From Rhodospirillales bacterium (GTDB taxonomy: Bacteria; Pseudomonadota; Alphaproteobacteria; Rhodospirillales; Casp-alpha2), in the NCBI GenBank assembly GCA_036393575.1, contig DASWGT010000086.1, forward strand, positions 3,141 through 67,140: a stretch of DNA of 64,000 nt, read 5' to 3'. The notes below the pieces were generated by a model. That model did not search any database. It was not told the origin of the DNA and saw only the letters and a list, made by a program, of their open reading frames with translations. Positions within the stretch are counted from its first letter, which is position 1, and the number at the start of each line of letters is the position of its first letter. This document shows positions 1 through 64,000 of the stretch, piece by piece. A program made the translations under genes and the position numbers.

Positions 1-2
1 AA

Positions 3-200
3 GCCTCGGGCCGCCGCATCGATGCGGCGCGTGTCGCCTGGTGGGAGACGATGGCGCACGTTCGCTGGGCGGTGATCGGTTGCCAGCAGGCCGAGCGTTA
101 CACGGTGGGCGGCGAGCAATCGCTGGAGCTCGCACTCACCGCCCACGTGGTGCCGGAGCTGGAATTAGAAGTGCTGCGCCTCACCGCGGAGGCGGCGTGA
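3..200 (+). CDS. phosphotransferase (APH/choline-kinase-like) family protein, C-terminal fragment; 5' end lies outside the window
   Basis: The frame is open from the window edge to TGA 198-200. The translation is ...RVAWWETMAHVRWAVIGCQQAERYTVGGEQSLELALTAHVVPELELEVLRLTAEAA. The W-x-E..A..R-x-AVI..Q pattern resembles the C-terminal helix of ACAD-associated APH-like kinases. This assignment is by recollection only. Confidence 0.4.
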   Translation, partial: ASGRRIDAARVAWWETMAHVRWAVIGCQQAERYTVGGEQSLELALTAHVVPELELEVLRLTAEAA

Positions 201-574
201 TGCGCGACCGCCCGCAAGGCCAGGAGCTCAAAGACCTCGCCCGGCGCGCGCGCCGCGGCGATCCCGCACTATTGCTGCCCGACGACGCCCGCTATCGCGA
301 CGCTATGGTGAAGCGCGCCGAGACCATCGCCACCCGTCAAGGAGAGACCGGCGACGGGCCGGAGCGGCGCGAACGCGACGCACTTGCGCGCTTACTCGGC
401 GAGGACGGCGACCTCGCCGCCCTCAATCGCGCGTTGGCCGACGCCGTCCGCGTCGGCTGCTTCGACCCCGGCGCACCCGCGGCGGCGGCCTGTTACGGGC
501 ACTTGTGGGAGACGGCGCTGGAACGGGTGCGCGAAAGCAACCCGAAGGTGCTCATCGCCCTGGGGCTGGAATAG
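200..574 (+). CDS. hypothetical protein, possibly a DUF6285-type partner of the upstream kinase-like gene
   Basis: ATG 200 overlaps the upstream stop (TGATG). The product is a 124-aa soluble Arg/Asp/Ala-rich protein. The longer 41..574 ORF would run across the upstream gene in another frame. Confidence 0.5.
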   Translation: MRDRPQGQELKDLARRARRGDPALLLPDDARYRDAMVKRAETIATRQGETGDGPERRERDALARLLGEDGDLAALNRALADAVRVGCFDPGAPAAAACYGHLWETALERVRESNPKVLIALGLE

Positions 575-583
575 CCGCCGCTG

Positions 584-611
584 TTTGCCCGCCGCGGCGC
601 CCGTGTATAAT
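584..611 (+). promoter_or_regulatory. candidate sigma70-type promoter for the PrpD-family operon
   Basis: TTTGCC (584-589), then 16 nt, then TATAAT (606-611). It lies about 40 nt upstream of GTG 650 and is followed by AAGGAA. Pattern match only. Confidence 0.3.
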
Positions 612-649
612 CGGCACCGCCGGCCACCGGCGCAAAAAAGGAAACAAAC

Positions 650-2101
650 GTGACCGCCGCCCCAGAGAGCACCGCCGCCCCAGAGAGCATCGCCAAAACC
701 ATCGCCGGGGAACTCGCCCGCCGCATCGTTGCCATGCGCTACGGCGACCTGCCGGAACAGGCGATCCGTTGGGCCAAGATCGGCATCCTCGACACCGTCG
801 GGGTGACGCTCGCCGGCTCGGTCGAGGATTGCGTTCGCATCGTCGCCGGCGTCGAAGGCATCGGCGCCGCCGCCGGGCCGTCGCTGGTGTTCGGCACGAA
901 CCGGCGGGTGCCGGCGCTGGACGCGGCGCTGATCAACGGCACCGCCTCGCACGCCCTCGACTTTGACGACGTGGCCGAGAGCGTCGGCGGCCACCCGTCG
1001 GTGCCGCTGGTATCGGCGATCATGGCGCTCGGTGAACAGGTGGACGCCGGCGGCAAGGACATCATCCTCGCCTACGTGGTTGGCTTCGAGACCGAATCGC
1101 GCATCGCGCGGGCCGTCCATCCCTATCACTACGACCGCGGCTGGCATCCGACCACCACCATCGGCGTCTTCGGCACCGTCGCTGCGGCGGCGCGGATTTT
1201 GAAACTCACCGAGGCCGAGACGGCAATGGCGCTCAACTTGGCGACGTCGCTGGCGGCCGGCGTCAAGGCCAACTTCGGCACCATGACCAAGCCGCTACAC
1301 GTCGGCCACTCGGCACGTAGCGGCGTGCTGGCGGCGCTACTGGCGAAAGGCGGCTTCACCGCCGGCAAGCGCGCCTTCGAGCATCCACAGGGTTACTTCA
1401 ACGTGTTCAACGGTGCTGGCAACTACGACGCGGCGAAGGTGTTCGAGCATTGGGCCGACCCGCTCGATATCGTCAAGCCCGGCTTCGGCCTGAAGCAGTA
1501 TCCGTGCTGTGGCAGCACGCACCCGGCCATCGACGCGGTGCTCAAGCTTAGGCGCGAAAAGAACATCAACGCCGACGACGTGGCGGCGATCGAGGTTCTC
1601 ACCAACCCGCGGCGCCTGCCGCACACCGACAAGCCCGAGCCGAGGAACGGCCTCGAGGGAAAGTTCTCCATCCAGTACGTGACCCTGCGCGCGCTCCTGG
1701 ACGGCCGCGTCGTGCTCGGCCACTTCGAGGACGTCGCCGTGCGCGACCCGCGCATCCGGAAACTCTTGCCGCTGGTGCGCGTCGGCGCGCATCCGGAGAT
1801 GCCAGCCGATTCGAAAGAGCAGTTCGCGGCCGAGGTCGTCGTCACCACACGGGAGGGGAAGAAGCTCTCGGCGCGGGTGCCGCATCGCATCTGCCGCGGC
1901 CTCGCCAACCCGATGAGCCCGGACGAGCTGTGGGCGAAGTTCGAGGACTGCGCGCTGCGCGTGCTGGCACCCCGCCAGGCGCGGCCGCTGTTCGAGATGC
2001 TTGAGCGGCTCGACGGCGTAGCGTCGATCCACGATCTCACCGACGCCATCGCGGTCCGGCACGATGCCTTCCCGAAGATGGAAAGGACGATAGTTGGCTG
2101 A
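650..2101 (+). CDS. MmgE/PrpD family protein (2-methylcitrate dehydratase-like)
   Basis: 483 aa with a GTG start after AAGGAA. The N-terminus follows the PrpD-family pattern: IAGELARRIVAMRYGDLPEQAIRWAKIGILDTVGVTLAGS, NGTASHALDFDD, and HPS...G in mid-protein. Length is typical for the family. Confidence 0.85.
   Translation: MTAAPESTAAPESIAKTIAGELARRIVAMRYGDLPEQAIRWAKIGILDTVGVTLAGSVEDCVRIVAGVEGIGAAAGPSLVFGTNRRVPALDAALINGTASHALDFDDVAESVGGHPSVPLVSAIMALGEQVDAGGKDIILAYVVGFETESRIARAVHPYHYDRGWHPTTTIGVFGTVAAAARILKLTEAETAMALNLATSLAAGVKANFGTMTKPLHVGHSARSGVLAALLAKGGFTAGKRAFEHPQGYFNVFNGAGNYDAAKVFEHWADPLDIVKPGFGLKQYPCCGSTHPAIDAVLKLRREKNINADDVAAIEVLTNPRRLPHTDKPEPRNGLEGKFSIQYVTLRALLDGRVVLGHFEDVAVRDPRIRKLLPLVRVGAHPEMPADSKEQFAAEVVVTTREGKKLSARVPHRICRGLANPMSPDELWAKFEDCALRVLAPRQARPLFEMLERLDGVASIHDLTDAIAVRHDAFPKMERTIVG
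653..688 (+). repeat. perfect tandem 18-bp duplication (ACCGCCGCCCCAGAGAGC x2) inside the PrpD-family N-terminus
   Basis: 653-670 and 671-688 are identical. They encode TAAPES-TAAPES immediately after the start codon. Confidence 0.95.
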
Positions 2102-3587
2102 CTACGATGTGATCGTGGTCGGCGCCGGTAACGCGGCGCTGGCCGCCAGCGTGTCGGCGCGCGAGAACGGCGCCGCCAAGGTGTTGGTGCTGGAGAAAGC
2201 GCCGAAGGGGATGCGCGGCGGCAACACGCACTGGAGCGGCGGCGTCTTCCGCTTTGTGTTCGACCGCGCGCGGGCGCTGGAGGACCTGTTGCCCGGCATA
2301 GAGGGTCAGTACCCGCGCTTTTACGAGGGCGTCACCCCCTACACCTACGACGACTTCATGGGCGACATCCTGCGCGTCACCGGCGGCCGCACCGACCGCG
2401 CGCTGGCCGAGATCCTGGTCGGCAACTCCGCCGACACCGTGCGCTGGGTGCACCGGACCGGCCGGGTGCCGATGGAGGCCGCGGTGTCGCTCGCCGGCGT
2501 CAAGAAGGACGGCGTTATACGCTTCCAGCGCGGCATGGTGGTGCGCGCCGAGCACGAGGGCGTCGGGCTGTCGACGTCGTGGTTCAAGACCGCCAAGGAG
2601 GAAGACATCGAGATCCATTACGGGGGCGCGGCGGTCGAGCTGATCCAGGACAACAAGGCCCGCGTCGCCGGCGTCAAGGTGCGCGGGCCCGACGGCATGG
2701 AGGAGATCGCCGCCAAGGCGGTCGTCCTCGGCGCCGGCGGCTTCGAGGCCAACGCCCAATGGCGGGCGCAATATCTGGGCGCGCCGTTGGACCAGGCCAA
2801 GGTCCGGGGCACGCCGCACAACCAGGGCGACGGGCTCCGGATGGCGTTGGCCATCGGGGCGATGCCGTGGGGCCAGTGGAGCGGCTGTCACTCGACGCCG
2901 ATCAGCGCCGACTGGGGCTATTTCGCGCCGCGCGAGTTGACCGACAAGAGCAACCGGCTGAGCTACGTATACGGCGTGATGATCAACCGACTCGGCAAGC
3001 GTTTCGTCGACGAAGGCTTCGATGTGCAGCTTTTGACCTATGCCAAGTACGGCCGCCTGATCCTCGCCCAGCCGGGCGGCACCGCTTACCAGATCTTCGA
3101 CCAGAGGACGGTCCACCTGCTCGAGCCCCGCTATTCCACCAGCAAGCCGATCGTCGCCGACACCCTGGAGGAGCTGGTCCGCCAGTTCGACATCGACGAC
3201 CGGCAACAGGCACTGAAGACGCTCGATGCCTACAACGCCGCCGCCCGCGGCGGTGACGGCTTCGATCCGTCGCGCAAGGACGGCCTTACAACCAAGGGTC
3301 TCGACATCGACAAGACCAACTGGGCGACCAGTCTTGACGATCCGCCGTTCCACGCCTACACGGTGACGGGCGGCATCACGTTCACCTTCGGCGGGCTGAA
3401 GATCGACGAGCGCGCGCAGGTGATCGGCACCGACTGGCGGCCGATCCCGGGACTTTATACCTGCGGCGAAATGGTCGGCGGCCTGTTCCACGACAACTAC
3501 GCTGCCGGCAGCGGGTTGATGTCCGGGGCCGTGTTCGGCCGCATCGCCGGCAGGAGCGCCGCCGAGGACGCGAGGAAACTGAAATGA
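2094..3587 (+). CDS. FAD-dependent oxidoreductase, tricarballylate dehydrogenase TcuA-like
   Basis: 497 aa with a TTG start 8 nt after AGGA; it overlaps the upstream gene by 8 nt. It has the Rossmann motif DVIVVGAGNAALAASVSARENGAKVLVLEK, GGNTHWSGG, and the C-terminal flavoprotein motif GLYTCGEMVGGLF. Confidence 0.75.
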   Translation: MADYDVIVVGAGNAALAASVSARENGAAKVLVLEKAPKGMRGGNTHWSGGVFRFVFDRARALEDLLPGIEGQYPRFYEGVTPYTYDDFMGDILRVTGGRTDRALAEILVGNSADTVRWVHRTGRVPMEAAVSLAGVKKDGVIRFQRGMVVRAEHEGVGLSTSWFKTAKEEDIEIHYGGAAVELIQDNKARVAGVKVRGPDGMEEIAAKAVVLGAGGFEANAQWRAQYLGAPLDQAKVRGTPHNQGDGLRMALAIGAMPWGQWSGCHSTPISADWGYFAPRELTDKSNRLSYVYGVMINRLGKRFVDEGFDVQLLTYAKYGRLILAQPGGTAYQIFDQRTVHLLEPRYSTSKPIVADTLEELVRQFDIDDRQQALKTLDAYNAAARGGDGFDPSRKDGLTTKGLDIDKTNWATSLDDPPFHAYTVTGGITFTFGGLKIDERAQVIGTDWRPIPGLYTCGEMVGGLFHDNYAAGSGLMSGAVFGRIAGRSAAEDARKLK

Positions 3588-4756
3588 GGCAGCGCAAGAT
3601 TCCCGCCGCCTTCATGCGCGGCGGCACGTCGAAGGCGATCGTCTTCAACCGCAAGGACCTGCCCGACGATCGCGCCGAGTGGGACGCCATCTTCCTTGCC
3701 GCCCTCGGCAGCCCCGACCCCAACCGCCGCCAGCTCGACGGCATGGGCAGCGGCATCTCGTCCTTGAGCAAGATCTGCGTCGTCGGCCCCTCCAGCCGCC
3801 CCGACGCCGACGTCGACTACACCTTCGCCCAGGTCGCGGTCGACAAGGGCATCGTCGGCTACGGCGCCAACTGCGGCAACATGTCGTCGGCGATCGGCCC
3901 GTTCGCGGTCGACGAGGGCATGGTCGCGGTCGACGGCCCGGAGGCGCTGGTCCGCATCTACAACACCAACACCAAGAAGCTGATCCATTCGCGCTTCCGC
4001 CTCGACGACGGCGCCGCGGCGGTGGAAGGCGACTTCGAGCTGCCGGGCGTCGGCGGCACCGGCGCGCCGGTGCGCCTCGAGTTCCACGATCCCGGCGGCG
4101 CCGGCACCGGCAAGCTGCTGCCGACCGGCAACGTCGTCGACGAGATCGAGGCGCCGGGAATGGGCCGCGTCGAGGCGTCGCTGGTCGACGCCGCCAACCC
4201 GTGCGTGTTCGTGCTGGCCGAGGCCGTGGGTCTCGACGGCACCGAGGCGCCGGCCGACATCGATGCCATGAAGGACGTGATGGTGAAGCTGGAATCGGTG
4301 CGGGCGCGGGCGGCGGTGCTGATGGGCATCGCCAAGACCGCCGACGAGGCGACCGAGAGGTCGCCGTCGGTGCCGTTCATCGGCATGGTGGCGCCGCCGC
4401 AGGACGCGGTCACGCTCGCCGGCGCCCATCTCTCCGCCGCCGACGGCGATCTCACCGCGCGTATGGTGTCGTCGGGCAACACCCACCGGGCGCTGCCGCT
4501 GACGGGCGCGCTGTGCACGGCCGTGGCGGCGCGCATCGTGGGCACGGTGGTGCACCGGATGACGCGGCCGGCCGAGGACGCCGAGGCCGATCTCCGCATC
4601 CTGCAGCCGTCCGGCGTGCTGCCGGTTGCCTGCACGGTGCGCCGGTCCAACGTCGACGGCGGCTGGGTGGCCGAGCAGGCGGCCGTCTACCGCACCCAGC
4701 GCCGGCTGTTCGAGGGCCGGGTGCTGGTGCCGGTGTCGCGGCTGAAGGCGTCGTGA
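3584..4756 (+). CDS. PrpF family protein (methylaconitate/aconitate isomerase-like)
   Basis: 390 aa with an ATGA overlap with the upstream gene. The N-terminus IPAAFMRGGTSKAIVF and the internal NCGNMSSAIGPFAVDEG are characteristic of PrpF/AcnD-accessory-type isomerases. Confidence 0.8.
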   Translation: MRQRKIPAAFMRGGTSKAIVFNRKDLPDDRAEWDAIFLAALGSPDPNRRQLDGMGSGISSLSKICVVGPSSRPDADVDYTFAQVAVDKGIVGYGANCGNMSSAIGPFAVDEGMVAVDGPEALVRIYNTNTKKLIHSRFRLDDGAAAVEGDFELPGVGGTGAPVRLEFHDPGGAGTGKLLPTGNVVDEIEAPGMGRVEASLVDAANPCVFVLAEAVGLDGTEAPADIDAMKDVMVKLESVRARAAVLMGIAKTADEATERSPSVPFIGMVAPPQDAVTLAGAHLSAADGDLTARMVSSGNTHRALPLTGALCTAVAARIVGTVVHRMTRPAEDAEADLRILQPSGVLPVACTVRRSNVDGGWVAEQAAVYRTQRRLFEGRVLVPVSRLKAS

Positions 4757-4781
4757 GCAAGGGCGCGATATTCTCGGTTCG

Positions 4782-6107
4782 ATGACATCGTCCGGAATTC
4801 ACCGAAGCACCGTTGCTTGCGCGCTGGGTCTGCTGCTCGTAGCGCGTGCGGCTGCCGCGACGCCACCCGACGCCCGCGCCGATTTGGGCGCGTTCATGGA
4901 TTTCGCCATCGCCCAGGCGTGCAAAACGCTGCCCGCCGACGAGACAGAGGCCGGGCAGGAACTGGCGCGGCGCTTCGGCAACGCCCGGCTGCTCGAGGCG
5001 CGTGTCCACGAATTCCGTCACGCCCCAGGCCGCGCCGAGTACGTCCTGCTGCTGGCCTCCGGCGACGAGGTCAGGGTGGAGCGCCTGTTCCCTCTTGGCC
5101 GGCTCAGGCGGGTGATGATCGAGTACCACCGCCAAATTGCCACCGACAGGACGCGGCCCGTGATATCGGCGGCGTTGAATGCCGAGTGCATGGTGCTTCG
5201 CGCTGCCCGTATCGACTACGACGCCGAAGGTCGCGCCGAGGCGCTGGCCGGCCTCGGCCCCGACCTGCGCCGGGAAATCTCGCGCCAGCCCCTGAATCCG
5301 CCGATCCCACCCGGCAAGGACCCGACCGGGGTGGCGGTCGCCGTGGTCGACACCGGAGTCAACTACCTACTTGAGTCCGTCGCGCAACGGCTGGCCCGCG
5401 ACGCCTCCGGCCGCGCGCTCGGGTTCGACTACTGGGACATGGACGACCGCCCGTTCGACGTCGACACCGCGCGCTCGCCGTTCTTCCCGCTGCATCATGG
5501 CACCGCCGTCGCCTCCATACTGATGCGCGAGGCGCCGGCGACGCGGATCATCCCCTACCGCTACCCCAGGCCCGACATGACGCGGATGGCGGATCTGGTC
5601 GCCGACGCCGATGGCCACGGCGCGGCGATCATCAACATGGCGATGGGCTCCAGCAAGCGCGCCGATTGGGACGCGTTGGCCGAGGCAGCGGCTAGGCGCC
5701 CGCACATGCTGTTCGTGATCTCGGCCGGCAACGACGGTCGCGACATCGACAAGGAACCGGTCTATCCGGCAGTACTCAAGTTGCCGAATTTTCTCGTCGT
5801 CACCTCGGCCGACGCTTTCGGCCGGCTGGCCGAGGGCTCCAACTGGGGCAGCGCCAGCGTCGACGTCATGGTGCCGGGCGAGCAGGTGCCGGTGTTCGAC
5901 CACCGCGGCGCCGAGGGGAAGGCGTCGGGGTCGAGCTTCGCGGTGCCCCGCGTTGCCGCGCTGGCGGCGCGGCTTATGGCCAAGAACCCGGCGTGGCGCG
6001 GGCCAGAACTCAAGCAGGCGATCATCGCCCGCGCCCGGCTATCCCGGTTCTACGACACGCAGCCGGTGCGCCACGGCTGGATTCCCGATCCTACCGACGA
6101 TTTCTGA
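4782..6107 (+). CDS. secreted S8 family (subtilisin-like) serine peptidase
   Basis: 441 aa with a signal-peptide-like N-terminus (ACALGLLLVARAAAA). The catalytic triad motifs appear in D-H-S order: VAVVDTGVNY, HGTAVASI, GSSFAVPRVAALAA. Confidence 0.85.
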   Translation: MTSSGIHRSTVACALGLLLVARAAAATPPDARADLGAFMDFAIAQACKTLPADETEAGQELARRFGNARLLEARVHEFRHAPGRAEYVLLLASGDEVRVERLFPLGRLRRVMIEYHRQIATDRTRPVISAALNAECMVLRAARIDYDAEGRAEALAGLGPDLRREISRQPLNPPIPPGKDPTGVAVAVVDTGVNYLLESVAQRLARDASGRALGFDYWDMDDRPFDVDTARSPFFPLHHGTAVASILMREAPATRIIPYRYPRPDMTRMADLVADADGHGAAIINMAMGSSKRADWDALAEAAARRPHMLFVISAGNDGRDIDKEPVYPAVLKLPNFLVVTSADAFGRLAEGSNWGSASVDVMVPGEQVPVFDHRGAEGKASGSSFAVPRVAALAARLMAKNPAWRGPELKQAIIARARLSRFYDTQPVRHGWIPDPTDDF

Positions 6108-6159
6108 CCGCTCCGACCGGGAAAATCACGGGCTAGTGGCGGTCGGAAAAATCCTTATA

Positions 6160-6492
6160 ATGGCGCAAAATACGAGGAGACGGTACGTGGCGGATTCGCA
6201 GCAGTTCACTGAAAAGCGAGAATACGAGCGTTACCACGTCAGCGTGGCGGCCGAGATGAACATGGGCGGCGAAGGCGTCGAATGCTCGACGATCGACATT
6301 TCGGCGGGCGGCGCCAAGGTCCGCTTCAAGACCGACCCATTCAAGAAGGTCGTTCTCTCGATCCCGCCGTTCGGAGATATCGAGGGCGAGATTGTCTGGA
6401 AGGACGAGGAATACGTCGGCATCAAGTTCCACGGCAACCACGATAGAATGGCCGAAATTGTCAAAACCATCGTCACGGGCAGCCGACGCTAG
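6160..6492 (+). CDS. stand-alone PilZ domain protein
   Basis: 110 aa from ATG 6160; the track ORF from 5953 would overlap the peptidase gene. It carries the PilZ motifs RxxxR (REYER) and DxSxxG (DISAGG). It is a paralogue of 50665-50970. Confidence 0.75.
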   Translation: MAQNTRRRYVADSQQFTEKREYERYHVSVAAEMNMGGEGVECSTIDISAGGAKVRFKTDPFKKVVLSIPPFGDIEGEIVWKDEEYVGIKFHGNHDRMAEIVKTIVTGSRR

Positions 6493-6549
6493 CGATGCCC
6501 CGGCGAACTCGGCTTCTGAACACCGATCCGCCGCCCGCCGTTGAATGAA

Positions 6550-7176
6550 ATGACCGCCAGACAGATCACCGACACCCCGATCGTCTTTATCGTCGACGAC
6601 AACGAGGATGTACGCGAGACCATCAAATCCCTGTTCGAATCGGTCGACCAGACGGTCGAGGCGTTCGCTTCCGCGCGCGCGTTTCTCGACGCCTACCCCG
6701 TCGGCCAGCCCGGCTGCCTGATCGCCGACGTGCGCATGCCCGAAATGAGCGGCCTCGAGTTGCACGAGGAATTGCGCCGCCGGGAGATTGACTTGCCGGT
6801 CATCATTATCACCGGCTTCGGCGACGTGGAAATGGCGGTTAACGCGATGAAGGCCGGCGCCGCCGACTTCATCGCCAAGCCCTACAAAGAGCAGGAGCTG
6901 CTCGATAGGGTGCAGAAAGCGATCGGCCGCAGTCTCGAGTCCCGCCAGGCGGTTGGCCGGGAGCAGGAAATCCGCGAGCGGCTGGCACGCCTGACGCCTC
7001 GCGAGCGCGAGGTTCTCGACTTGGTGGTCGCGGGTGAGCCCAACAAGCGGATCGCCCATCACCTGGCACTGAGCGAGAAGACCGTCGAGTTCCACCGCGC
7101 CAACATCATGAAGAAACTGGACGCCCGCTCGGTCGCCGATCTGGTAAAGAAAACTCTGGGTAGGCACGCCACCTAG
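6550..7176 (+). CDS. FixJ/NarL-type response regulator (REC + LuxR-type HTH)
   Basis: The receiver domain shows IVFIVDDNEDVRE, LIADVRMPEMSG and KPY. The C-terminal HTH is LTPREREVLDLVVAGEPNKRIAHHLALSEKTVEFHRANIMKKL. The start is either ATG 6550 or TTG 6541. Confidence 0.85.
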   Translation: MTARQITDTPIVFIVDDNEDVRETIKSLFESVDQTVEAFASARAFLDAYPVGQPGCLIADVRMPEMSGLELHEELRRREIDLPVIIITGFGDVEMAVNAMKAGAADFIAKPYKEQELLDRVQKAIGRSLESRQAVGREQEIRERLARLTPREREVLDLVVAGEPNKRIAHHLALSEKTVEFHRANIMKKLDARSVADLVKKTLGRHAT

Positions 7177-7193
7177 GGAATTCCCTAGGTGGC
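7168..7193. repeat. perfect 26-bp palindrome GCCACCTAGGGAATTCCCTAGGTGGC spanning the stop codon of the FixJ-type gene
   Basis: The sequence is its own reverse complement. TAG 7174-7176 lies in the left arm. No T-tract follows. Confidence 0.95.
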
Positions 7194-7319
7194 CAAGGAA
7201 AGCCCCAGTATCCGGTCGCCAGAGCCGATTCTAATCTGTTTCCGACAATTGCGCCGAAAACTCCCGCGCGACTTTTGCGGGGGGGTCGATTCCAGTCCGG
7301 TCCTAGATCAGAGGAGCCG

Positions 7320-10300
7320 ATGGTTGCCCTCGATACCCATCGCCGCAAGCGCCTTCGCCAAACCAAGTCCGAGCTCATCGACGAACTGGAAGCGCTTGAG
7401 ACGCGCCTGTCGGATGCGGGTGGCCGTGCTCGCGGCGACGGAATCGAATCGCTGAAGGTGTTCTTCGACAGCGTCTTCCGGGACGTCGACGACGCCGTCG
7501 TGCTGGCTGACGCCGAACACCGCGTCGTCACCTGCAATCCGGCGTTCAGCCGCGCGTTCGGCTACCTCCCGGCGGACGTTGCAGGCCGTAGCATGGAAAC
7601 CCTCTATGCCGGCCGCGGGAGATGCGAGCAGCAATACCACATGCCGTTCGCTGCCGCCGAGGCGCGGCCGTTGGAGCCCGCCGAGGTGACCTACGTCCGC
7701 CGCAACGGCCAAAGCTTCGCCGGCGAAACCATCGAAGCGCCGGTGCGCGACGACGGCGGCGGCCCGCGAGGGTATCTGGTGATCATCCGCGAAATCACCG
7801 AGCGTATGGCGGCCGACCGCGAGGCGGCGCGTTTTCGCCGCGCCATCGATAATCTGGCCGAGGGATTGGCGTTCTTCGACGCCGAGGACCGCCTGATCTT
7901 CTGCAACGACGAATACCGGCGCATCCACCCGGCGATCCAGGATCTGCTGGTGCCGGGTGTGCGCTTCGAGAATCTAGTCCGCGCCCACGCCGAACGCGGC
8001 GTGATTCCCGAGGCGCGAGGCCGCGAGCAGGACTACGTCCGCGACCGCATGGAGCGCCACCGCAATCCGGGCGCGCCGGTGATCCGCGAACTCAGCGACG
8101 GCATCTGGTTCATCATCCGCGAGGGACGCACCCCGGACGGCGGTACCTACGCCATCACCACCGACATCACCCAACTCAAGGGCGCCGAAAATGCACTGCT
8201 GAGGAACCAGAAGCAATTCACCGACGCTATCGCCGCCCTGCAGGAGGCATTTGCCCTTTACGACGCCGAGGACCGATTGGTCGTCTGCAACGAAGAGTAT
8301 CGCCGTCTGCATCCCAAGGTCTTGCATATACTGAAGCCGGGCATGCGTTTCGAGGACTTGGTGCGGGAAAACATTAGGAAAGGCATGAACGCCGACGCCA
8401 TCGGCAACGAAGAAGTGCATATCCGAGAGCGCATGGAGCGCCATCGCAATCCGCAAGGCACGATCATCCGCCACCTCACGGACGGGACCGTGTTCCTGAT
8501 CCAGGAGAGTCGCACTCCCGACGGCGGTGTCGTGGTCACCGAGACGGACATCACCGAACGCCGCCGCGCCGAAGCGGCGCTGCGTACCAGCGAGGATCGG
8601 CTGCGTGGCGCCATCGAGAGCCTGCAGGAGGGGTTCGCGCTGTTCGACGCCGACGACCGCCTGGTGGCGCTTAACGACGAGTATCAGCGCGTCAATCCTG
8701 CCGCCCAGGAGATAATGGAGCACGGCGGCACCTACGAAGACGTGCTGCGCGCCAACGTAGCGCGCGGCATGCTGATCGAGGCGATCGGTCGTGAAGAGGA
8801 ATTCGTCAAGGAACGGCTGGCCCGCCATCGCAAGCCGAAGGGGCCGATCCTGCGGCGCATGGCCGACGGCAACTGGTACATGATCAAGGAGGTGAAGACG
8901 CCCGAGGGTGGCACCGCGGTCACCTTCATCAACATCACCGATCTTTTCCAGGCCGAAGAGGCGTTGAAGCAGAGCGAGCAGCGCTTCAAGGACTTCGCCG
9001 AGGTGGCCTCGGACTGGTTCTGGGAAATGGACGAAGACCTGCGCTTCACCTATTTCTCCGGGCGCAACTTCGAGGTCACCGGCTACAAGGACTCCGCCAT
9101 CATCGGCAAGACGCGCCTGGAGGTGACCAGCGAGGACACCAGCGCCGAGCACTGGCAGCGGCACTTGGCGGACCTGAAGGCGCGGAGGCCGTTCAAGGAT
9201 TTCTGCTACGATCTTCCGACCCCCGACGGCAAGACGTTGCGCATCAGCGTCAGCGGCATGCCGATCTTCGACACCAAGGGAATTTTCAAGGGCTATCGCG
9301 GCACCGGCGCCGACATCACCGAGCGTTGGCACGCCGAACAGGCATTGCGGGAGAGCGAGGCGCGTTTCCGGGCGGTCGTCGACAACCTGCCGTCGGCGCT
9401 GCTGCTGAAGGACGTGAGCGGGCGCTACCTCCTCGCCAACAAGCAGTTCAACACCTATTTCAATCCCGATGGCAAGGACGTCACGGGTAAGACGAGCTAC
9501 GACTTCCTCCCGAAGAAATTTGCCGATCAGTTTACCCGTCACGACCGCGAAGTCGTCGAATCCGGCACCGCCATCATGCGCGAACTCGACATGCCATTCG
9601 CTGACGGCAACGTCCATACCATCATCCTTCACAAGTTCCCGATCTTCGATGCCAACGGTCGATGCGTTGCCATCGGCGGCATTACCACCGATATTACCGA
9701 ACGCAAGCAGGCCGAAGAGGCATTGAAGAAGAGTGAAGCCCGGTTCCGCGCCGTCGTCGACAATTCGCCGGCGGCGATCGTGCTCAAGGACCTGAATGGG
9801 CGATATCTTGTCGCCAACCGGCAATGGCACAACTGGTGCAATCCCGGTGGCCAGGACATCGCCGGTAAGACCGCAAAGGACGTCTTCCCCAGGGATTTCG
9901 CCGACGAGATTGCTGACCATGAGAGGCGCGTCAAGGATAGCGGCTCTTCGTCTCTGCGGGAGTTCGAGACCGAGTTCCCCGACGGTGTCCGGCGGGCCGC
10001 CATGACGGCGAAGTTCCCGCTCGTCGGCCCGGACGGAAAGTCCTTCGCCATTGGCGCCATCATCACCGACATCACCGAACGCAAGCAGGCCGAACAAAGG
10101 CTCAGGGACAGCGAATGGCGATTCCGCAACCTGATCGAGGGCTCAATCCAGGGTATCTTGATCAGCGCCGAGTCGGGCAAGCCCCTGTTCGGCAACCAGG
10201 CACTGCTGGACATCTTCGGCTTCGATTCGTTCACCGAGTTTTTCGAGCAGGAAAACCAGAGCGTCATCTTCGCGCCCTACGAGGTGAATCGCCTCGAAGA

Positions 10301-13136
10301 ATTGTTCGCCGCCCGGTTCAAGGACGAGGGCGTGGCCAGGGACTATGAGTTCGACGGGATCCGTCGCGATGGCTCGATCGTCCGCTTGCAGGCGTCGTCG
10401 CGCGTGCTGACGTGGCGGGGCGTTCCGGCGATCCAGACGACGATCATCGACGTTACCGAGCGCTCGCGGGCACAGAAGGCGCGCGAGCGGCTTAGCCTCG
10501 CGATCGAGAACGTGCCCGTCGGCATCGCACTGTTCGACCGTGACGACCGGCTGGTGTTCTGCAACAGCCGCTACCGGGAGCTCATGGTCATCATGGCCGA
10601 CAAGCTGAAGCCGGGCACGACGTTCGAGGAGATGCTGCGGACCATCGTCGCGCGGGCGCCGGTCAAGGCCGCCCGCGGTCGTGAGGAGGATTACATCCGC
10701 GAGCGCCTGGAAAGGCACCGCAACCCGAAGGGTCCGGTCGACCTCCGCCGTGACGACAAGTGGCTGCGCGCCAACGAAACTCGCATGCCCGACGACAGCA
10801 TCTTCGTCATCATCACCGATATCACCGAGCGGAAGTTGGCGGAGGAAGCCCTGGTTGCCGGCGAAAAGCGGCTACGCGGCGCCATCGAGAGCATGCAGGA
10901 GGGATTCGCTCTGTTCGACGCCGACGACCGCCTGGTCGCCATCAACGACGTGTTCCGGCACATCAGTCTGGAAGCTCAGGCGTTCCTCGAAAAGGGCGCG
11001 CGGTTCGAGGACATCATCCGCGCCAACCTGAAGAAAGGCCGGATCGTCGAGGCGATTGGCCGCGAGGAGGAATTCATCCGCGAACGGATGGCGCAGCACC
11101 GCAACCCGACGGGCCCGATCATCCGCCAATTCAACGACGGCAATTGGTACATCCTGAAGGAAACCCGCACGCCTGACGGCGGTACCGCGCTCACCTTCAC
11201 CGATATCAGCGAACTGAAGCGCGCCGAGGCGGCGCTGATGGAGAGCGAGGCCCGCTTCCGCGACGTTGCCGAAAGCGCCGGCGACTGGTTCTGGGATATG
11301 GGACCGGACCTGCGCTTCACGTTCCTGTCGCAGCGCTTCTATGAGCTGTTCCCCGTGACCAGTAACCAGATCATCGGCAAGACCCGGGACGAATTCGCCG
11401 GCGCCGCTCGCGGGGATGAGCGTTGGCGTCAGCACCTGGACGAAATCGCGCACCACAAGCCTTTCCGCGATTTCGAATACCAGGTGTCGCTGCCGGACGG
11501 CCGCGTGAAAACCATCCGCATTAGCGGCAAGCCGCTGTTTGACGCCGCCGGAACCTTCAAGGGTTACCGCGGCACCGGCACCGACGTCACCGCCGAGAAA
11601 GAGGCGGAAGCCGCTGCCGCGCGGGCGCAAGCGAACCTTTACGACGCGGTCGAGAGCATCGATGCCGGGTTCGCCCTGTTCGACCGAGACGACCGGCTGG
11701 TGCTGTGCAACACGCGCTACCGGAAGCTTGACCCGAGACTGGACGATCTGACGCGGCCGGGCATGCTATTTGAGGACATCGTCCGCGGCGTGGCCAAGGC
11801 TGGCCTTTACCACGCCTCGATGGGGACGCCCGAGGAAATCGTGGCGGAACGGATGCAATTCCACCGCAATGCACCCTCCAGCCACGAGCAGCAGTACGCC
11901 GACGGCCGCTGGCTGGCGGTCGATGAATACAAGACCCATGACGGCGGCACGGCGCTGTTGTGGACCGATATCACCGAGCGGCGGATGCTGGAACGTCAAC
12001 TCGCGGGCGCGCAGCGGATGGAAGCACTCGGAAAGCTCACCGGCGGCGTCGCTCACGACTTCAACAATCTTCTGACCATCGTTCTCGGCAATCTGCAGCT
12101 GATGGAACCGCGCGTCGGCGACGATGTGAAGCTGAAGAAATACGTCCAGATGTCGACCGGCGCGGCACAGCGCGGCGCCGAACTGACCGGCCGGTTGCTC
12201 GCCTTCGCCCGCCGTCAAATGTTGGAGACCGCGCCCACCGACATCAACAAGCTGGTGTTCGGCATGGGCGCGCTGCTGCGGGGAATCCTCGGCGAAACGA
12301 TCAAGGTCGAGAACGTGCTGGCGGAGGATCTGCGGCAGATCCGCACCGACGCCACCCAACTCGAGAATGCGCTCATCAACCTTGCCATCAACGCCCGCGA
12401 CGCCATGTCCGAAGGCGGTCTGCTGACCATCGAGACTGCCAACGTCACCCTTGACCGCACCTACGTGCTGCAGAACCCGGGCGCGCTTGCCGGCGATTTC
12501 GTTATGATCGCGGTCAGCGACACCGGCCACGGCATGACCGCCGAAGTGGCCGAGCACGCGTTCGAACCGTTCTTCACTACCAAGGAGATTGGCAAGGGAA
12601 CTGGCCTCGGCCTTAGCATGGTTTACGGGTTCGTCAAGCAGTTGGGCGGTTACATCAAGATCTACAGCGAACCGGGTGAAGGCACCGTGATCAAGATGTA
12701 CCTGCCGCAAGCCAAGGGCGACGACGCCTTGGCTGCCGCGCCCGACGCCGCCGAGGCGGCGGTCGGCGGTCCGGAGACGATCCTGGTGGTCGAGGACGAC
12801 CCCGAGGTGCGGCAGACGACGGTGGCGCTGCTCGAGGAGCTGAGCTACCAGGTCATCGAAGCACCCAACGGGCCGTCGGCGCTGAAGCTGCTAGACCGGC
12901 AGCCCGATATCGACCTATTGCTCACCGACGTCATCATGCCGGGCGGCATGCGCGGCCCTGATCTCGCGCGCGAGGTCCACAAGCGCCGGCCGAACATGAA
13001 AATCCTCTACATGTCAGGGTACACCGAACACACTGTGCTGCGCGACGGCATGGCAGAAGCAGATGTCCAGCTCTTGAGCAAACCATTCCAGAAAAATGAA
13101 TTAGCCAATAAGGTCCGCAACGTGCTGGATAATTGA
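7320..13136 (+). CDS. multi-PAS hybrid sensor histidine kinase (about 12 PAS-like modules, HisKA, HATPase, C-terminal REC)
   Basis: ATG 7320 follows GAGGAG; the ORF is open from 7275. PAS-like modules repeat, each ending in DITERK/DITERR-type linkers. The kinase core shows GGVAHDFNNLL (H-box), LINLAINARDAM, DTGHGM and GKGTGLGLS. The receiver shows ILVVEDDPEVR, LLLTDVIMPGGMRG and KPF. Confidence 0.9.
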   Translation: MVALDTHRRKRLRQTKSELIDELEALETRLSDAGGRARGDGIESLKVFFDSVFRDVDDAVVLADAEHRVVTCNPAFSRAFGYLPADVAGRSMETLYAGRGRCEQQYHMPFAAAEARPLEPAEVTYVRRNGQSFAGETIEAPVRDDGGGPRGYLVIIREITERMAADREAARFRRAIDNLAEGLAFFDAEDRLIFCNDEYRRIHPAIQDLLVPGVRFENLVRAHAERGVIPEARGREQDYVRDRMERHRNPGAPVIRELSDGIWFIIREGRTPDGGTYAITTDITQLKGAENALLRNQKQFTDAIAALQEAFALYDAEDRLVVCNEEYRRLHPKVLHILKPGMRFEDLVRENIRKGMNADAIGNEEVHIRERMERHRNPQGTIIRHLTDGTVFLIQESRTPDGGVVVTETDITERRRAEAALRTSEDRLRGAIESLQEGFALFDADDRLVALNDEYQRVNPAAQEIMEHGGTYEDVLRANVARGMLIEAIGREEEFVKERLARHRKPKGPILRRMADGNWYMIKEVKTPEGGTAVTFINITDLFQAEEALKQSEQRFKDFAEVASDWFWEMDEDLRFTYFSGRNFEVTGYKDSAIIGKTRLEVTSEDTSAEHWQRHLADLKARRPFKDFCYDLPTPDGKTLRISVSGMPIFDTKGIFKGYRGTGADITERWHAEQALRESEARFRAVVDNLPSALLLKDVSGRYLLANKQFNTYFNPDGKDVTGKTSYDFLPKKFADQFTRHDREVVESGTAIMRELDMPFADGNVHTIILHKFPIFDANGRCVAIGGITTDITERKQAEEALKKSEARFRAVVDNSPAAIVLKDLNGRYLVANRQWHNWCNPGGQDIAGKTAKDVFPRDFADEIADHERRVKDSGSSSLREFETEFPDGVRRAAMTAKFPLVGPDGKSFAIGAIITDITERKQAEQRLRDSEWRFRNLIEGSIQGILISAESGKPLFGNQALLDIFGFDSFTEFFEQENQSVIFAPYEVNRLEELFAARFKDEGVARDYEFDGIRRDGSIVRLQASSRVLTWRGVPAIQTTIIDVTERSRAQKARERLSLAIENVPVGIALFDRDDRLVFCNSRYRELMVIMADKLKPGTTFEEMLRTIVARAPVKAARGREEDYIRERLERHRNPKGPVDLRRDDKWLRANETRMPDDSIFVIITDITERKLAEEALVAGEKRLRGAIESMQEGFALFDADDRLVAINDVFRHISLEAQAFLEKGARFEDIIRANLKKGRIVEAIGREEEFIRERMAQHRNPTGPIIRQFNDGNWYILKETRTPDGGTALTFTDISELKRAEAALMESEARFRDVAESAGDWFWDMGPDLRFTFLSQRFYELFPVTSNQIIGKTRDEFAGAARGDERWRQHLDEIAHHKPFRDFEYQVSLPDGRVKTIRISGKPLFDAAGTFKGYRGTGTDVTAEKEAEAAAARAQANLYDAVESIDAGFALFDRDDRLVLCNTRYRKLDPRLDDLTRPGMLFEDIVRGVAKAGLYHASMGTPEEIVAERMQFHRNAPSSHEQQYADGRWLAVDEYKTHDGGTALLWTDITERRMLERQLAGAQRMEALGKLTGGVAHDFNNLLTIVLGNLQLMEPRVGDDVKLKKYVQMSTGAAQRGAELTGRLLAFARRQMLETAPTDINKLVFGMGALLRGILGETIKVENVLAEDLRQIRTDATQLENALINLAINARDAMSEGGLLTIETANVTLDRTYVLQNPGALAGDFVMIAVSDTGHGMTAEVAEHAFEPFFTTKEIGKGTGLGLSMVYGFVKQLGGYIKIYSEPGEGTVIKMYLPQAKGDDALAAAPDAAEAAVGGPETILVVEDDPEVRQTTVALLEELSYQVIEAPNGPSALKLLDRQPDIDLLLTDVIMPGGMRGPDLAREVHKRRPNMKILYMSGYTEHTVLRDGMAEADVQLLSKPFQKNELANKVRNVLDN

Positions 13137-13148
13137 GCGAGGGGTACT

Positions 13149-14303
13149 ATGAACCAGAATCGGCTTTTAGTCATCGACGACGAGCCCGGAATCGGCGAGT
13201 TTATCAAGGAGGTGGCCGAAGGCGTCGGGTTCGAGGCGCGGATCACCACCACGCCCGATGATTTCCGCCGCACCTATCGGTCGTTTTCGCCGACCGCCAT
13301 CATCCTGGATCTGGTGATGCCCGAGGCGGATGGCGTCGAATTGTTGCGCTATCTGGCCGAGGATCGCTGCCAGGCACAGATCATGGTCGCCAGCGGCGTC
13401 GACCCGCGGGTACTGGCCACCGCCAAGCGGATCGGTGACGCCTACGGGCTGCAGATGTCGGGAATGCTGGAGAAGCCGATCATGGTGCCCGGCTTGCAGG
13501 CGCTTCTGCGTAAGACCTCGCAAGTCCACAACTCGGTCAACGAGCAGGGCCTGAGCCAAGCCATCGCGGAGCGTCAACTGGTTGTCCACTTCCAGCCGAA
13601 GCTGACCTTCGCCAACGGCGCCGGCCAGACCATCGAGGCAGTCGAAGCCCTGGTCCGCTGGCAGCACCCGCAGTGGGGCCTGGTGATGCCCGACAAGTTC
13701 ATCACGTTGGCCGAGCAGACGGGGCTGATCCTGCCGCTAACCGATCTGGTGGCGCGGATGGCGATCGAGCAGCTTGCGGCGTGGGAAGAGGAGGGATTGC
13801 GCCTCTCAGTCGCCGTCAACCTGGCGCCGCAGCTCCTCAACCGCCTCGAGCTTCCCGACCGGCTGGCCGAACTGGCGGACGAGCACAGCATCGACCGCTC
13901 GCGGCTGGTGATGGAAATCACCGAAAGCGCGGCCATGGCCGACACTGGGCGCACCATGGATATCCTGGCGCGGTTCCGGATCAAGGGCATGGGCGTCAGC
14001 ATCGACGACTTTGGCACTGGTTATTCGTCGCTGGTGGCACTTTGCCGGATGCCGTTCAACGAACTCAAGATCGACAAGTCGCTGGTGACCGAGTTGCACA
14101 AGAGCGAGGAGGCCAAGCTGATCGTGCGCTCGATCGTCGAGTTGGCACACAACTTGGGACTCAGCGTCTGCGCCGAGGGTACCGAAACCGCCGACGCGGT
14201 CGACTTCGTGCGCGGCTGCGGCTGCAAGTCCACGCAGGGATACTACATCAGCAAGCCGCTGGCGCCCGATGCCTTGAGGGCGTTCATCCTGTCGCGGAAC
14301 TAG
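13149..14303 (+). CDS. REC-EAL protein (response-regulator c-di-GMP phosphodiesterase)
   Basis: It starts 12 nt after the kinase stop. The receiver shows LLVIDDEPGI and IILDLVMPEADG. The EAL domain shows VEALVRWQHP, NLAP, EITE, DDFGTGYSSL, KIDKSLV and EGTET, so the catalytic signature looks intact. Confidence 0.9.
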   Translation: MNQNRLLVIDDEPGIGEFIKEVAEGVGFEARITTTPDDFRRTYRSFSPTAIILDLVMPEADGVELLRYLAEDRCQAQIMVASGVDPRVLATAKRIGDAYGLQMSGMLEKPIMVPGLQALLRKTSQVHNSVNEQGLSQAIAERQLVVHFQPKLTFANGAGQTIEAVEALVRWQHPQWGLVMPDKFITLAEQTGLILPLTDLVARMAIEQLAAWEEEGLRLSVAVNLAPQLLNRLELPDRLAELADEHSIDRSRLVMEITESAAMADTGRTMDILARFRIKGMGVSIDDFGTGYSSLVALCRMPFNELKIDKSLVTELHKSEEAKLIVRSIVELAHNLGLSVCAEGTETADAVDFVRGCGCKSTQGYYISKPLAPDALRAFILSRN

Positions 14304-14320
14304 GACCATGTAAACAGGAC

Positions 14321-15463
14321 CTAACGCCCTGGCGGCGCGTTGCCGGGCAGACGTCGCGCCGGCGGCGTCGGATTCTTTTCGATGAAGTCGCGCGCCAGTG
14401 GCACCATCTTCGGGTGGTGCTGGGCCAACAGCGTCAGCGACTTTTCCATCAGCGCCTTGTCGCCGCCCCAAGCGCCGGCCTGTACGCCGAGGCGTAGCAC
14501 TTCGGCGTCGGCGGGTAGGATTTCGACCAACCGCTTCAGGTGCGGCACCTCGTCGGCATAGCGGCCGCCGAGGTGAAGCGTGATCGCTAGCGATAGCATT
14601 GAGTTGATGGCGTTCGGGTCCTGGTCGAGGGCGCGCCGGAACATCGCCAGCGAATCGTCGAACAACCGCTGGCGCCCGAAAACCTGTCCCGCCAAGTCCC
14701 ACAGTTGGCGGTTGCCGGACCGCCCGCACTGCTCGTTGATGAACGCGACATGCGATGGACCGAGCCGCTCGCGTGTCGCCTGCGCCGCGTCGAGGGCCTC
14801 CGAGCACTTGCGATACGCGATGCCGATCTGCTGGCTGGCCCCCAGGTGCTCCGGTCCCGATTGCGCCCTTAAGTCAGCGATCGCCCAGGAAGGGATCGCC
14901 TCGTGGCGACCCGAGCCGCCGGAGGCGACGACGCCGACCAGCCGGCCGATCTCGTCGACCAGCGCGCCGCCGGAATTGCCAGGCTGGCCATAGGCGTCGT
15001 GGTGCACCCGGGCCAACGGCTTGCCCTCCGCCGACCGTAGCAGCATCTGGCCGGGCTTGTAGACGCGCACGGCCTGGCGGCCGACGTCGGCGCCGATGGT
15101 GTAGAGGATGGAGTCGGGCCCGGCGACGGCCGTCGTCAGCCGGCTTTTGGCGGCGATCTCGGGCGCACGCAGCAGGATCAAATCGCCGGCGTAGGCCGAT
15201 GGCACCACGGTCGCCACCAGCTTCTTGCCGTTGGGCAGCATCACCTCGGCGCGCGCGTTGTCAGCGACGGCGTGGCGGTTGGTGACCAGCAGCCCGGGCT
15301 CGATTAGCACCGCGCTCGCCAGCGGATCGAAAGACGCGATCGCGAACACGCTTGCGGCGGCGTCGCACACCGGCTGCGGCGCCGCGCACGGCGCGTCGGC
15401 CGCCGCCGGCCGGGATGCCGCAACGGCGACCAGCAGCGCGACGACAAACCTGAACCCGGACAT
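14321..15463 (-). CDS. secreted trypsin-like (S1/DegP-type) serine protease with C-terminal TPR-like region
   Basis: 380 aa from ATG at 15463, with signal peptide MSGFRFVVALLVAVAASRPAAA. Motifs are LLVTNRHAV (His), DLILLR (Asp) and GNSGGALVD (Ser). The C-terminal part is helical-repeat (ALDQDPNAINSMLSLAITLHLGGRYADE). Confidence 0.75.
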   Translation of the reverse strand: MSGFRFVVALLVAVAASRPAAADAPCAAPQPVCDAAASVFAIASFDPLASAVLIEPGLLVTNRHAVADNARAEVMLPNGKKLVATVVPSAYAGDLILLRAPEIAAKSRLTTAVAGPDSILYTIGADVGRQAVRVYKPGQMLLRSAEGKPLARVHHDAYGQPGNSGGALVDEIGRLVGVVASGGSGRHEAIPSWAIADLRAQSGPEHLGASQQIGIAYRKCSEALDAAQATRERLGPSHVAFINEQCGRSGNRQLWDLAGQVFGRQRLFDDSLAMFRRALDQDPNAINSMLSLAITLHLGGRYADEVPHLKRLVEILPADAEVLRLGVQAGAWGGDKALMEKSLTLLAQHHPKMVPLARDFIEKNPTPPARRLPGNAPPGR

Positions 15464-15465
15464 GA

Positions 15466-15816
15466 TCAAAGGATACCGTAGCCACGAAGCGCCGCAAGGA
15501 CCATGAAAATCCCGACGGCACCGACGACGCCGGGGATCATGGCGCGCCGGCACAGCACGAACAACGCGAACCCGCAGCCGAGCGCCACCAGCCGGTCGAC
15601 CAGCGGCGTGTGCGCCAAGATACCGACCGGCATCAGCATGATGCGCGATATCAGTCCGGCCAGCATCCCGTAGGCGACGCAGGTGAACCACTGCGACAGC
15701 CGGCCGTTGGGCTTGATGCGGGCGGCGATGACGACACCGGTCGCCCGCCACACATAGGTGGCGAGGCTTACCATCGCCAGCAATCCCCACAGCGCCAGCT
15801 CGTGCGGCTCAGGCAT
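15466..15816 (-). CDS. azlD: AzlD family branched-chain amino acid transport protein
   Basis: A 116-aa hydrophobic protein from ATG 15816. Its start overlaps the azlC stop by 8 nt, the typical azlC-azlD arrangement. Confidence 0.7.
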   Translation of the reverse strand: MPEPHELALWGLLAMVSLATYVWRATGVVIAARIKPNGRLSQWFTCVAYGMLAGLISRIMLMPVGILAHTPLVDRLVALGCGFALFVLCRRAMIPGVVGAVGIFMVLAALRGYGIL

Positions 15817-16459
15817 CGGCGCCTCGCAAGCCGCGGTCGAGGTAGAACGCGGCAGTGCCGGCGATGATGCCGCAGAACGGCAATCCCCACTCCGGCGATA
15901 GCCAATGGGTAATCGGCCCCAGCACGGTGCCGATGATAAGGGCCAAAACGCCGTTGCGGGCGCGCACGCCGGCAAACAGGAACACGAAGTAGATCGGATT
16001 GAGGAAGATCAGGCTGACGGTGACGAAGAACGGCAACTCCCCGGCGAGATGATAGCCGGCCGCGGTGCCGATCACTCCGGCGGCGATGCAGGTTACCGAT
16101 AACCCGGTGAAGTACGGTCCGCGTTGGTCGATGGGCAACGACGGCCCGTTGCGCAGCGTCACCGCCCAGGTGTTGACCGACATCATGGCGACGAAGACGT
16201 AGCGCCACCGCCACGATGCCGGGTCGCCGCGGAACAGCGGCAGTAGCGACAGCGACATCGGGAAAAACCGCAGATTCGCCATGCTCGAGGCGAGCGCGAT
16301 GGCCAACAGCGGGGCGCCAACGGCGTAAAGTTCGGCCGCCGCCACCTGTCCCGGCAGGCCCCACACGGTAGCGGTCGACGTCACCGCGACGCCGATCGTG
16401 AAGCCGCTGTCGCGGGCCAGCGAACCCCAGCCAGTCATGCTGGCGGCGACTACGAACAC
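15809..16459 (-). CDS. azlC: AzlC family branched-chain amino acid permease component (start uncertain)
   Basis: A multi-TM protein with an AzlC-like core ([16 protein letters not shown]). Canonical start candidates are GTG 16459 and ATG 16438. AzlC-like sequence ([16 protein letters not shown]) appears to continue upstream to about 16570, where no ATG/GTG/TTG exists; the only candidate there is ATT 16570, preceded by AAGGA. Confidence 0.7.
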
Positions 16460-16691
16460 CGGCAGCCGGAACGCCTCGACGGCACCGCCGAGAAAGGCCC
16501 GCCAGCGATCGGCGAAGGCCCCGGGGGAAACGGGGGTGGTCGCCGGGGCGGGGGAGGGACGGTCGGTAATGGCGTATCCTTTCGCGCCGGCGGGAATACC
16601 GCCGGAAGCGACATTCTTGTCGAACCGGCGGATAAGCTTTTTAATCCGTCGGCGGCCGTCGCGCCACCCCCGGCGTGGTCTAGGAGACGAT

Positions 16692-17162
16692 ATGCCCGTT
16701 GAGCCAGAGAACAATGGTCCCGGCCGTGGCCGGACACTGGTCACCGGCGTCATCGGTGTCGACACCCACATCGTCGGCAACCGGATTCTCGGCATGGCGC
16801 TCGAGGAGGCCGGCTTCAAGGTGGTCGCCTTGGGGGCGCTGACGCCGGCCGAAGACTTCGTCAAGGCCGCCATCGAGACCGCCGCCGATGGCATCATGGT
16901 GTCGTCCCTGTACGGCCAGGGTGAGCTCGACTGCCGCGGCTTCCGCGCGCTGTGCGTCGAGGCCGGACTCGACGATATCCTACTCTACGTCGGTGGCAAC
17001 CTGGTGGTCGGCAAACAGGACTGGGTCGGCGTCGAGAAGCGCTTCCTGGATATGGGATTCGACCGCGCCTTTCCGCCCGGCACCCGCACCGCCGACGTGA
17101 TTGCGGCGCTCAGGCGCGACTTTGCCGCCCGCGCCGAGGGTCGGCAAAGGGCGGAGACATGA
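16692..17162 (+). CDS. glmS: methylaspartate (glutamate) mutase sigma subunit, B12-binding
   Basis: 156 aa from ATG 16692 after AGGAGA. The B12-binding signature DxHxxG is present as [21 protein letters not shown], followed by [11 protein letters not shown]. The small size is typical of GlmS/MutS. Confidence 0.85.
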
Positions 17163-18562
17163 CCGCGGCGGCACTGCTGATCGACTTCGGCTCGACCTTC
17201 ACCAAGCTGCGCGCCGTCGATCTGGAAGCCGCCCATGTCATCGGCAGCGGCCAGGGCCCATCGACGGTAACGACCGACGTCACGGAGGGATTGCATAAGG
17301 CGCTCGGCGATCTGGAGCGCCGCATCGGCTGGCTGCCCGACTTCAAGCATCGCCTGGCCTGCTCGTCGGCCGCCGGCGGCTTGCGCATGGTCACCGTCGG
17401 GCTGGTGCCGGAGCTGACCGCCGAGGCTGCCCGCCGCGCCGCCCTCGGCGCCGGCGCCAAGCTGACGGGGACCTTCGCCTACCGGCTGACCGAGGGCGAC
17501 ATGCACCGGATCGAGGGCATCGGGCCCGACATCATCCTACTCGCCGGCGGCACCGACGGCGGCAACCGTGAGGTGATCGTCGAAAATGCCAAACGGCTGG
17601 CGGCGAGTTCGCTCGCCTGTCCGGTGGTTGTGGCTGGCAACCGCGACGCCGCCGACGAGGCTGCATCGGCGCTCGCCCGAGCCGGCAAGCCGGTGACAGT
17701 CACCGGCAACGTGATGCCGGAATTCGGGCGCCTCGACGTGGAACCGGCGCGCGCCGCCATCCGACAGGTGTTCATCGACCGCATCGTCCACGCCAAGGGC
17801 ATCGATCGCGCCGCCGCGATGTTTGACGCGGTGCTGATGCCGACGCCGGCGGCGGTGCTGGAAGGCGCGCGGCTGCTTGCCGACGGCGTCAAGGGCAAGC
17901 CTGGCCTTGGGCCGCTGGTAGTGGTCGACGTCGGCGGCGCCACTACCGACGTGCACTCGGTCGCGGAAGGCGCACCGACCCGCGAAGGTGTAGTGCCGCA
18001 CGGCCTGCCAGAACCGGTGGTCAAGCGCACGGTGGAAGGCGATCTCGGCATGCGCATCAACGCCAAGACCATCACCGAAGCGGCGGGACTCGACGCGATC
18101 GCCGCTGCCGCCGACCTCGATCAGGCGCATGTCCGGGCGCTGCTCGACAAATTGACGGCGAACGTCGAGCGCTTGCCGCAAAGCGACGACGAGCGCCGTC
18201 TCGACCGAGCGTTGGCGGAAGCGGCGCTCCGCATCGCCATGACCCGCCACGCCGGCACCATCACCATCGTGCAGACGGTGACTGGTCCGATCAGCATCCA
18301 GACTGGCAAGGACCTGAGCGACATCAAGGCGCTGATTGGCACCGGCGGCGTGTTGGCGCACGGCGCCGGCGGGGCGGCGATGCTCAAGCGCTGCCTCGCC
18401 GATCCGGCCGAGCCACACACGCTCAGGCCGCGGGCGCCGGACCTTTATCTCGATAGCGATTACCTTCTGTTCGCCTGCGGGCTGCTGAAGGATAAGGAGC
18501 CCGAGGCCGCCTTGACGTTGGGTCTCAGGCACATGCATCCTGTTCGGAACAACGTCTCCTAG
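17159..18562 (+). CDS. glmL: glutamate mutase accessory/reactivase protein GlmL (MutL)
   Basis: 467 aa with an ATGA overlap with glmS. The N-terminus [15 protein letters not shown] and the later [13 protein letters not shown] are ASKHA/actin-fold phosphate motifs as in GlmL. Its position between the S and E subunits is as in clostridia. Confidence 0.8.
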
Positions 18563-18573
18563 AGGCTTGGAAA

Positions 18574-20079
18574 ATGGGAAAAGCCCTCGAACGCGAAGCC
18601 GCGACCCGGCCGCCAACCCTTTCGGCGGCAGAGATTCCGGCCGACGCGTTCGCGGACATGCGCAAGGCCAACCTCGCCCGCTGGCCGACCGGCGCCGAGG
18701 TCGACATCGACGACGCCGTCGCCTTCCACAAGGCGCTGCCCAAACATAAACAACTGGGTTGGGTGATGCGCCGCGCCGCTGCCGAGGGCCTCTGCCTGAC
18801 CCAACCGCGCGGCGGCTTCGGGACGCTTGAATTGCAATTGGAATTGATGCGGGCGCTCGACAACGACGGCCTCGCCGACATCGTGCCGACCACCACCGAC
18901 AGCTACACCCGCAATGAGCAGTGGAGCCGCGCCGCCGTCGGCGTCGAGGAATCGAAAAAGGCCGGCCGCTCGATGCTCAACGGCTTCCCGATGGTCAACT
19001 ACGGGCCGCGCCAGACCCGCAAGCTGATCGAAGCGATCTCGAAGCCGGCGATCGTGCTCAGTGGCACCTCGATGCCGAGGCTCACCTCGGAGGTCGGATT
19101 CGCCGCCGGATTTTCGGGCTATCTCGGCTCCGGCATCGCCTATACCACGTCCTACACCAAGGACGTTTCCATCGCCGATGGAATCCGCAACTACCAGTAC
19201 CTGGACCGGCTGGCGGCGCTCTATCAGGAGAAAGGCGTCGAGCTGCACCGCCGCCAGCCCGGCTTCCTCACCGGCACCAACGTTCCGCCGTGCATCGCCA
19301 TCATCACTTGCATTCTCGACGCGCTGCTCGCCGCCGGGCAAGGGGTGCGTAACTACGGCCTCGAGCTCGCCCAGACCCTGCACCTCGTCCAGGACGCGGC
19401 AGCGATAAAGGTATGCGGCGAACTGGCACAGGAATACTTGAAGGCGCAGGGATTCGAAGACGTGTTCACGCCGGTCACTTCGCTCCACTGGATGGGCGCC
19501 TGGCCACATGACGACGCGCAATCGGCCGCACTGGTCGCCTATGGCGGCACGCTGGCGGCGGTCGGCGGCGCCGTCAGCGTCACCACCAAGAGCACCCACG
19601 AGGCCTTCGGCATCCCGACGCCGCAGGCCAACGCCGAGGGATTGCGCACCACCCGCATGGCGATCTATCTCGCCCGTCACGTGCGCCTGGACGACCTGCC
19701 CGAGTACAAGTTCGAGGCCGATCTCATCCGCCGCGAGGTCAGGCCCATCGTCGACAAGGTGCTGGAGATGGGCGACGGCGACGTCGCGGTCGGCGCCGTC
19801 AACGCCTTCGAGGCCGGCGTCCTCGACATTCCGTGGTCGCCCAACCGCTTTTGCAGGAGCCGCGTCATGCCGGCCCGCGACGCCGACGGGTGTCTCCGCA
19901 TCTTCGATCCCGGCCTGATGCCGTTCCCGAAGGACGTGATGGCGGTACACGAGGAAAGGTTGAGAAAGCGCGCCGAGCGCGAAGGCGTCGCCTTCGATCG
20001 CGACCTTGCGGTGAAGAGCGTCTACGAGATTTCCGAACCGCTGCAGAAGTTGTTGCCGTTCCCGTGGGCGACGGCGTGA
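18574..20079 (+). CDS. glmE: methylaspartate (glutamate) mutase epsilon subunit
   Basis: 501 aa. It has a TIM-barrel mutase E-subunit-like sequence (QPRGGFGT, TTDSYTRNEQW, MLNGFPMVNYG). Its size and position after glmS-glmL match GlmE/MutE. Confidence 0.85.
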   Translation: MGKALEREAATRPPTLSAAEIPADAFADMRKANLARWPTGAEVDIDDAVAFHKALPKHKQLGWVMRRAAAEGLCLTQPRGGFGTLELQLELMRALDNDGLADIVPTTTDSYTRNEQWSRAAVGVEESKKAGRSMLNGFPMVNYGPRQTRKLIEAISKPAIVLSGTSMPRLTSEVGFAAGFSGYLGSGIAYTTSYTKDVSIADGIRNYQYLDRLAALYQEKGVELHRRQPGFLTGTNVPPCIAIITCILDALLAAGQGVRNYGLELAQTLHLVQDAAAIKVCGELAQEYLKAQGFEDVFTPVTSLHWMGAWPHDDAQSAALVAYGGTLAAVGGAVSVTTKSTHEAFGIPTPQANAEGLRTTRMAIYLARHVRLDDLPEYKFEADLIRREVRPIVDKVLEMGDGDVAVGAVNAFEAGVLDIPWSPNRFCRSRVMPARDADGCLRIFDPGLMPFPKDVMAVHEERLRKRAEREGVAFDRDLAVKSVYEISEPLQKLLPFPWATA

Positions 20080-20194
20080 TCGACGCCTGACGGCACTTTC
20101 CAAAGACCTTAGAAACCGTGTAAGTTTGGGGATCGGCTCAAAACCTAACGATGCGGTCGCAACGATCGGCCGAATTCACCAGGGAGGAAAAACC

Positions 20195-21196
20195 ATGAAA
20201 CTCGTGAAGGCAATCATTGGCCTCATTTTTGGCGCCAGTCTGGCGATGCCGGCATTGACCGCCAATCTACCGGACAAGATGGAGAAGCCCGGGGGCTTCC
20301 CCGAACGGCCGCTGACCATGATCGTGCCTTATGGACCGGGCGGCGGCTCGGGCCAAGTGGCGCGGGCGATGATTCAGGGTATCAAAGATACGGTCGGCTT
20401 CGATCTCACGCCTGACTACAAACCGGGCGGCGGCGGCATGGTTGGGCTGAAGACTTACATGGCGGCGCCCGCCGACGGCTACACCGTGCTCCAGCACATC
20501 GACGACGCCACCAGCGGCTTCGCCGCCGGGCGCACCGACGTGAACCCGGCCAAGGACCTGATCCCGCTGGCGATCGCGCAGATCACGTTTTCGCAGATCT
20601 ACATCCGCGGCAACGAAACCCGGTTCAAGGACTGGAAGTCGTTCGTCGATTTTGCCAAGAAGGCCGGCGGCAAGGCGACCATCGCCAACGTCGCCGGCGA
20701 GGGCTCGATGGAACGGGTGAACATGAACCTGATCGCCGAGCATTTCGGCATCAAGGTGCAGCAGGTCAGCTTCGACAAGCCGGCGCCCCGCTACGCCGCC
20801 CTCAAGGGCGGGCAGGTGGACGCGCTGTTCGAGCAGCCGGGCGACGTGAAAGGCTTCCTCGAAAGTGGCGACTTTAAGCCGATCCTCAGCTTGCTGAAGG
20901 ATCGGCCGAAGGCCTTTGCCGACGTGCCGTCGATGACCGACGTCGGCCTTGCCTTCAACCCGCTGATGCGGTTCCGCGGCTTCTACGTGCACAAGAACAC
21001 GCCGCCGGAGCGCGTCAAGTATCTGCAATGGGCGTTCCAGAAGGGCTACAACTCGGAGAGCTTCCTCAAGTTCAATAAGAGCAAGTTCATGGACCTTATC
21101 CCTAGCTTCCGCGACACCGAAGGCGCCATCAAGCTGATCAACGAGACCATGGCCGTCTACCGGGCGACCTACAAGAAGATGGGGCTGATCAAGTAA
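20195..21196 (+). CDS. tctC: tripartite tricarboxylate transporter (TTT) substrate-binding protein, TctC/Bug family
   Basis: 333 aa from ATG 20195 after GGGAGG, with signal peptide MKLVKAIIGLIFGASLAMPALTA. It has the Bug-family pattern FPERPLTMIVPYGPGGGSGQVAR. Confidence 0.85.
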   Translation: MKLVKAIIGLIFGASLAMPALTANLPDKMEKPGGFPERPLTMIVPYGPGGGSGQVARAMIQGIKDTVGFDLTPDYKPGGGGMVGLKTYMAAPADGYTVLQHIDDATSGFAAGRTDVNPAKDLIPLAIAQITFSQIYIRGNETRFKDWKSFVDFAKKAGGKATIANVAGEGSMERVNMNLIAEHFGIKVQQVSFDKPAPRYAALKGGQVDALFEQPGDVKGFLESGDFKPILSLLKDRPKAFADVPSMTDVGLAFNPLMRFRGFYVHKNTPPERVKYLQWAFQKGYNSESFLKFNKSKFMDLIPSFRDTEGAIKLINETMAVYRATYKKMGLIK

Positions 21197-21274
21197 GCCC
21201 GTCGTTCCTTACGTAAGCCGATGATAGGCTCCGGCGGGAAACCCCGCCGGAGCCGCCACGACAGGGGGTCCGTG

Positions 21275-21817
21275 ATGGGCAAACTGACCGGCGGCCAGTG
21301 GTTCGAGATCGTCTTCTGGACCGGCTTCGCCACCGCCGCCTACGTTCTCAGCTTCCAATTCGACCGCGATGTGCAGATGTACCGCTTCGGCGCGGCCGCG
21401 TGGCCGCGCGCGGTGATCCTCTTGATCCTGGCCGCGGCGGTCGGGCAGTTGGTCGCCGATGTGCGCGCGCGAAAGGCGGCCGCCGCCGCTGGCGCGCTCG
21501 AAGACGGCTACTTCCGCAGGATGGCCGACGAGCACGGCGCCGCCTTCTTCGTGCGCATGGGGATCACGCTGGCGTTGCCGCTCGCCTACGCCGCGCTGCT
21601 TCAGAACACCGGCTATTACTTCACCACACCGTTTTTCCTGGCCGCTTACCTCTATATCACCGGCGAACACCGCATTAAGTGGCTGATCATTGTGCCGCTT
21701 GCCATTTACGTGGTCATCACTTTCATCTTTACCCGCCTTCTCTACGTCGGCCTACCGGTCGGCTACTGGCCCGGGTTTTACGACTTCGGCAACTGGATCG
21801 TCGTGCTGATCCGCTGA
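21275..21817 (+). CDS. tctB: TTT small membrane subunit, TctB family
   Basis: A 180-aa 4-TM protein located between tctC and tctA. Confidence 0.7.
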   Translation: MGKLTGGQWFEIVFWTGFATAAYVLSFQFDRDVQMYRFGAAAWPRAVILLILAAAVGQLVADVRARKAAAAAGALEDGYFRRMADEHGAAFFVRMGITLALPLAYAALLQNTGYYFTTPFFLAAYLYITGEHRIKWLIIVPLAIYVVITFIFTRLLYVGLPVGYWPGFYDFGNWIVVLIR

Positions 21818-21836
21818 CGGGAAAGAAGCGTCTTCC

Positions 21837-23330
21837 ATGGAACAGTTCATCGCCGGTACGCTGACCCTGGTCAGCAGCCCGCTCAGCATTCTGATATTTT
21901 TCAGTGGGTTGTTCGGCGGGCTTTTGTTCGGTGCCATCCCCGGCATCAACATGCTGACGCTGGCGGCCATCTTCCTGCCGTTCTCCGGCCTGCTCAGCGC
22001 CGCCGACGCCATCATGTTCTATGCAGTGCTGTATTGCTCGGGCACTTACGGCGGCGCGGTAACGGCGATCCTATTCAATATCCCGGGCTCGCCCGAAAAC
22101 GCGCCGACCGCCTTCGACGGCTATCCGATGGCGCAACAAGGCTTGGCCGGCAAGGCCATCGGCGCGGCGGTACTGTGTTCGTCGTTCGGCGGCACCTGTT
22201 CGGCGCTGTTGATGATCACGGCGACGCCTCTCATTGCCGACTGGGCGGTCCGCAACTTCGGACCGCCCGAGATCTTCTCCCTCGTCTTCTTCGGCATCGC
22301 GGTGGCGTCCTCGGTCGGCGCCAGGACGTTGTGGAAGGGCTGGCTGTCGGTCGGATTCGGCCTGATGATCGCCACCATCGGCCTCGATCCGGTGGCGGGT
22401 CTGCAGCGCTACGACTTTGGCTATGCCTACCTGCTCGCTGGCATCCACTTCATCCCCACCATCCTCGGTTTCTTCGCCGTTTCCGAAGTTTTCGTGCAGG
22501 CGGAACGGCGGGTACGCGGAAAGTTCGACATGCCCAAGTTCAGTACCCACTTTCCCAGCTTGGCCGAGTTTTGGCAGCTGAAGGTCGCGGTAGCGCGGTC
22601 GGTGTTCGTGGGGTTCTTCGCCGGCATCCTTCCCGGCATCGGCGCGACGCTGGCGGCGTTCATGAGCTACAACGAGGCGGTGCGTTGGTCGAAGACGCCG
22701 GAAAAATTCGGCAAGGGCCAGCTCGAAGGTGTCGTCGCCTCGGAAACCGCCAACAACGCCGCCACTGGCGCAGCCATGATACCGCTCCTGGCCTTGGGCC
22801 TGCCCGGCGGCGCGTTGACGGCGATGATGGTCGGCGTTTTCCAGATGCACGACATGGAGCCAGGGCCGCTAGTGTTCGTCAACTCCAGCGAACTGGTGTG
22901 GGTGGTGTTCGCGGCCATGTTCTTTGCCAACATCTGCATCCTCGGCCTTGGTTACGTAGAGACCAAAACGGTTCTGCACCTACTGCGCATCCCGTTTCAG
23001 TTCCTGGCGCCGGCCATCCTGCTTTTGGCCACCGTCGGTGCCTACGCGGTGCGCAACCTGGCGATGGACGTGGGGGTGATGTTTGTAGCCGGGATCATCG
23101 CCTACCTGATGCGCCGGTCCGGCTATTCGGTGGCCGGCATCGTGCTCGGGCTGATCCTCGGCGAGATCGGCGAGCAGAACTTCGCCCAGGCGATGCAGAT
23201 CGTCGGCTACGACTACGCCGCCTTGGTCACCCGGCCGATCGTCGCCGTCCTGCTGCTCGCCGGCATCGCCACCATCGGCACCAACATCTACCGTGAACTC
23301 CGCGGCGGGCGGAAAGGGGTCGAGGTCTAG
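21837..23330 (+). CDS. tctA: TTT large permease subunit, TctA family
   Basis: A 497-aa polytopic membrane protein. It has TctA motifs GAIPGINMLTLAAIFLP, NIPGSPENAPTAFDGYPMAQQG and ETANNAATGAAMIPLLALGLPG. Confidence 0.9.
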   Translation: MEQFIAGTLTLVSSPLSILIFFSGLFGGLLFGAIPGINMLTLAAIFLPFSGLLSAADAIMFYAVLYCSGTYGGAVTAILFNIPGSPENAPTAFDGYPMAQQGLAGKAIGAAVLCSSFGGTCSALLMITATPLIADWAVRNFGPPEIFSLVFFGIAVASSVGARTLWKGWLSVGFGLMIATIGLDPVAGLQRYDFGYAYLLAGIHFIPTILGFFAVSEVFVQAERRVRGKFDMPKFSTHFPSLAEFWQLKVAVARSVFVGFFAGILPGIGATLAAFMSYNEAVRWSKTPEKFGKGQLEGVVASETANNAATGAAMIPLLALGLPGGALTAMMVGVFQMHDMEPGPLVFVNSSELVWVVFAAMFFANICILGLGYVETKTVLHLLRIPFQFLAPAILLLATVGAYAVRNLAMDVGVMFVAGIIAYLMRRSGYSVAGIVLGLILGEIGEQNFAQAMQIVGYDYAALVTRPIVAVLLLAGIATIGTNIYRELRGGRKGVEV

Positions 23331-23383
23331 GCAAGCAGCAGCCGGCATGGTTGCAACGCGACCGCCCGCCCAAGCGCCTCTGG

Positions 23384-23411
23384 TTGCCAATCGACGGGCC
23401 GAGCCTATAAT
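23384..23411 (+). promoter_or_regulatory. candidate sigma70-type promoter for the aldehyde dehydrogenase/CoA ligase operon
   Basis: TTGCCA (23384-23389), then 16 nt, then TATAAT (23406-23411). It lies 25 nt upstream of ATG 23437, with GGGAGG as the SD. Pattern match only. Confidence 0.35.
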
Positions 23412-23436
23412 TCCTTAACGGATCGGGAGGAAATCC

Positions 23437-24870
23437 ATGAGCCCGCCGGCACCCGCCAGGGCCGACCGCCAGCCGGGCGGAGAAATCGCCATCGTCCGCG
23501 AGCTCGTCAAGAGGGCGCGCGCCGCCATGCGCGCGATCGCCTCGGCCGACCAGGCACGGGTGGACGAGGCGGTGACGGCGCTGGCGTGGTCGATCTACGA
23601 GCCGAAGCGCGCCCGAGCCCTCGCCGAAATGGCGGTCAAGGACACCGGCCTCGGCAACGTCGAAAGCAAGATCGTCAAAAATCAGCGCAAAACCTTCGGC
23701 TGCCTCCGCGACCTGTTGCGGGTGAAGACCCGTGGCATCATCGATGAAGACAAGGCGAAGGGTATCGTCAAGTACGTTAAGCCAGTCGGCGTCGTCGCCG
23801 CGGTCGTGCCCTCCACCAACCCGGCGGCGACGCCGGTCAACAAGGCGATGATGGCCGTCAAGGGCGGCAACGCAGTGATCATCGCGCCGAGCCCGTCGGG
23901 GCAGGCGACGACGGTGCGCACGGTCGAATTGATGCGCGACGAACTCGCCAAGATCGGGCTTCCCGTTGACCTGGTGCAGGTGCTGCCGCCGCCGGTGGAC
24001 AAGGCGCTGACCCAGGCGCTTATGGAAGCCTGTGACCTGGTGGTCGTCACCGGCTCGCAGAACAACGTTCGCCGGGCGTATTCCTCGGGCACGCCGGCGA
24101 TCGGCGTCGGCGCCGGCAACGTGCCGGTAATCGTTGATTCCTCGGCCGACCTCGACGACGCTGCCCAAAAGATCGCCGCCTCCAAGATCTTCGACAACGC
24201 CACCTCGTGCTCGTCGGAGAACTCGGTGGTCATCCTCGCCGACGTCTACAACGCCGCCTTGAAGGCTCTCGAAGGGGCCGGCGGCTACCGGGCGTCGGCG
24301 GCGGAGAAGGAGAAGATCAGATCGACGCTGTGGACGGACGGGCACCTGAACCGTCGAGTCATCGCCAAGGACGCGGCCGTGTTCGCCCGCGAGGCGAAGC
24401 TGGCGCCGGCGGCGGCGAAGGCCAGGTTCTTCCTAGTCGAGGACTCGGACCCAGGCCCCGGCACGCCGTTCGCCGACGAGAAGCTGTCGCTAGTGCTCAG
24501 CGTCTACAAGGCGGACGACCTCGGCGACGCGATCCGCCAGGTCAACGCAATCCTCGCGGTGTGCGGCAAGGGTCACTCGGTCGGCATCCACACCCAGGAC
24601 CTCGGCCACGCCCGGCGGCTGGCTGCCGAACTCGACGTGGTCCGCGTGCTGGTCAACCAGGCGCATACCTTCGGCAACGGCGGCAGCTTCGACAATGGCC
24701 TCAATTTCACGCTGTCCATGGGCTGTGGCACCTGGGCCGGCAACTCGATCTCCGAGAATCTCAATTACCGCCACTTCATCAACGTCACCCACCTGGTGAC
24801 CGTGATCCCCGAAGACAAGCCGAGCGAAAGGGACCTGTTCGGCGCCTACTGGGACCGCTACGGAAAATGA
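23437..24870 (+). CDS. CoA-acylating aldehyde dehydrogenase (SucD/EutE/PduP-like)
   Basis: 477 aa. Motifs are VVPSTNPAATPVNKAMMAVKGGNAVIIAPSP and the catalytic-Cys block FDNATSCSSENSVVI, which resembles FDNGTICASEQS of clostridial acylating succinate-semialdehyde dehydrogenase as I remember it. Confidence 0.8.
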   Translation: MSPPAPARADRQPGGEIAIVRELVKRARAAMRAIASADQARVDEAVTALAWSIYEPKRARALAEMAVKDTGLGNVESKIVKNQRKTFGCLRDLLRVKTRGIIDEDKAKGIVKYVKPVGVVAAVVPSTNPAATPVNKAMMAVKGGNAVIIAPSPSGQATTVRTVELMRDELAKIGLPVDLVQVLPPPVDKALTQALMEACDLVVVTGSQNNVRRAYSSGTPAIGVGAGNVPVIVDSSADLDDAAQKIAASKIFDNATSCSSENSVVILADVYNAALKALEGAGGYRASAAEKEKIRSTLWTDGHLNRRVIAKDAAVFAREAKLAPAAAKARFFLVEDSDPGPGTPFADEKLSLVLSVYKADDLGDAIRQVNAILAVCGKGHSVGIHTQDLGHARRLAAELDVVRVLVNQAHTFGNGGSFDNGLNFTLSMGCGTWAGNSISENLNYRHFINVTHLVTVIPEDKPSERDLFGAYWDRYGK

Positions 24871-26009
24871 ACTTCCAGGAACACGCGGCGAAGCCGCTAC
24901 TCGCCGCGGCCGGCATCGCCGTGCCCGCCTCGCAGCCCGCGCGGACGCCCGAGGCAGCCGCCGCCGCGCAAAAGGCTTTGGGGCCGGTGGTGGTCAAGGC
25001 GCAAGTGCCGACCGGCAAGCGCGGCAAGGCCGGCGGCATCAGAAAGGCCGATACGCCGGAACAAACCCGTGCCGCCGCCGAGGCCATCCTCGGCATGACC
25101 ATCGACGGCCACAGGGTCGAGAGCGTGCTGGTCGAGAGCCGCGCCGACATCAAGCGTGAGTTCTACGCCGCCGTCATGAACGACCCGGCATCGAAGGGGC
25201 CGCTGGTGCTGTTCTCGACCCTCGGCGGCATGGACATCGAGGAGGCCGCGGCCAAGGATGCGAGCGCCATCCGCCGCGCCGCGGTCGACATCCGCGACGG
25301 TTTCGACGCCAAGGCAGCGCGAGCGATGCTGAAGGGCCTCGACCTCGGCGGCAAGGACGCCCAAGTCGCCGACGTGCTGGTCAGGCTCTACCAGGTCTAC
25401 CGCGACAACGACACCGAGCTGATCGAGATCAACCCGCTCGCCGTCACCGGCGACGGCCGGATGGTGGCGCTCGACTGCAAGTTCGTCATGGACGATTCGG
25501 CCGTCAAGCGCCATGAGGAGCTGGCCAAGAAGGGAACGCCGGAGAAGGTCACCGGATTGGAAGCGAAAGGCCGCGCGCTGGGCCTGCGCTACATCGAGCT
25601 CGATGGCGACGTGGGTGTACTCGCCAACGGCGCCGGATTGACCATGACCACCATGGACGTTGTCTGCCATCACGGCGGCAAGCCCGCCAACTTCCTTGAG
25701 ATCGGCGGCGAGGCCTATACCCAAGCCAAGCCGGCGCTCGAGCTGGTGCTCGCCAATCCCAACGTCAGGAGCCTAGTCATCAACTTTTGCGGCGCCTTCG
25801 CCCGCACCGACGTGATGACCGAAGGCGTGCTGGCGGCGCTCGACGCCATCAAGCCGAAGCTGCCGATCCACTGGTCGGTGCACGGCACCGGCGACGTCGA
25901 GGCCCGCGCCATGCTGAAAGAGAAACTCGGCGTGATGCCGTTCGCGACCATGGACCAGGCATGTGCCGCCGCCGTCGAATCCGCACGGAAGGCCGGGGGT
26001 CACCGATGA
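24867..26009 (+). CDS. ADP-forming acyl-CoA ligase beta subunit (SucC/MtkA-like, ATP-grasp)
   Basis: 380 aa from ATG 24867 with an ATGA overlap. The N-terminus MNFQEHAAKPLLAAAGIAVP parallels SucC MNLHEYQAK. Other motifs are VVKAQVPTGKRGKAGGI, LIEINPLAV and NGAGLTMTTMD. The 600-aa track ORF is an upstream out-of-gene extension. Confidence 0.85.
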   Translation: MNFQEHAAKPLLAAAGIAVPASQPARTPEAAAAAQKALGPVVVKAQVPTGKRGKAGGIRKADTPEQTRAAAEAILGMTIDGHRVESVLVESRADIKREFYAAVMNDPASKGPLVLFSTLGGMDIEEAAAKDASAIRRAAVDIRDGFDAKAARAMLKGLDLGGKDAQVADVLVRLYQVYRDNDTELIEINPLAVTGDGRMVALDCKFVMDDSAVKRHEELAKKGTPEKVTGLEAKGRALGLRYIELDGDVGVLANGAGLTMTTMDVVCHHGGKPANFLEIGGEAYTQAKPALELVLANPNVRSLVINFCGAFARTDVMTEGVLAALDAIKPKLPIHWSVHGTGDVEARAMLKEKLGVMPFATMDQACAAAVESARKAGGHR

Positions 26010-26902
26010 TCGTCCGCGGCAGCGACCGGGTGCTGATCCAGGGCATCACCGGCAAGCAGGGCACTTTCTGGACCGAACGCATGCAGGAATATGGCACCAA
26101 CGTCGTCGGCGGCGTCAACCCGAACAAGGCTGGCACCGTCCACTGCGCCGTGCCGGTCTACGCCAGCGCCAAGGAAGCTAAGAAAGCCCTGAACGACGAG
26201 GGCGGCTTCGACGTCTCGGTGCTGTTCATCCCACCGCTCGGCGTCAAGGAGGCGGCGCTCGATGCCATCGCGGCCGGCGCCAAGGGGTTGGTGGTGCTGA
26301 CCGAGCACATCCCGGTCCACGACGTCATGTGGTTCCTGGCTGCCGCCCGCGACGCGGGCTGCCGAGTGCTCGGCCCCAACACCGCTGGTTCCGTCACGCC
26401 GGGCGAGTGCTTCTGCGGCTTCATGCCGGCGTTCAACGACAACATCTTCAAGCCCGGCCGCGTCGGCGTCATCTCGCGCTCCGGCAGCCTCGGCACGCTC
26501 ATCTGCCTGAACCTGGCGCAGGCCGGGTTCGGTCAATCGGCGTTCATCGGCATCGGCGGCGACCCGATCATCGGCACCACCACCCGCGACGCGCTGGAGA
26601 CGCTCGATGTCGATTCGCGCACCGACGCCGTCGTCATCGTCGGCGAGATCGGCGGCGCCATGGAGGAGGCGGCGGCCGAATACGCAGGCACCATGAAAAA
26701 GCCGATCGCCGCCTTCATCGCCGGCGGCGCCGCGCCCAAGGGCAAGCGCATGGGCCACGCCGGCGCCATTGTCATGGGCGACAGGGGAACGTATGACTCC
26801 AAGGCGAGGGCGCTGACGGCGGCCGGCGTGACGGTGGTCGCGACGCCGTCCGCCATCGGCACCTGGGCAAGGGAAGCGATTGGGGGCCGGCGCGCGTCAT
26901 GA
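26006..26902 (+). CDS. ADP-forming acyl-CoA ligase alpha subunit (SucD-like, CoA-binding)
   Basis: 298 aa with an ATGA overlap. Motifs are [24 protein letters not shown] and SRSGSLG. The phosphohistidine loop MGHAGAIV is present. Confidence 0.85.
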
Positions 26903-27900
26903 CCATGCAGGCGGTCCAAATCCGGGAATACGGCGGCTCCGCGCAACTGGTCCTCGCCGAAGTGCCGGTGCCGAAGCCGGGCAAGGGCGAGGCGCTGGTC
27001 GAGATCAGCCACGCCGGCGTCAACTTCATCGACGTCTACATGCGCCAGGGCGTCTACCGGAACTCCGAGACCTACCGCAACGAGCCGCCGTTCACCCCCG
27101 GCATGGAAGGCGGCGGCATCGTCGCCGACGTCGGCCCCGGCGTGCATGGGCTCAATGTCGGCGACCGCGTTGCCTACTGCTTGGTGCTCGGCAGCTACGC
27201 CCGCTACGCGGCCGTGCCTGCCTGGCGGCTGGCCAAGGTTCCCGACGACGTGCTGATGCCGGTGGCGGTGACGCTGATGCTGCAAGGCTCGACCGCCCAT
27301 TACTTGAGCCAATCCCTGTTCGACCTGCGAGCGGGGATGACTTGCCTGGTGCACGCCGGCGCCGGTGGCGTCGGCCAGCTCCTCACCCAGATCGCCCGGA
27401 TGAAAGGGGCGCGCGTGATCTCGACCGTCGGCTCGGCCGAAAAGGCGGCGATTTCGCGGGCGCTCGGTGCCGAGCCGATTCTCTATCGCGATGAGGACTT
27501 CGCGGCGCGCGTCCTCGAAATGACCGCGGGCGATGGTGTCCACGTGGTCTACGACGGCGTCGGCCAGGCCACCTTCACGGGCTCGCTGAAGGCCCTTCGC
27601 CGGCGCGGCACGCTCGCCTTGTTCGGCGGCGCCTCGGGGGCGGTGAAATCGGTCAACCCGCTGGATCTGGCCGAGGCCGGCTCGGTGTTCCTGACCCGGC
27701 CGCACCTGTGGGACTACACGGCGACGGCGGAAGAGATCGACCGCCGCGCCGGCGACCTGTTCAAATGGGTCGCCGAAGGCAGGCTGAAGGTCACCATCGA
27801 CCGCGAGTTCCCGCTCGGCATGGCCAAGGCCGCCCACGACGTTCTCGAAAGCCGGCAAAGCAAGGGCAAGATCATCCTCAACGTCGAGGAAACGGCCTAA
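26899..27900 (+). CDS. quinone oxidoreductase-like medium-chain dehydrogenase/reductase (zinc-free MDR)
   Basis: 333 aa with an ATGA overlap. The pattern is Qor-like: [24 protein letters not shown], with the nucleotide-binding motif [11 protein letters not shown]. Confidence 0.85.
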
Positions 27901-29222
27901 AGTCCCGAAATCAGCACCCAGGCGATCGCCAATGGCGCCACGTAGCGGCAGATGACGCGCCACGCCGGCGCCAGACGGAACAACTTGCCGTCCCGGTGCG
28001 CCGTCTCGGCCATGATCCGCGGGCTGACCACCCAGCCGACGAACAGCGCGATCAGGACGCCGCCCAGCAGCAGCATGACGTTGGAGGCGGCGTAGTCCAT
28101 CAGCTCGAAGAACCCTTTGCCGAACAGCTTCAATTCCTCCCACGCGCCGAACGACAGCGACGATGGGACGCCCAGGAGGAAGATCGCCGCGCCGGCCCAA
28201 TACGCCGCCTTCGCCCGCGTCCAGCCCTTCTCGTCGACCAGGAAGGCGACGACCACCTCCAGCAGCGAGAACGCCGACGTCAACGCCGCCACCGCCAGCA
28301 GCACGAAGAACAGCGTCCCGAAGCCGGCGCCCCACGGCATCTTGGCGAACACCGCCGGCAGCGTGATGAAGCTGAGGCCTGGCCCGGCGCCGGGATCGAA
28401 GCCGAAGGCGAACACCGCCGGCAGGATCATGAACCCGGCCAGGATCGCGATCAGGGTGTCGAGCGACGTCACCCACAGAGCTGAGCCGGCCAGATGCGTC
28501 TGCCGCGACAGGTAGGATCCGAGCGTGATCATCGAGCCCATGCCGAGCGACAGCGAGAAGAACGCCTGGCCGAGCGCCGCCGTCACCATCGCCCCGGTGA
28601 GCTTGGAAAAATCGGGATTGAGGAAGAACTTGATGCCGGCCATGGCGCCCAGCAGGGTCAGCGAGCGCGCGCACAGAACGACGACGATCACGAACAACAG
28701 CGGCATCAGCAGCCGGCACGCGCGCTCGATACCCCGCGCCACGATGGCGATCGTCATTGCCATGAACGCGAGGTGATACAGAATCGGCTGCAGCGGGTCG
28801 GCGACGAAGGCCCCGAACGCGCCGCCGAACGCCTTGGCGTCCGCCAGGCTCAGCATGCCGGCCGCGGTCTTCACCGCGTAGGCGATGGTCCAGCCGCCGA
28901 CGACGCTGTAAAACGACAGGATGACGCAGCTGCCGACGACGCCCAAGTAGCCGACGCCGGTCCAAGCGCCGCCCTTCAGATGCTTGAAGGCGCCGACCGG
29001 GTTTTTCTCGCCGGCGCGACCGATGGCGAATTCGGCCAGCATGACGCTGATGCCGATGGTGAACACGAATCCTAGATAGACGATCAGAAACACGGCGCCG
29101 CCGTGGGCGCCCGCCAGGTACGGGAACTTCCAGACGTTGCCGAGCCCGACGGCGGAACCGGCCGCCGCCAGGATGAACCCCAGCCTCGATGCGAAACTGC
29201 CGCGCCCGCCGGCCATCGCCAT
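27897..29222 (-). CDS. sodium-dependent transporter, neurotransmitter:sodium symporter (NSS/SNF) family
   Basis: 441 aa. The NSS signature is [27 protein letters not shown]. It has about 11-12 TM segments. It is convergent with the MDR gene and overlaps it by 4 nt. Confidence 0.9.
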
Positions 29223-29243
29223 TGCCTCCTCGGAATCAGAGAA

Positions 29244-29999
29244 TCAGGAGAATACGGCGCGCCTGATAAGGTTCAAACCGATGATGACGAGGGCCGCCAG
29301 CATCACCTTGCGGAAGGTCTCCTGCGGGATTCGATCGCGGACCAGCTCGCCGATCCAGATGCCGATCATGCCGGGGATGCAGGCATAGGCAGACAGCGGC
29401 GCCGTCGTGGCATTCAACACCCCGTTCTGCCAATAGGCGATGGTCAGCGGGATGGCGCCGGCGAACCAGATCAGCCCAACGGTGCGGATCCAGGTGTCCT
29501 TGTCCAGCTTCAGCATCACCAGATACATCATCATCGGCGGCCCCCAGATGGTGGAAAGGCCGCCGAGAATTCCCCCGAGCCCGCCGGCCAGCGGCCCCGC
29601 CCATCGCTCGGCCGAAGGGTTGAGCGGATGCACCCTGGGCCGGATCAGGTTCGAGGCCGAGAACACGACGACGCAAACGCCGAGTACCGCGAACAGGACG
29701 TTGGTGTCGAGCGCCACCACCAGCCGCGCGCCGATGAACAGGCAGACCAGGAAGGTCAGCGTCATCAGCCAGAACCTTCTCAGCGGCTGCATGATGTTGC
29801 CGGCGCGCGCCGCCTGCCACAGATTGGTGACCAGGATCGGCAACACTAGGATCGCCAGCGTCACCTTCGGATCGACGAAGTTGAGGATGAACGCCATGGC
29901 GACGATGGGAAGCCCGATGCCGGTGATGCCCTTGACGGTGCCGCCAAGAACCATCGACAAGGTGATGACGATGAAAGTGAGCGCGTCGTAGCCGAACAT
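29244..29999 (-). CDS. TauE/SafE (DUF81) family anion permease
   Basis: A 251-aa polytopic membrane protein with a two-fold internal repeat: GGTVKGITGIGLPIV near the N-terminus and GGLSTIWGPP in the second half. Confidence 0.8.
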   Translation of the reverse strand: MFGYDALTFIVITLSMVLGGTVKGITGIGLPIVAMAFILNFVDPKVTLAILVLPILVTNLWQAARAGNIMQPLRRFWLMTLTFLVCLFIGARLVVALDTNVLFAVLGVCVVVFSASNLIRPRVHPLNPSAERWAGPLAGGLGGILGGLSTIWGPPMMMYLVMLKLDKDTWIRTVGLIWFAGAIPLTIAYWQNGVLNATTAPLSAYACIPGMIGIWIGELVRDRIPQETFRKVMLAALVIIGLNLIRRAVFS

Positions 30000-30005
30000 G
30001 CCGAG

Positions 30006-31094
30006 TCAGGCCCCGACCTGTTCGGCGGTGAAGCGATGGCTATCGGCGGCGAGCCGGGCGAGCGCGGCGTCGTCGATCAACGCCGGGAGGCCTGCTTTCA
30101 CCACCATCGCGCCCCGCTCGACCCCGATCGGGTTCCTGAATACCCGCGCCTTCGGCTTCAGGAACCCGTTCATCTCGCCCGCGTTATCGATCAGGGTACG
30201 GGCGACACACGCCTCCATCCAGCAGCCGATGTCGCTGGCGACGCCGTTGCCGAGCACCGGCGTCATGCCGCGCTCGCGGATCAGCCGGAGGCCGGCGGCG
30301 AGCGAGTCCAAGCCGCCCGCCTTCATCAGCTTGAGCTTGATGAATTTGGCGCAGCCGAGATCGGCGGCGCGCTTGATGTCGTCGGGACCGAAGATCGATT
30401 CGTCCATCATCATCGGCACCGTCGAAACCTTGGCGACGGCTTCCGCGGCCTTCCAGTCGCCGGCGTCGCACGGCTGCTCGAACAGCTCGATATTGTCGGG
30501 CTTGAGCGCGCCGGCGAAGCGAACGGCGTCGTCCTGCCCGAAGCCCTGGTTGCCGTCGATGCGGATGCGCGCCCGCCCGGCGAGCGCGTCCTGAATGAAG
30601 CGGACACGCCGGGCATCGGCGTTGGCGTCGAAGCCGACCTTGACCTTCAGGGTCCGATAGCCTTCGGCCAGCCGCGCCTCGATCTCGGCGGCGATTTCCT
30701 TCTCCTCGGTCTCGTTGAGGATGGCGAGCAGCGGCACCCGCGCCGGCTCGCGCACTTCCAGGAGCGGGTTGCCCTCCAGCATCTCGGCCGCCGTCATCAG
30801 GGCGGTGGCCATGAATGGCTGGTGGTGCGCGACGAGCCCAATCAGGTCCTTGGCGTCCGGCGTTTCCATTCCCGCTACGCGACGGGCCAATTGAGCGGCG
30901 GCGGGCCAGCTCTCGGCGATGGTTTCCGGCGTGTAGCCGGTGAGGATGGTGGCCTCGCCGAAGCCGCGCCGGCCGTCGCTATCCTCCGCCACCGCCAGGA
31001 TGGTGTCGAACGCCGTCACCTCGCCGAGCGCCAGGTGATAGGGACGATGCAGCGGCAGTTCGAGGCGGTACAGGGTGATGGAGGCAATGCGCAT
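30006..31094 (-). CDS. enolase-superfamily enzyme, mandelate racemase/muconate lactonizing (MLE/dipeptide-epimerase-like) subgroup
   Basis: 362 aa from ATG 31094. It has the KxK motif (LKVKVG), metal ligands in RIDGNQGF, LFEQP and MMDES, and a second catalytic Lys region KLKLMKAGG. Confidence 0.85.
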   Translation of the reverse strand: MRIASITLYRLELPLHRPYHLALGEVTAFDTILAVAEDSDGRRGFGEATILTGYTPETIAESWPAAAQLARRVAGMETPDAKDLIGLVAHHQPFMATALMTAAEMLEGNPLLEVREPARVPLLAILNETEEKEIAAEIEARLAEGYRTLKVKVGFDANADARRVRFIQDALAGRARIRIDGNQGFGQDDAVRFAGALKPDNIELFEQPCDAGDWKAAEAVAKVSTVPMMMDESIFGPDDIKRAADLGCAKFIKLKLMKAGGLDSLAAGLRLIRERGMTPVLGNGVASDIGCWMEACVARTLIDNAGEMNGFLKPKARVFRNPIGVERGAMVVKAGLPALIDDAALARLAADSHRFTAEQVGA

Positions 31095-31240
31095 GGATCG
31101 GACGTGGCTGGGCTCCCCGGGGCTTTGTCCGGGTCGTTGTTTGCCCCGATCATACTCGCCTAGAGCGGCCCCGAACACCGCAAATCCCGGCCCCGCTGCC
31201 CGGCTGGCATCACCACTTAAACCGCTTATACTCGCCAGCC

Positions 31241-31969
31241 ATGGCCGGGACAGCTTCCGAGACCCTTTCCGTTTCGATCTGGCGCGGCGGCGCCGCCGGC
31301 CGGTTCGTCGCCTACCAGGTACCGCGTCGCGAGAGCCAGACCGTCCTCGATGTGGTCACCTTCGTGCAGCGCCGGCTCGATGCGAGCCTTAGTTACCGCT
31401 TCGCCTGCCGGGTCGGCATGTGTGGCAGTTGCGCGATGACGGTCAACGGCAAGCCGCGTTGGACCTGCCGCACCCACGTTTCGAAGGTCGCCAAGGACGG
31501 CCGGCTGGAGATCGCGCCCTTGCGCAACCTGCCGGTGGTCAAGGACCTGTCGGTGGACATGCGGACGTTCTTCGACAAGTGGACGGAAGCCGGCGGCGCG
31601 TTTGCGCCGACGGCGACCCGCGCCGACGGATTTGCCACGATCCCGCCCACCGACGCGAAGCGCCGCAACGCCGACGGCGGCATCGAGTGCATCGGCTGCG
31701 GCGTGTGCTATTCGGCCTGCGACGTGGTGGCGTGGAATCCGAAATACCTCGGGCCGGCCGCCCTCAACCGCGCATGGACGCTGGTCAACGACGCCCGCGA
31801 TGGCGCCGGCGCGGGAAGGCTGCTGAAGGTAGCCGGCGACGCCGGCTGCCACGCTTGCCATTCCCACGAGGCGTGCCGCGAGCATTGCCCGAAGCATCTC
31901 AACCCAACCGCCGCCATCGCCTCCCTCAAACGCGCCGTCGCCGTCGCCGCGCTGAAGGGAAGCCTGTGA
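31241..31969 (+). CDS. succinate dehydrogenase/fumarate reductase iron-sulfur subunit-like protein
   Basis: 242 aa. The cluster motifs are the 2Fe-2S motif CRVGMCGSCAM, the 4Fe-4S motif CIGCGVCYSAC, and the third-cluster motif CHACHSHEACREHCPKHLNP (compare CPKGLNP in SdhB). Confidence 0.85.
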   Translation: MAGTASETLSVSIWRGGAAGRFVAYQVPRRESQTVLDVVTFVQRRLDASLSYRFACRVGMCGSCAMTVNGKPRWTCRTHVSKVAKDGRLEIAPLRNLPVVKDLSVDMRTFFDKWTEAGGAFAPTATRADGFATIPPTDAKRRNADGGIECIGCGVCYSACDVVAWNPKYLGPAALNRAWTLVNDARDGAGAGRLLKVAGDAGCHACHSHEACREHCPKHLNPTAAIASLKRAVAVAALKGSL

Positions 31970-32319
31970 GCGCCGCCCGCGTCGAGACCTGGCTGTGGCT
32001 CGCTCAACGCGGCAGTGCCGCGGTGCTCGCTGTCGCCGTCGCCGTCCACCTCGCCGGCATCATCTTTGCGGTGCAGGGCGGGCTGACGGCTGCCGAGATC
32101 GCCGGTCGCGTCGGCGGCAGCACGGCGTGGGCGGCGTTCTACGGCGTGTTCGTCGTCGCCGCCACCGTGCACGCGCCGATCGGCATCCGCACGGTGCTCT
32201 CGGAAATGACCGCGTTGCCGCCGTTTTCGGTCAATGCCGTCGCGGCGCTGTTCGCGGCGATGCTGCTGGTTTCGGGCTTCATCGCCGTCGCCGCCGTCTA
32301 CCAGCTGGGGGCGGCATGA
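31966..32319 (+). CDS. small membrane anchor subunit (SdhD-like) of the Sdh-like complex
   Basis: 117 aa with a GTG start overlapping the upstream stop (GTGA). It has three hydrophobic helices with His residues (AVHLAGIIF, TVHAPIG). Confidence 0.6.
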   Translation: MSAARVETWLWLAQRGSAAVLAVAVAVHLAGIIFAVQGGLTAAEIAGRVGGSTAWAAFYGVFVVAATVHAPIGIRTVLSEMTALPPFSVNAVAALFAAMLLVSGFIAVAAVYQLGAA

Positions 32320-32660
32320 GGGCGGCGGCGCACCGCAACCACGCGGCGTGGTGGGCGTTCGCGCTGCACCGGCTGTCGGGCGTGCTACTGGCGCTGTTTT
32401 TGCCGGTGCATTTCTACGTGCTGGCGTCCGCCATCGACGGCGCCGCCCGCCTCGACGGCTTTTTGCGCTGGACCGAGCAGCCGCCGGTCAAATTCGCGGA
32501 AGCCGCGCTGATCCTGCTTTTGGCGGCGCACCTGACCGGCGGGCTGCGATTGCTCTTTCTCGAGTTCGTCGGCTGGCGCGACGGCCAGAAGTCCCTGGTC
32601 GCCGTCGCCTCCGGCGTCGCCGTCGCCCTGGCGCTGCTGTTCCTGGTCAATGCCGCCTGA
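32316..32660 (+). CDS. membrane anchor/cytochrome b-like subunit (SdhC-like)
   Basis: 114 aa with an ATGA overlap. It has an SdhC-like HRxSG motif (ALHRLSGVLLALFLPVHF) and three TM helices. Confidence 0.65.
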   Translation: MRAAAHRNHAAWWAFALHRLSGVLLALFLPVHFYVLASAIDGAARLDGFLRWTEQPPVKFAEAALILLLAAHLTGGLRLLFLEFVGWRDGQKSLVAVASGVAVALALLFLVNAA

Positions 32661-33393
32661 GGTTCCCGTAATTCTAGCCGGTGCTTTCGTCGCCGCCTTC
32701 GCCGTCGGCGCCGTCGGCTTCGGCGACGCCCTGATCGTCGCCGCCATCTGGCTGTTCGTGCTGGAGCCGGCTGTCGCCGTGCCGCTGATGGTGATGTGCG
32801 GGGTTTTGCTCTACGCCGTCACCCTGGCGCGGATGCGCCGTCGCCTCGATTTTTCCGCCGTCATGCCCTTCGTGATCGGCGGTGCCCTCGGGGTGCCGGG
32901 CGGCGCCTGGCTGCTGGCGATGGCCGATGCGACGCTGTTCCGCCTCGGCGTCGGCACTTTCCTGGTCGTCTATGCGGGCGTGTTCCTCCTGGTGCGTGCG
33001 ATGCCGCAGGTGACGATGGGCGGGCGGACCGCCGACGGCGCCGTCGGTGTCGTCGGCGGCATACTGGTCGGCCTAGCCGGTTTTGGCGCCGTGGCGCCGG
33101 CGATCTGGAGTGGACTGCGTGGATGGCCCATGGACCGCCAGCGCGGCGCGTTCCAGACCTTCGGGCTTGCCATCGACGTCGTGGCGCTCGCCTGGTTTCT
33201 GGGCAACAGCATGATCGCGCCGGCGGTCGGCGTTTATTTTCTATGGTGCGTTCCGGCGACGCTGATCGGCGCCGGGCTGGGCATATGGTTCTACGGCCGC
33301 CTCGATGAGCGCCTGTTCCGCCGCATGGTGCTCGGGTTTTTGCTGGTGTCGGGGGTGCTGATGCTGATTGAGGTGGGCGGCGGGTTCCGCTGA
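32650..33393 (+). CDS. TauE/SafE (DUF81) family anion permease
   Basis: A 247-aa polytopic membrane protein. Its start overlaps the preceding anchor gene by 11 nt. It is distantly paralogous to 29244-29999. Confidence 0.8.
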   Translation: MPPEVPVILAGAFVAAFAVGAVGFGDALIVAAIWLFVLEPAVAVPLMVMCGVLLYAVTLARMRRRLDFSAVMPFVIGGALGVPGGAWLLAMADATLFRLGVGTFLVVYAGVFLLVRAMPQVTMGGRTADGAVGVVGGILVGLAGFGAVAPAIWSGLRGWPMDRQRGAFQTFGLAIDVVALAWFLGNSMIAPAVGVYFLWCVPATLIGAGLGIWFYGRLDERLFRRMVLGFLLVSGVLMLIEVGGGFR

Positions 33394-33461
33394 CCTGAGG
33401 CCTGGAAGCCGTTGGCATTGGCGACGGCGGTGCTTATCTTGTAGGGACAGGGAAGGATGCC

Positions 33462-34337
33462 ATGAAGATCGACCTCCATGCGATCGAGGAGACCGCGAAG
33501 CTCCTCTACATCCGGGCGCTGAAAATGCTGCCGGACGACATCAAGTCTGGCTTCCGGCGCCTCGACCTGGGCGAGACGGATTTAACCGGCAAGTCCATCC
33601 TCGCCACCATGATCAAGAACATCGAGGTCGCCGAAAAGACCGACAACCTGCTGTGCCAGGACACCGGCATCCCGATCTATAACGTCACCATCGGCCGCGG
33701 CGTCGAGGTCGATGGCGTGGATTTGAAGGAGGCCATCCGCCGTGGCTGCGCGCGCGCCACCCGCGAGCACCCGCTGCGGTCGTCGGTGGTGCACCCGGTG
33801 ACCCGCAAGAACGAGAAGGACAACTGCGGCCGGCGCGTGCCGGTGATCACCGTCGATTTCTCGGAGACGCCCAACGAGCTGGTGATCGAGATGATCCCCA
33901 AGGGGTCGGGCTCCGAGAATGGCTCGTTCCTGAAAATGTGCATCCCCGCCGACGGGGTCGCCGGCATCAAGACCTTCGTCGTCGACAAGGTGATGGAAGC
34001 CGGCGGCAAGGTCTGCCCGCCGACCATCGTCGGCGTCGGCGTCGGCGGCACCTCGGATTTGTGCGCACATCTCGCCAAGATGGCGGCGACGCGGCCGCTC
34101 GGCTCCGCCTGCGACGACCCGGAAGGGGCGAAGCTGGAGAAGGAATTGACCGAGGCGGTCAACAGCCTCGGCATCGGCCCGCAGGGACTCGGCGGCGATT
34201 CGACGGCGTTCGCGGTGCACGTCGAGACGGCGGCGACCCACATCACCATGAACCCGGTCGCCGTCAACATCCAGTGCCACTCCGCCCGTCGCGCGCGGGC
34301 AACCTTCACGCCCAAGGGCGTCGAGCTCGGGTTCTAG
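33462..34337 (+). CDS. Fe-S type hydro-lyase alpha subunit (class I fumarase / tartrate dehydratase / mesaconase family)
   Basis: 291 aa. The family motif is LCQDTGIPIYNV, with the later GVGVGGTSD. It is the two-gene form of the tartrate/fumarate hydro-lyase family. Confidence 0.85.
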   Translation: MKIDLHAIEETAKLLYIRALKMLPDDIKSGFRRLDLGETDLTGKSILATMIKNIEVAEKTDNLLCQDTGIPIYNVTIGRGVEVDGVDLKEAIRRGCARATREHPLRSSVVHPVTRKNEKDNCGRRVPVITVDFSETPNELVIEMIPKGSGSENGSFLKMCIPADGVAGIKTFVVDKVMEAGGKVCPPTIVGVGVGGTSDLCAHLAKMAATRPLGSACDDPEGAKLEKELTEAVNSLGIGPQGLGGDSTAFAVHVETAATHITMNPVAVNIQCHSARRARATFTPKGVELGF

Positions 34338-34341
34338 CGCG

Positions 34342-34953
34342 ATGACGAGCCACGACATCCGGCTTTCGGTCAGCGACGCCGAGGTGCGCAAGCTGCGCGT
34401 TGGCGACCACGTCACCTTGCAGGAAACGTTGTTCGGGCTCCGCGACGCCACGCTCATCCACATGTTCGACAAGGGCCGCAAGACCCGGTTCGACCTCCGC
34501 GGCCACGCCGTCATCCACACCGCCCCGAATGTCAAGAAGGTGCCGGTCTCCAACGAGTGCCCGGCTGGCTACCAGTCCATCTGCATCGGCACCACCACCT
34601 CTGCGCGGATGGAGCGCTTCACCCGACCGCTGATGGCCGAGTACGGCGTCCGCGTCATCATCGGCAAGGGCGGACTGGGGCCCGAGAGCGCGCAGGCGTT
34701 CCAAGATTTCGGCGGCGTTTATCTCGCCATCATTGGCGGCACGGCGGCGCTTGAAACCACCTGGATCGAGCGCATCCTCGACGTCGACATGGACGACCTC
34801 AACCCCGAGAGCCTTTGGCAGTTCCGCGTCAAGGACTTCGGCCCGCTGCTGGTGGCGATGGATTCCCTTGGGCAAAGCCTCTACGACGCCGTCGGTGCCC
34901 GCGCCCGCGACCGCCGCGCCGAGGCGCTCGCCCGCATGGGCGTCGAGAGTTGA
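34342..34953 (+). CDS. Fe-S type hydro-lyase beta subunit (FumA C-terminal domain / TtdB-like)
   Basis: 203 aa, starting 4 nt after the alpha subunit gene. Motifs are GTTTSARME and IIGKGGLG, typical of the beta/C-terminal domain. Confidence 0.85.
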   Translation: MTSHDIRLSVSDAEVRKLRVGDHVTLQETLFGLRDATLIHMFDKGRKTRFDLRGHAVIHTAPNVKKVPVSNECPAGYQSICIGTTTSARMERFTRPLMAEYGVRVIIGKGGLGPESAQAFQDFGGVYLAIIGGTAALETTWIERILDVDMDDLNPESLWQFRVKDFGPLLVAMDSLGQSLYDAVGARARDRRAEALARMGVES

Positions 34954-36680
34954 ACCGTCTCGACACGGACGTCCTGATTTTGGGCTCGGGCGGCGCCGGC
35001 CTGTTCGCGGCGCTGCACGCCAAGGCCGGCGCGCCGGACCTCGACGTCACCGTCGCCGTCAAGGGGCTGCTCGGCAAATGCGGCTGCACCCGCATGGTGC
35101 AGGGCGGCTACAACGTCGCGCTGGCGCCGGGCGATTCCGTCGAACGCCATTTCATGGACACCATCGAGGGCGGCAAGTGGCTGAACGACCAGGAGCTCGC
35201 CTGGATTCTGGTCACCGTCGCCCGGGAGCGCATCCGCGAGCTTGAGAACGAGCTCGGCTGCTTCTTCGACCGCAATCCGGACGGCACCATCCACCAGAAG
35301 GCTTTCGCCGGGCAGACCTTCGACCGCACCGTGCACAAGGGCGACCTCACCGGCATCGAGATCATCAACCGCCTCGCCGAACAGGTGTGGGCGCGCCGCA
35401 TCGGCCGCCTCGAGGACCACCGCGCCGTGGCGCTGATCAAGACCCGCGACGGCGCCGCCGTCGCCGGCGTCGTGATGATCGACATGCGCACCGGCGAGTT
35501 CCTGTTCGTGCGCGCCAAGGCGGTGTTGCTGGCCACCGGCGGCGGGCCGACGATGTACCGCTACCACACGCCCAGCGGCGACAAGTCCTGCGACGGCCTC
35601 GCCATGGCGCTCAGCGCCGGGCTCCGCTTGCGCGACATGGAGATGGTGCAGTTCCACCCGACCGGCCTGCTGGCCGGGCCGGAAACGCGGATGACCGGCA
35701 CCGTCCTCGAGGAGGGGTTGCGCGGCTACGGCGCCTACCTGCTCGACGGCGAAGGCCGGCGCTTCATGACCAAGACGGATAAGCGCGGCGAGCGCGCGAC
35801 CCGCGACATCGTCAGCCGCGCCATGTTCGCCGAGATGCGCAACGCCAACACCGGGCCGATGGGCGGGCTGTTCCTGACCATGGGGCACCTCGACGCGGGC
35901 GAGGTGCGCCGGCAGTTCCCGGGCATGGTCGAGCGCTGCGCCGACTGCGGCTTCGATCTGGTCTCGGGCCGCGTCGAGGTGGTGCCGACGGCTCATTACA
36001 TGATGGGCGGCGTCGAGTTCGCGCCCGACTGTTCGACCGCGCTCGAGGGCCTCTACGCCGCCGGCGAGGACACCGGCGGCGTGCATGGCGCCAACCGGCT
36101 CGGCGGCAACGGCGTCGCCAACTCGACCGTGTTCGGCGGCATCGCCGGCGACACGCTGGCCAAGTGGACGCCGAAGCACGGAAAATTCCGCGACCCCGAC
36201 GAGGCGGCGATCGCGGCCGCGGAAGCCGAGTGCCTGAAGCCGCTCGCCAATCCGCCCGGAGACCTGGAGGAGGTGCGCGAGCGCCTAGCCCAACTGATGT
36301 GGGACGATGCCGGCATCGTCCGCGACCGGGTGTCGCTCGGGCGCACTCTCGATGGCCTCGACAAGCTGGACAAGGTGCTCGCCGGCGTCGGCGTCGGCGT
36401 CGACGGTCGCGACCTCGCCTACAACCTCGCCTGGCACGACTGGCTGAACCTCAAGAACCTGATCCTGGTTTCCAAGGTCATCGCTGCCGCCGCGCTGGCC
36501 CGCGACGATTCCCGCGGCGCTCATTGGCGCGCCGACTTCCCCGCGACCGGCGATCTCGAAACCTCCGCCTTCACCAGCGCCCGGCTCGCCGGCGACAGGA
36601 TCGACGTTTCCATGCGACCGGTCGCTTTCACCCGCGTGCGGCCGGGCGAGACGTTGATCAAAGAGTCCGCGGCGGAGTAG
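34950..36680 (+). CDS. succinate dehydrogenase/fumarate reductase/L-aspartate oxidase-family flavoprotein subunit
   Basis: 576 aa with a TTG start overlapping the upstream stop (TTGA). Motifs are TDVLILGSGGAGLFAAL, RMVQGGYNV, the active-site-type His in HPTGL, AHYMMGG and GANRLGGN. Confidence 0.85.
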   Translation: MNRLDTDVLILGSGGAGLFAALHAKAGAPDLDVTVAVKGLLGKCGCTRMVQGGYNVALAPGDSVERHFMDTIEGGKWLNDQELAWILVTVARERIRELENELGCFFDRNPDGTIHQKAFAGQTFDRTVHKGDLTGIEIINRLAEQVWARRIGRLEDHRAVALIKTRDGAAVAGVVMIDMRTGEFLFVRAKAVLLATGGGPTMYRYHTPSGDKSCDGLAMALSAGLRLRDMEMVQFHPTGLLAGPETRMTGTVLEEGLRGYGAYLLDGEGRRFMTKTDKRGERATRDIVSRAMFAEMRNANTGPMGGLFLTMGHLDAGEVRRQFPGMVERCADCGFDLVSGRVEVVPTAHYMMGGVEFAPDCSTALEGLYAAGEDTGGVHGANRLGGNGVANSTVFGGIAGDTLAKWTPKHGKFRDPDEAAIAAAEAECLKPLANPPGDLEEVRERLAQLMWDDAGIVRDRVSLGRTLDGLDKLDKVLAGVGVGVDGRDLAYNLAWHDWLNLKNLILVSKVIAAAALARDDSRGAHWRADFPATGDLETSAFTSARLAGDRIDVSMRPVAFTRVRPGETLIKESAAE

Positions 36681-36684
36681 GAGC

Positions 36685-37233
36685 CTAATCGCCGAGCGGC
36701 GCCTTGCCTTCCGGCACCTCGACCTCGAACGCGTTCAGCACCATCGAGATCAGGGTGTAGTAGCCGGCGACGGCGGTCAGCTCGACCACGCCTTCGGCGC
36801 CGAGAAGCTTGACCGCCTCGTCGTAGGTGGCATCGCTGACCCGGTGCTGCTTGTTGAGCTCGCGCACGAATGCATAAACGATCTTCTCGTCGGCATCCTT
36901 GAACTCGGGCGTCCGGCGCTCGGCGATGGCGTCGATGATCTTGGGATCGACGCCTTCCTTCTCGGCGAAGCCGCGGTGGATGTGCCATTCGAACTGCGCC
37001 GTCCAGAAGCGCGCCGTGATCATGATCGCGAGCTCGCGCAGCCGGCCCGGCAGCGGGCTTTCGAAGCGCAGGTAGGCGCCCAGCGCCTGCACCGGGTCGG
37101 CGACCCCGGGCGCGTGCAGCAGCGCGCCGAACGGCCCGCGTACGCCGCCGCGCGGGCTTGCCGCGATCTTGTCGTAGACCTGCTTCTGCTTGCCGGTGAG
37201 CTTCGCCGGATCGAGTTTCGGCAGTCGGGACAT
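36685..37233 (-). CDS. carboxymuconolactone decarboxylase (AhpD-like) family protein
   Basis: 182 aa. The pattern is CMD-family: LRELAIMITARFWTAQFEWHIH. Confidence 0.8.
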   Translation of the reverse strand: MSRLPKLDPAKLTGKQKQVYDKIAASPRGGVRGPFGALLHAPGVADPVQALGAYLRFESPLPGRLRELAIMITARFWTAQFEWHIHRGFAEKEGVDPKIIDAIAERRTPEFKDADEKIVYAFVRELNKQHRVSDATYDEAVKLLGAEGVVELTAVAGYYTLISMVLNAFEVEVPEGKAPLGD

Positions 37234-37257
37234 GGGCGCCTCCGTCGTTTCTGGTTG

Positions 37258-38061
37258 TCAGCCGATGCGGCAGCCGCGGCCGCCGTCTACCGGCAGCGCC
37301 ACGCCGGTGATGTAACCGGCCTCGTCGGAGGCGAGGAACAGCGCCGCATGGGCGACGTCCCAGGCGGTGCCCATGTGGCCCATCGGCACCTTGGCGTCGC
37401 GTTCTGCGGCGACCTCGGCGCGCGGCCGGCCCCACGCCTCGGCGCGGCGGTCGACCGCCATCGGCGTATCCATCAGGCCGGGCAGGATGACGTTGGCGCG
37501 GATGCCGTACTCGGCGTTCTGGATCGCCAGCTGCTCGGTCATCGCGATCATCGCCGACTTGGTCGCCTTGTAGGTAACCCACGGATAGGTCTCGACCGCC
37601 GCCATCGACGAGATCGACTGGATGGCGCCCTTCTTCTGCTTTCGCATCACTGGCAGCACGTGCTTGCAGCAGTAGACGAAGCCGCGCAGGTTCACCTGGA
37701 CGATGCAGTCGAAGGCCTCGGTGGTGATCTCGGTCACGGGCGCGTCCTTGCCCTCGACGCTGATGCCGACGTTGTAGTGCAGGATGTCGACGCGGCCCCA
37801 TTTCTTTACGCACGCCGCGATCGCCTCCTTGACCGACGCTTCGTCGGTGACGTCGGCCTCGCAAGCCTCGGCCGAGCCCTTTTCCTTCCGGATCATCGCC
37901 ACCGTCTCCTCGACCGACGGGAGGTCTTTGTTGACGGCGAACACGCGCGCCCCCTCGCGGGCGAACAGGATCGACGTGGCGCGGCCGTTGCCGATGGCCG
38001 GCGTCGAGCCCGGGCTTTGCCCGGCGCCGACGACGATGGCGATCTTGTCCTTGAGCCGCAT
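37258..38061 (-). CDS. SDR family oxidoreductase
   Basis: 267 aa from ATG 38061. It has the glycine-rich motif IVVGAGQSPG, NVG, and the catalytic YKATK. Confidence 0.9.
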   Translation of the reverse strand: MRLKDKIAIVVGAGQSPGSTPAIGNGRATSILFAREGARVFAVNKDLPSVEETVAMIRKEKGSAEACEADVTDEASVKEAIAACVKKWGRVDILHYNVGISVEGKDAPVTEITTEAFDCIVQVNLRGFVYCCKHVLPVMRKQKKGAIQSISSMAAVETYPWVTYKATKSAMIAMTEQLAIQNAEYGIRANVILPGLMDTPMAVDRRAEAWGRPRAEVAAERDAKVPMGHMGTAWDVAHAALFLASDEAGYITGVALPVDGGRGCRIG

Positions 38062-38201
38062 GATTTTCCTCCGTGCTGGCCGCGCGTGGCCGATTTTCCG
38101 CCCAAGGCGATAGCACGGATCGGGGAGCGGGGAAACAGCCGGCTGGCGGCCCAGGGGCATCGAAGGTTCCGCCATCGGACGCAAGCCGCTATCATGCGGC
38201 G

Positions 38202-38417
38202 ATGGGGACTATCCTGCTGCTCGGACTGGTCGGCGTGGTGGCGGTGCTCGGCGTCGAGTACGGGCTCTACCGGCGCGCCAAGAAGCGCGAACAGGAAGGC
38301 ATGTTCGACCAGGGCCTGCCGTTCATCGCCGGCCACCATCCGGGCGACGACATCGCCGCCGACCATCGCTCCCCCGACCACCACATCCACGGGCCCATGG
38401 ATCACCCCGGCGATTAA
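38202..38417 (+). CDS. hypothetical small membrane protein with His/Asp/Pro-rich tail
   Basis: 71 aa: one N-terminal TM helix (GTILLLGLVGVVAVLGV) followed by HHPGDDIAADHRSPDHHIHGPMDHPGD. It has no clear SD, and coding status is uncertain. Confidence 0.3.
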   Translation: MGTILLLGLVGVVAVLGVEYGLYRRAKKREQEGMFDQGLPFIAGHHPGDDIAADHRSPDHHIHGPMDHPGD

Positions 38418-38512
38418 CAGGCATTGTCTGATGGCCGCGGGCGGTATGAAATATAAGGGGGTCCGGCCCGGGCATTGAACCCTCACCCAGCCGGGCAACA
38501 CAGGGGACAACC

Positions 38513-41500
38513 ATGGTCGGTAGGAAGCGGCACCGCGCGCCAAAAGCGAAAGCCACCGGAACCGCAGGCAACCGGCGAAGCCGGCTGCGGCCTACGATCC
38601 GGCCGTCGAGCGCCGACGCATTGGTCCGCGAACGCCTCTACGACATCCTGGAATCGAGCCCAATCGGTGCCACCATCGTCCGCGACGACGGCTCATTCGA
38701 GTTCGCCAACTCGCGCATGGCCGAGATGCTGGGGCTGACCAAGCAGCAGTTCCTGGCGTCCCGCGCTCGCGATTTCTACGTCGACCCGCAGGAACGGGAC
38801 AGGATCGGCCGCAAGCTCCGCAAGGAAGGCCGGCTTCGCGACGTCCAGGCGTTGATGAAGGCCGCTGATGGCAGGCAATTCTGGATTCTGCTGTCGTTCG
38901 AGAAGACCGACGATGCCGACGGCACCCGCTATTTCGGCTGGGTCTATGACATCGACGAACAGAAGCGGGCGGAACATGAGCTGCGCGCCGCCAGCGACGC
39001 CAACGCGCTGCTCCGGCGGATCGCCGAGGCGGCCAACGAGGCGACGGTCGTCGATGATGCCGTCCAGGCGTGCCTCGACGCCGTTTGCGCCTACACGGGA
39101 TGGCCGGTGGGCCACGCGTTCGCCGTGAATTCGTATGGCGCGCTCGAATCCATCAAGGTCTGGCACCTGGATCGCCCCCGGCGCTACACGGCCTTCCGCC
39201 GGGTCAGCGAAGGCCGCGCGTTCGCCGGGCGGAAAGGCCTATGCGGCCGCGCGCTCGTCACCGGCAAGCCGGCGTGGAGCCGGGACTTCAGCAAGGACAA
39301 GACGTCGGAACGCCCGAAGTTGGCCAAGGACATTGGGGTCAAGGCGGGGTTTGCGTTTCCGGTCCTGATCGGCCGCACCGTGGTGGCGGTCCTCGAGTTC
39401 TTCTCCACCGCCGCCGCCGACCCGGACCGCACGCTGATGGACCTGATGGCACACGCGGGAACCCTGCTCGGCCGGGTCATCGAACGCAAACGCGCCGAAG
39501 CCACGCTCAGCCGTCAAACGGCCATCATCGCGACGACCCTGGAGGCCATGGACCAGGGCATCGTCATGGTCGACAAGTCCATGAAGGTCCTCGCCTCCAA
39601 CGACCGGTTCTTCGACATGTTCGGCTTGCGCCGGGGCAAGTACGGCGCCGGCTCCGACTTTCACGACGTCATCCGCGACTGGTTCAAGAAAACGGACTAC
39701 CCGAAGGGGCTACTCGAAAAAGCGATCGCCAACACGAAACGCCGGAGTTATTTCTCATTCGAGCAGCCGCAGCCCGATGGTCGCATCGTTGAGGCCCGCC
39801 ACAATCCCCTGAAGGGCGGCGGCTTCGTTCGCACCTTCACCGACATCACCGACCGCAAACGTGCGGAGGCCGAGCTGGCGGAGAAGGAGCGCCAGCTTTC
39901 GACCGCGCTGAACAGCATGTCGGACGGCATGTACATGCTGGACAAGGACCTCCGCTACGTCATGTACAACCGCCGAAATTTGGAACTACTGGAAATTCCG
40001 CCGGATATGGTCAGGATCGGCCGGCCGGTAAAGGAAGTCGTCTACGACCTAGCCAAGGCCGGTTTCTACGGCCCCGGCGACCCGAAGGCCCTGACCGAGC
40101 GGCGCATGAAGTGGCTCGCCAGCGAAGACCACACCGAATTGGAGCTCAAGACGCCCACGGGCCGCATCATCCACGTGCGCAAGGCCCCGTTGCGTGACGG
40201 TGGCGCCGTCGTCACGCTGACCGACATCACCCGGCGCAAGCATACCGAGAACGAACTCCGGCGCAGCGAGCGGCGCTACGAGACCATCGCCTCCAACATC
40301 CCCGGCGTCGTCTACCAGCGGGTCCGGCACCGGGACGGCTCATTCTCCTATCCGTACATCAGCCCGGGCGTGCGGGATCTTTACGAGCTCGAGCCACACG
40401 TGGTGATGGCGGATCCCAATATCATGCTGTCGGTGCTGCACCCGGAAGAAAAGGAGCGGTTCCACGCCTCCCTCGATGAATCGGCGAAAAACCTGACGCC
40501 GTGGAACCTTGAATTCCGCATCATCACCGCCACGGGCAAGCACAAGTGGATTCGCGGCTCGTCTCGCGTGCGTCGTGCACAGAACGGCGACATCATCTGG
40601 GTCGGCTTCCTTCTGGACATCACCAAGCGCCGTCATACTGAAATCGAGCTCATGCAAAAGACGGCGATGCTGGAAGCTACCCTCGAGAACATGGGCCAGG
40701 GCATCAGTCTGATCGACCGCGATCTCCGAATCACTGCCTTCAACAAGAAATTCCTCGACGTCCTTAGCTTCCCCGAGAACCTGTTCCGGCCCGGCTTCAC
40801 GCTCGAGAGTGCCTTCCGCTATAACGCTGAGCGCGGCGAATACGGCCCCGGTGACGTCGAGGAGCAGGTCCAACAGCGCCTCGAGTTGGCGCGGCGGTTC
40901 GAGCCCCACGTCTTCGAGCGCGAGCGTCCCGACGGATCGGTGATCGAAGTTCGCGGCAACCCGATGGCCGGCGGTGGGTTCGTCACCACCTACACTGACA
41001 TCACCCGCCGCAAGCAGGCCGAGAAGGAACTGCAGGAAGCGAAGGACGCCGCCGAGAACGCAAACACAGCGAAAAGCATGTTCCTGGCCAACATGAGCCA
41101 CGAACTCAGGACCCCGTTGAACGCCGTCATCGGTTACAGCGAGCTGTTGCTGGAAACGGCCGAGGACGAGGGCTGGGAAGAGGCGATCGCCGACCTGACC
41201 AAGATCCAGACATCCGGCAAGCACCTGTTGGCATTGATCAACAGCGTGTTGGATCTGTCCAAGATCGAGGCCGGCAAGATGGAGGTGTTTCTCGAAACCT
41301 TCGACGTCAAGCGGATGATCAACGAGGTGGCCGGCACCATCCAACCATTGGCCGCCCGCAAGTCGAATGCATTCGAGGTCCGCTGTCCCGACGGCGCCGG
41401 CACCATGCACAGCGACCTGACCAAGGTGCGCCAGAACCTGTTCAACCTTCTCTCCAACGCCTGCAAGTTCACCGACCACGGGAGGATCGTGCTCGACGTG

Positions 41501-43756
41501 TCGCGCCATGGGAAAGGCGGGAAGACACGCTACCGCTTCGCCGTTTCCGACACCGGTATCGGCATGTCGGAGGCCGAGGTCGCCACGGTTTTCGATGTCT
41601 TCGCCCAAGCCGGTGCCGGCACGTCGTCGCAATACGGCGGCACCGGGCTCGGGCTCGCCATAACCCGCCGATTCTGCGAGCTGCTCGGCGGCGACGTGAC
41701 GGTAACCAGTGAAAAGGGCAAGGGCTCGACCTTCGTCATCGAACTTCCCGCCGATCTCAAGGCCGCGACGATGCCGGCGCGCACCGTCGATGCCGACCAG
41801 GAACCGGGCGCCAGCGTCGCTGCGGGCACCGGCAAGCCGACCGTGCTGGTGATCGACGACGACGCCGTCGTCCGCGACCTGCTCCGCCGCTACCTGACGC
41901 GCAACGGCTATAACGCCGTACTCGCGGAAAGCGGGGAGGAGGGGATCCGCCTTGCCGGCGAGATGTCGCCCGACGCCATTACGCTCGACGTGCTGATGCC
42001 GCAGATGGACGGCTGGGCGGTCCTGAAGGCGCTGAAGGACGATCCGGCGGTCGCCGATATTCCCATCATCATGCTGACGATCATCGACGACAAGAACCTC
42101 GGATTCTCGCTCGGTGCGGCGGATTACCTGGCGAAACCGGTGGACCAAGCGAAACTGATTCAGATTCTCGAACGGCATTGCCCGAAGGCCGGCCGGGCGC
42201 GGGTGTTGGTGGTCGAGGACGAGGAATCGACCCGCCGCATGATGCGCCTGATCCTGGAGCGCGAGGGCTGCGTCGTCGCCGAAGCCGAGAACGGCCGCGT
42301 TGCCCTCGAGCGACTCGACGCAAGCCCGCCCGATCTGATCGTGCTCGACCTGATGATGCCCGAAATGGACGGCTTCGAGTTCCTGGCCGAGTGCGGCAAG
42401 AACGAGGCCTGGCGCAAGATCCCGATCGTCGTGATGACCGCCAAGAAGCTGACCGCCGCCGACCGACGGCGCCTGGAAGGGGGTGTGGCGCTGCTGCTGG
42501 AGAAGAGCGACGACGACCTGGATGCGCTGCTGGCGTTGCTCCGCGACATGATCGCCAAGCGGCCAGGACAGATGCCGGCGGCGGCCGCCCCCGCAGCGGC
42601 CGACCCGCCCTTATCGACGGCGAAAACGGCCGACGACCGGGCGGCTTCCCAAATTCCGGTCATCAAAGGCTCGGCGGCGGTCGCCGGCCGGCCGCTGACG
42701 ACCGGCCATGTTCTGGTGGTCGACGACCTGGAAACCAATCGCGAGCTGCTGAAGCGCCATCTCGTCCGCGACGGCCACACGGTGACCCTTGCCGACGGTG
42801 GCCGACAGGCGTTGGCGGTCGCCGACCGCGAGCCGTTCGACGTCATTCTCTTGGATTTGATGATGCCGGATCTGAACGGATTCGCCGTGCTATCCCGCCT
42901 CAAGGCCGACGGCCGGACCGAGAACATCCCGGTGATCATGATTTCGGCACTGAACGAGGAGCAGCACGCCATCCAATGCATCGAGGCCGGCGCCGAGGAC
43001 TATCTGACCAAGCCGTTCGATATCGTGCTGTTACGGGCACGTATCAACTCCTGTATCGAGCGCAAGCGCGCCCATGATCGCGAGGAGGTCTACCGGGTGC
43101 GCCTGGAGGCGGAAAAGGAAAAATCCGAGGACCTGCTGTTGAACATCCTGCCGCCGAAAATCGTCGATCGCATCAACGCCGGCGAGGAATTGATCGCCGA
43201 CCGGTTTGATAGCGTCAGCGTGCTGTTCTCGGACCTGGTCGGGTTCACCGAGATTTCGGCGTCGATGGGGCCGTCAGAGCTGGTCCATAGCCTCAACCGG
43301 CTGTTCTCCCGCTTCGATCTTCTGGCCAAGCAATTCGGAGTCGAGAAGGTGAAGACCATCGGCGATGCCTACATGGTGGTTGCCGGCCTGCCCGACCCGA
43401 AGCCCGATCACAAGGAGGCTTGCGCCGAAATGGCGCTCGGCATGATCAAGGTGCTCGACGAGATCAACCCGACCTTGGCCAAGCCGTTCGACATCCGGAT
43501 CGGCATCCACAGCGGTCCCGTGGTTGCCGGCATCATCGGCAAGCACAAGTTCGTCTACGACGTTTGGGGGAGCACGGTGAACATCGCCAGCCGCTTCGAA
43601 TCATACTGCATTCCCAACCACATTCACGTATCGGCCGAGCTGGCCGGCCCGCTGGCGGAAAAATTCGTTTTCGAATCCCGGGGATTGCTGAAAATGCGCG
43701 GCGTCGGCGAAATCGAGACATTCTTCCTCAAGGGTCGCAAGGGCGCCACCGCCTGA
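38513..43756 (+). CDS. PAS-GAF-multi-PAS hybrid histidine kinase fused to three receiver domains and a class III adenylate cyclase domain
   Basis: 1747 aa. The H-box is MSHELRTPLNAV, with an HATPase core (DTGIGM, GGTGLGLAI). The three REC domains contain DVLMPQMDG, DLMMPEMDG and DLMMPDLNG. The C-terminal cyclase shows FSDLVGFT, KTIGDAYMVVAG, YDVWGSTVNIASRFES; the Lys/Asp specificity pair suggests ATP. Confidence 0.9.
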   Translation: MVGRKRHRAPKAKATGTAGNRRSRLRPTIRPSSADALVRERLYDILESSPIGATIVRDDGSFEFANSRMAEMLGLTKQQFLASRARDFYVDPQERDRIGRKLRKEGRLRDVQALMKAADGRQFWILLSFEKTDDADGTRYFGWVYDIDEQKRAEHELRAASDANALLRRIAEAANEATVVDDAVQACLDAVCAYTGWPVGHAFAVNSYGALESIKVWHLDRPRRYTAFRRVSEGRAFAGRKGLCGRALVTGKPAWSRDFSKDKTSERPKLAKDIGVKAGFAFPVLIGRTVVAVLEFFSTAAADPDRTLMDLMAHAGTLLGRVIERKRAEATLSRQTAIIATTLEAMDQGIVMVDKSMKVLASNDRFFDMFGLRRGKYGAGSDFHDVIRDWFKKTDYPKGLLEKAIANTKRRSYFSFEQPQPDGRIVEARHNPLKGGGFVRTFTDITDRKRAEAELAEKERQLSTALNSMSDGMYMLDKDLRYVMYNRRNLELLEIPPDMVRIGRPVKEVVYDLAKAGFYGPGDPKALTERRMKWLASEDHTELELKTPTGRIIHVRKAPLRDGGAVVTLTDITRRKHTENELRRSERRYETIASNIPGVVYQRVRHRDGSFSYPYISPGVRDLYELEPHVVMADPNIMLSVLHPEEKERFHASLDESAKNLTPWNLEFRIITATGKHKWIRGSSRVRRAQNGDIIWVGFLLDITKRRHTEIELMQKTAMLEATLENMGQGISLIDRDLRITAFNKKFLDVLSFPENLFRPGFTLESAFRYNAERGEYGPGDVEEQVQQRLELARRFEPHVFERERPDGSVIEVRGNPMAGGGFVTTYTDITRRKQAEKELQEAKDAAENANTAKSMFLANMSHELRTPLNAVIGYSELLLETAEDEGWEEAIADLTKIQTSGKHLLALINSVLDLSKIEAGKMEVFLETFDVKRMINEVAGTIQPLAARKSNAFEVRCPDGAGTMHSDLTKVRQNLFNLLSNACKFTDHGRIVLDVSRHGKGGKTRYRFAVSDTGIGMSEAEVATVFDVFAQAGAGTSSQYGGTGLGLAITRRFCELLGGDVTVTSEKGKGSTFVIELPADLKAATMPARTVDADQEPGASVAAGTGKPTVLVIDDDAVVRDLLRRYLTRNGYNAVLAESGEEGIRLAGEMSPDAITLDVLMPQMDGWAVLKALKDDPAVADIPIIMLTIIDDKNLGFSLGAADYLAKPVDQAKLIQILERHCPKAGRARVLVVEDEESTRRMMRLILEREGCVVAEAENGRVALERLDASPPDLIVLDLMMPEMDGFEFLAECGKNEAWRKIPIVVMTAKKLTAADRRRLEGGVALLLEKSDDDLDALLALLRDMIAKRPGQMPAAAAPAAADPPLSTAKTADDRAASQIPVIKGSAAVAGRPLTTGHVLVVDDLETNRELLKRHLVRDGHTVTLADGGRQALAVADREPFDVILLDLMMPDLNGFAVLSRLKADGRTENIPVIMISALNEEQHAIQCIEAGAEDYLTKPFDIVLLRARINSCIERKRAHDREEVYRVRLEAEKEKSEDLLLNILPPKIVDRINAGEELIADRFDSVSVLFSDLVGFTEISASMGPSELVHSLNRLFSRFDLLAKQFGVEKVKTIGDAYMVVAGLPDPKPDHKEACAEMALGMIKVLDEINPTLAKPFDIRIGIHSGPVVAGIIGKHKFVYDVWGSTVNIASRFESYCIPNHIHVSAELAGPLAEKFVFESRGLLKMRGVGEIETFFLKGRKGATA

Positions 43757-43781
43757 GCGGCGCCAGCCAGGACGGCCCTCG

Positions 43782-44177
43782 TCACGATTCGGCGGGGAAA
43801 AATCCCGTCACGGCAGCACGCAAGGCGTCGAGCGTGAACGGCTTCGCCAGGATGGCGTCGGCGCCGATCCTTTCCGCCGCCTTCAGCGCCGCCTCGGGGG
43901 TCATCTCGGAGTAGCCCGCCGAGGTGGCGAGAATCTTTGCTTCGGGGCGCATCCGGCGCATCTCCTGGATGCCTTTGATCCCGCCCATCCCGGCCATGAA
44001 GATGTCGGTGATGACGAGCGCATAATCCAGCCGCTCGAAATCCTTGAGCGCATCTTCCATGTTGAGCGCCATGGTCACCCGGAAGCCTTCGCGCGCCAGT
44101 GCCCGGCTGAGGATGTCGACGGTGTTCTTATCGTCTTCGACGACCAGCACATTTCGAATGTCCTTGGCTCCCAGCAT
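43782..44177 (-). CDS. single-domain CheY-like response regulator (GMGGI subtype)
   Basis: 131 aa from ATG 44177, which is preceded by AAGGAA; TTG 44192 is an alternative start. Motifs are VLVVEDDKN, VITDIFMAGMGGIKGI, TSAG and KPF. Confidence 0.8.
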   Translation of the reverse strand: MLGAKDIRNVLVVEDDKNTVDILSRALAREGFRVTMALNMEDALKDFERLDYALVITDIFMAGMGGIKGIQEMRRMRPEAKILATSAGYSEMTPEAALKAAERIGADAILAKPFTLDALRAAVTGFFPAES

Positions 44178-44188
44178 CGTTCGTTCCT

Positions 44189-44563
44189 TCAACTTTTCGA
44201 TTGTGGCAGCAATTTCTGCATTTTGTCGAGCAGTCGCGACAATTCGACCGGCTTGGTATCATAGTCGTCGCACCCCGCCGCCAATGCCTTCTCCCGGTCT
44301 CCGGTCATGGCATGGGCGGTGAGCGCGATGATCGGGATGGCGGCAGTTTCGGCCGCCGATTTCAGCCGCCGCGCCGTCTCCCAGCCGTCGATCCCGGGCA
44401 AGCCCAAGTCCATCAGGATGAGGTCGGGGCCTTCCCGGGTGGCAGTGCTGATGCCCGTTTCGCCGTCGGCGGCGAGCACCAGATCGAAGCCGCGACGCCG
44501 GAGCCGCCGCGCCAGCATATCGCGGTTCATCTCGTTGTCCTCGATGACCAAGACCTTGGCCAT
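44189..44563 (-). CDS. single-domain CheY-like response regulator (canonical)
   Basis: 124 aa. Motifs are VLVIEDNEMNRD, LILMDLGLPGIDGWE, ALTAHAM and KPV. Confidence 0.85.
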   Translation of the reverse strand: MAKVLVIEDNEMNRDMLARRLRRRGFDLVLAADGETGISTATREGPDLILMDLGLPGIDGWETARRLKSAAETAAIPIIALTAHAMTGDREKALAAGCDDYDTKPVELSRLLDKMQKLLPQSKS

Positions 44564-44703
44564 GTATTCCCCCGGAAGGCCCGCCACACGGGCGGCGGGC
44601 GTCAACGGCGATCGCGCCGACGAAAGCGAGAATCGCGGGCCGGCCAAGTATAAAGGGAAACAGCACGATCGGAGAAGATTTCGAATCCGACCGCAGACCG
44701 AAG

Positions 44704-45105
44704 TTACGTCCTGGGCCGCCCCCTTTCCAGCAGCCGTATCATGGCGAGGCGCAGTTCGGCGAGCGGGAAGGGTTTAGGCAAGATGGCGTCGGCCCCGACC
44801 TTGATCGCCGTCTGCAACGCGGCTGCTGCCGACATGTCGGCAAAACCGGCGGAGACGGCGATGATCGGCACCTCGGGTCGCGCCTGGCGCATGGCAATGA
44901 TGGCGTTGATCCCGCCCATGCCCTTCATGAACACGTCGGTGATTACCAGGTCGTATTTTCGGTCCTGGAACATGGCGAGCCCGTCCTCACCGCTGTTTAC
45001 GATGTCGACGTGGTAGCCGACCTTGGTGATGACACGGGCGATTAGCGCCGCGTGGGATTCCACGTCGTCGATGACCAGTACGCTCAACTGCGTCGTGGCC
45101 GGCAA
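44704..45105 (-). CDS. single-domain CheY-like response regulator (GMGGI subtype), tandem paralogue 1
   Basis: 133 aa if it starts at TTG 45105, which is preceded by AGGGGGG with a 5-nt spacer; TTG 45087 is an alternative start. Motifs are VLVIDDVES, VITDVFMKGMGGINAI, VSAG and KPF. The track ORF extension to 45381 is spurious. Confidence 0.7.
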   Translation of the reverse strand: MPATTQLSVLVIDDVESHAALIARVITKVGYHVDIVNSGEDGLAMFQDRKYDLVITDVFMKGMGGINAIIAMRQARPEVPIIAVSAGFADMSAAAALQTAIKVGADAILPKPFPLAELRLAMIRLLERGRPRT

Positions 45106-45203
45106 AGATGCCCCCCTGATCCAGCGGCGCCGCCAATCATAGCAGAATTGACCGGGCCATCGGTGAATCCCGCGAAGATTTCGTATCTGACCGGCACCAG
45201 CGG

Positions 45204-45641
45204 TCACTTCCCGGGATGTCGGCCTTCCAGGAGCCGCGCCATGGTGAGGCGCAGCTCGGCGAGTGGGAACGGCTTCGGCAAGATAGCGTCGGCCCCGACC
45301 TCGCGCGCCGTCTTCAACGCCGCTTCCGCCGACATGTCGGAAAAACCGGCGGAGATGGCGATGATCGACACGTCCGGCCACGATTGACGCATGCCGGCAA
45401 TGGCCTTGATCCCACCCATGCCCTCCATGAATACGTCGGTAATCACCAAGTCGTACTTCCGGTCCCGGAACTTGGCGAGCCCATCCTCTGCACGGTGGAC
45501 GACGTCCACGTGATGGCCATTCTTGGCGATGACGCGGGAGATCAGCGAGGCGTGGGATTCCTCGTCGTCGATCACCAGTACGCTTAATGGCGATGTGGCC
45601 GGCAAGAATATCCCCCTAGACCCTGCGGCGGCGGGGATCAT
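45204..45641 (-). CDS. single-domain CheY-like response regulator (GMGGI subtype), tandem paralogue 2
   Basis: 145 aa from ATG 45641, or 133 aa from TTG 45605, which is homologous to the start proposed for paralogue 1. Motifs are VLVIDDEES, VITDVFMEGMGGIKAI, ISAG and KPF. Confidence 0.75.
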   Translation of the reverse strand: MIPAAAGSRGIFLPATSPLSVLVIDDEESHASLISRVIAKNGHHVDVVHRAEDGLAKFRDRKYDLVITDVFMEGMGGIKAIAGMRQSWPDVSIIAISAGFSDMSAEAALKTAREVGADAILPKPFPLAELRLTMARLLEGRHPGK

Positions 45642-45668
45642 AGCATATTTACCCCGATTGTCGGCGCT

Positions 45669-47051
45669 TCAGCCCCGGAACGTTGCAAACCCCTTGAGAT
45701 CAGCCTGGTCGAACAGGTCGCGGCAGTAGCGCCGGAGCGACTCGGCGCGGGTTTCCGGCCAGCCGCCGAACGCGGCATTGGCGTGGAACTTGGCCGCCAG
45801 CTCGTCGTCGGAAAGAGGTTCCCGCGCGCCGCCCCTGAGATGCGGTTGTGTCGCCTCGCGGCCGCTGCCGTCCTTCAGGGTGACGCTCAGGTGGCCGGTG
45901 TAGTTACGCGGGTATTCGTTGGCCGGGTCGATCCGGTAATGCACCTTTTCGGCCAGCTTGAGCAGCCGCGCATCGGCGATGCGCTGCTCGGTGTATTGGC
46001 CGAGCCCGGCGGCGCCGTCGACGAACGCGATGGCGACCGAGAACGGCACGCTGAACTTGGCCGAGTAGGGCGTGGTGGGGCGCGTCTTTTCGGCGCGCGG
46101 CTCCCACAGGCGGTGCACGGTGCCCTCGCCGACGTCGCAGCGAACTTCGACGATGTCGTCGGCGGCGACGCCGGCGCCCTTGAGCTTCAGCGCCGCGTCG
46201 ATGAACGGCTGGCACATGGTGCCGCAGGCATAGGGCTTGAAGGCGATGCCGGTCATCCGCCAGGTCCGGCCGAGGCCATCGGTAAGCGCGCCGAAGTCGG
46301 GCGCGATTCCTTCACTGCCGAATGCCATGAAGAAGCCGTGCTCGCCTTCGAACACCGTGCGCGGGCCGCGGAACCCGGCGCGCGCCAGCATCGCCGCCCG
46401 GAGTCCGGCTTGCGCCGCCCAGCCGGGATGCAGCCGCTTGGTCCACGCCCCTTCGGCCAGGTACTCGATGATCCCCGATGCCAGGCTGCCGGCGATGCCG
46501 AGCGCGTCGGTGATCTGCCGGGCGTCGAGCCCGAGCGCGGCGCCGGCGCCGGCGGCCGCGCCCATCGCCCCGATCACCGCCGTTGGATGGAAGCCGGCCC
46601 GGTGCTGCGCCGTCGGCGCCACCAGCGCCATCCGGCACATGACCTCGGCCGCCACCGCCATGCCCTTCAACGTGTCGGCGCCCGAGCGGTCTTCCGATTC
46701 GCACGCCGCGATCGCCATCGGCACGGCGACGGCGCCGGTGTGCACCGGCGTGCCCTCGAAGGTGTCATCGAAATCCTCGCCGTGGGCGGCAGTACCATTA
46801 ACGACCGAGGCGCCGGCGGCGTCCAACGCGTCCATGTGGCCGATAGCGGTGGCCTTGCCGGTACCGCCCCAGCCGGCCTTGACCGCGGCGACGTAATTCG
46901 TGCGTCTTGCAGCGACGCACAACCCGGCGACGTCGAGCAGCGAGCGACCGGCGGTCCGTCGCACGGAGTCGGGAAGCAGGCGGGCGTCAAGGCCGGCCGC
47001 CCATTCGGCGATGGTCTCGGCGATGGCGGCGCCCGCCGGCGGGGTGCTCAT
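45669..47051 (-). CDS. MmgE/PrpD family protein (second copy)
   Basis: 460 aa from ATG 47051, whose start overlaps the tctA stop by 4 nt. It has PrpD-family patterns (RSLLDVAGLCVAA, NGTAAHGEDFDDT, GFHPTAVIGAMGAAAGAGA). Confidence 0.85.
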   Translation of the reverse strand: MSTPPAGAAIAETIAEWAAGLDARLLPDSVRRTAGRSLLDVAGLCVAARRTNYVAAVKAGWGGTGKATAIGHMDALDAAGASVVNGTAAHGEDFDDTFEGTPVHTGAVAVPMAIAACESEDRSGADTLKGMAVAAEVMCRMALVAPTAQHRAGFHPTAVIGAMGAAAGAGAALGLDARQITDALGIAGSLASGIIEYLAEGAWTKRLHPGWAAQAGLRAAMLARAGFRGPRTVFEGEHGFFMAFGSEGIAPDFGALTDGLGRTWRMTGIAFKPYACGTMCQPFIDAALKLKGAGVAADDIVEVRCDVGEGTVHRLWEPRAEKTRPTTPYSAKFSVPFSVAIAFVDGAAGLGQYTEQRIADARLLKLAEKVHYRIDPANEYPRNYTGHLSVTLKDGSGREATQPHLRGGAREPLSDDELAAKFHANAAFGGWPETRAESLRRYCRDLFDQADLKGFATFRG

Positions 47052-48544
47052 GGCGCGGGTTCCGACGGCGTGTCGCGGCGTCGGAAGCGCGGCGCCAAGG
47101 CCGGCCACGCCAACCCGACCACCGTGAGCACGAAGAACACGACCACGATCGGACTATCGAAGAAGCGCAGCCAGTCGTTGTCGAACATGATCATCGATTG
47201 CGACAGCCGCTCCTCGACCATGGCGCCGAGGATCAGGCCCATCACCAGCGGCGCCGGGCCGAATCCGTGCCGGTTCATCACGAAGCCGCCGATGCCGGCT
47301 GCCAGCATCACCCACACGTCGAACAGCGAGCCGGAGAACGAGTAGGCGCCGATCATCGAGAACACGAACACCGCCGGCCATAGGAAGGTAGGCGGGATCA
47401 TGGTGATGCGCGAGAACACCTTGGCCCCGGCCAGCCCGATGCCCAGGAAAAGGAAGTTGGCGACCAGCATCGCCCCGAAGATGGCGTAGATGAACTCCGG
47501 CGTCTGCTGCACCAAGTACGGTCCGGGACGGAAGCCGTGCATGATCAGCGCCGCCAGAATCAACGCCGTCGTGCTGCTGCCGGGGATGCCGAGCGCCAGG
47601 GTCGGCACCATGGCGCCGCCAGTGGCGGCGTTATTGGCGGCCTCGGGTCCGGCGACGCCCTCGATGGCGCCGTGGCCGAACTCGCCTTTGTGCTTGGACC
47701 AGCGCTTGGCTTCGTTGTAGCCGATGATTGCCGCCACGGTCGAACCCTCGGCCGGCAGGATGCCGATGAAGGTGCCGATCACGGATGACCGGAGGATGGT
47801 GCCGCGGACCTTGCGGAAATCGTCGCGGCTGGGAAGCCGGATCACCACCGAGGTGATGCGCTCGTAGAGTACGTTCAGAGTGCGCGACTGGCTCAACAGC
47901 TCGGACATCGCGAACAAGCCGATCAGCACCGGCACGAAGTGCACGCCGTCGGCAAGCTCCGGAACCCCGAAAGTGAATCGCTGCACGCCGGTGGTCAGGT
48001 GGATGCCGGCGGTCCCGATCAGCACGCCGACTGCGCCGGCGATCAGGTTGCGCACCGGCGAGCGGCCGCTGACCGTCGCCAGCATGGACAGCGCGAACAC
48101 TGCCAGCGCGAAATACTCCGGCGGCCGGAAGCTCAACGCCACCTCGGCCAGCCACGGCGTCGCCAGCAGGAACACCAACAGGCTGAAGACGCCGCCGATG
48201 ACGCTCGCCACCGCCGCCATGCCGAGCGCCCGGCCGGCCTCGCCTTTCTTGGCCATCGGATAGCCATCGAAGGCGGTCGCCACCGCCGGCGGCGCACCGG
48301 GAGCATTGATCAGGATGGCGGTGATCGAGCCGCCGAAGGTGCCGGCGCAATAGAGCGCCGCCAGCATCGAGATCGCCGGCACCGGATCCAGCGTCACTGT
48401 GAACGGCAGCAGCAGGGCGACCGCCATCGGCGAGCTCAGGCCCGGCAACGCGCCGACGACGACACCGACCAGCACGCCGGCCAGGATCAGCGCCAGGTTC
48501 ACCGGCTGGGCGACGAGCATAAGGCCGTGCAGGATCGGGTCCAT
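47048..48544 (-). CDS. tctA: TTT large permease subunit, TctA family (second system)
   Basis: 498 aa. TctA motifs are GALPGLSSPMAVALLLP, NAPGAPPAVATAFDGYPMAKKG and EAANNAATGGAMVPTLALGIPG. Confidence 0.9.
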   Translation of the reverse strand: MDPILHGLMLVAQPVNLALILAGVLVGVVVGALPGLSSPMAVALLLPFTVTLDPVPAISMLAALYCAGTFGGSITAILINAPGAPPAVATAFDGYPMAKKGEAGRALGMAAVASVIGGVFSLLVFLLATPWLAEVALSFRPPEYFALAVFALSMLATVSGRSPVRNLIAGAVGVLIGTAGIHLTTGVQRFTFGVPELADGVHFVPVLIGLFAMSELLSQSRTLNVLYERITSVVIRLPSRDDFRKVRGTILRSSVIGTFIGILPAEGSTVAAIIGYNEAKRWSKHKGEFGHGAIEGVAGPEAANNAATGGAMVPTLALGIPGSSTTALILAALIMHGFRPGPYLVQQTPEFIYAIFGAMLVANFLFLGIGLAGAKVFSRITMIPPTFLWPAVFVFSMIGAYSFSGSLFDVWVMLAAGIGGFVMNRHGFGPAPLVMGLILGAMVEERLSQSMIMFDNDWLRFFDSPIVVVFFVLTVVGLAWPALAPRFRRRDTPSEPAP

Positions 48545-48553
48545 CGCGCGGCT

Positions 48554-49078
48554 TCAGTTGACGCCGAGCAGCGGTGCCAACAGGCCCGGCTCGAACGGCA
48601 CCTTCAACAGGCCCGAAAATACCAGCGCCACCGCGCCCGGAAACAGCAGCGCGAACGGGATCACCCGCATCGCCCGCCGCTCGCCCCACAGTGCCGGCAA
48701 CAGCAGGCAGGCAAGCACCATCGACGCCAGGGTGCCGACCCAGGCCGTCGACGCCGCCACCGCCACCAGCAGCGCCGCCGTCATCCAGGTCATCGCCGGC
48801 AGCGGCGCCGTTTTCCGTTTCGCACCGCCGTGGCGTTTTAGGATCAACGGCTCAAACGGCAGGACCAGGGCCAGCACGACGATGGTAGCGAGCACCAGCC
48901 GGGGGAAGAACTCAGGCGGAATGTTCTGTGCCAGCAGCGTCGGCACCGATTCGAAGGTAGTGGTCTCCAGCCACAGCGCCAGGGCGACGGCGATGATGAT
49001 CAGCGTCACCCTGATATCCGTTCTCGTCGCGGGCTCGGATTCGCCGTTGCGGCCGCCGTTTCCGGGGATGCTGGTCAT
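48554..49078 (-). CDS. tctB: TTT small membrane subunit, TctB family (second system)
   Basis: A 174-aa 4-TM protein between tctC and tctA. Confidence 0.7.
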   Translation of the reverse strand: MTSIPGNGGRNGESEPATRTDIRVTLIIIAVALALWLETTTFESVPTLLAQNIPPEFFPRLVLATIVVLALVLPFEPLILKRHGGAKRKTAPLPAMTWMTAALLVAVAASTAWVGTLASMVLACLLLPALWGERRAMRVIPFALLFPGAVALVFSGLLKVPFEPGLLAPLLGVN

Positions 49079-49097
49079 GGCGTTGCGGCCGCATCCG

Positions 49098-50078
49098 TCA
49101 CTTGAGCAAGCCCAACGACTTCAGGGTCTCCCGGGCAGCCGCGTACTCTTCCTTGATCTGGTGGTCCCAGACGTCGTGGCCGGCGACGTTGGTCCCGGCA
49201 TCGAGGCCGACGCCCTTCAGGTAGTTGGCGAACGCTGGCTCGCGCATGGCGGCGACAAAGGCTTTCGACAACGCCTCGACGCGCTCGGGAGGCGTGCCCT
49301 TCAGCACCCAATAGCCGCGGGTGGTCGAGGTCTTGATCTTGTAGCCGAGCTCGAAGGTCGACGGCACGTCGGCGAACTCTGGCAGACGTTTCTCCGCCAT
49401 CACCGCCAACGCCCGCATGGTGCCGTCCTTGATCTGCTGGCCGCCTTCGCTGACGTTGGGGAGTGTCGCGTCAATGGCGCCCGACATCAGCGCCTGTACC
49501 ATCTGCGCGCCGGAGCCGAACGGCACCACCTTGAACTTGATGCCGGCCGCGGTCGCGAACTGGGCGAGACCGATGTGCTCGGTGCCGCCGACGTTGGCGA
49601 TGCCCCAGTTGAGTGCGTTCGTCCTCGAGGCTTCGATCAGCGCCGCCAGCGTCTTATGGAGGCTGGTCTTGGCGACGGCGACGAAGGTGGGGTCGTCCAT
49701 GGCGCGGGCGACGCCGACCACGTCGTCGATCGTCAGAGGCGAGCCGCCGCGGGCGATGGTGTAAAGGTGCGTCTGCGTCATCGCCAGCACGGTGTGGCCG
49801 TCGCGCGGCTTGCTCATCGCGTACTGGTGCACCTTAGAACCGCCGCCGCCGCGCTTGGCGACGACGGTGAAATCGGCGCCGAGGATGCGCTTGGCGCCGA
49901 CGATCATCATCCGCGCCGTGGTGTCGGTGCCGCCGCCGTACTTGGAATGGATCACCACCTCGATCGGCTTAGCCGGGAATTTCTCGGCCGCCGCGACGGC
50001 GACGGCCGCCAACGCCAAAAGGGCGGCCGATGCCGCCCGGACGATACGCCGGCAGGGCCGCCGCGCACGATCGATCAT
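49098..50078 (-). CDS. tctC: TTT substrate-binding protein, TctC/Bug family (second system)
   Basis: 326 aa from ATG 50078, with signal peptide RRIVRAASAALLALAAVAVAAA. It has the Bug-family pattern FPAKPIEVVIHSKYGGGTDTTARM. Confidence 0.85.
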   Translation of the reverse strand: MIDRARRPCRRIVRAASAALLALAAVAVAAAEKFPAKPIEVVIHSKYGGGTDTTARMMIVGAKRILGADFTVVAKRGGGGSKVHQYAMSKPRDGHTVLAMTQTHLYTIARGGSPLTIDDVVGVARAMDDPTFVAVAKTSLHKTLAALIEASRTNALNWGIANVGGTEHIGLAQFATAAGIKFKVVPFGSGAQMVQALMSGAIDATLPNVSEGGQQIKDGTMRALAVMAEKRLPEFADVPSTFELGYKIKTSTTRGYWVLKGTPPERVEALSKAFVAAMREPAFANYLKGVGLDAGTNVAGHDVWDHQIKEEYAAARETLKSLGLLK

Positions 50079-50407
50079 CTGGACCCCTCCCGAAAGGGGC
50101 CGTTCGATCGCCGCCCCTTGGCGAAAAGGTGGGGCCGTCCCGCGTCGGCTGTCAACCGTTAACCCCGGCGCCCTTGTTGCCTGCGAATCCTGCATTTCCG
50201 GGGATTGCGAATCGGCCGCTGCAAAACCGCCGCCAGCGCTCCGCAGAAGCCCAGCGGCGCCTCGGCCATCCAGACAAAATAACTTGTTTTTCAATAGGTT
50301 AGGTTATGTGACCGGCATCACTTCCGGCCGCGTCGGCATCGGGTATTGTCGCCTCCAACATTCGCGGGTTGACTGCCCCGAAGACACACCCAGACGGGCA
50401 GTCCGGT

Positions 50408-50498
50408 TTCCCTCGAAAAGGCAAACCATCGGAAACGATGGGACGCAATACCACCGGCCTAAGGCCACTGGCTATGGCAGCGGGGTTGCCGAAAGGAG
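50408..50498 (+). promoter_or_regulatory. cyclic-di-GMP-I (GEMM-I) riboswitch-like aptamer
   Basis: The RNA reads GGCAAACC AUCG GAAA CGAU GGGACGCAAUACCACCGGCCUAAGGCCACUGGCUAUGGCAGCGGGGUUGCCGAAAGG. It has a GAAA-capped perfect hairpin, both tetraloop-receptor halves (CCUAAG and UAUGG), and the junction blocks conserved in GEMM-I. It is near-collinear with the V. cholerae Vc2 aptamer as I remember it. The boundaries are approximate. Confidence 0.8.
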
Positions 50499-50506
50499 AA
50501 ACGAAA

Positions 50507-50665
50507 ATGTTCTACATCTTCAAGTCGATCATTGACGGGCTCTGGGGCTTCTGGAGTGGGATTTTCGCGCCCCTGCCCTACGGCAACCCTTACATCGCGA
50601 CCGTCATGCTGTTCGTAGCGGTTGCCGTCGTCTGCAAACTGCTCAGTGGAAGAGGGACCACCTAA
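50507..50665 (+). CDS. hypothetical 52-aa membrane peptide (riboswitch-proximal micro-ORF)
   Basis: ATG 50507 lies 8 nt after AAGGAG. The product is MFYIFKSIIDGLWGFWSGIFAPLPYGNPYIATVMLFVAVAVVCKLLSGRGTT, with one TM helix. Its TAA overlaps the next ATG (TAATG). Confidence 0.5.
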   Translation: MFYIFKSIIDGLWGFWSGIFAPLPYGNPYIATVMLFVAVAVVCKLLSGRGTT

Positions 50666-50970
50666 TGACAAAAGCAATGTGTGCACCGGAACGGCGGCAA
50701 AACGAGCGGTTTCCGTTGACTCTCAAGGCCGAGGTCAGTTTCGGAGAAGGCGAGCTCGACGCGAAAATCTACGACCTGTCGTCTTCGGGGGCGAAGCTGC
50801 GCCTTAAGAAGAACCTGCTGAAGAGCATCTTGCTCAGCATACCGCCGTTCGGCGTGTTCGAAGGCGAAGTCGCTTGGACCGATGAAGAATTCATCGGCAT
50901 CAAGTTCAACGAGGATCACAAGGCGATCATCAACCTGATCCTCGAGCACGTGGCCGGGACCGCTCCCTGA
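50665..50970 (+). CDS. stand-alone PilZ domain protein (paralogue of 6160-6492)
   Basis: 101 aa. It carries RxxxR (RQNER) and DxSxxG (DLSSSG), and shares the C-terminal block LSIPPFGVFEGEVAWTDEEFIGIKF with the other PilZ gene. Confidence 0.75.
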   Translation: MTKAMCAPERRQNERFPLTLKAEVSFGEGELDAKIYDLSSSGAKLRLKKNLLKSILLSIPPFGVFEGEVAWTDEEFIGIKFNEDHKAIINLILEHVAGTAP

Positions 50971-50993
50971 TCCCTGCTCCCGGCCCGGGCTCT

Positions 50994-51056
50994 CGTGCCG
51001 GAATCCACGGGGCCGGCACGATAAGGCGGCGGCGGTACCTCCCAACCGCCGCCGCC
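50994..51056 (+). terminator. two consecutive GC-rich hairpins downstream of the PilZ gene (possible intrinsic terminator without a U-tract)
   Basis: Hairpin 1 is CGTGCCGG (50994-51001) paired with CCGGCACG (51013-51020). Hairpin 2 is a perfect 11-bp stem, GGCGGCGGCGG (51025-51035) paired with CCGCCGCCGCC (51046-51056). No T-run follows. Confidence 0.35.
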
Positions 51057-51188
51057 GAGCCCGCGTCGGTCGCCTGATCGCGAAACCGGAGGATACCGGC
51101 GCTCCGACGCGCCCGGCTGTCCTCGCATGGCAGGAGAGGAAACCCTATAATCGCGGTTGCACGCCCGCACGCGGGCCGCATCCATCGG

Positions 51189-52172
51189 ATGGTCATGAGT
51201 CATCGCGATAATTTGCAACCGCTCGACGAGCAAGGGAATGACGGCAGCACGCCCTCCTGGGACGGATTCGAGGCGCCGCTCCGTTACGACTGGCACGACA
51301 TCGTCTTCTTCCTGGAGTTGGTCCGCCACGGCCAGCTCGTCGGCGCGGCCAAGCGCCTGAAGGTCAATCACACGACCGTGAGCCGCCGCATCCGAGAGCT
51401 CGAGCGCTCCCTGAAGACCAAGCTGTTCAGCCGCACCAAATCCGGGTTCGTACTGACGGAAGCGGGATTGAAGATACTCGAACATGCCGAAGCCATGGAG
51501 TACCAGGCGAACTCCATCGCCCAGGCGGTCGGCATCGAGGGCGAGGAAGCCGGCGGCGCTGTGCGCATTGCCACCATGGAAGGAATCGGTAGCTTCTATC
51601 TGGGGCCGCGCATCAAGCGGTTCCACGACCTTCACCCGGCCGTCCTGATCGAGTTGGTGACGTCGTCCGGACTGATCAATCTGTCGCGGCGCGAGGCCGA
51701 CATTTTCATCAGCTTCCCGCGCCCGGCGGAGCGCCGGCTGTCGGTTCGCAAGATCGGAGAATTCCAGGTCGGGCTGTTCGCGTCATCGGCCTATCTGGGG
51801 CGCCGCGGCGTGCCGGAACGGAAGGCGGAACTGGAGGGGCACGATTTCGTCGACTACATCGACGATATGATCCAAATCCAGGCCGTCCGCTGGCTGACCG
51901 ACGTGGTGGTGCCGCGCAACGTGGTGTTCCGCTCGACCAGCCTGATCGCCCAGTACACCAGCGCTTCCATGGGACTGGGGATCGCCATGCTGCCGACCTT
52001 CGTCGCCGCCCATAATCCGGATCTGAAGCGGGTGCTGCCGAAGCTGTCTGCGACCCGCGACATCTGGCTGTCGGTGCATGAGGACCTGCTGCACACCTCG
52101 AAGATCAACGCCGTCATCCGCTTCATCACCGACCAGGTGCGCCGCGACCAGGATTTCCTGCTCGGCCAATGA
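51189..52172 (+). CDS. LysR family transcriptional regulator
   Basis: 327 aa. The N-terminal wHTH is FFLELVRHGQLVGAAKRLKVNHTTVSRRIRELERSLKTKLFSRTKSGFVLTEAG, followed by a LysR substrate-binding domain of typical length. Confidence 0.9.
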   Translation: MVMSHRDNLQPLDEQGNDGSTPSWDGFEAPLRYDWHDIVFFLELVRHGQLVGAAKRLKVNHTTVSRRIRELERSLKTKLFSRTKSGFVLTEAGLKILEHAEAMEYQANSIAQAVGIEGEEAGGAVRIATMEGIGSFYLGPRIKRFHDLHPAVLIELVTSSGLINLSRREADIFISFPRPAERRLSVRKIGEFQVGLFASSAYLGRRGVPERKAELEGHDFVDYIDDMIQIQAVRWLTDVVVPRNVVFRSTSLIAQYTSASMGLGIAMLPTFVAAHNPDLKRVLPKLSATRDIWLSVHEDLLHTSKINAVIRFITDQVRRDQDFLLGQ

Positions 52173-52193
52173 AGGTCGAGCGGCCCAAACATG

Positions 52194-52209
52194 TGTGCAT
52201 TTTTGCACA
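52194..52209. promoter_or_regulatory. inverted repeat TGTGCA-N4-TGCACA, candidate LysR-type operator in an AT-rich promoter region
   Basis: This is a perfect 6-4-6 palindrome 22 nt after the LysR stop. It sits in the unusually AT-rich 52173-52300 segment upstream of the ABC transporter operon. The functional assignment is inferred. Confidence 0.3.
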
Positions 52210-52378
52210 TTGGGTTTCCGATTTTTGTCTTTCATTCTGCAAGAAACTTCATCATCGTCTTGATATCAGCGGCGCAATAAACTGGAAAACGGCGGCTGCC
52301 TGGTTGATCGCCACGCCGTGCCGGACCGTGGACCGGCGCCCGCTGGTCCCGAACGGCGACCGCAAGGGAGAGGCTTCG

Positions 52379-53239
52379 GTGTCCGATCTCGTCATCATCC
52401 TGGCCATGAACGGCCTGGTGTGGGGGCTGATCATCGCGCTCATCGCGCTCGGGCTGTCCATCATCTTCGGGCTTCTCGACATCATCAACGTGGCGCACGG
52501 CGATTTCTTCATGGTCGGCACGGTGTTCGCCTGGACTGTGATCTTGATTACCGGCAACTTCTGGCTCGCGTTCCTGATCGTGCCGTTGATCGGCATGCTG
52601 CTCGGCTCGCTGGTCGAGCGCACGGTGATCCGGCCGGTCGAGAACTCGGCGGCGCTCAGCATCGTTGCCACCTTCGGGCTCAGCCTGATCCTGCAGGAAG
52701 CCGTGCGCGCCACCTTCGGCGCCACCCCGAAGCGGATCCTGGATCCGATCGGCGTCACCATCCCGGTGCTCGGCCTCGACTACCAGGTGTACCGCCTGTT
52801 CGCCGCCGCGATCGCCATCGCCGCCATCGTCGCCTTCTTCCTGTTCCTGCACCGCACCAAGTTCGGCACCTGGATGCGCGCTACCCGTCAGGACCGCGAC
52901 ACCGCCATCGCCATGGGCGTGCCGTCGAACCGCATCTTCGTCGTCACCTTCGGTCTCGGCACCGCGATGGCCATGCTGGGCGGCGTGGTGGCGGCACCGA
53001 TCACCACCGTCGAATTCCGCTTAGGGCTGGACGTGCTGCCGCTGTGCTTCATGGCGGTGATCATCGGCGGGCTCGGCAATCTTCCCGGCACGGCGGCGGC
53101 GGCGGTGTTGCTGGCTTTCGTCGAGGGCATCATCACCAGTTTCGCCGAGCCGACGACGGCGCGCATCTTCTCGCTGATCTTCATGAGCGGCGTGCTGCTG
53201 CTTCGCCCGCAGGGCATTTTCGCGAGGTCGACCCGGTGA
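52379..53239 (+). CDS. livH: branched-chain amino acid/amide-type ABC transporter permease (LivH family)
   Basis: 286 aa from GTG 52379 after AAGGGAGAGG. It has the LivH pattern LNGLVWGLIIALIALGLSIIFGLLDIINVAHGDFFMVG. Confidence 0.85.
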   Translation: MSDLVIILAMNGLVWGLIIALIALGLSIIFGLLDIINVAHGDFFMVGTVFAWTVILITGNFWLAFLIVPLIGMLLGSLVERTVIRPVENSAALSIVATFGLSLILQEAVRATFGATPKRILDPIGVTIPVLGLDYQVYRLFAAAIAIAAIVAFFLFLHRTKFGTWMRATRQDRDTAIAMGVPSNRIFVVTFGLGTAMAMLGGVVAAPITTVEFRLGLDVLPLCFMAVIIGGLGNLPGTAAAAVLLAFVEGIITSFAEPTTARIFSLIFMSGVLLLRPQGIFARSTR

Positions 53240-54261
53240 CGGCGGCGGGCGTCGCGCCCGCCGGGCCGACGCCCGGCGCATTCTTTGCCGCCGGCGCCAC
53301 CGGCTGGGGCTTCGGCGCGCTCGCCCTCGCGCTCGCCCTGTTGCCACTGGTGGTGCCCGACTATCAGCAGGTGTTCGTCGCCGAAATCCTGGTGTGGGGC
53401 CTGTTTGCGATGTCGTTCGCAATCGTGTTCGGATTCGGCGGCATGCTGTCGTTCTCGCAAGCGGTGTTTTTCGGCATGGGCTGCTACGGCTTCAACGTCG
53501 GCACCCTCTATTTCGGCTTCAACACCTGGGGCGCGGTGGCTTCCGCCGTGCTCGCCGCGGCTCTGTTCGCGCTGCCGGTCGGCTATATCGCCACCCGGGT
53601 GCGCCACCACCATTTCCTGATCGTCACCGTCATCATTTCGGTGCTGGTGACGACGGTGCTCGAATCCGGGCACTGGCGTTGGATCGCCGGGCCCTATGTC
53701 ACGGTGTCGCTGACATTCGTGCCGGAGGTGCCGCTCGGGATCGCCAGCTTCAGCTTCATCAACGAATGGGTCGCCTATTATTTCACCGTGGTTATGGTGG
53801 CGGCGGCGTTCTTCCTCGCCTGGCGGATCGTCCATTCGCCGTTCGGCCGCGCCATGCTGGCGATCAAGGACAACGAGATGCGGGCGCAGATGATCGGGCT
53901 CAACGTCAACAAGCTTCGCTGGATGCTGTTCGTCATCGCCGCCGGCATCGCCGGGCACGCTGGCGCGCTGTATGCGCTGCTGGCCCGTTACACGAACTTG
54001 GAGTTCTTTCACTGGATCTATTCCGGCAAGGCCATCGTCATGGCGATGATCGGCGGCGTCGGTTCGCTGGTCGGGCCGTTCATCGGCACCGCCTTCTACA
54101 TGTTGTCGACCGAGTATCTGTCGCGCTACTTCCAGCAATTCATCATCGTGTTCGGGTTCATCCTGCTGCTGGTCATCCGCTACGCGCCGGACGGCATCTG
54201 GGGCATGGTGTTGCGCGGCGTCAGGGAATTGGGACGTAATGGGCAGGCTTCGAAATCTTGA
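53236..54261 (+). CDS. livM: ABC transporter permease (LivM family), copy 1
   Basis: 341 aa with a GTG start overlapping the upstream stop (GTGA). It has the LivM pattern GGMLSFSQAVFFGMGCYG. Confidence 0.8.
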   Translation: MTAAGVAPAGPTPGAFFAAGATGWGFGALALALALLPLVVPDYQQVFVAEILVWGLFAMSFAIVFGFGGMLSFSQAVFFGMGCYGFNVGTLYFGFNTWGAVASAVLAAALFALPVGYIATRVRHHHFLIVTVIISVLVTTVLESGHWRWIAGPYVTVSLTFVPEVPLGIASFSFINEWVAYYFTVVMVAAAFFLAWRIVHSPFGRAMLAIKDNEMRAQMIGLNVNKLRWMLFVIAAGIAGHAGALYALLARYTNLEFFHWIYSGKAIVMAMIGGVGSLVGPFIGTAFYMLSTEYLSRYFQQFIIVFGFILLLVIRYAPDGIWGMVLRGVRELGRNGQASKS

Positions 54262-55246
54262 ACCGATGCAGGTCCTGGGCCTGCTGGGCGCGCTGTTCTT
54301 TCTGACGGCGCCTTACGCGCTGCCGCTGGTGGTTCCTGACTTCTGGGTCAACATCACGGCCGAGATCATGATTTGGGCCCTGTTCGCGGCCAGCGTCAAC
54401 CTGCTGTTCGGGTACACCGGGCTGCTGTCGTTCGGCCAGGCGCTATATTTCGGCATGGGCGCCTATGGGGTCGCGCTGTCGATCGAGTTTTTCCACTTCT
54501 CGTTCTGGCCGGCGGCGCTGACCGGCATCGCGGTGGCGACGCTGAGCGCCTTCATCACCGGCATCTTCGCGGCTCGCCTGACGTGGCATTACTTCGCCAT
54601 CATCACCATCGTGTTCTCGTTGATCTTCTTCTTCTTCGCCGTCGGCTGGAAGGACGTTACCGGCGGCGACGACGGGATGCCGTTCACCATACCGCCAGTG
54701 CTGAAGGTCGGCGGCCTCGAGTTGAGCCTGCTCGACCTAACGTTCCAGTATTATTTCATCCTGGCGGTCGTCGGCGCCTGCTTCGGGATGATGCATCTGC
54801 TCCTGAGAAGCCCGCTCGGCTACGCCTTCATCGCGGTGCGCGAGAATACGGCCAGGGCCGGTCTCGTCGGCTACAACGCCTATATGGTGCGGCTGTTATC
54901 GTTCGTCTTCTCGGGCTTCTTCGCCGGCGTCTCGGGAGTGCTGTTCGCGCTGTTCTCGCGCTACGCGTCGGCGCATTTCCTGTTCTGGACGGTGTCGGGC
55001 GAGGGCGTGGTGTGGGCCATCGTTGGCGGCGCCGGCACGCTGTTCGGCCCGGTCCTCGGCACCGCGTTCCTGATCGTTATCCGCGAAGAACTGAGCGCCT
55101 ATTGGGAGCACTACCTGCTGGTCGTCGGCGTCATTGTCATCCTGTTCGTGACCTATGCGCCGGACGGCATCATGGGGCTCTTGAAAAAAGCCATCGCCCG
55201 CTACGCGCGGCCGGCGGCCGGTGATGGAAAGGGGGCCAGGCCATGA
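54239..55246 (+). CDS. livM: ABC transporter permease (LivM family), copy 2
   Basis: 335 aa from ATG 54239, with a 23-nt overlap; ATG 54266 is an alternative start. It has the LivM pattern GYTGLLSFGQALYFGMGAYG. Confidence 0.8.
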   Translation: MGRLRNLEPMQVLGLLGALFFLTAPYALPLVVPDFWVNITAEIMIWALFAASVNLLFGYTGLLSFGQALYFGMGAYGVALSIEFFHFSFWPAALTGIAVATLSAFITGIFAARLTWHYFAIITIVFSLIFFFFAVGWKDVTGGDDGMPFTIPPVLKVGGLELSLLDLTFQYYFILAVVGACFGMMHLLLRSPLGYAFIAVRENTARAGLVGYNAYMVRLLSFVFSGFFAGVSGVLFALFSRYASAHFLFWTVSGEGVVWAIVGGAGTLFGPVLGTAFLIVIREELSAYWEHYLLVVGVIVILFVTYAPDGIMGLLKKAIARYARPAAGDGKGARP

Positions 55247-56010
55247 CCGGGCCGGTGCTCGAGACCCAGGGCCTGACCAAGAGCTTCGGTGGCCTGGTCG
55301 CCGTCGACCATGTCGACTTCACGCTGCCGGGCGGCGGACTGCACGCCATCATCGGTCCCAACGGCGCCGGCAAGACGACGTTCTTCAATCTGATCTCGGG
55401 ATTCCTGCCGGCGACCTCCGGGCGGGTGGTGTTCAACGGCCAGGACATCATCGGCAAAAGGCCGCATGAGATCAGCCGCCTCGGCATCGCCCGCACGCTG
55501 CAGATCAAGAGCGTCTTCAACGGGCTTACCGTCATCGACAACGTTTGGATCGCGGCCAAGGGCCAGTCCCGCTTCCTGCACCCGTTCCGTCCCGCCTCCA
55601 GCTATACCGACGTCGCCCGCGAGGCCGAAGCATTGCTCGACGACATCGGACTCGCCGGCCATCGCGACGAGATCGCCGGCAACCTATCGTACGGCGACAT
55701 CGCGCTCCTCGAGATCGCCATCGCGTTGGCGACCAAGCCCAAGCTGCTGCTGCTCGACGAGCCGGTGTCGGGCATGAGCCCAAACGAGACCCAGCGCACG
55801 GTCGAGATCATCAAGAACGTCTCCAAGCGGCTCGACGTCATCCTCATCGAGCACGACATGGAGGTGGTGTTCGGCGTCGCCGACGTAATCACGGTGATGA
55901 CACAGGGCGCGATCCTGTGCCAGGGATCGCCGGATGCCGTGGCCAAGGATACGCGCGTCCAGGAAGCGTATCTGGGCACGCCCGAAGACGAGGAGACGGC
56001 CGGTGCTTAA
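55243..56010 (+). CDS. livG: ABC transporter ATP-binding protein (LivG family)
   Basis: 255 aa with an ATGA overlap. It has Walker A GPNGAGKTT, the signature LSYGD, and Walker B LLLLDEP. Confidence 0.9.
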   Translation: MTGPVLETQGLTKSFGGLVAVDHVDFTLPGGGLHAIIGPNGAGKTTFFNLISGFLPATSGRVVFNGQDIIGKRPHEISRLGIARTLQIKSVFNGLTVIDNVWIAAKGQSRFLHPFRPASSYTDVAREAEALLDDIGLAGHRDEIAGNLSYGDIALLEIAIALATKPKLLLLDEPVSGMSPNETQRTVEIIKNVSKRLDVILIEHDMEVVFGVADVITVMTQGAILCQGSPDAVAKDTRVQEAYLGTPEDEETAGA

Positions 56011-56710
56011 GCTCGAGGGGCTGCACACTCATTACGGCAAGAGCCACGTGCTGCGGGGCGTCGACCTCGAAGTGAAGGACGGCGAGGCGGTGGCGCTGTT
56101 GGGGCGAAACGGCGTCGGCAAGACGACGACGCTGCGCAGCATTATGGGCCTGACCAAGCCCTCGGGCGGCGCCGTTACCTTCGCCGGCACCCGGCTCGAC
56201 CGCATCCAGCCGCACCTGATCTCCGGCCTCGGCCTCGGCTACGTGCCGCAGGGGCGGCGCATCTTCCCCAACCTCAGCGTGCTGGAGAATCTGTGCATCG
56301 GGCTCGCCCGGCCGCCGAGCAAAGCGACCCTCGACGAGATCTACGCCCAGTTCTCGATCCTCGAGGAGCGCGCCGACCAGTCGGGCGGCACGCTGTCGGG
56401 TGGCGAGCAGCAGATGTTGGCGATCGCGCGTTGCCTGATCATGAAGCCGAAGATGCTGCTGTTGGACGAACCCACCGAAGGCATCATGCCGAAGATGGTG
56501 GCGACGCTGAAGCACAAGATCCGCGCCGTCAACGAGGCCGGCATATCCATCCTGCTGGTCGAGCAAAACTTCGTGATGGCCTTAGCCCTCTGCCCGCGTA
56601 TCTACATCATGGAAAAGGGTGTAATATGCTACCAGGGCACGGCCCAAGAACTCCACGACAACTCCGACATCGCGCACCGCTTTTTGGGCGTTGCTGTCGA
56701 CAACCGTTGA
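56003..56710 (+). CDS. livF: ABC transporter ATP-binding protein (LivF family)
   Basis: 235 aa from GTG 56003, overlapping livG by 8 nt. It has Walker A GRNGVGKTT, the signature LSGGEQQ, and Walker B MLLLDEP. Confidence 0.9.
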   Translation: MLKLEGLHTHYGKSHVLRGVDLEVKDGEAVALLGRNGVGKTTTLRSIMGLTKPSGGAVTFAGTRLDRIQPHLISGLGLGYVPQGRRIFPNLSVLENLCIGLARPPSKATLDEIYAQFSILEERADQSGGTLSGGEQQMLAIARCLIMKPKMLLLDEPTEGIMPKMVATLKHKIRAVNEAGISILLVEQNFVMALALCPRIYIMEKGVICYQGTAQELHDNSDIAHRFLGVAVDNR

Positions 56711-56738
56711 AAGTTTGATTTTTACAGGGAGAAGAACC

Positions 56739-58022
56739 ATGAAGAAGAAGACGTCACGGCGAAGTTTCATGAAAATGGTGTTGGCGGGCGGCGTGCTGGG
56801 TCAGGGGCTGAACCTGACGCTGGCCCGCGACTTGTTCGCCAAGCCGACGGGTGCGCCGATCATCATCGGCCACCAGTGCGACCTCACGGGCGGCATCTCG
56901 TCGTGGGGCTACTGGCTCGACAAGGCGGCCAAGGCGGCGTGCGACCACCTGAACGCCAACAACGGCATCGCCGGCCGGCCGGTCGAATACGTGGTCGAAG
57001 ACACCGAGACCAACCCGCCCACCGGGGCCCGCAAGTTCCGCTCGCTGGTGCAGCGCTCGAAGGCCGATTTCGTCATCGGCTCGGTGCACTCCGGCGTCAA
57101 TCTCGCCACGGTGCCAATCGCCAAGGAGCTGAAGACCATCTACATCCCGCAGGGCATGGCCAACGAGATGACCGGCGCCAAGGGCAACCGCTACACCTTC
57201 CGCGTCGGCAGCGACACCTATTCGCAGGCCGCCGCCGGTGCCGCCTGGGCGCTCAAGAACCTGGGCAAGAAGTGGAGCTTCATCTTCGCCGATTACGGCT
57301 GGGGCTGGAGCCACTTCAAGGAGCACGAGGCGGTGCTGAAGGGCCTCGGCGGCGCGAAGATCAACGCGCCGATCGCCGTGCCGCTGGATGCCAAGGACCT
57401 GCTGCCGTATCTGGCCAAGGTGGAGAAGGATACCGAACAGCTCTACTCAATATTCTTCGGCTCGCAATCGGTGGCCTACTACACCCAGTCGAAGTCGCTC
57501 GGCATGGATAAGCGAATGAACCGCTATTCGGTCCTGTGCACCCACGAATCCATCTCGCCGAAGGAGATGGCGGGCGCCTCGGAAGGCATCTTCCTCCTCG
57601 AGTACCACCCGCGCATGCTCAAGTACAAGGATACGCCACACAACAAGAAGGTCCGCGCGCTGATGAAGGTGGATCCGGTGGACGCCCGCGAGGACGGATC
57701 CAACCGCATTCTCGCCAGCAGCCACTACTGGGCGACCTGGGAGAGCGTCTTCTTCATCCAGAAGGCGATCGAGAAGTCGGGCTGGAACGCCAAGAAGGAC
57801 ACGCCCGAGTTCATCAAGGCGCTCGAGGGCATGCAAGTGGAGGAATCCTTCGAGCACCCGCAGGGCAACAAGGTCATGCGGGCCAAGGACCACAAGGCGG
57901 TGATCGACTTCTACATGAGTCGGATCGAGAACGGTGAAATCCACGTCAAGCACAACATTCCGGCGGCCGACGTGGAAAGCCGCTTCCCGCCACAGTTCGA
58001 CTTCACCAAGGAGTCGTTCTAA
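56739..58022 (+). CDS. ABC transporter periplasmic substrate-binding protein (LivK/amide-binding family) with Tat-like signal
   Basis: 427 aa with a twin-arginine-type leader KKKTSRRSFMKMVLAGGVLG. It has a type I PBP pattern (IIIGHQCDLTGGISSWG, VVEDTETNP). Confidence 0.85.
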   Translation: MKKKTSRRSFMKMVLAGGVLGQGLNLTLARDLFAKPTGAPIIIGHQCDLTGGISSWGYWLDKAAKAACDHLNANNGIAGRPVEYVVEDTETNPPTGARKFRSLVQRSKADFVIGSVHSGVNLATVPIAKELKTIYIPQGMANEMTGAKGNRYTFRVGSDTYSQAAAGAAWALKNLGKKWSFIFADYGWGWSHFKEHEAVLKGLGGAKINAPIAVPLDAKDLLPYLAKVEKDTEQLYSIFFGSQSVAYYTQSKSLGMDKRMNRYSVLCTHESISPKEMAGASEGIFLLEYHPRMLKYKDTPHNKKVRALMKVDPVDAREDGSNRILASSHYWATWESVFFIQKAIEKSGWNAKKDTPEFIKALEGMQVEESFEHPQGNKVMRAKDHKAVIDFYMSRIENGEIHVKHNIPAADVESRFPPQFDFTKESF

Positions 58023-58034
58023 AGGAGCAAGCTT

Positions 58035-58078
58035 CCCGGGGCGGTAGGCGTGTCGCCGCCCCGGGGGTCTTTCTAGTT
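58035..58078 (+). terminator. candidate intrinsic terminator/attenuator between the binding-protein gene and the nitrilase gene
   Basis: A perfect 10-bp stem, CCCGGGGCGG (58035-58044) paired with CCGCCCCGGG (58056-58065), with an 11-nt loop. It is followed by the T-rich GGTCTTTCTAGTTT. Confidence 0.4.
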
Positions 58079-58105
58079 TCGATCACTGGAACGAGGGGTA
58101 TTTCG

Positions 58106-59170
58106 ATGCAGACTTATCCCGTCTACAAGGTGGCGGCCGCCCACGTGGCGCCGGTGTTCCTCGACACCCCGGCCACGGTGGAGAAGGCGTGCGCGCTGAT
58201 CGCCGAAGCCGCCCGGAACGGCGCCCGACTGATCGCCTTTCCGGAAACCTACGTGCCGGCGTTTCCGGTGTGGGCGGCGCTGCGGGCGCCGATTTACAAC
58301 CACGATTTGTTCAAGCGGCTGGCAGCGAGCGCGGTTCGGGTGCCGGGTCCGGAGGTGGCGAAGATCTCGGCCGCCGCCAAGAAGGCCGGCATCTTTGTCT
58401 CCATCGGCATCAACGAGGGCACGGCGGCGAGCGTCGGCTGCATATGGAATTCGAACATCTTGATCGGCGACGACGGCGCCATCCTCAACCACCACCGCAA
58501 GATCGTCCCGACGTACTTCGAGAAGCTCATCTGGGCCAACGGCGACGGCGCCGGCCTGCGCGTCGTCGATACGGCCCTCGGGCGCATCGGCGCGCTGATT
58601 TGCGGCGAGAACACCAACCCGCTCGCCCGCTTCACCCTGATGGCCGAGGGCGAGCAACTGCACATCTCCAGCTACCCGCCGGTGTGGCCGACCCGCGATC
58701 CGAAGGGCGGCGGCAACTACGACCTCGCCGCCGCCATCCGCGTGCGCGCAGGCGCCCATTCGTTCGAGGCCAAGTGCTTCACCATCGTTGCCTCGGGCTT
58801 CATGGACAAGGCGATGCGCGACCAGCTCGCAGGGCTCGACAAGGAGGCCGGAAGGATCCTGGATAACAGTCCGCACGGCGTCTCCATGGTGCTGGCGCCC
58901 GACGCCTTGATCGTCGGCGACACCATCAGCGGCGAGGAGGGTATACTTTACGCCCAAATCGACCTCGAGGCCTGCGTCGAACCGAAACAGTTCCACGACG
59001 TCGTCGGCTACTACAACCGCTTCGACATTTTCAAGCTCACCGTCGACCGTTCGCGCAATCGGCCGGTGACATTCGCCGCCGAAGACGTGATCGGCGAAGC
59101 CGCCGCCACGTCGACGGCGGGCGAAGGCCGCGGCCGCCGCGGCCCGACGAAGCTGGAGATCGCGGGATGA
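58106..59170 (+). CDS. nitrilase/cyanide hydratase family carbon-nitrogen hydrolase
   Basis: 354 aa. The Glu-Lys-Cys triad contexts are AFPETYVP, HHRKIVPT and ALICGENTNP. Note CGEN in place of the more usual CWE(N/H). Confidence 0.85.
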   Translation: MQTYPVYKVAAAHVAPVFLDTPATVEKACALIAEAARNGARLIAFPETYVPAFPVWAALRAPIYNHDLFKRLAASAVRVPGPEVAKISAAAKKAGIFVSIGINEGTAASVGCIWNSNILIGDDGAILNHHRKIVPTYFEKLIWANGDGAGLRVVDTALGRIGALICGENTNPLARFTLMAEGEQLHISSYPPVWPTRDPKGGGNYDLAAAIRVRAGAHSFEAKCFTIVASGFMDKAMRDQLAGLDKEAGRILDNSPHGVSMVLAPDALIVGDTISGEEGILYAQIDLEACVEPKQFHDVVGYYNRFDIFKLTVDRSRNRPVTFAAEDVIGEAAATSTAGEGRGRRGPTKLEIAG

Positions 59171-59805
59171 TGCGCGCCGCCGTGCAAAAAGCCGCAACCG
59201 CCGCCGCGCCGGGCGCGGTGTTGCCCGCCCGCGCGTTGTGGGTCGGCGGCATGGTGGCGCTGGTGCTGGCCCTGCCGCCGCTGATCTACGCGGTGCTGGC
59301 CTGGCGACAGGCCGGCTTCCTCAACGTCAGTGGGTTCATCCCCTACGAGGAACTGATGGGCGCCATCGAATCCGGCGAGCCCGGGCTGGTGCTGCTGTCG
59401 TCGCTGGTGTCGGTGAACATGACCAGCGGAGACATCCTCGCCAATATGTACCAGTTGACGGTCGAGCAGCTGCTGTTGTCGGCGGCGTTAGGGGCGGCGG
59501 TCGGGCTCACCATCGACGCCCAGGTCCGGCTCAGCAAGGCGTGCGCGCCGGGCGCCGTCGGCGGCTCGGCGGCGGCGGCCGGCTCCGGCCTCGCCGCCAC
59601 GGTGGCGGCATCGTCGACCGGCATCCTCGGCTGCTGCGGCTCGGGGCTGGCCGGCGGCGTGTTGGCGCTCGCCGGCATCACCGGCGGCACCGCCGCCCAA
59701 ATCGCCGAGTATTCGCATTTCGTGCAGCTGGCGCTGATCGCGCTGTTCGCGCTCGCCTACGTGCGCTTCGCCCGCCGCCTGAAGGCACTCGCCGGCACGA
59801 CTTGA
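59167..59805 (+). CDS. hypothetical integral membrane protein with a GCCGSG motif
   Basis: 212 aa with an ATGA overlap with the nitrilase gene. It has about 4 TM helices, Gly/Ala/Ser-rich helices and the cysteines KACAPG and GILGCCGSGLAGG. I do not recognise a family. Confidence 0.55.
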   Translation: MMRAAVQKAATAAAPGAVLPARALWVGGMVALVLALPPLIYAVLAWRQAGFLNVSGFIPYEELMGAIESGEPGLVLLSSLVSVNMTSGDILANMYQLTVEQLLLSAALGAAVGLTIDAQVRLSKACAPGAVGGSAAAAGSGLAATVAASSTGILGCCGSGLAGGVLALAGITGGTAAQIAEYSHFVQLALIALFALAYVRFARRLKALAGTT

Positions 59806-59840
59806 CCGGCCAACCCGGCGGCGCTGCATGGCTGCCGGAC

Positions 59841-60605
59841 TTACCGACCGAGCTGGGCGTAGACGGCGTCGGCCAGCTTCAACAGTTCCGGGCGCGTCAT
59901 CTTGCCGGCGAGCGCGTAGCCGAGCGGCCCGTCGATCCAGTAAAAGACGGCGACGCCTTTCTCCTCGGCGTATCGGAACGCGGTCTTTCCGCGCTGCGCC
60001 GGATCGGTGACCACGTAGAGCGTCAGGCGGCGGCCGCCCTTGTCTTCGTACATGAACTGGGCCGCCGGCCCGTCCGTCGCCGATAGCAGCCGGCCGCCGA
60101 CCAGCAGATAGCCGACGTCGGCCAAGCGCGGCGCTTTCAGCGGCGCGCCGAGCACGTTCGACAGCCACCGCACGAGATGCGCCTCCTGGTCGGCTCGCAC
60201 CTCGACCGGGTGCAGCTTCTGCGGCGTGAACACGGCATGGGCGACCACGGCCTGGTGGACCACCGCGGTGCCGGGCGCGGCCGCCGGCGTGAGCATCCCG
60301 CCGGCCTGCCAGCCGAGGGCGCCGCCGGCGACCAGCAGTACCGTCGCCGCGGCGGCCCAACGCGCATGCAGCGTCCGGCGGCTCGCCGTCGGCAACCCGA
60401 GTTGCCGCGGCAACGGCTCCTTGAGGATCGGGTCGAACGCGGCCTTGAGCGCTGTCTTCTGCGCCCGATAGGCGGCGACGCGGGCGGCCGCCTCGGGGTT
60501 TTCGGTAAGGTACGCCGCCACCTCGCGCTGCCGGGCCTCGTCGAGCTGGCCGTCGACGAAGGCATGCAGGTCCATCTCGCTCACGGGTTCGGAAGGTCTG
60601 GTCAT
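59841..60605 (-). CDS. anti-sigma factor (cytoplasmic anti-sigma domain, one TM, periplasmic domain)
   Basis: 254 aa, overlapping the sigma gene by 4 nt. The N-terminus is LHAFVDGQLDEARQREVAAYLTENPEAAARVAAYRAQ, typical of ECF anti-sigma factors, followed by a TM helix (WAAAATVLLVAGGALGW). Confidence 0.75.
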   Translation of the reverse strand: MTRPSEPVSEMDLHAFVDGQLDEARQREVAAYLTENPEAAARVAAYRAQKTALKAAFDPILKEPLPRQLGLPTASRRTLHARWAAAATVLLVAGGALGWQAGGMLTPAAAPGTAVVHQAVVAHAVFTPQKLHPVEVRADQEAHLVRWLSNVLGAPLKAPRLADVGYLLVGGRLLSATDGPAAQFMYEDKGGRRLTLYVVTDPAQRGKTAFRYAEEKGVAVFYWIDGPLGYALAGKMTRPELLKLADAVYAQLGR

Positions 60606-61147
60606 CGCTTTCGTCCCAGTTGGCTGTCGCGGGTTTCGTTGCCGGGATTATCGACGGGATTCACCATCATCTCCCGCAGCCGCTCGCGTCCGCGGTGGAT
60701 CCGCGACATCAGCGTGCCGACGGGGATGTCGAGGACGGCAGCCGCCTCCCCATAGCTCATCTCCTCGACCGAGATCAGCAGAATCGCGGCGCGTTGTGGC
60801 TCCGGCAGGCGGCCGAACGCCTGCCACAGGTCGCGGACGTTCAATTCGTCCTCCTGCGTCGGCCGCACCGGCAAATCCGCCGCCGCGGCGTCGAACGACC
60901 CCGGCTGGCTGTTGCGCCGGCGGGCGGCGTTGATGTGCAGGTTGTGCAGGATGGTGAACAGCCAGCCGCGGATGTTGGTGCCGGCCCGCCACAGATGCAT
61001 CCGGCTCCACGCCCGCTCCAGGCAGTCCTGCACCAGATCATCAGCCTGCTCGCGATCCCCCACCAGCGCCCGCGCGTAGCGGCGCAAGTGGGGGATCTGA
61101 TCGACGATCAACTGACGTACCTCCGGCATCGGCCGAGCATAGCGCAA
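60602..61147 (-). CDS. ECF-type RNA polymerase sigma-70 family factor
   Basis: 181 aa. Region 2 is ADDLVQDCLERAW...WLFTILHNLHINAARR. Region 4 is EEMSYGEAAAVLDIPVGTLMSRIHRGRERL. Confidence 0.85.
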   Translation of the reverse strand: MRYARPMPEVRQLIVDQIPHLRRYARALVGDREQADDLVQDCLERAWSRMHLWRAGTNIRGWLFTILHNLHINAARRRNSQPGSFDAAAADLPVRPTQEDELNVRDLWQAFGRLPEPQRAAILLISVEEMSYGEAAAVLDIPVGTLMSRIHRGRERLREMMVNPVDNPGNETRDSQLGRKR

Positions 61148-61195
61148 ATTCGCCCCGTCTGGGGCGGCGCTTTGCCCGGTGACGCCGGCAAAGGG

Positions 61196-61435
61196 CTACT
61201 TGCCGATGAGCTTCAGCGCCTCGGCCAGCTTTTCGACGGATTCCTTGTGCTTGCCGGCCTTGTGCAGTGCTTCGCCTTCGGCGCGCAGCGCCTTGACCTT
61301 GTCCATCATGTTGCCGCCCTTGCCCGCGGCCAGGGCCGCGTCGATGGACTTCATGTCCTTCGGGCATTGAGAGGCGAACGCTGGCGTCGCCATCAGGGCG
61401 AGTACGGCGGCGGCGGTAAGAATGCGCTTGATCAT
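61196..61435 (-). CDS. small secreted Lys/Ala-rich helical protein (first gene of the ECF unit)
   Basis: 79 aa after GGAGAAACC. It has signal peptide MIKRILTAAAVLALMATPAFA|SQ. The mature part is helical (KVKALRAEGEALHKAGKHKESVEKLAEALKLIGK) with a single Cys. Confidence 0.6.
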   Translation of the reverse strand: MIKRILTAAAVLALMATPAFASQCPKDMKSIDAALAAGKGGNMMDKVKALRAEGEALHKAGKHKESVEKLAEALKLIGK

Positions 61436-61541
61436 GGGTTTCTCCTTGGTTTCAGAACGGTGTTTGGTGACTTGGGGACGAGTCTCCCCCCATTTCCATA
61501 AACACCGCCTAGCCAGGATTATTCCTCGGTATATTCCCTTA

Positions 61542-62684
61542 TCAGCGCTCGTCGATCGGCACGTATTTCCTGGGTTCCGGCCCGGTGTACTTGAGCAGCG
61601 GCCGGATCAGGATGTTGTTCTGCATCTGCTCGAGGGCTTGCACCGTCCACCCCGGCACCCGGCCGACGGCGAAGATCGGCACGAACAGGTCGCTCGGGAT
61701 GCCGTGCAGGTAATAGATGACGCCGGAATAGAAATCGACGTTGACGTTGACGCCGTGCCGCGCATAAGGCGCCATCGCCGCGACGACCGCCTGCAGAATC
61801 TCGTACCACTGCGGCTCGCCCATTTCCTTCGACAGCCGCTCGACACCGTCGCGCATGTGCCGGGCCCGTGGGTCCTCGGCGCGGTAAACCCGGTGCCCGA
61901 AGCCGGTCACCGGCTGGCGGTTCCTGCGTTTCGCCGCCACGTAGTCGGCGGCCTTCGCCGCCTCGCCGATCTCCTTCGCCATCCTCATCACGTCCTCCGC
62001 GGCGCCGCCGTGCGCCGGGCCGGACAGCGCCGCGATGGCGGCGGTGACGGCGGCATGCAAGGTTGCCTCGGTGCTAATGACGACGCGGGCGGTGAACGAC
62101 GACGCGTTGGAGCCGTGCTCGGCGTGCAGCACGAAGTCGGTGTCCATCAGCTTCGCCGCGTCGGCCGACGGCTTCTCGCCCTTCAGCATCCATAGGAAAT
62201 TGGCGGCGTTGCCCAATCGCGCGTCCGGCATGACCGGCTTCCTGCCGTTGCGGATGTGGTGATGGGCGGTGACGATCATCGGCACTTGCGACGTCAGCCG
62301 GATGCCCTTGCGGAGCGTCGCCTCGGGCGATATGTCTTGGGCGTCCGGATCGAAGGCGGCAAGCGCCGACACCGCGGTCCTAAGCGCGTCCATCGGGTGT
62401 GCCGCCTTCACCGTCTCGATCAGGCCGTAGATCTGCTCGGGGAGGCGGCGCCCGGCCTTCATCTCGGCGTCGAAGGCTGCGAGCTCGGCGCGGGTCGGCA
62501 GCGCGCCCCTGAGCAGCAAATACGACGTCTCCTCGAACGTCGAATGCTTGGCGAGGTCGTGGATCGAGTAGCCGCGATACCTGAGGTCGCCGGCGCGGCC
62601 GTCGATGAAGGTGGTCGGCGATCGCTCGAAATAGACGCCCTTCAATCCGCGGTGGATCTTATCCTCGGCCTCGTCGTCGCTCAT
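61542..62684 (-). CDS. citrate synthase family protein (short type; citrate or 2-methylcitrate synthase)
   Basis: 380 aa from ATG 62684. The catalytic motifs are [15 protein letters not shown] and DFYSG. Confidence 0.85.
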
Positions 62685-62799
62685 CGCTCTCCCCGTTCGC
62701 GGATCGCCGCCGTCATCGTGCCCAAGCGGGCCAGCGTTTACAAGCGCCGGAGGCGGTTCTAGGGTGGCTGCCGTCGGGCGCAGGGACGTGGACTCGGGC

Positions 62800-63786
62800 A
62801 TGGACGTTATCCGGACCTTCATCGCCGCGGCGAAGAGGAAACCGCGCACGGTGGCGCTGCCGGAAGGCGCCGAGCCGCGCATCCTCGCCGCCGCGCGCCG
62901 GCTGGCCGACGAACGTATCGCCCGGCCGCTGCTGATCGGCCCCGCCGACGCGATCAAGGCGGCAGCCAAGACGGCCGGAGTCGATCTCGCCGGCATCGCC
63001 ACCATCGACCCTGGCGCCAGCGGCGAGCTCGACCGTTTCGCCGCCGCCTACGCCAAGGCCCGCGGCACCGTCGAGCCGAAGGTCGCTCGCCGCCTGGTCA
63101 GGAAGCCGCTCTACTTCGCCGGCATGATGGTCAGGGAAGGCGACGCCGACGCGGTCGTCGGCGGCGCCGACAACCCGACGCGGCGAGTGATCGAAGCCGG
63201 GCTGCTGACCGTCGGCCTGGCGCCCGGCATCAAGACGCCGTCGAGCCTATTCCTGATGACGGCGCCGGACTTTTTGGGCCGCGGTCCGCGCACGTTCGTG
63301 TTCGCCGACTGCGCCGTCAACGTCGAGCCGGACGCCGTGGCGCTGGCCGATATCGCGCTGGCGTCCGCCGCCAGCGCGGAAAAGCTACTCCGCGAGCAGC
63401 CGCGGGTGGCAATGCTGTCGTTCTCGACCCACGGCAGCGCCCGCCACAAGCGGATCGACAAGGTGATCGAGGCACTGGCCATTGCCAGGAAACGGGCGCC
63501 GGACCTATTGATCGACGGCGAGCTGCAGGTCGACAGCGCCCTGATCCCGGCGGTGGCAAAGAAGAAGCTGAAGGGCAAGAGCGCCGTCGCCGGGCGCGCC
63601 AACGTGCTGGTGTTTCCGGACCTCGATTCCGGCAACATCGGCTACAAACTGGCGCAATACCTCGGCGGCGCCCAGGCGGTGGGGCCGATCCTGCAGGGGT
63701 TCGCCAAGCCGGTCGCCGATCTGTCGCGCGGCGCCAGCGCCGACGACATCGTCGCCACCTGCGCCGTGGCGTTCGCTCTCGCTTGA
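62800..63786 (+). CDS. pta: phosphate acetyltransferase (short form)
   Basis: 328 aa from ATG 62800. It has the Pta pattern [44 protein letters not shown] and [17 protein letters not shown]. Confidence 0.85.
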
Positions 63787-63813
63787 GCGCCGTTCGACGG
63801 CGCCGTCAAAGGA

Positions 63814-64000
63814 TCAAACCGGCTGTTGCGGCCTCATGTCGCGCCGGTCGATTCCGGCGACCTTGACCGGTGCCTTCATCGCATCGCGCCGGAAGGGCTC
63901 ACCGAGCTCCTGATTGAGGATGACTTCGATGAACGTCGTCACGTCCTTGTCCTGGGCGCCGCAGGCTTCCTTCAGCGCCGAGGTGAGTTCGGCCTGGATG
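63814..64000 (-). CDS. C-terminal fragment of a thiamine-diphosphate enzyme, probably sulfoacetaldehyde acetyltransferase (Xsc); 5' end lies outside the window
   Basis: The minus-strand frame is open from the window edge to TGA (63814-63816). The translation is ...IQAELTSALKEACGAQDKDVTTFIEVILNQELGEPFRRDAMKAPVKVAGIDRRDMRPQQPV. The block LNQELGEPFRRDAMK matches my memory of Xsc C-termini, and the adjacent pta fits the known xsc-pta pairing. Confidence 0.5.
   Translation of the reverse strand, partial: IQAELTSALKEACGAQDKDVTTFIEVILNQELGEPFRRDAMKAPVKVAGIDRRDMRPQQPV

Follow-up and report, generated by a model that had tools for sequence, protein, structure and literature searches.

A glutamate mutase-like B12 enzyme of a Rhodospirillales bacterium with an altered pocket, an enolase-superfamily partner and sulfonate genes nearby: a probable mutase for a non-glutamate acid

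The glmS-glmL-glmE-like genes of a Rhodospirillales bacterium appear, judging from their sequences, to encode a working adenosylcobalamin (AdoCbl) radical mutase of the GlmS/GlmE type that does not act on glutamate but on an anionic, probably sulfonated, acid; we infer both the substrate and the direction, and give this reading a probability of about 0.6. Since the residues that hold glutamate are lost, an enolase-superfamily enzyme (hereafter ENOL) is found instead of methylaspartate ammonia-lyase (MAL) and the genes lie among sulfonate genes, the substrate is probably an acid not yet described, and likely a sulfonated one.

The window, i.e., the whole 64,000-nucleotide stretch of DNA that was analysed, carries the genes listed in Table 1. 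The three mutase reading frames are intact, and their coordinates agree with the preliminary description of this DNA, which had already recognized the glmS-glmL-glmE set with its DxHxxG motif, the ATGA coupling (17159-17162, where the glmL start overlaps the glmS stop), the tct genes after glmE and the azlC/azlD pair divergent from glmS. The tctC gene has its own ribosome-binding site (GGGAGG), and no terminator-like site was found in the gap between glmE and tctC. Cofactor supply is indicated in the genome by a cobalamin riboswitch, cobN and a PduO-type adenosyltransferase. All three proteins pass the NCBIfam equivalog cut-offs for methylaspartate mutase, so annotation pipelines name them glutamate mutase.

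Table 1. Coordinates of the features discussed, as positions in the window.
Feature	Position	Strand	Remarks
azlC/azlD	~15466-16500	-	divergent from glmS
glmS-like B12-binding sigma subunit	16692-17162	+	156 aa; DxHxxG = GVDTHIVG; PF02310; NF002612 195 bits (cut-off 110)
glmL/mutL-like reactivase	17159-18562	+	PF13941 552 bits; NF040745 589 bits (cut-off 475)
glmE-like epsilon (catalytic) subunit	18574-20079	+	altered pocket; PF06368; TIGR01503 448 bits (cut-off 390)
tctC (TTT transporter)	20195-21196	+	SauXYZ-like
tctB	21221-21817	+	SauXYZ-like
tctA	21837-23330	+	SauXYZ-like
Promoter-like site	23384-23411		ahead of sauS
SauS, acylating sulfoacetaldehyde dehydrogenase	23437-24870	+	NF047625 780.6 bits (cut-off 600)
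SauC-like subunit, ADP-forming acid-CoA ligase	24867-26009	+	ATGA-coupled
SauD-like subunit, ADP-forming acid-CoA ligase	26006-26902	+	ATGA-coupled
QOR-type medium-chain reductase	26899-27900	+	ATGA-coupled to sauD
NSS-family Na+ symporter	27897-29222	-	
TauE/SafE anion exporter (TauE1)	29244-29999	-	
ENOL, MLE-subgroup enolase-superfamily enzyme	30006-31094	-	KxK K150/K152; metal ligands D180/E206/D231; K253/K255
Sdh/Frd-like operon	31241-36680	+	Fe-S subunit, anchors, TauE2, fumarase-type hydro-lyase, flavoprotein
TauE2	32650-33393	+	in Sdh/Frd-like operon
Two-subunit class I fumarase-type hydro-lyase	33462-34953	+	~13 kb downstream of mutase
Sdh-like flavoprotein	ends 36680	+	operon co-occurs with SauS and mutase
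pta	62764-63786	+	
Second xsc copy, 3' part	~63847 to window end (64000)	-	

The catalytic subunit can be aligned to that of Clostridium cochlearium (1CCW_B) without gaps. In C. cochlearium numbering, its pocket reads R66, R100, L149, S150, Y170, L171, R214, W297, K326 and E330: Arg149, His150 and Glu171 are replaced by Leu, Ser and Leu, while Arg66 and Arg100, and with Lys326 and Glu330 the contacts to the adenosyl ribose, are kept. The claw formed by Arg66, Arg100 and Arg149, with Glu171 at the amino group, is not present; the roles of Arg149 and of Glu171, which contacts the amino group, are those that we take from structural and mutagenesis work on the C. cochlearium enzyme. Arg149Leu, His150Ser/Thr, Glu171Leu and Glu214Arg occur in 81 out of 81 members of the clade to which the query belongs, always together with Arg66, Arg100, Lys326 and Glu330. 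This clade, found in Alpha-, Beta- and Gammaproteobacteria, Nitrospira and others, is a separate subfamily by sequence, the 81 members being 73-97% identical and clade members overall at least 61% identical to the query, against at most 43% for all other GlmE proteins. The nearest sister subfamily (43% identity) has L149 and I171. The preliminary description had presumed that 3-methylaspartate is made from glutamate and had let its case depend on the substrate-binding residues of GlmE; it is these that the alignment finds replaced. The enzyme probably acts on something other than glutamate, and with the glutamate-binding pocket lost, the question of what becomes of methylaspartate probably falls away.

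Across the family, 34 other representatives of clusters at 50% identity all carry the canonical signature RRQxRHxEYYEFKE; they form a near-monophyletic clade that leaves the query protein outside. Three of these canonical representatives are found in glutamate-related contexts (a glmS-glmL-glmE-MAL operon, a glutamate racemase, an adenylation cluster), whereas the query locus has neither MAL nor glutamate-handling genes coupled to it. A basic residue occupies position 214 in 11 representatives, 10 of which have no Arg or Lys at position 149; Lys326 is retained in 109 and Glu330 in 112 of the ~120 family representatives. Most GlmE-like clusters have non-canonical pockets, which suggests that the family includes many unassigned activities. 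Canonical GlmS-GlmE proteins that are fused were also seen, in adenylation and methyltransferase clusters.

A search for MAL (PF07476, PF05034, TIGR01502) at E values up to 10 gave no match in the window or the rest of the assembly, which is 75.6% complete, so that a miss in this genome alone would be no proof of absence. The same search in 60 relatives revealed canonical MAL in only two of the 14 genomes that carry the mutase, unlinked to it in both, and none in the other 12, many of which are 97-100% complete. One of these two MAL genes (that of genome G034) resides in a peptide/opine-type ABC transporter operon with PrpD-family and M24 genes. On these searches, a MAL partner hidden elsewhere was rejected. 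The earlier statement that the 64 kb hold no protein with MAL features is correct as far as MAL itself is concerned and extends to the clade; it missed that a member of the MAL superfamily, ENOL, lies in the window, ~10 kb downstream of the mutase genes. ENOL is a lyase candidate that had been overlooked. Its reading frame is open to 31178 and the likely start is MRIASIT.

ENOL is a conserved partner of the mutase. It is present in 44 of the 81 mutase loci and its orthologues in 12 of the 14 mutase-positive relatives; in loci of other lineages, 21 in all, ENOL immediately precedes glmS/glmL in the same orientation, and 9 out of 17 ENOL-glmS junctions overlap by 4 nt. A locus of the sister subfamily shows the same order, MR_MLE-glmS-glmL-glmE, with an MR_MLE protein 39-40% identical to ENOL and a second one at 22%. 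In genome G018 (97% complete) and in one sub-clade, the mutase is present with no ENOL nearby, and the mutase-less genome G033 still has ENOL next to the Sdh-like operon. The neighbours in ENOL-less loci include VOC, PRISE-like reductase, carboxylase and luciferase-like monooxygenase genes. The hallmarks of the MLE subgroup, i.e., the KxK of strand 2, the D/E/D metal ligands and the lysine of strand 6, are all found in ENOL; conservation of these residues across 44 orthologues is 95% or higher, and they match up with those of 1JPM.

The genes that follow the mutase point to sulfonates. The window has a SauS equivalog with an adjacent ADP-forming ligase and a TTT transporter, and the genome holds pta and xsc (959 bits, cut-off 676), the latter in two copies, which complete the desulfonation of sulfoacetaldehyde; the specificities of the ligase and of TctC remain putative, the ligase subunits scoring slightly under the SucC and SucD cut-offs (348.7 vs 370; 321.5 vs 336). 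TctCBA, earlier compared with Bordetella binding proteins for amino-dicarboxylates, is by analogy more likely a SauXYZ-type importer of sulfo-carboxylates, since SauS and the SauCD-like ligase follow it. SauS, Xsc and the Sdh-like flavoprotein occur in all 14 mutase-positive relatives, and among the 60 relatives the mutase occurs only in genomes having them, although these genes are also seen where the mutase is missing. In eight loci, sauS comes next after glmE, at -16 to 74 nt. Furthermore, in betaproteobacterial MAGs, a SauT-type AMP-forming ligase replaces SauCD beside ENOL-glmSLE; across unrelated lineages, the mutase-ENOL unit adjoins SauS whichever of the two CoA ligases is present. The mutase is tied to sulfonates only by association. 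The QOR-type reductase and TauE1 were considered as mutase-specific partners and discarded, both being found with SauS-SauCD in mutase-less genomes as well.

These observations are consistent with the following scheme. The acid would be imported by the TTT system. In the mutase, the half of the pocket that binds the propionate (acrylate) end and the adenosyl group is retained (Arg100, Arg66, Tyr181, Lys326, Glu330), and the half that binds the glycyl end is rebuilt (the four substitutions above, Asn170Tyr and Phe297Trp), which would remove the ammonium acceptor and make the site more cationic and hydrophobic, residue 214 being putatively in the pocket. The predicted reaction is a 1,2-shift from X-CH2-CH2-COO- to CH3-CH(X)-COO-, where X would be anionic, without amine, and most likely a sulfonate-bearing group; candidate substrates are 3-sulfopropanoate (giving 2-sulfopropanoate), 4-sulfobutanoate or a 2-sulfo-dicarboxylate. 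ENOL, which stands where the classical operon has MAL, may deprotonate the branched product at the carbon alpha to its carboxylate, leading either to racemisation or to loss of a beta leaving group (sulfite). The rest of sulfonate catabolism would fall to SauCD, SauS, Xsc, Pta and the Sdh-like/fumarase-like operon, and TauE would export sulfite. As for a methylcitrate fate of propionyl phosphate derived from 2-sulfopropanal, a type II citrate synthase was found, as well as a PrpD-family protein with a weak score (46 bits) on the sole PrpD model that it matched.

A more specific form of this proposal, held tentatively and at somewhat less than even odds, is that of the first AdoCbl radical mutase acting on an organosulfonate, which would move a sulfonate, or a group that bears one, along a propionate backbone before sulfite is removed by the ENOL-type enzyme or by SauCD/SauS/Xsc. 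Besides the 3-sulfopropanoate example, 4-sulfobutanoate or 2-sulfoglutarate could yield a beta-sulfo acid. We know of no precedent among AdoCbl mutases for the migration of a sulfonate or sulfomethyl group, and our literature search found no paper in which sulfoacetate, sulfonates or the enolase superfamily are linked to glutamate mutase or AdoCbl.

The substrate could also be an amino-free C5 dicarboxylate lacking sulfonate, for example 2-hydroxyglutarate (giving 3-methylmalate) or 2-methyleneglutarate, with ENOL as dehydratase or isomerase of the branched product and the sulfonate genes as mere neighbours in a catabolic island. L-2-Hydroxyglutarate is slowly converted to 3-methylmalate by the clostridial glutamate mutase, and among known reactions that of 2-methyleneglutarate mutase comes closest in type. 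The sister-subfamily locus has a TTT system and an aldehyde dehydrogenase without TauE or Sau genes, and in many genomes the Sau and Sdh-like modules stand without the mutase. This reading is nevertheless unlikely. It leaves aside both the 14 out of 14 co-occurrence and the adjacency to SauS with either ligase type, 2-hydroxyglutarate is usually handled by simple dehydrogenases, and the loss of Arg149 would be unexpected if the substrate kept its alpha-carboxylate.

It is rather improbable that the enzyme is a glutamate mutase after all, with ENOL as a non-orthologous methylaspartate ammonia-lyase whose mesaconate would pass to the class I fumarase-type hydro-lyase, acting as mesaconase, and to the Sdh-like enzyme. 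The equivalog scores would agree with this, MAL is itself an enolase-superfamily enzyme whose place beside the mutase ENOL holds, and class I fumarases such as the two-subunit enzyme of the window can serve as mesaconases (PMC4682846). However, Arg149 and Glu171, invariant in the canonical representatives, are Leu throughout the query clade, and Glu214Arg would give a more positive pocket suited to a substrate without ammonium group. Moreover, the similarity of ENOL to MAL stops at the fold (BLASTP, E = 0.25), and the gene set is nested in SauS/Xsc genomes instead of glutamate-catabolic contexts. Finally, the options of the preliminary description, i.e., that 3-methylaspartate leaves the cell, undergoes transamination (the old 2-oxobutyrate/isoleucine route via methyloxaloacetate, azlCD being the exporter) or serves as a natural-product building block, are very improbable despite the divergent azlCD and the fused GlmS-GlmE proteins, as the pocket has no amine-binding Glu, azlCD adjoins the mutase in Rhodospirillales loci only, no aminotransferase, NRPS or PKS is conserved beside the mutase and the surroundings are free of NRPS and PKS genes.

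To our knowledge, very few AdoCbl carbon-skeleton mutases have been described, and a new substrate class, above all a sulfonate, would extend radical enzymology. If a mutase for a sulfonated acid is indeed encoded here, it would open an aerobic, B12-dependent way to break down sulfonates for which no aerobic pathway has been described, and could close a gap in the sulfur cycle. Fermentations release C3 sulfonates such as 3-sulfopropionate as end products (PMC11489063); our literature search turned up no aerobic route for their degradation. Under the NCBIfam equivalog models, these proteins receive the name methylaspartate mutase, so that glutamate fermentation or a methylaspartate cycle would be wrongly inferred in pathway reconstructions, a misannotation that would touch many environmental Proteobacteria and Nitrospira.

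Among known systems, the glutamate mutases of C. cochlearium and C. tetanomorphum (GlmS/GlmE with GlmL; EC 5.4.99.1; PDB 1CCW, 1CB7, 1I9C) share with the query the three-gene S-L-E architecture, the DxHxxG subunit and the PF06368 barrel (384 bits to 1CB7_B over residues 25-485, with an active-site region free of gaps), as well as Tyr177 and Tyr181 in addition to the retained residues already named. They are only ~39% identical to it and differ at the six pocket positions (149, 150, 170, 171, 214, 297) that are invariantly altered in the query clade. The mutase can also be likened, by reaction type, to the 2-methyleneglutarate mutase of Eubacterium barkeri, which we take to be an AdoCbl carbon-skeleton mutase of nicotinate fermentation acting on a free C5 dicarboxylate that has no amino group, with a GlmL-like reactivase nearby; nothing resembling a nicotinate pathway is found in the window.

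ENOL has the enolase-superfamily barrel and Mg2+ ligands of MAL (PF05034 + PF07476) and the same place beside mutase genes, but belongs to the two-lysine MLE subgroup and matches neither MAAL_N, MAAL_C nor TIGR01502, its sole domain match being PF13378 (MR_MLE_C). Its best solved relatives are the L-Ala-D/L-Glu epimerase YkfB and MLE enzymes (PDB 1JPM/1TKK, 3RIT; 86 bits), with which the KxK, the D/E/D metal ligands and the second catalytic lysine align. Yet the identity is only ~25%, and the DxD that binds the ammonium group in dipeptide epimerases (D321/D323 in 1JPM) reads ExN (E-M-N). ENOL scores 36 bits on NF011708 (cut-off 343) and 77 bits on NF041118 (cut-off 500), and is far under the cut-off on all NCBIfam equivalogs.

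The sulfonate genes resemble the SauXYZ (TTT)-SauS-SauCD set characterised in Bilophila wadsworthia, the Cupriavidus necator sulfoacetate pathway using SauS/SauT (PMC10413351). The order of TTT transporter, acylating dehydrogenase and two-subunit ADP-forming ligase is the same, and Xsc and Pta are present in the genome. To this set, the window and several other lineages add a B12-dependent mutase, an enolase-superfamily enzyme and a QOR-type reductase, which have no role in the published pathway.

The preliminary description had placed a B12-dependent glutamate mutase set in the window. Its three genes, the ATGA overlap of glmS with glmL, the DxHxxG motif of the sigma subunit and the flanking genes (azlC/azlD divergent on one side, the TTT transporter genes tctCBA downstream) were all recovered (see Table). 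The S, L and E proteins each score above the NCBIfam equivalog cut-off for a methylaspartate mutase subunit in profile searches. The tctC start codon (ATG at 20195) follows a ribosome-binding site, GGGAGG, and no terminator-like site was found in the gap between glmE and tctC. Just 5' of sauS, positions 23384-23411 agree with the sigma-70 consensus at 11 of 12 bases (TTGCCA-16-TATAAT), so that glmSLE-tctCBA and sauS-sauCD-qor may be separate transcription units.

Table. Features of the window around the mutase and the sulfonate genes
Feature	Position	Strand	Remarks
glmS-like	16692-17162	+	156 aa, B12-binding, motif GVDTHIVG
glmL-like (MutL/GlmL)	17159-18562	+	ATG overlaps TGA of glmS
glmE-like	18574-20079	+	501 aa, PF06368
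ENOL	30006-31094	-	MR/MLE-type enolase superfamily
MmgE/PrpD-family protein	45669-47108		divergent, with second TTT set; 46 bits on the only matching PrpD model
tctA, second set	47048-48544	-	set within region 45669-50294
tctC, second set	49098-50294	-	
type II citrate / 2-methylcitrate synthase	within 61542-64000	-	alongside pta and xsc
pta	62764-63786	+	near window end
second xsc copy	to 64000		3' end only, truncated by window end; full xsc on contig C53

The alignment of the window's GlmE to that of C. cochlearium (1CB7/1CCW chain B, whose numbering is used here) is gap-free. Arg66, Arg100, Tyr177 and Tyr181 are kept, and the other pocket positions read Leu149, Ser150 and Leu171. Established work on the clostridial enzyme assigns the binding of the two carboxylates to Arg66, Arg100 and Arg149 and the contact with the amino group to Glu171; these roles are independently backed by the sequence patterns of the clade and of the family. 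R66, R100, L149, S/T150, Y170, L171, R214 and W297 are common to all 81 members of the clade, which comprises the window's protein and its close relatives. A search of 1.84 billion representatives left a gap in identity to the query, with 61% or more inside the clade and 43% or less for any other GlmE. The canonical signature is invariant in 34 of about 120 full-length representatives of 50% clusters; these form a near-monophyletic clade with the window protein outside. Gene context was inspected for three of them: one lies in a glmS-glmL-glmE-MAL arrangement (MAL, methylaspartate ammonia-lyase), another has a glutamate racemase beside it and the third is part of an adenylation/methyltransferase cluster.

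Across the family, Arg100, Lys326 and Glu330 hardly ever change, in contrast to positions 66, 149, 150, 170, 171 and 214. On this pattern, the propionate end and the adenosyl group can be read as bound by an unchanging part of the pocket, and the migrating group by a part that differs between subfamilies. Furthermore, 10 of the 11 representatives with a basic residue at 214 lack Arg/Lys149, which suggests that Arg214 replaces Arg149 with a different geometry. The net change (two acidic residues lost, a bulkier and more hydrophobic wall) fits an ammonium-free substrate. Substrate-binding residues of the glutamate mutase are thus replaced clade-wide, a finding that the preliminary description had itself named as a refutation; it suggests that the enzyme, far from being ordinary, has another substrate. 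In the survey of PF06368 (representatives P0005-P0154; loci L121-L125 and L144-L147), the non-canonical rest consists of many small subfamilies with other pockets. For example, locus L123 holds two GlmE-like genes with GlmS, MutL, an ADP-forming acyl-CoA synthetase, enoyl-CoA hydratases and acyl-CoA dehydrogenases.

The genome's own assembly gave zero matches to PF07476, PF05034 and TIGR01502, but in a MAG that is split into 271 contigs and 75.6% complete the absence of MAL alone is weak evidence; 60 relatives were therefore searched too. TIGR01503 is matched above cut-off in 15 of them and canonical MAL occurs only in G008 and G034, while nine mutase carriers without MAL are 97-100% complete. 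The missing MAL is therefore a clade trait and not an assembly gap. The preliminary interpretation thus holds in part: MAL is truly absent, but the altered pocket makes the proposed glutamate mutase identity improbable. In G034, 400 kb separate MAL from the mutase. Its operon (L149, G034:C1:436500-450500) also holds a family-5 solute-binding protein, a peptide-type ABC transporter (Opp-type permeases, ATPases), an MmgE/PrpD-family protein, an M24 peptidase and an arylmalonate-decarboxylase/Asp/Glu-racemase-like protein; it looks like one for the breakdown of an N-substituted aspartate or aminopolycarboxylate and not like a partner of the mutase.

Gene order was compared across the loci of 15 relatives and 80 loci in genome_contigs whose GlmE is 73-97% identical. 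Carriers are Rhodospirillales (the closest being a groundwater MAG), Hyphomicrobiales, Betaproteobacteria including Pelomicrobium, Acidiferrobacterales and MAGs labelled Nitrospira. Apart from glmL and glmS, ENOL is the commonest neighbour (44 of 81 loci); it stands immediately 5' of glmS/glmL on the same strand in 21 loci, with a 4-nt overlap at 9 of 17 ENOL-glmS junctions, and is often preceded by tctCBA. The window's ENOL has the same median identity (56%) to operon-coupled copies as to the others, which identifies it by sequence as the same orthologue; of the 14 relatives carrying the mutase, 12 have an orthologue with 53% identity or more. The KxK, D/E/D and Lys residues that mark the MLE subgroup are all present in ENOL. 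Its best solved relatives, the dipeptide epimerases (about 25% identity), have a DxD ammonium-binding motif where ENOL has ExN. Unlike MAL, it has no MAAL domains, and BLASTP against canonical MAL gave E = 0.25.

The pairing of ENOL with the mutase is old, to judge from the sister subfamily nearest to the clade (P0011; 43% identical, Leu149/Ile171), whose locus reads MR_MLE-glmS-glmL-glmE-MFS-tctBAC-Aldedh. This MR_MLE is 39-40% identical to ENOL, and a second one in that locus 22%. Other GlmE-like subfamilies have acyl-CoA or TTT contexts. Counting against the mechanism proposed below, G018 and one sub-clade have the mutase and no ENOL nearby, and in the mutase-less G033 ENOL still adjoins the Sdh-like operon; ENOL may thus serve more than one module. 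In a 100%-complete relative, the ENOL orthologue (G011:C11:6687-7775) has an in-frame TGA, lies on another contig than glmE and may be a pseudogene.

The genes around the mutase belong to organosulfonate catabolism. Downstream of tctCBA, ATGA overlaps link four genes for SauS (NF047625, 780.6 bits, cut-off 600), a two-subunit ADP-forming ligase (slightly under the SucC and SucD cut-offs) and a QOR-type medium-chain reductase. Beyond them come an NSS symporter, TauE, ENOL and an Sdh-like operon that also encodes another TauE and a fumarase-type hydro-lyase of two subunits. The tctCBA-SauS-ligase set corresponds to SauXYZ-SauS-SauCD, which in Bilophila wadsworthia has been characterised as the set for sulfoacetate (PMC10413351); for 3-sulfopropionate there is a related pair, HpfX/HpfYZ (PMC11489063).

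Xsc is present in 36 of 36 same-family members. Profile searches over 61 genomes (the 60 relatives and the window's own) found SauS in 32 and the Sdh-like flavoprotein in 30. The two sets nearly coincide among relatives (27 shared, 4 SauS-only, 2 Sdh-like-only). This hints at a single pathway, perhaps for C3 sulfonates, to which both the "sulfoacetate" module and the Sdh-like/fumarase-like operon would belong. All 14 mutase-carrying relatives have SauS, Xsc and the Sdh-like flavoprotein; the 15th TIGR01503 match is a weaker one with an in-frame TGA, in G044, where Xsc and SauS are missing. The converse fails, as SauS-SauCD (with or without QOR, TauE and TTT) stands alone in many mutase-less genomes. 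In eight loci glmE is followed by sauS at a spacing of -16 to 74 nt, and betaproteobacterial MAGs have a SauT-type AMP-forming ligase instead of SauCD beside the same TTT-QOR-ENOL-glmSLE unit. The mutase-ENOL unit therefore behaves as an accessory module nested in sulfonate degraders.

The mutase most likely catalyses the 1,2-shift of its family, X-CH2-CH2-COO- to CH3-CH(X)-COO-, on an anionic, amine-free and probably sulfonated substrate. The branched product would then pass to ENOL, which would act at the proton alpha to its carboxylate and either racemise it or eliminate sulfite, the latter being MAL's role for ammonia. One candidate is the conversion of 3-sulfopropanoate to 2-sulfopropanoate, in which the sulfonate itself would migrate with an acrylate intermediate retained; the product, a methyl-sulfoacetate, could be desulfonated by SauCD, SauS and Xsc, which would explain the nesting in sulfonate degraders, and ENOL would be the racemase. 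Alternatively, 4-sulfobutanoate or 2-sulfoglutarate could give a beta-sulfo acid from which ENOL would eliminate sulfite. A further candidate is an acid with no sulfonate group, for instance 2-hydroxyglutarate.

Adenosylcobalamin supply is plausible, since the genome has cobN (1672 bits) behind a cobalamin riboswitch, and also a PduO-type adenosyltransferase. A literature search returned no paper tying glutamate mutase or adenosylcobalamin to sulfoacetate, sulfonates or an MLE-type partner. The canonical mutase is described as clustered with MAL and a mesaconase (PMC4682846); the present one represents an uncharacterised, widespread subfamily of this known enzyme family, and both its partner and its metabolic setting are new.

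Follow-up and report, generated by a model that had tools for sequence, protein, structure and literature searches.

What does a respiratory complex II-type dehydrogenase do when it is encoded with its own hydro-lyase and permease? The question is raised by a seven-gene operon in a 64,000-nucleotide stretch of DNA from a Rhodospirillales bacterium (hereafter the window), for which a sequence-only reading had proposed a dehydrogenase and hydratase module for a substituted dicarboxylate.

Gene content and layout of the operon

Translation of the window confirmed all seven ORFs on the + strand between 31241 and 36680 and, with their Pfam domains, the B-D-C-TauE-alpha-beta-A array as first noted (Table 1); metagenome gene callers made identical seven calls on three independent contigs. 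The motifs CRVGMCGSCAM, CIGCGVCYSAC, CHACHSHEACREHCPKHLNP, HRLSG, GSGGAGLFAAL, HPTGL and GANRLGGN were all found in the translations, and the junctions lie where they had been placed: GTGA at 31966-31969, ATGA at 32316-32319, TTGA at 34950-34953, an 11-nt overlap between anchor 2 and TauE (32650-32660) and a 4-nt gap between alpha and beta (34338-34341). The claim of a single translational unit stands for the coupling inside B-D-C-TauE and inside alpha-beta-A but not for an unbroken chain, since an untranslated gap of 68 nt (33394-33461) separates the TauE and hydro-lyase alpha genes and thus leaves two translationally coupled blocks. This gap contains a weak promoter-like match (33412-33440) upstream of the alpha gene, and a weak sigma-70-like match sits just 5' of the Fe-S subunit gene, within a 146-nt divergent intergenic region.

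Table 1. Positions of the operon genes and neighbouring features in the window, with the evidence for each.
Feature	Position	Strand	Evidence
TctC-TctB-TctA tripartite tricarboxylate-type transporter	20126..23330	+	Pfam
Acylating sulfoacetaldehyde dehydrogenase SauS equivalog, 477 aa	23437..24870	+	NF047625 780.6 > 600 bits
SucC-like + SucD-like ADP-forming acyl-CoA ligase	24867-26009, 26006-26902	+	ATP-grasp_2/Ligase_CoA, CoA_binding
MDR-family (quinone-oxidoreductase-like) dehydrogenase/reductase, 333 aa	26899..27900	+	NF008024 250 < cut-off 348
SNF-family sodium-dependent transporter, 439 aa	27897..29216	-	PF00209; NF037979 125.9 bits > 50
Second TauE/SafE permease, 251 aa	29244..29999	-	PF01925 108.4 bits
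Enolase-superfamily (MR/MLE) protein, 362 aa by metagenome gene calls	30006..31094	-	PF13378 106.8 bits
Sigma-70-like promoter match	31204..31232	+	Consensus match only, 9/12, weak
SdhB/FrdB-like iron-sulfur subunit, 242 aa	31241..31969	+	Pfam, NCBIfam
SdhD-like membrane anchor (anchor 1), 117 aa	31966..32319	+	PF01127, TM scan
SdhC/cytochrome b556-like membrane anchor (anchor 2), 114 aa	32316..32660	+	PF01127, TM scan
TauE/SafE (TSUP) family permease, 247 aa	32650..33393	+	PF01925 91.6 bits
Class I Fe-S hydro-lyase alpha subunit, 291 aa	33462..34337	+	PF05681, NF004885
Class I Fe-S hydro-lyase beta subunit, 203 aa	34342..34953	+	PF05683
SdhA/FrdA-like flavoprotein, 576 aa	34950..36680	+	PF00890, PF02910

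A non-canonical complex II-type dehydrogenase and a fumarase-like partner

Domains, NCBIfam scores and gene linkage bear out the first description of a non-canonical complex II-type dehydrogenase encoded with a permease and with a hydro-lyase to act on the enoate that it presumably forms. The Fe-S subunit matches Fer2_3 (94 bits) and the 4Fe-4S dicluster/Fer4 families in Pfam, and passes TIGR00384 (188.5 bits, cut-off 88) while missing every equivalog cut-off in NCBIfam; all three Cys groups are kept across 40 homologues, which share an additional conserved Cys in C-x2-C-x5-C-x3-C-P. Both anchors belong to Sdh_cyt (35.8 and 44.7 bits, cut-off 25.8) and have three hydrophobic segments each with a His in the second, His69 in anchor 1 and His72 in anchor 2, which also carries the HRLSG motif. 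By top profile anchor 1 is of SdhD type (TIGR02968, 27.4 bits, below the cut-off of 41.8) and anchor 2 of SdhC type (TIGR02970, 50.7 bits against 52.3), so the order B-D-C was rightly read.

The flavoprotein carries FAD_binding_2 (255 bits) and Succ_DH_flav_C and reached the cut-off of no NCBIfam family, with scores of 489 bits for its top match TfrA (cut-off 718), 412 for SdhA/FrdA (567) and 361 for NadB (453). When its residues were mapped onto FrdA by alignment, the His/Arg tetrad H236, R285, H349 and R383 was retained, whereas the covalent-FAD site His44 and the catalytic Thr244 of FrdA align with residues invariant in the family of the window flavoprotein, Cys46 and Glu254 respectively; a conserved loop insertion bears Thr246 and Arg247. 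Judged by its sequence, the flavoprotein falls outside the standard succinate, fumarate and aspartate enzymes, and the complex is not a housekeeping Sdh. No canonical sdhCDAB was found within the 64-kb window.

The hydro-lyase keeps every canonical fumarase motif. Its alpha subunit (Fumerase, 301.9 bits) passes the 'fumarate hydratase' equivalog NF004885 (315.4 bits, cut-off 276), and its CQDTG, CPP and QCHS cluster/catalytic motifs align with those of the M. jannaschii fumarase (7xky_A); the beta subunit (Fumerase_C, 106.2 bits) falls below every NCBIfam cut-off and retains TTSARM and GKGG.

Sulfonate and sulfite genes around the cluster

Motifs specific to the family occur in at least 600 stretches of the species-genome collection, in Alpha-, Beta- and Gammaproteobacteria, and the cluster is frequent among MAGs from the open ocean, groundwater and soil; variant clusters, all with the flavoprotein signature motifs, also occur on plasmids and in a haloarchaeon. 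Neighbourhoods were counted in 40 loci with full flanks. The gene linkage is kept in these relatives, with the Fe-S subunit and anchors in 38 and the same hydratase type in 37. A SuyB-like gene is present in 22, a label taken from automated annotation (JGI name (2R)-sulfolactate sulfo-lyase beta) and heteromeric layout rather than from a characterised sequence as yardstick. Ldh_2, whose top NCBIfam match is L-sulfolactate dehydrogenase, is found in 31 loci, TauE in 20, an SsuA-like ABC transporter in 12 and a cytoplasmic sulfatase in eight, and one or more sulfur hallmarks occur in 37 of the 40. ComC/SlcC-like dehydrogenases, sulfite dehydrogenases and sulfate exporters are also among the neighbours in the loci surveyed, and marine loci have Xsc (925 bits, cut-off 676) with a Pta-like gene. 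Some operons contain sulfatase, DUF3604, AcnX and Glyoxalase_3 genes.

In the plasmid variants, genes for sulfite dehydrogenases, sulfate exporters, TauE and transporters of DctA-like or TTT type lie on the flanks, and the flanks examined contain no SuyAB or Xsc. On the haloarchaeal plasmid the flavoprotein and Fe-S subunit genes accompany SuyAB-like genes and TauE, but an aspartase/fumarase-superfamily enzyme replaces the class I hydratase of the window. In Pseudomonas MPC6 the hydratase beta gene is abutted by a (methyl)malonate-semialdehyde dehydrogenase gene, the last in the operon, which fits a C3 skeleton.

The window itself has neither SuyAB nor Xsc. Its enolase-type gene, divergent from the operon, falls below all NCBIfam cut-offs and matches MR_MLE_C only; the second TauE permease gene is conserved next to it, and the pair recurs beside the cluster in loci L010, L012, L023 and L064 and on Sulfitobacter pTHAF37_b. 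The SNF-family transporter is also found in L064, where the MDR-family gene is syntenic. The SucC-like subunit scores 348.7 bits and the SucD-like subunit 322 bits, slightly under the respective succinyl-CoA ligase cut-offs of 370 and 336. In L081, a SauS-like and SucCD-like trio, including a SauS homologue 78% identical to that of the window, lies directly 5' of the cluster. The slot of the in-operon TauE is filled in related loci by TctC, SsuA-like ABC or sulfatase and TctC genes, and its product may be either an importer of the sulfonate substrate or an exporter of sulfite or sulfonate.

A proposed route for 3-sulfopropanoate and its alternatives

3-Sulfopropanoate is succinate with a sulfonate replacing one carboxylate. 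Since sulfonate-degradation genes surround the cluster in hundreds of genomes, the operon probably breaks down this succinate look-alike, and we see an even chance that its products are a paralogue of respiratory complex II specialised for sulfonates, a 3-sulfopropanoate:quinone oxidoreductase, and the matching hydratase. A sulfonated acid releasing sulfite, at first the more speculative option, is thus favoured by the SuyAB-like, ComC/SlcC-like, Xsc-Pta, SauS, SsuA-like and TauE genes, and a sulfonate analogue of succinate itself is a likelier substrate than a substituted dicarboxylate.

On the route that we infer, 3-sulfopropanoate would be imported, possibly via the in-operon TauE, or formed in the cell by the SauS-like dehydrogenase and SucCD-like ligase. 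The membrane complex of flavoprotein, Fe-S subunit and two anchors would oxidise it to 3-sulfoacrylate, passing electrons to quinone, and the two-subunit hydro-lyase would add water, with the regiochemistry presumed here, to give 3-sulfolactate. Desulfonation would fall in most other genomes to the adjacent SuyAB-like lyase, aided by ComC/SlcC-like dehydrogenases; in the window organism one candidate is the enolase-superfamily protein, as a putative lyase, racemase or hydratase acting on the hydroxy-sulfonate. Sulfite would leave through a TauE permease.

Several points tell against the 3-sulfopropanoate reading. With Glu254, the site expected to bind the substrate's distal anionic group would be negatively charged, and a sulfonate would fit there only given compensation by Arg247 in the inserted loop. 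The hydratase could simply be a fumarase, because all fumarase motifs are kept and its alpha subunit passes the equivalog. The desulfonation step lacks SuyAB or Xsc in the window, and SauS is as indicative of C2 sulfonates as of C3 ones.

The same logic could apply to a sulfo-dicarboxylate such as sulfosuccinate, oxidised to sulfofumarate and then hydrated to sulfomalate for SuyAB-like cleavage or to an unstable alpha-hydroxysulfonate that yields oxaloacetate and sulfite. Both carboxylate-binding His/Arg pairs are kept, Arg247 could hold a third anionic group, TTT 'tricarboxylate' and DctA-like transporters often adjoin the cluster, and the sulfite and sulfate genes suit equally well. We nonetheless consider it unlikely: sulfosuccinate comes chiefly from synthetic surfactants, at odds with the abundance of the cluster in open-ocean, groundwater and soil MAGs, the MPC6 dehydrogenase suits a C3 rather than a C4 product, and the SauS/SucCD-like genes, with a thesis-reported route, indicate C3.

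Rather improbable is the reverse direction, with the complex as a quinol:sulfoacrylate reductase using sulfoacrylate, from dehydrated sulfolactate or deaminated cysteate, as an electron sink akin to fumarate respiration, and 3-sulfopropanoate leaving via TauE. The flavinylated His is absent; in this family such a loss usually favours reduction, and in Frd/Sdh enzymes loss of the covalent bond abolishes succinate oxidation and spares fumarate reduction, a point that also counts against 3-sulfopropanoate oxidation. The invariant Cys46, however, could form a covalent bond of its own to the flavin and raise its potential. A TauE protein of Enterococcus gilvus has been proposed as a 3-sulfopropionate exporter. 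Yet the carriers are mostly aerobic proteobacteria, and SuyAB-like enzymes, Xsc, sulfite dehydrogenases and sulfate exporters mineralise a sulfonate rather than excrete it.

The candidates first put forward, methylsuccinate/mesaconate/citramalate (perhaps fed by glutamate mutase) or tartrate-type acids, have become highly improbable. Class I hydro-lyases do include mesaconases and TtdAB, and methylaspartate mutase S and E equivalogs with MutL lie 11-15 kb upstream of the operon, with MutS/MutE syntenic with the cluster in L064 as well; but the mutase is near the cluster in only two of more than 80 loci, against sulfonate/sulfite genes in 37 of 40, methylaspartate ammonia-lyase, citramalate lyase and tartrate genes were not found, and the enolase-type gene has its MR_MLE_C match only. 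A second, rearranged succinate dehydrogenase (or fumarate reductase) with fumarase, acting on succinate, fumarate and malate, would explain the four complex II components, the fumarase-like hydratase and an Ldh_2 neighbour as malate dehydrogenase, but is barely credible given that the catalytic Thr and flavinylated His are both swapped for family-invariant residues, that flavoprotein, Fe-S subunit, anchors and beta subunit miss all equivalog cut-offs, and that TCA-cycle enzymes have no rationale inside conserved, often plasmid-borne sulfonate/sulfite clusters.

As the first reading had supposed, the literature searched held no characterised system with this layout, and in the open literature searched we found no description of enzymes for aerobic 3-sulfopropanoate degradation; published reviews call the degradation of this compound unreported or unclear. 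TTT systems import sulfoacetate in Bilophila, and SlcC/ComC, SuyAB and TauE form the published set for sulfolactate mineralisation. The SauS-like and SucCD-like genes of the window belong to the same families as HpfX/HpfYZ, which produce 3-sulfopropionate, the ligase being also of the same families as SauCD, and by analogy with HpfX the SauS equivalog may act on 3-sulfopropanal. The reactions proposed for the operon match the route from 3-sulfopropionate via sulfoacrylate to sulfolactate that is known only through the citation of a thesis on Roseovarius nubinhibens.

An Sdh-like operon with a TauE permease and a class I hydro-lyase

The sequence-only reading had recognised, in seven genes spanning 31241-36680 of the window, a succinate dehydrogenase-like operon of order B-D-C...A into which a TauE permease and a two-subunit Fe-S hydro-lyase are inserted. 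This arrangement was confirmed by ORF analysis, by a Pfam search in which all domains of the seven products were recovered, and by gene calls made independently on three metagenome contigs, which match the operon ORFs. The couplings described in that reading are present (GTGA, ATGA, an 11-nt overlap, a 4-nt gap and TTGA) but not the single unbroken unit deduced from them: a 68-nt gap, which holds a weak promoter-like match, lies 5' of the hydratase alpha gene, and the operon is hence made up of two coupled blocks.

Genes of the Sdh-like operon (window coordinates)
Feature	Position	Strand	Evidence
SdhB-like Fe-S protein	31241-31969	+	ORF, Pfam
Small hydrophobic protein (anchor 1)	31966-32319	+	ORF, Pfam
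Small hydrophobic protein (anchor 2)	32316-32660	+	ORF, Pfam
TauE permease	32650-33393	+	ORF; PF01925 91.6 bits
Class I Fe-S hydro-lyase alpha subunit	33462-34337	+	ORF, Pfam
Class I Fe-S hydro-lyase beta subunit	34342-34953	+	ORF, Pfam
SdhA/FrdA-like flavoprotein	34950-36680	+	ORF, start codon TTG at 34950; Pfam

The Fe-S subunit matched Fer2_3 (94 bits) and passed TIGR00384 (188.5 bits against a cut-off of 88), a broad subfamily model, but missed the equivalog-level cut-offs in NCBIfam. It shows the 2Fe-2S domain and two Cys motifs typical of the 4Fe-4S and 3Fe-4S clusters. All of its Cys residues are kept in 40 homologues, among them the four of the third Fe-S motif (residues 203-216), which reads C-x2-C-x5-C-x3-C-P compared to C-x5-C-x3-C-P as the norm in complex II; given this extra conserved Cys in the motif, the type of cluster at the third site may differ from that of complex II. 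Both anchors passed the Sdh_cyt family model (PF01127, 35.8 and 44.7 bits against 25.8) and missed the TIGR equivalog cut-offs, narrowly or clearly; each contains three hydrophobic segments, the second of which carries a candidate heme ligand (His69 and His72, respectively). The operon permease and a second TauE-family protein encoded at 29244-29999 (108.4 bits) both exceed the PF01925 cut-off of 32.6 bits.

The hydratase alpha subunit is the sole operon protein that passed an NCBIfam equivalog (NF004885, 'fumarate hydratase', 315.4 bits against 276) and, when aligned to 7xky_A, shows the three cluster Cys and the CQDTG motif. The beta subunit fell below its cut-offs (NF004708, 121.5 against 269 bits; TtdB NF006082, 137 against 264; TIGR00723, 142.1 against 145.15) and has a 6-residue insertion preceding the TT motif, while keeping TTSARM and GKGG. 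With the canonical fumarase cluster and catalytic motifs thus retained, the hydratase looks, from its sequence, like a plain fumarase. One flavoprotein homologue of the 573-residue class (P0073) is listed as fused to the hydratase beta domain.

The flavoprotein matched PF00890 (255.3 bits) and PF02910 (83.8 bits), and its N-terminal GxGxxG motif reads GSGGAG (residues 12-17). It nevertheless scored below every curated NCBIfam cut-off, those of all SdhA/FrdA equivalogs included: the top family was methanogen TfrA (489 bits against 718), and the SdhA/FrdA model TIGR01812 and the NadB equivalog TIGR00551 gave 411.8 against 567.3 and 360.8 against 452.75 bits, respectively. In an alignment to E. 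coli FrdA, residues H236, R285, H349 and R383 correspond to the dicarboxylate-binding FrdA tetrad H232, R287, H355 and R390. The covalent-FAD His (FrdA His44 in the RSHT motif) is aligned with Cys46 in GKCGCTRMVQGG, a segment that contains no His, and the catalytic Thr of T-E-G-x-R (FrdA Thr244, SdhA Thr254) is replaced by Glu254 in the motif E254-E255-G-L-R258. Moreover, the loop following HPTG is longer than that of FrdA and bears Thr246 and Arg247. The tetrad, Cys46, Glu254 and the loop residues are invariant in 18 homologues (73-88% identity) and recur in plasmid-borne variants (62-69% identity) and in a haloarchaeal homologue (49% identity), so that Glu254 is invariant across the flavoprotein family and Cys46 is kept from proteobacteria to a haloarchaeon. 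Since this invariant Cys sits where the Sdh/Frd His binds FAD, an S-cysteinyl flavin in this superfamily is a possibility. Glu254 would be an odd partner for an anionic group.

Distribution and neighbours of related loci

We scanned one genome per species with family-specific peptide patterns and checked the matches by tblastn. At least 600 stretches matched the flavoprotein patterns, and all 600 among the matches listed were confirmed. Eighty loci from Alpha-, Beta- and Gammaproteobacteria were retained, cultured Paraburkholderia, Caballeronia, Curvibacter, Massilia, Bordetella, Halomonas and Imbroritus among them. Neighbours were counted in the 40 loci with full 10-kb flanks, using a tblastn matrix and not ORF calls; by this measure, the Fe-S subunit and both anchors accompany the flavoprotein in 38 of the 40 and the same type of hydratase in 37. 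Together with the residue changes and the sub-cut-off scores, this conserved linkage supports the proposal of a specialised Sdh/fumarase-like module.

Sulfonate and sulfite genes recur around the module. An Ldh_2 dehydrogenase was found in 31/40 loci, a SuyB-like large subunit in 22/40, a TauE-family permease in 20/40, a D-2-hydroxyacid dehydrogenase (2-Hacid_dh) and an SsuA-like ABC transporter in 12/40 each, and a cytoplasmic Cys-type sulfatase in 8/40, with at least one of these hallmarks present in 37/40. The SuyB-like protein is preceded by a SuyA-like protein of ~96 aa, and its close relatives carry the JGI name '(2R)-sulfolactate sulfo-lyase subunit beta'; its identity as SuyB rests on these names, because NCBIfam has no SuyAB model and its only PDB match was GarD. 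For the Ldh_2 protein, the top NCBIfam match was L-sulfolactate dehydrogenase, below cut-off. Loci of marine Rhodospirillaceae encode a genuine Xsc (925 bits; cut-off 676), along with a Pta-like protein directly downstream. Two other neighbours were discarded as sulfonate enzymes: a TPP enzyme encoded near many of the clusters is not Xsc (217 bits against 676; top match 2-hydroxyacyl-CoA lyase, below cut-off), and the PALP gene near two loci (L006 and L012) is EutB-like rather than CuyA-like.

The composition of the cluster varies. In some genomes the hydratase is swapped for a divergent paralogue (~37% identity, altered motifs), AcnX, an enolase-type enzyme or an aspartase/fumarase-superfamily enzyme. 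Five clusters (L011, L027, L029, L064 and L086) lack the class I hydratase, and three of them bear AcnX (large and small subunit) or an enolase-superfamily gene, which may be its non-homologous replacement. In plasmid variants the order is B-D-C-A followed by the divergent hydratase pair, whose motifs are altered. The cluster of Methylobacterium nodulans pMNOD01 is flanked by two sulfite dehydrogenases, a sulfate exporter, TauE and a DctA-like symporter; in Pseudomonas sp. MPC6 a CoA-acylating (methyl)malonate-semialdehyde dehydrogenase abuts the hydratase, and a sulfate exporter and a sulfite oxidase are also present; the additional neighbours in Paracoccus versutus are Ldh_2, a hydroxyacid dehydrogenase, TTT, TauE and a YeiH-type exporter, and in Sulfitobacter an enolase-type gene, TauE and TTT. 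On a Natribaculum plasmid, the flavoprotein and Fe-S subunit occur with SuyAB-like genes and TauE, and an aspartase/fumarase-superfamily enzyme replaces the class I hydratase. This N. luteum locus (L094, 4488-11456) has no membrane anchors and adjoins an argininosuccinate-lyase-like gene, TauE, the SuyAB-like pair and a TAXI-TRAP transporter.

Sulfatase, DUF3604, AcnX and Glyoxalase_3 genes occur within some operons. A cytoplasmic Cys-type sulfatase (CSPNR motif, no signal peptide) lies between the anchors and a TctC gene at 5749-7137 of L013 and in nine other Burkholderiales loci; its slot is taken by a DUF3604 protein in L026 and L030, and DUF3604 is also found in marine loci. The presence of either gene in the operon suggests that an esterified precursor is hydrolysed. 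On the Sulfitobacter sp. THAF37 plasmid (L091), a gene at 24403-25575, some 10 kb away from the cluster, is annotated as 3-sulfinopropanoyl-CoA desulfinase, which hints at a link to 3-sulfinopropionate metabolism. The copy on pPAN3 of Paracoccus pantotrophus DSM 11072 (L095, 8353-13176) has a flavoprotein gene shortened to 389 aa and abutted by a 960-aa reverse-strand ORF, and lacks the Fe-S and anchor genes; it is therefore a remnant and, with its flavoprotein truncated, was dropped as evidence for that strain.

Genomic surroundings of the operon and proposed function

Upstream of the operon, on the plus strand, the window encodes a TctCBA transporter, an aldehyde dehydrogenase that passes as an equivalog of SauS, the acylating sulfoacetaldehyde dehydrogenase (23437-24870; NF047625, 780.6 bits; cut-off 600), SucC- and SucD-like ligase subunits whose scores are just under those set for succinyl-CoA ligase, and a reductase of the MDR family. 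The SauS match would suit C2 sulfonates as well as C3. Genes for an enolase-superfamily protein, the second TauE and an SNF transporter are transcribed divergently from the Fe-S gene. The SauS/SucCD trio recurs immediately upstream of the cluster in one related locus (L081), and another (L064) shares the MDR, SNF, TauE and enolase-type genes with the window. Homologues of SuyAB, ComC/SlcC and Xsc were not found in the 64-kb window, nor did tblastn of the window with SuyA-like, SuyB-like, Ldh_2 and 2-Hacid_dh queries give a match.

Farther away, consecutive genes at 650-4756 encode an MmgE/PrpD-family protein, a TcuA equivalog (2094-3587; 519.9 bits, cut-off 369) and a protein of the PrpF family; by family membership, this looks like a tricarboxylate or aconitate-type catabolic set. 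Another PrpD-family gene, accompanied by a TctABC of its own, is at 45669-50294. Two very large multi-PAS sensor proteins are encoded at 7275-13136 and 38513-43756, one a 1953-aa hybrid histidine kinase and the other, of 1747 aa, combining PAS/GAF, HisKA and HATPase_c with additional C-terminal domains; the latter is encoded 1.8 kb downstream of the operon, a linkage kept in same-species contigs only.

The module is probably one for sulfonate catabolism. A complex II-type dehydrogenase would remove two hydrogens adjacent to a carboxylate to give an enoate, and the class I hydro-lyase would hydrate this product. We propose 3-sulfopropanoate (3-SP), which is succinate with one carboxylate swapped for a sulfonate, because its dehydrogenation (to 3-sulfoacrylate) and hydration would yield 3-sulfolactate, the substrate of the commonest flanking enzymes. 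This specific route from 3-sulfopropanoate via sulfoacrylate to sulfolactate we rate at an even chance. By CIP rules, water addition as in L-malate would give (2R)-3-sulfolactate, the SuyAB substrate. In the plasmid variants, water might be added instead at C3, to give an alpha-hydroxysulfonate and hence malonate semialdehyde and sulfite, as suggested by the altered hydratase motifs and by the malonate-semialdehyde-type dehydrogenase abutting the hydratase gene in one operon; C3 addition would account for the presence of sulfite genes where SuyAB and Xsc are lacking.

The substrate may alternatively be sulfosuccinate. The complex may also run in the reverse direction: the covalent-FAD His is missing, and this loss, read from the alignment, may mean that the enzyme works as a reductase. 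A NadB-like cysteate/aspartate oxidase, considered on account of the NCBIfam hits and Glu254, was rejected, as it leaves the hydratase unexplained and does not fit the conservation of the Fe-S and anchor partners: the flavoprotein gene is clustered with their genes in more than 50 loci, whereas NadB is a stand-alone soluble enzyme. The substrates favoured in the sequence-only reading, namely methylsuccinate, mesaconate and citramalate or the tartrates, were not borne out, since the neighbours are sulfonate/sulfite genes; these hallmarks in 37 of 40 loci speak instead for its secondary idea of a sulfonated acid. The methylaspartate route, from an upstream glutamate mutase, was set aside because the enolase-type gene is not methylaspartase by Pfam and the mutase is linked to the Sdh-like cluster in two genomes only. 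The methylaspartate (glutamate) mutase genes lie at 16398-20079 (subunit S with a B12-binding domain, NF002612, 192.9 bits against 110; MutL, 551 bits by Pfam; subunit E, TIGR01503, 448 bits against 390), with no methylaspartate ammonia-lyase seen; in L064, MutS/MutE (MutE identity 77%) also precede the MDR-family gene adjoining the cluster. A housekeeping Sdh was rejected in view of the residue changes, the sub-threshold scores and the genomic context.

For the 3-SP route proposed here, a path via sulfoacrylate to sulfolactate has been described in a Konstanz thesis (Roseovarius nubinhibens on homotaurine), cited here second-hand. A 2024 paper describes bacterial 3-SP degradation as otherwise unreported, and a 2026 review calls its mechanism in Bilophila unclear; in the literature on sulfoacrylate, sulfopropanoate and related CoA esters, we found no enzyme-level description. 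Sources of 3-SP are homotaurine and, in gut anaerobes, sulfoquinovose-derived dihydroxypropanesulfonate. If the cluster encodes the 3-SP route, a gap in the organosulfur cycle would be closed, a respiratory complex II would have been recruited to pass sulfonate electrons into the quinone pool, and environmental surveys would gain a marker gene with a sharp signature (GCTRMVQGG and EEGLRG). The His-to-Cys change at the flavin site would bear on how covalent flavinylation tunes enzyme direction. Altogether, the families are known and the system is an undescribed functional variant. Tentatively, and with slightly less than even confidence, we view it as the first genetic handle on aerobic mineralisation of 3-SP (hence of homotaurine and 3-hydroxypropanesulfonate), in which a new complex II paralogue, a 3-SP:quinone oxidoreductase with an invariant Cys for the flavinylated His and with 8-alpha-S-cysteinyl or non-covalent FAD, is coupled to a sulfoacrylate hydratase and occurs widely in proteobacteria of marine, freshwater and soil habitats, reaching haloarchaea.

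Comparison with known systems

Type C SQR/QFR (E. coli SdhCDAB and FrdABCD; PDB 1nek and 1kf6) share with the operon the four subunits, FAD_binding_2 and Succ_DH_flav_C domains in the flavoprotein, three clusters in the Fe-S subunit, two 3-TM anchors each with a His in TM2, and the substrate-binding His/Arg tetrad. The operon differs from them in its B-D-C...A order with permease and hydratase inserted, in Cys46 for the FAD His, Glu254 for the catalytic Thr, the Thr246/Arg247 loop and the extra Fe-S Cys, in the scores of flavoprotein, Fe-S subunit (at equivalog level) and anchors under the curated cut-offs, and in its context of sulfonate catabolism and not the TCA cycle. Similarly, class I fumarase/TtdAB/mesaconase (M. 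jannaschii FH, PDB 7xky) has the same alpha and beta subunits, three cluster Cys and CQDTG, TTSARM and GKGG motifs, whereas the beta subunit of the operon is sub-cut-off, has the 6-residue insertion and is translationally coupled to the flavoprotein gene. In TcuA/TcuB, a FAD_binding_2 flavoenzyme and a membrane Fe-S partner oxidise a succinate-like moiety to an enoate; this tricarballylate dehydrogenase is a distant paralogue of another architecture, which lacks subunits of the SdhB and SdhC/D types. Thiol:fumarate reductase of methanogens (TfrAB) provides the top curated family for the flavoprotein, yet well under its cut-off, and TfrB is fused, soluble and thiol-linked, whereas the operon has membrane anchors, and hence quinone as the electron partner.

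SuyAB, SlcC/ComC and TauE are the published set for sulfolactate mineralisation (Chromohalobacter salexigens, Paracoccus), and homologues of it (small and large UxaA-family subunits, Ldh_2, D-2-hydroxyacid dehydrogenase, transporter and TauE) flank the module in most related loci, but neither a complex II-like dehydrogenase nor a hydratase has been described for the known clusters, and the window itself is without SuyAB and ComC/SlcC homologues. HpfX/HpfYZ (Enterococcus gilvus) and SauS/SauCD (Cupriavidus, Bilophila) combine a CoA-acylating sulfo-aldehyde dehydrogenase with an ADP-forming sulfo-acid-CoA ligase, and the window likewise has a TTT transporter, the SauS equivalog and then the SucCD-like subunits, the same families as in the Bilophila sulfoacetate locus. 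HpfX/HpfYZ, of the same families as the SauS-like and SucCD-like genes of the window, make 3-SP, with TauE as its proposed transporter. The Hpf and Sau systems make or use sulfoacetate or 3-sulfopropionate without degrading 3-sulfopropionate further, and the Sdh-like module would be the downstream part that they are missing.

Follow-up and report, generated by a model that had tools for sequence, protein, structure and literature searches.

To our knowledge, hardly any enzymes other than CyaC have been documented to synthesise cAMP under two-component control. In the CyaC proteins of Spirulina (Arthrospira) platensis and Anabaena sp. PCC 7120, the proximal receiver is phosphorylated by the protein's own kinase, which results in activation (Kasahara and Ohmori 1999, according to the summary in PMC3009899). 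In Dictyostelium, the ACR protein likewise unites a kinase module and a pair of receivers with a class III cyclase at the C-terminus of the same polypeptide (PMC3009899). A further point of reference is RodK of Myxococcus xanthus, a protein with three receivers, the third of which is the selective target of its kinase; here tethering overrides kinetic preference (PMC3868531, citing Rasmussen 2006 and Wegener-Feldbrugge 2009).

We analysed a gene, P0001 (38513..43756, forward strand), which lies in a stretch of 64,000 nucleotides (the window) and, according to its reading frame and Pfam matches, encodes a 1747-residue soluble hybrid histidine kinase/receiver/adenylate cyclase. Like CyaC, P0001 combines in a single chain a GAF domain, a histidine kinase and a receiver placed directly ahead of a C-terminal class III cyclase. 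CyaC, however, is described as a class IIIb enzyme with an N-terminal receiver and one post-kinase receiver, whereas P0001 is IIIa-like and has no N-terminal receiver; only P0001 contains five PAS modules, as well as a RECA-RECB pair (REC1 and REC2) between the kinase and the last receiver, REC3. Judged from its sequence, P0001 is not an orthologue of CyaC. RodK resembles P0001 in architecture, as a soluble hybrid kinase with three receivers, but has no enzymatic output domain, in contrast to P0001 with its cyclase. Mycobacterial Cya/Rv1625c and the mammalian membrane cyclases (structures 4p2f, 5o5k, 1yk9 and 8buz) have the same catalytic domain, transducer element and six canonical residues as P0001; they are driven by six-helix membrane domains, whereas P0001 would be driven by a receiver. 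An NCBIfam search returned TorS, BarA, ArcB and other matches, all below the equivalog cut-offs, and the protein therefore belongs to no named orthologous group.

The fused, single-chain form is rare: in a search of 1.84 billion representatives, two of the 150 best clusters had it. The first-pass annotation had described the architecture as unusual, which is true in respect of this rarity, but the kind of protein was already known from CyaC and ACR. What is new is a variant created by a rare gene fusion and devoid of the usual module for handing over phosphate.

The open reading frame of P0001 has no internal stop codon, and the sequence AGGGGA is situated 5-6 nt upstream of its ATG; a Pfam scan of the small ORF upstream matched no family. 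All the domains described below are encoded on the forward strand. The N-terminal PAS domain (residues 40-152; 38630..38968; Pfam PAS_9, PAS_8, PAS_4 and PAS) has no cysteine and is therefore not a LOV domain. It is followed by a GAF domain (GAF_2, residues 168/180-324; 39014..39484; E 1.5e-11) and four further PAS modules, which together occupy positions 39539..41023: PAS_7 at residues 343-452 (E 5e-27), PAS_7 at 466-579 (E 4e-31), PAS_3 at 615-699 (E 2e-15) and PAS_7 at 724-837 (E 6e-44), all by Pfam. The kinase consists of a HisKA/DHp domain (residues 853-921; 41069..41275), with the phospho-acceptor His863 within MSHELRTP, and a HATPase_c domain (residues 968-1081; 41414..41755), with the N box (N982), G1 (DTGIGM) and G2 (GGTGLGL). 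The Pfam boundaries, including those of the receivers and the cyclase below, deviate by no more than a few tens of bases from the coordinates proposed earlier. P0001 has the features of a hybrid histidine kinase (the H-box His, the N, G1 and G2 boxes and the acidic pocket, phospho-Asp, Thr/Ser and Lys of a receiver), and alignment with homologues P0003-P0008 revealed that the motif residues of kinase, receivers and cyclase are all retained.

Three complete receivers (Pfam Response_reg), each with an acidic pocket and a phospho-acceptor Asp, had been predicted and were indeed found. REC1, of the RECA type (residues 1111-1219; 41843..42169; E 2e-25), contains D1115/D1116, D1159 (within LDVLMP), T1189, Y1205 and K1208, and shows 50-61% identity to the receivers that come first in kinase-REC-REC cassettes of other phyla. 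REC2, of the RECB type (residues 1231-1333; 42203..42511; E 8e-24), shares 51-57% identity with the receivers that come second in these cassettes; its key residues are E1235/D1236, D1279 (LDLMMP), T1309 and K1331, with Leu at the aromatic switch position and no KP. REC3 (residues 1400-1511; 42710..43045; E 2e-30) is of the response-regulator type, with D1404/D1405, D1448 (LDLMMP), S1478, Y1497 and K1500, and shows 59-63% identity to the receivers of the REC-cyclases of L001 and L004. Tandem duplication of the receivers was considered and rejected, since each is nearer to a separate orthologous group than to the other two. The triple set is a composite: two of its members come from a very common kinase-RECA-RECB cassette and one from a response-regulator cyclase. 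The earlier view of a triple-receiver array acting as the gate is not supported, as these are three distinct orthologous types and not one array.

REC2 and REC3 are connected by an Ala/Pro-rich fusion linker (residues 1334-1399; 42512..42709) of variable length among relatives, whose C-terminal end is formed by a conserved motif, GSAAVAGR..TGH. In P0146, an unfused sister, the GSAAVAGR motif likewise occurs in the segment ahead of the receiver. The possibility that the linker is a decayed Hpt domain was rejected: it comprises about 66 Ala/Pro-rich residues, differs in length between proteins and has no Pfam match.

The C-terminal part is a class III (IIIa-like) adenylate cyclase catalytic domain (residues 1562-1741; 43196..43735; PF00211 Guanylate_cyc, E 5e-60), which scored 197-203 bits against a curated cut-off of 21.9 and covered profile positions 3-183 of 183. 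Class III cyclases rely on two metal-binding Asp residues, a Lys and an Asp that contact the substrate, and an Asn and an Arg that act in the transition state. All the motifs quoted in the first-pass annotation are present, i.e. FSDLVGF (D1574), KTIGDAYM (K1614, D1618), YDVWG (D1683) and VNIASR (N1690, R1694), and the six residues align with their AC8 C1/C2 equivalents and are kept across the clade. Since both metal Asp residues and K1614/D1683 occur in one chain, the enzyme would form a homodimer with two sites. K1614/D1683 is the pair typical of adenylate cyclases, and the Glu/Cys pattern that marks guanylate cyclases is missing; the domain is predicted to be an ATP-specific adenylate cyclase producing cAMP. 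The best PDB matches were AC8, AC9, AC5 and mycobacterial Cya/Rv1625c (E 1e-73 to 1e-51), with 6.5e-73 for AC8 versus 8e-13 for CyaC (1WC0), and the CyaC structures 1wc0/1wc1 came last of the 43 PDB matches.

The PDB alignments, including that with M. intracellulare Cya (5o5k), begin at residue 1531 and take in LLLNILPP. In the AF2 model, alpha5 of REC3 is extended and leads to a cyclase transducer element, or CTE (43022..43177; for the concept see PMC5995499): alpha5 is a single helix of 42 residues (1504-1545; mean pLDDT 92.9), and the short CTE helix LLLNILPPKIV (residues 1548-1555) comes after it in a helix-turn-short-helix arrangement. The IIIa-like assignment is based on the IIIa enzymes being nearest and on this CTE ahead of the catalytic domain. 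Receiver-cyclases as such are very common (at least 594 confirmed matches).

The same parts were found as three adjoining genes in at least 21 of the 80 species genomes, representing Alphaproteobacteria, Cyanobacteria, Verrucomicrobiota and Armatimonadota and including rhizobia and methanotrophs (examples are L001, L002, L009, L016 and L017). The first gene of this cassette encodes a kinase-RECA-RECB protein, the second a DivK-like single receiver, and the third a REC-class IIIa cyclase preceded by a tandem ATPase-less His hairpin (DHp), which is usual, though not universal, in unfused REC-cyclases. Identity between the parts of the present locus and the cassettes amounts to 50-61% for RECA/RECB, 55-59% for REC3-cyclase and 52-75% for the downstream receiver dsB (see below). 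Orthologues of RECA, RECB, the DivK-like receiver and the REC-cyclase are together here too, the DivK-like receiver in a convergent cluster of receivers and the others fused. In the unfused cassette the parts are divided among three proteins and a DHp-type second His precedes the terminal receiver, whereas P0001 is one chain without this His; the DivK-like receiver is the middle gene of the cassette, whereas here it belongs to a convergent cluster with three extra receivers. The contig of P0007 also carries such parts as separate neighbouring genes. A literature search for the rhizobial kinase/DivK-like receiver/REC-cyclase cassette found no specific study.

These comparisons show that P0001 arose by fusion of genes 1 and 3 of the cassette through the Ala/Pro linker between RECB and REC3. 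The fused clade has a single origin, nested within the tandem-DHp group, with loss of the tandem DHp; the sisters P0146 and P0165 still have its H-box His. Cassette parts have been fused more than once (L057, P0017, P0233), and in P0043 a dsB-type receiver is joined to the same cassette. P0016 was rejected as an independent fusion, being probably a frameshift artefact with an Arg/Gly-rich out-of-frame stretch in place of RECA-RECB.

We consider it probable that P0001 operates by direct transfer of phosphate from His863 to Asp1448 of REC3, which would make cAMP synthesis receiver-switched and leave the other receivers as phosphate buffers. The protein would be a cytoplasmic dimeric enzyme that converts an intracellular cue, perceived by five PAS and one GAF domains, into cAMP. 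The kinase would autophosphorylate His863, and the phosphoryl group would pass from its own DHp to REC3 Asp1448, helped by tethering as in RodK and CyaC. The DHp H-box helix of the kinase is similar to that of the lost tandem DHp (HELRTP..GY.E.LLE), which makes docking of REC3 on the kinase DHp plausible. Phosphorylation would alter the alpha4-beta5-alpha5 face of REC3, and alpha5, continuing into the CTE as a long, presumably coiled-coil helix, would reposition the catalytic domains of the homodimer, so that conversion of ATP to cAMP is switched, most likely on. The four downstream receivers, together with REC1 and REC2, probably compete for, store or return phosphate, and could in this way determine both the gain of the cAMP output and its timing. 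The receivers of ACR barely matter to its activity (PMC3009899), which counts against REC3 as the switch.

The first-pass annotation had proposed that a phosphorelay gates cAMP synthesis. Two-component control remains a sensible reading, but a His-Asp-His-Asp relay is unsupported, as P0001 contains no second phospho-His module: Pfam detected neither an Hpt nor a second HisKA domain in it, and no Hpt or DHp-only module was found in its neighbourhood in the window or in the conserved neighbourhoods L091-L093. At least one Hpt is encoded elsewhere in the genome, unlinked (contig C253). Most relatives do have a second His between the kinase and the terminal receiver (a tandem DHp or, in L057, an Hpt), so that the kinase DHp may not phosphorylate their REC3-type receivers directly. 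We tentatively suggest, as a possibility less probable than the favoured transfer itself, that the fusion short-circuited a four-step relay upon loss of the DHp-type phosphotransferase, His863 having become both the autokinase site and the donor to the terminal receiver, with REC1, REC2 and the free receivers of the DivK-like and GMGGI types as a buffer or timer. If true, this would be a case of natural relay rewiring through domain fusion in a widespread cAMP cassette.

Alternatively, the four-step relay might persist, with phosphate passing from His863 to REC1, REC2 or the DivK-like receiver, then to an unlinked Hpt (e.g. that of contig C253) and finally to REC3. The Hpt in the genome and the second His module in the nearest unfused relatives and L057 are in line with such a route, as is the lack of an aromatic switch residue in REC2, a feature often seen in intermediary receivers (PMC9981736). 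We regard it as unlikely, though, because neither P0001 nor the examined neighbourhoods contain the required module, because the cyanobacterial cassettes L004, L006 and L008 and the split system of L093 also have no second His, and because exchanging a built-in module for a distant one is unparsimonious.

It is considerably less probable that the system is branched, i.e. that REC1, REC2 and the four free receivers are the main partners of the kinase, while REC3 is fed by other kinases or acetyl phosphate and the fusion provides only co-localisation or co-expression. The genome does encode many hybrid kinases and 14 cyclase domains, and receiver-cyclases often have no adjoining kinase (e.g. L026-L040). 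Yet the adjacency of kinase cassette and REC-cyclase across phyla, together with their repeated fusion, points to a direct functional link between them.

A purely structural role, in which the kinase and receivers chiefly dimerise the cyclase and phosphotransfer is not critical, seems slightly more doubtful still. Its precedent is ACR, whose dimerisation requires HisKA but which can do without the kinase and receiver Asp residues. ACR, however, has neither the phospho-His nor the receiver switch residues, whereas the P0001 clade has retained His863, all the ATP-binding boxes, the phospho-Asp pockets of all three receivers and the switch residues of REC1 and REC3.

Five further assemblies contain the protein (P0002 and P0125-P0128), each time with 1747 residues and 1-5 substitutions relative to P0001, and relatives at 86-88% identity have the same domain architecture. 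The frameshift fusion that the first-pass annotation had asked to be considered is therefore not the origin of this single uninterrupted polypeptide, whose frame is intact in all five. Despite the resemblance of P0016 to a frameshifted pseudo-fusion, an assembly artefact joining two genes, or a guanylate instead of an adenylate cyclase, can be practically discounted in view of the six near-identical full-length copies, the layout and linker motif shared by homologues at 63-88% identity, and the adenylate-type Lys/Asp pair.

Although no general principle is altered by these findings, the fused, DHp-less protein may serve as a compact model for the partitioning of phosphate among tethered and free receivers. 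P0001 could also be used to learn how a cyclase of the mammalian type is driven by a receiver via a transducer element, and such receiver-cyclase coupling may interest designers of cAMP switches.

The four stand-alone receivers are encoded downstream on the reverse strand. The first, dsA (43782..44177; 131 aa, GMGGI type), is convergent with the large gene, their stop codons being 25 nt apart; a consensus scan for a terminator between the two found none. Identity of the GMGGI receivers with the FATGUY type (Sma0114/SdrG) was considered but is unsupported, those structures being outside the 60 best PDB matches of dsA. The second, dsB (44189..44563; 124 aa), is similar to DivK and PleD-REC1 and corresponds to the middle gene of the unfused cassette. 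It is followed by dsC (44704..45105; 133 aa), with a TTG start at 45105 and AGGGGGG ahead of it, and dsD (45204..45641; 145 aa), which is 75% identical to dsC. The downstream receiver genes are conserved in L091, L092 and L093, where the dsA orthologues likewise lie behind the large gene.

We found that the kinase-cyclase gene of the window is a single open frame of 1747 codons (38513-43756, plus strand), with a Shine-Dalgarno-like AGGGGA immediately 5' of its ATG. A Pfam search covering the whole protein and in-frame slices identified PAS (residues 40-152), GAF_2 (168-324), PAS_7 (343-452 and 466-579), PAS_3 (615-699) and PAS_7 (724-837) domains, followed by HisKA (853-921), HATPase_c (968-1081), the receivers REC1 (1111-1219), REC2 (1231-1333) and REC3 (1400-1511), and Guanylate_cyc (1562-1741, E 5e-60); it detected neither a transmembrane nor a histidine phosphotransferase (Hpt) domain. 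The first PAS contains no Cys and is therefore not a LOV domain. The kinase has His863 and the N, G1 and G2 boxes, the receivers D1115/D1116, D1159, T1189, Y1205 and K1208 (REC1), E1235/D1236, D1279, T1309 and K1331, with Leu at the aromatic switch position (REC2), and D1404/D1405, D1448, S1478, Y1497 and K1500 (REC3), and the cyclase D1574, K1614, D1618, D1683, N1690 and R1694.

The source genome is a 2.6-Mb MAG (ca. 76% complete). The 90% cluster of the protein holds five further full-length 1747-aa copies from other assemblies, differing at 1-5 positions, and the cluster members are labelled Rhodospirillales; moreover, six homologues (P0003-P0008, 63-88% identity) have the same layout and keep every catalytic residue. 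An artefactual open frame was rejected on the strength of these copies and homologues. The first-pass annotation, which had read a single 1747-aa protein with a kinase, three complete receivers and a cyclase, is borne out by the open frame, the Pfam domains and the homologues, and all the motifs it quoted could be located and numbered.

Its “triple-receiver array” did not hold. Pairwise sequence comparison shows REC1, REC2 and REC3 to be of three distinct types, derived from a kinase-RECA-RECB cassette (RECA and RECB being the orthologous types of REC1 and REC2) and a REC-cyclase. In kinase-REC-REC proteins (P0009, P0025 and P0043, from Nitrospirota, Planctomycetota and others), the first receiver shares 50-61% identity with REC1 and the second 51-57% with REC2, and REC3 is 59-63% identical to the receivers of small REC-cyclase proteins (loci L001 and L004), versus only 38-39% to REC1 and to dsB, a stand-alone receiver encoded downstream; the REC3-REC2 match scored lower still. 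The cassette is very common, making up almost all of the best 150 among 1.84 billion representative proteins (53-58% identity), and its third module varies, P0025 having a receiver-PP2C phosphatase and P0043 a DivK-like receiver. In other relatives, the cassette is joined to a second RECA-RECB pair (P0009) or to a tandem HisKA phospho-acceptor hairpin (DHp) and a receiver (P0017), and in P0233 the REC-cyclase directly follows the kinase.

Receiver-cyclases akin to REC3-cyclase are abundant (at least 594 confirmed matches in species genomes). Of 80 such loci, at least 21 contain a three-gene neighbourhood that encodes a sensor-kinase-RECA-RECB (gene 1), a dsB-type receiver of ca. 125 aa (gene 2) and a REC-cyclase (gene 3), nearly always in that order and on a single strand. 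The hosts comprise Rhizobium, Sinorhizobium, Phyllobacterium, Pseudaminobacter, Methylocystis, Tropicimonas, Dongiaceae, Geminicoccaceae, Microcoleus, Verrucomicrobiota and Chthonomonadaceae. P0007 is encoded on a contig (L093) that carries, besides the fused gene, an unfused paralogous set (7387-11205) for an 801-aa PAS_7-kinase-REC-REC, a 125-aa receiver and a 348-aa REC-cyclase lacking DHp.

Outside the cyanobacteria, most loci encode a cyclase protein that starts with HisKA and has no ATPase. Alignment of these proteins revealed two DHp-like hairpins, with an invariant RHDLRTP H-box in the second, which defines a widespread family of ca. 520-560 aa (two ATPase-less hairpins with the H-box His only in the second, a receiver and a class IIIa cyclase), usually encoded downstream of genes for a kinase-REC-REC and a DivK-like receiver. 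Its members include P0146, P0165 and the cyclases of L001, L002, L005, L009, L011-L019, L021-L025, L027, L031 and L045; our literature search found no experimental study of the family. By analogy with Spo0B and ChpT, which are DHp-type histidine phosphotransferases, we read the tandem DHp as a putative built-in phosphotransferase of this type.

In a REC-cyclase tree (61 rows, quick IQ-TREE, SH-aLRT), the seven fused proteins (that of the window, P0001, and P0003-P0008) formed one clade (support 93), to which the unfused P0165 and P0146 were sister (100), and all of these were nested in the alphaproteobacterial tandem-DHp clade (96). P0146 and P0165 retain the tandem DHp and its His, and GSAA(I/V)AGR, the pre-receiver motif of P0146, also ends the linker of the window protein. 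This nesting, the retained DHp and the common motif together show that the fusion linked gene 1 to gene 3 and eliminated the DHp module. Only two representative clusters among the best 150 of the exhaustive search, which leave out more distant fusions such as L057, matched the whole kinase-to-cyclase span, and the single-chain form is therefore rare. The suggestion of an unusual architecture was correct in outline, but this is a rare fused form of an already known kind and not a new type of system.

The distant relative L057 (4443-9041, uncultured bacterium), a 1533-aa MASE3-HisKA-HATPase-REC-REC-Hpt-REC-cyclase chain, comprises an entire His-Asp-His-Asp relay with cyclase output, and arose independently of the fused clade. 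P0016 looks like a pseudo-fusion: between the kinase and a tandem-DHp-REC-cyclase, the place of RECA-RECB is taken by an Arg/Gly/Ala-rich stretch (residues ca. 700-960) of the kind that high-GC DNA typically yields when translated out of frame.

The catalytic domain with ca. 30 preceding residues best matched mammalian AC8/9/5 and mycobacterial Cya/Rv1625c (E 6.5e-73 to 4e-51), and Spirulina CyaC ranked last among the structure matches (8e-13). The domain combines C1-type metal Asp residues with the C2-type Lys/Asp/Asn/Arg set; class III chains with both sets form homodimers with two ATP sites, and the same should be expected here. In an AlphaFold2 model of residues 1390-1747 (39 relatives in the alignment, mean pLDDT 92.9), REC3 alpha5 extends as one 42-residue helix (1504-1545), followed by a short helix (1548-1555) carrying LLLNILPPKIV and then the cyclase. 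As modelled, this matches the described arrangement of coiled-coil linker and cyclase transducer element (PMC5995499).

We infer that His863 would autophosphorylate and hand its phosphate straight to D1448 of REC3, tethered in the same chain. This reading builds on the observed parts, intact catalytic residues and origin, and on the helical coupling in the model, and two precedents exist: in CyaC the proximal receiver is phosphorylated by the intrinsic kinase, which activates the cyclase (PMC3009899), and the kinase of RodK is selective for the third of its three receivers (PMC3868531). Docking of REC3 on the kinase DHp is plausible, since the H-box helix of the kinase is similar to that of the lost DHp. 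The main rival is a relay via an unlinked Hpt, for which the genome offers one Hpt ORF (contig C253, 2737-2940). An ACR-like scaffold role of the kinase and receivers is unlikely, because the residues that ACR has lost, according to PMC3009899, are exactly those conserved in the window protein and its clade. Alongside direct transfer to REC3, REC1, REC2 and the free receivers probably act as shunts, buffers or feedback elements, as suggested by the resemblance of dsB to DivK and PleD REC1 and by the missing aromatic switch residue of REC2, a feature discussed in connection with intermediary receivers (PMC9981736).

The free receivers are encoded by four genes, dsA-dsD (43782-45641, minus strand), convergent with the fused gene, and dsB, the middle gene of the unfused set, now lies inside this cluster. 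The motifs TD(I/V)FM.GMGGI and SAG(Y/F) are common to dsA, dsC and dsD, of which dsC and dsD are paralogues (75% identical). L091, L092 and L093 likewise have a conserved cluster of 2-4 receiver genes downstream of their fused gene. Upstream, a 71-aa ORF (38202-38417, plus strand) with one TM helix, a His/Asp-rich tail and no Pfam family match ends 95 nt before the fused gene; ORFs resembling it occur at the corresponding position in L091 (70 aa, 7700-7912) and L092 (72 aa, 7689-7907), so that it probably encodes a genuine small membrane protein. The neighbours in the window are metabolic genes without evident link; two of those upstream, for a 182-aa protein with a weak carboxymuconolactone decarboxylase match (36685-37233, minus strand) and a short-chain dehydrogenase (37258-38184, minus strand), are also conserved in L091 and L092, where they adjoin the fused gene.

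At least 14 class III cyclase domains and at least 10 cNMP-binding domains are encoded across several contigs of the incomplete genome, and the fused enzyme is therefore one input among many. Its cyclase domain is set apart by profile score (203 bits versus at most 88 for the others). A cyclase gene also lies at 14914-15453 on C253, the contig with the Hpt ORF.
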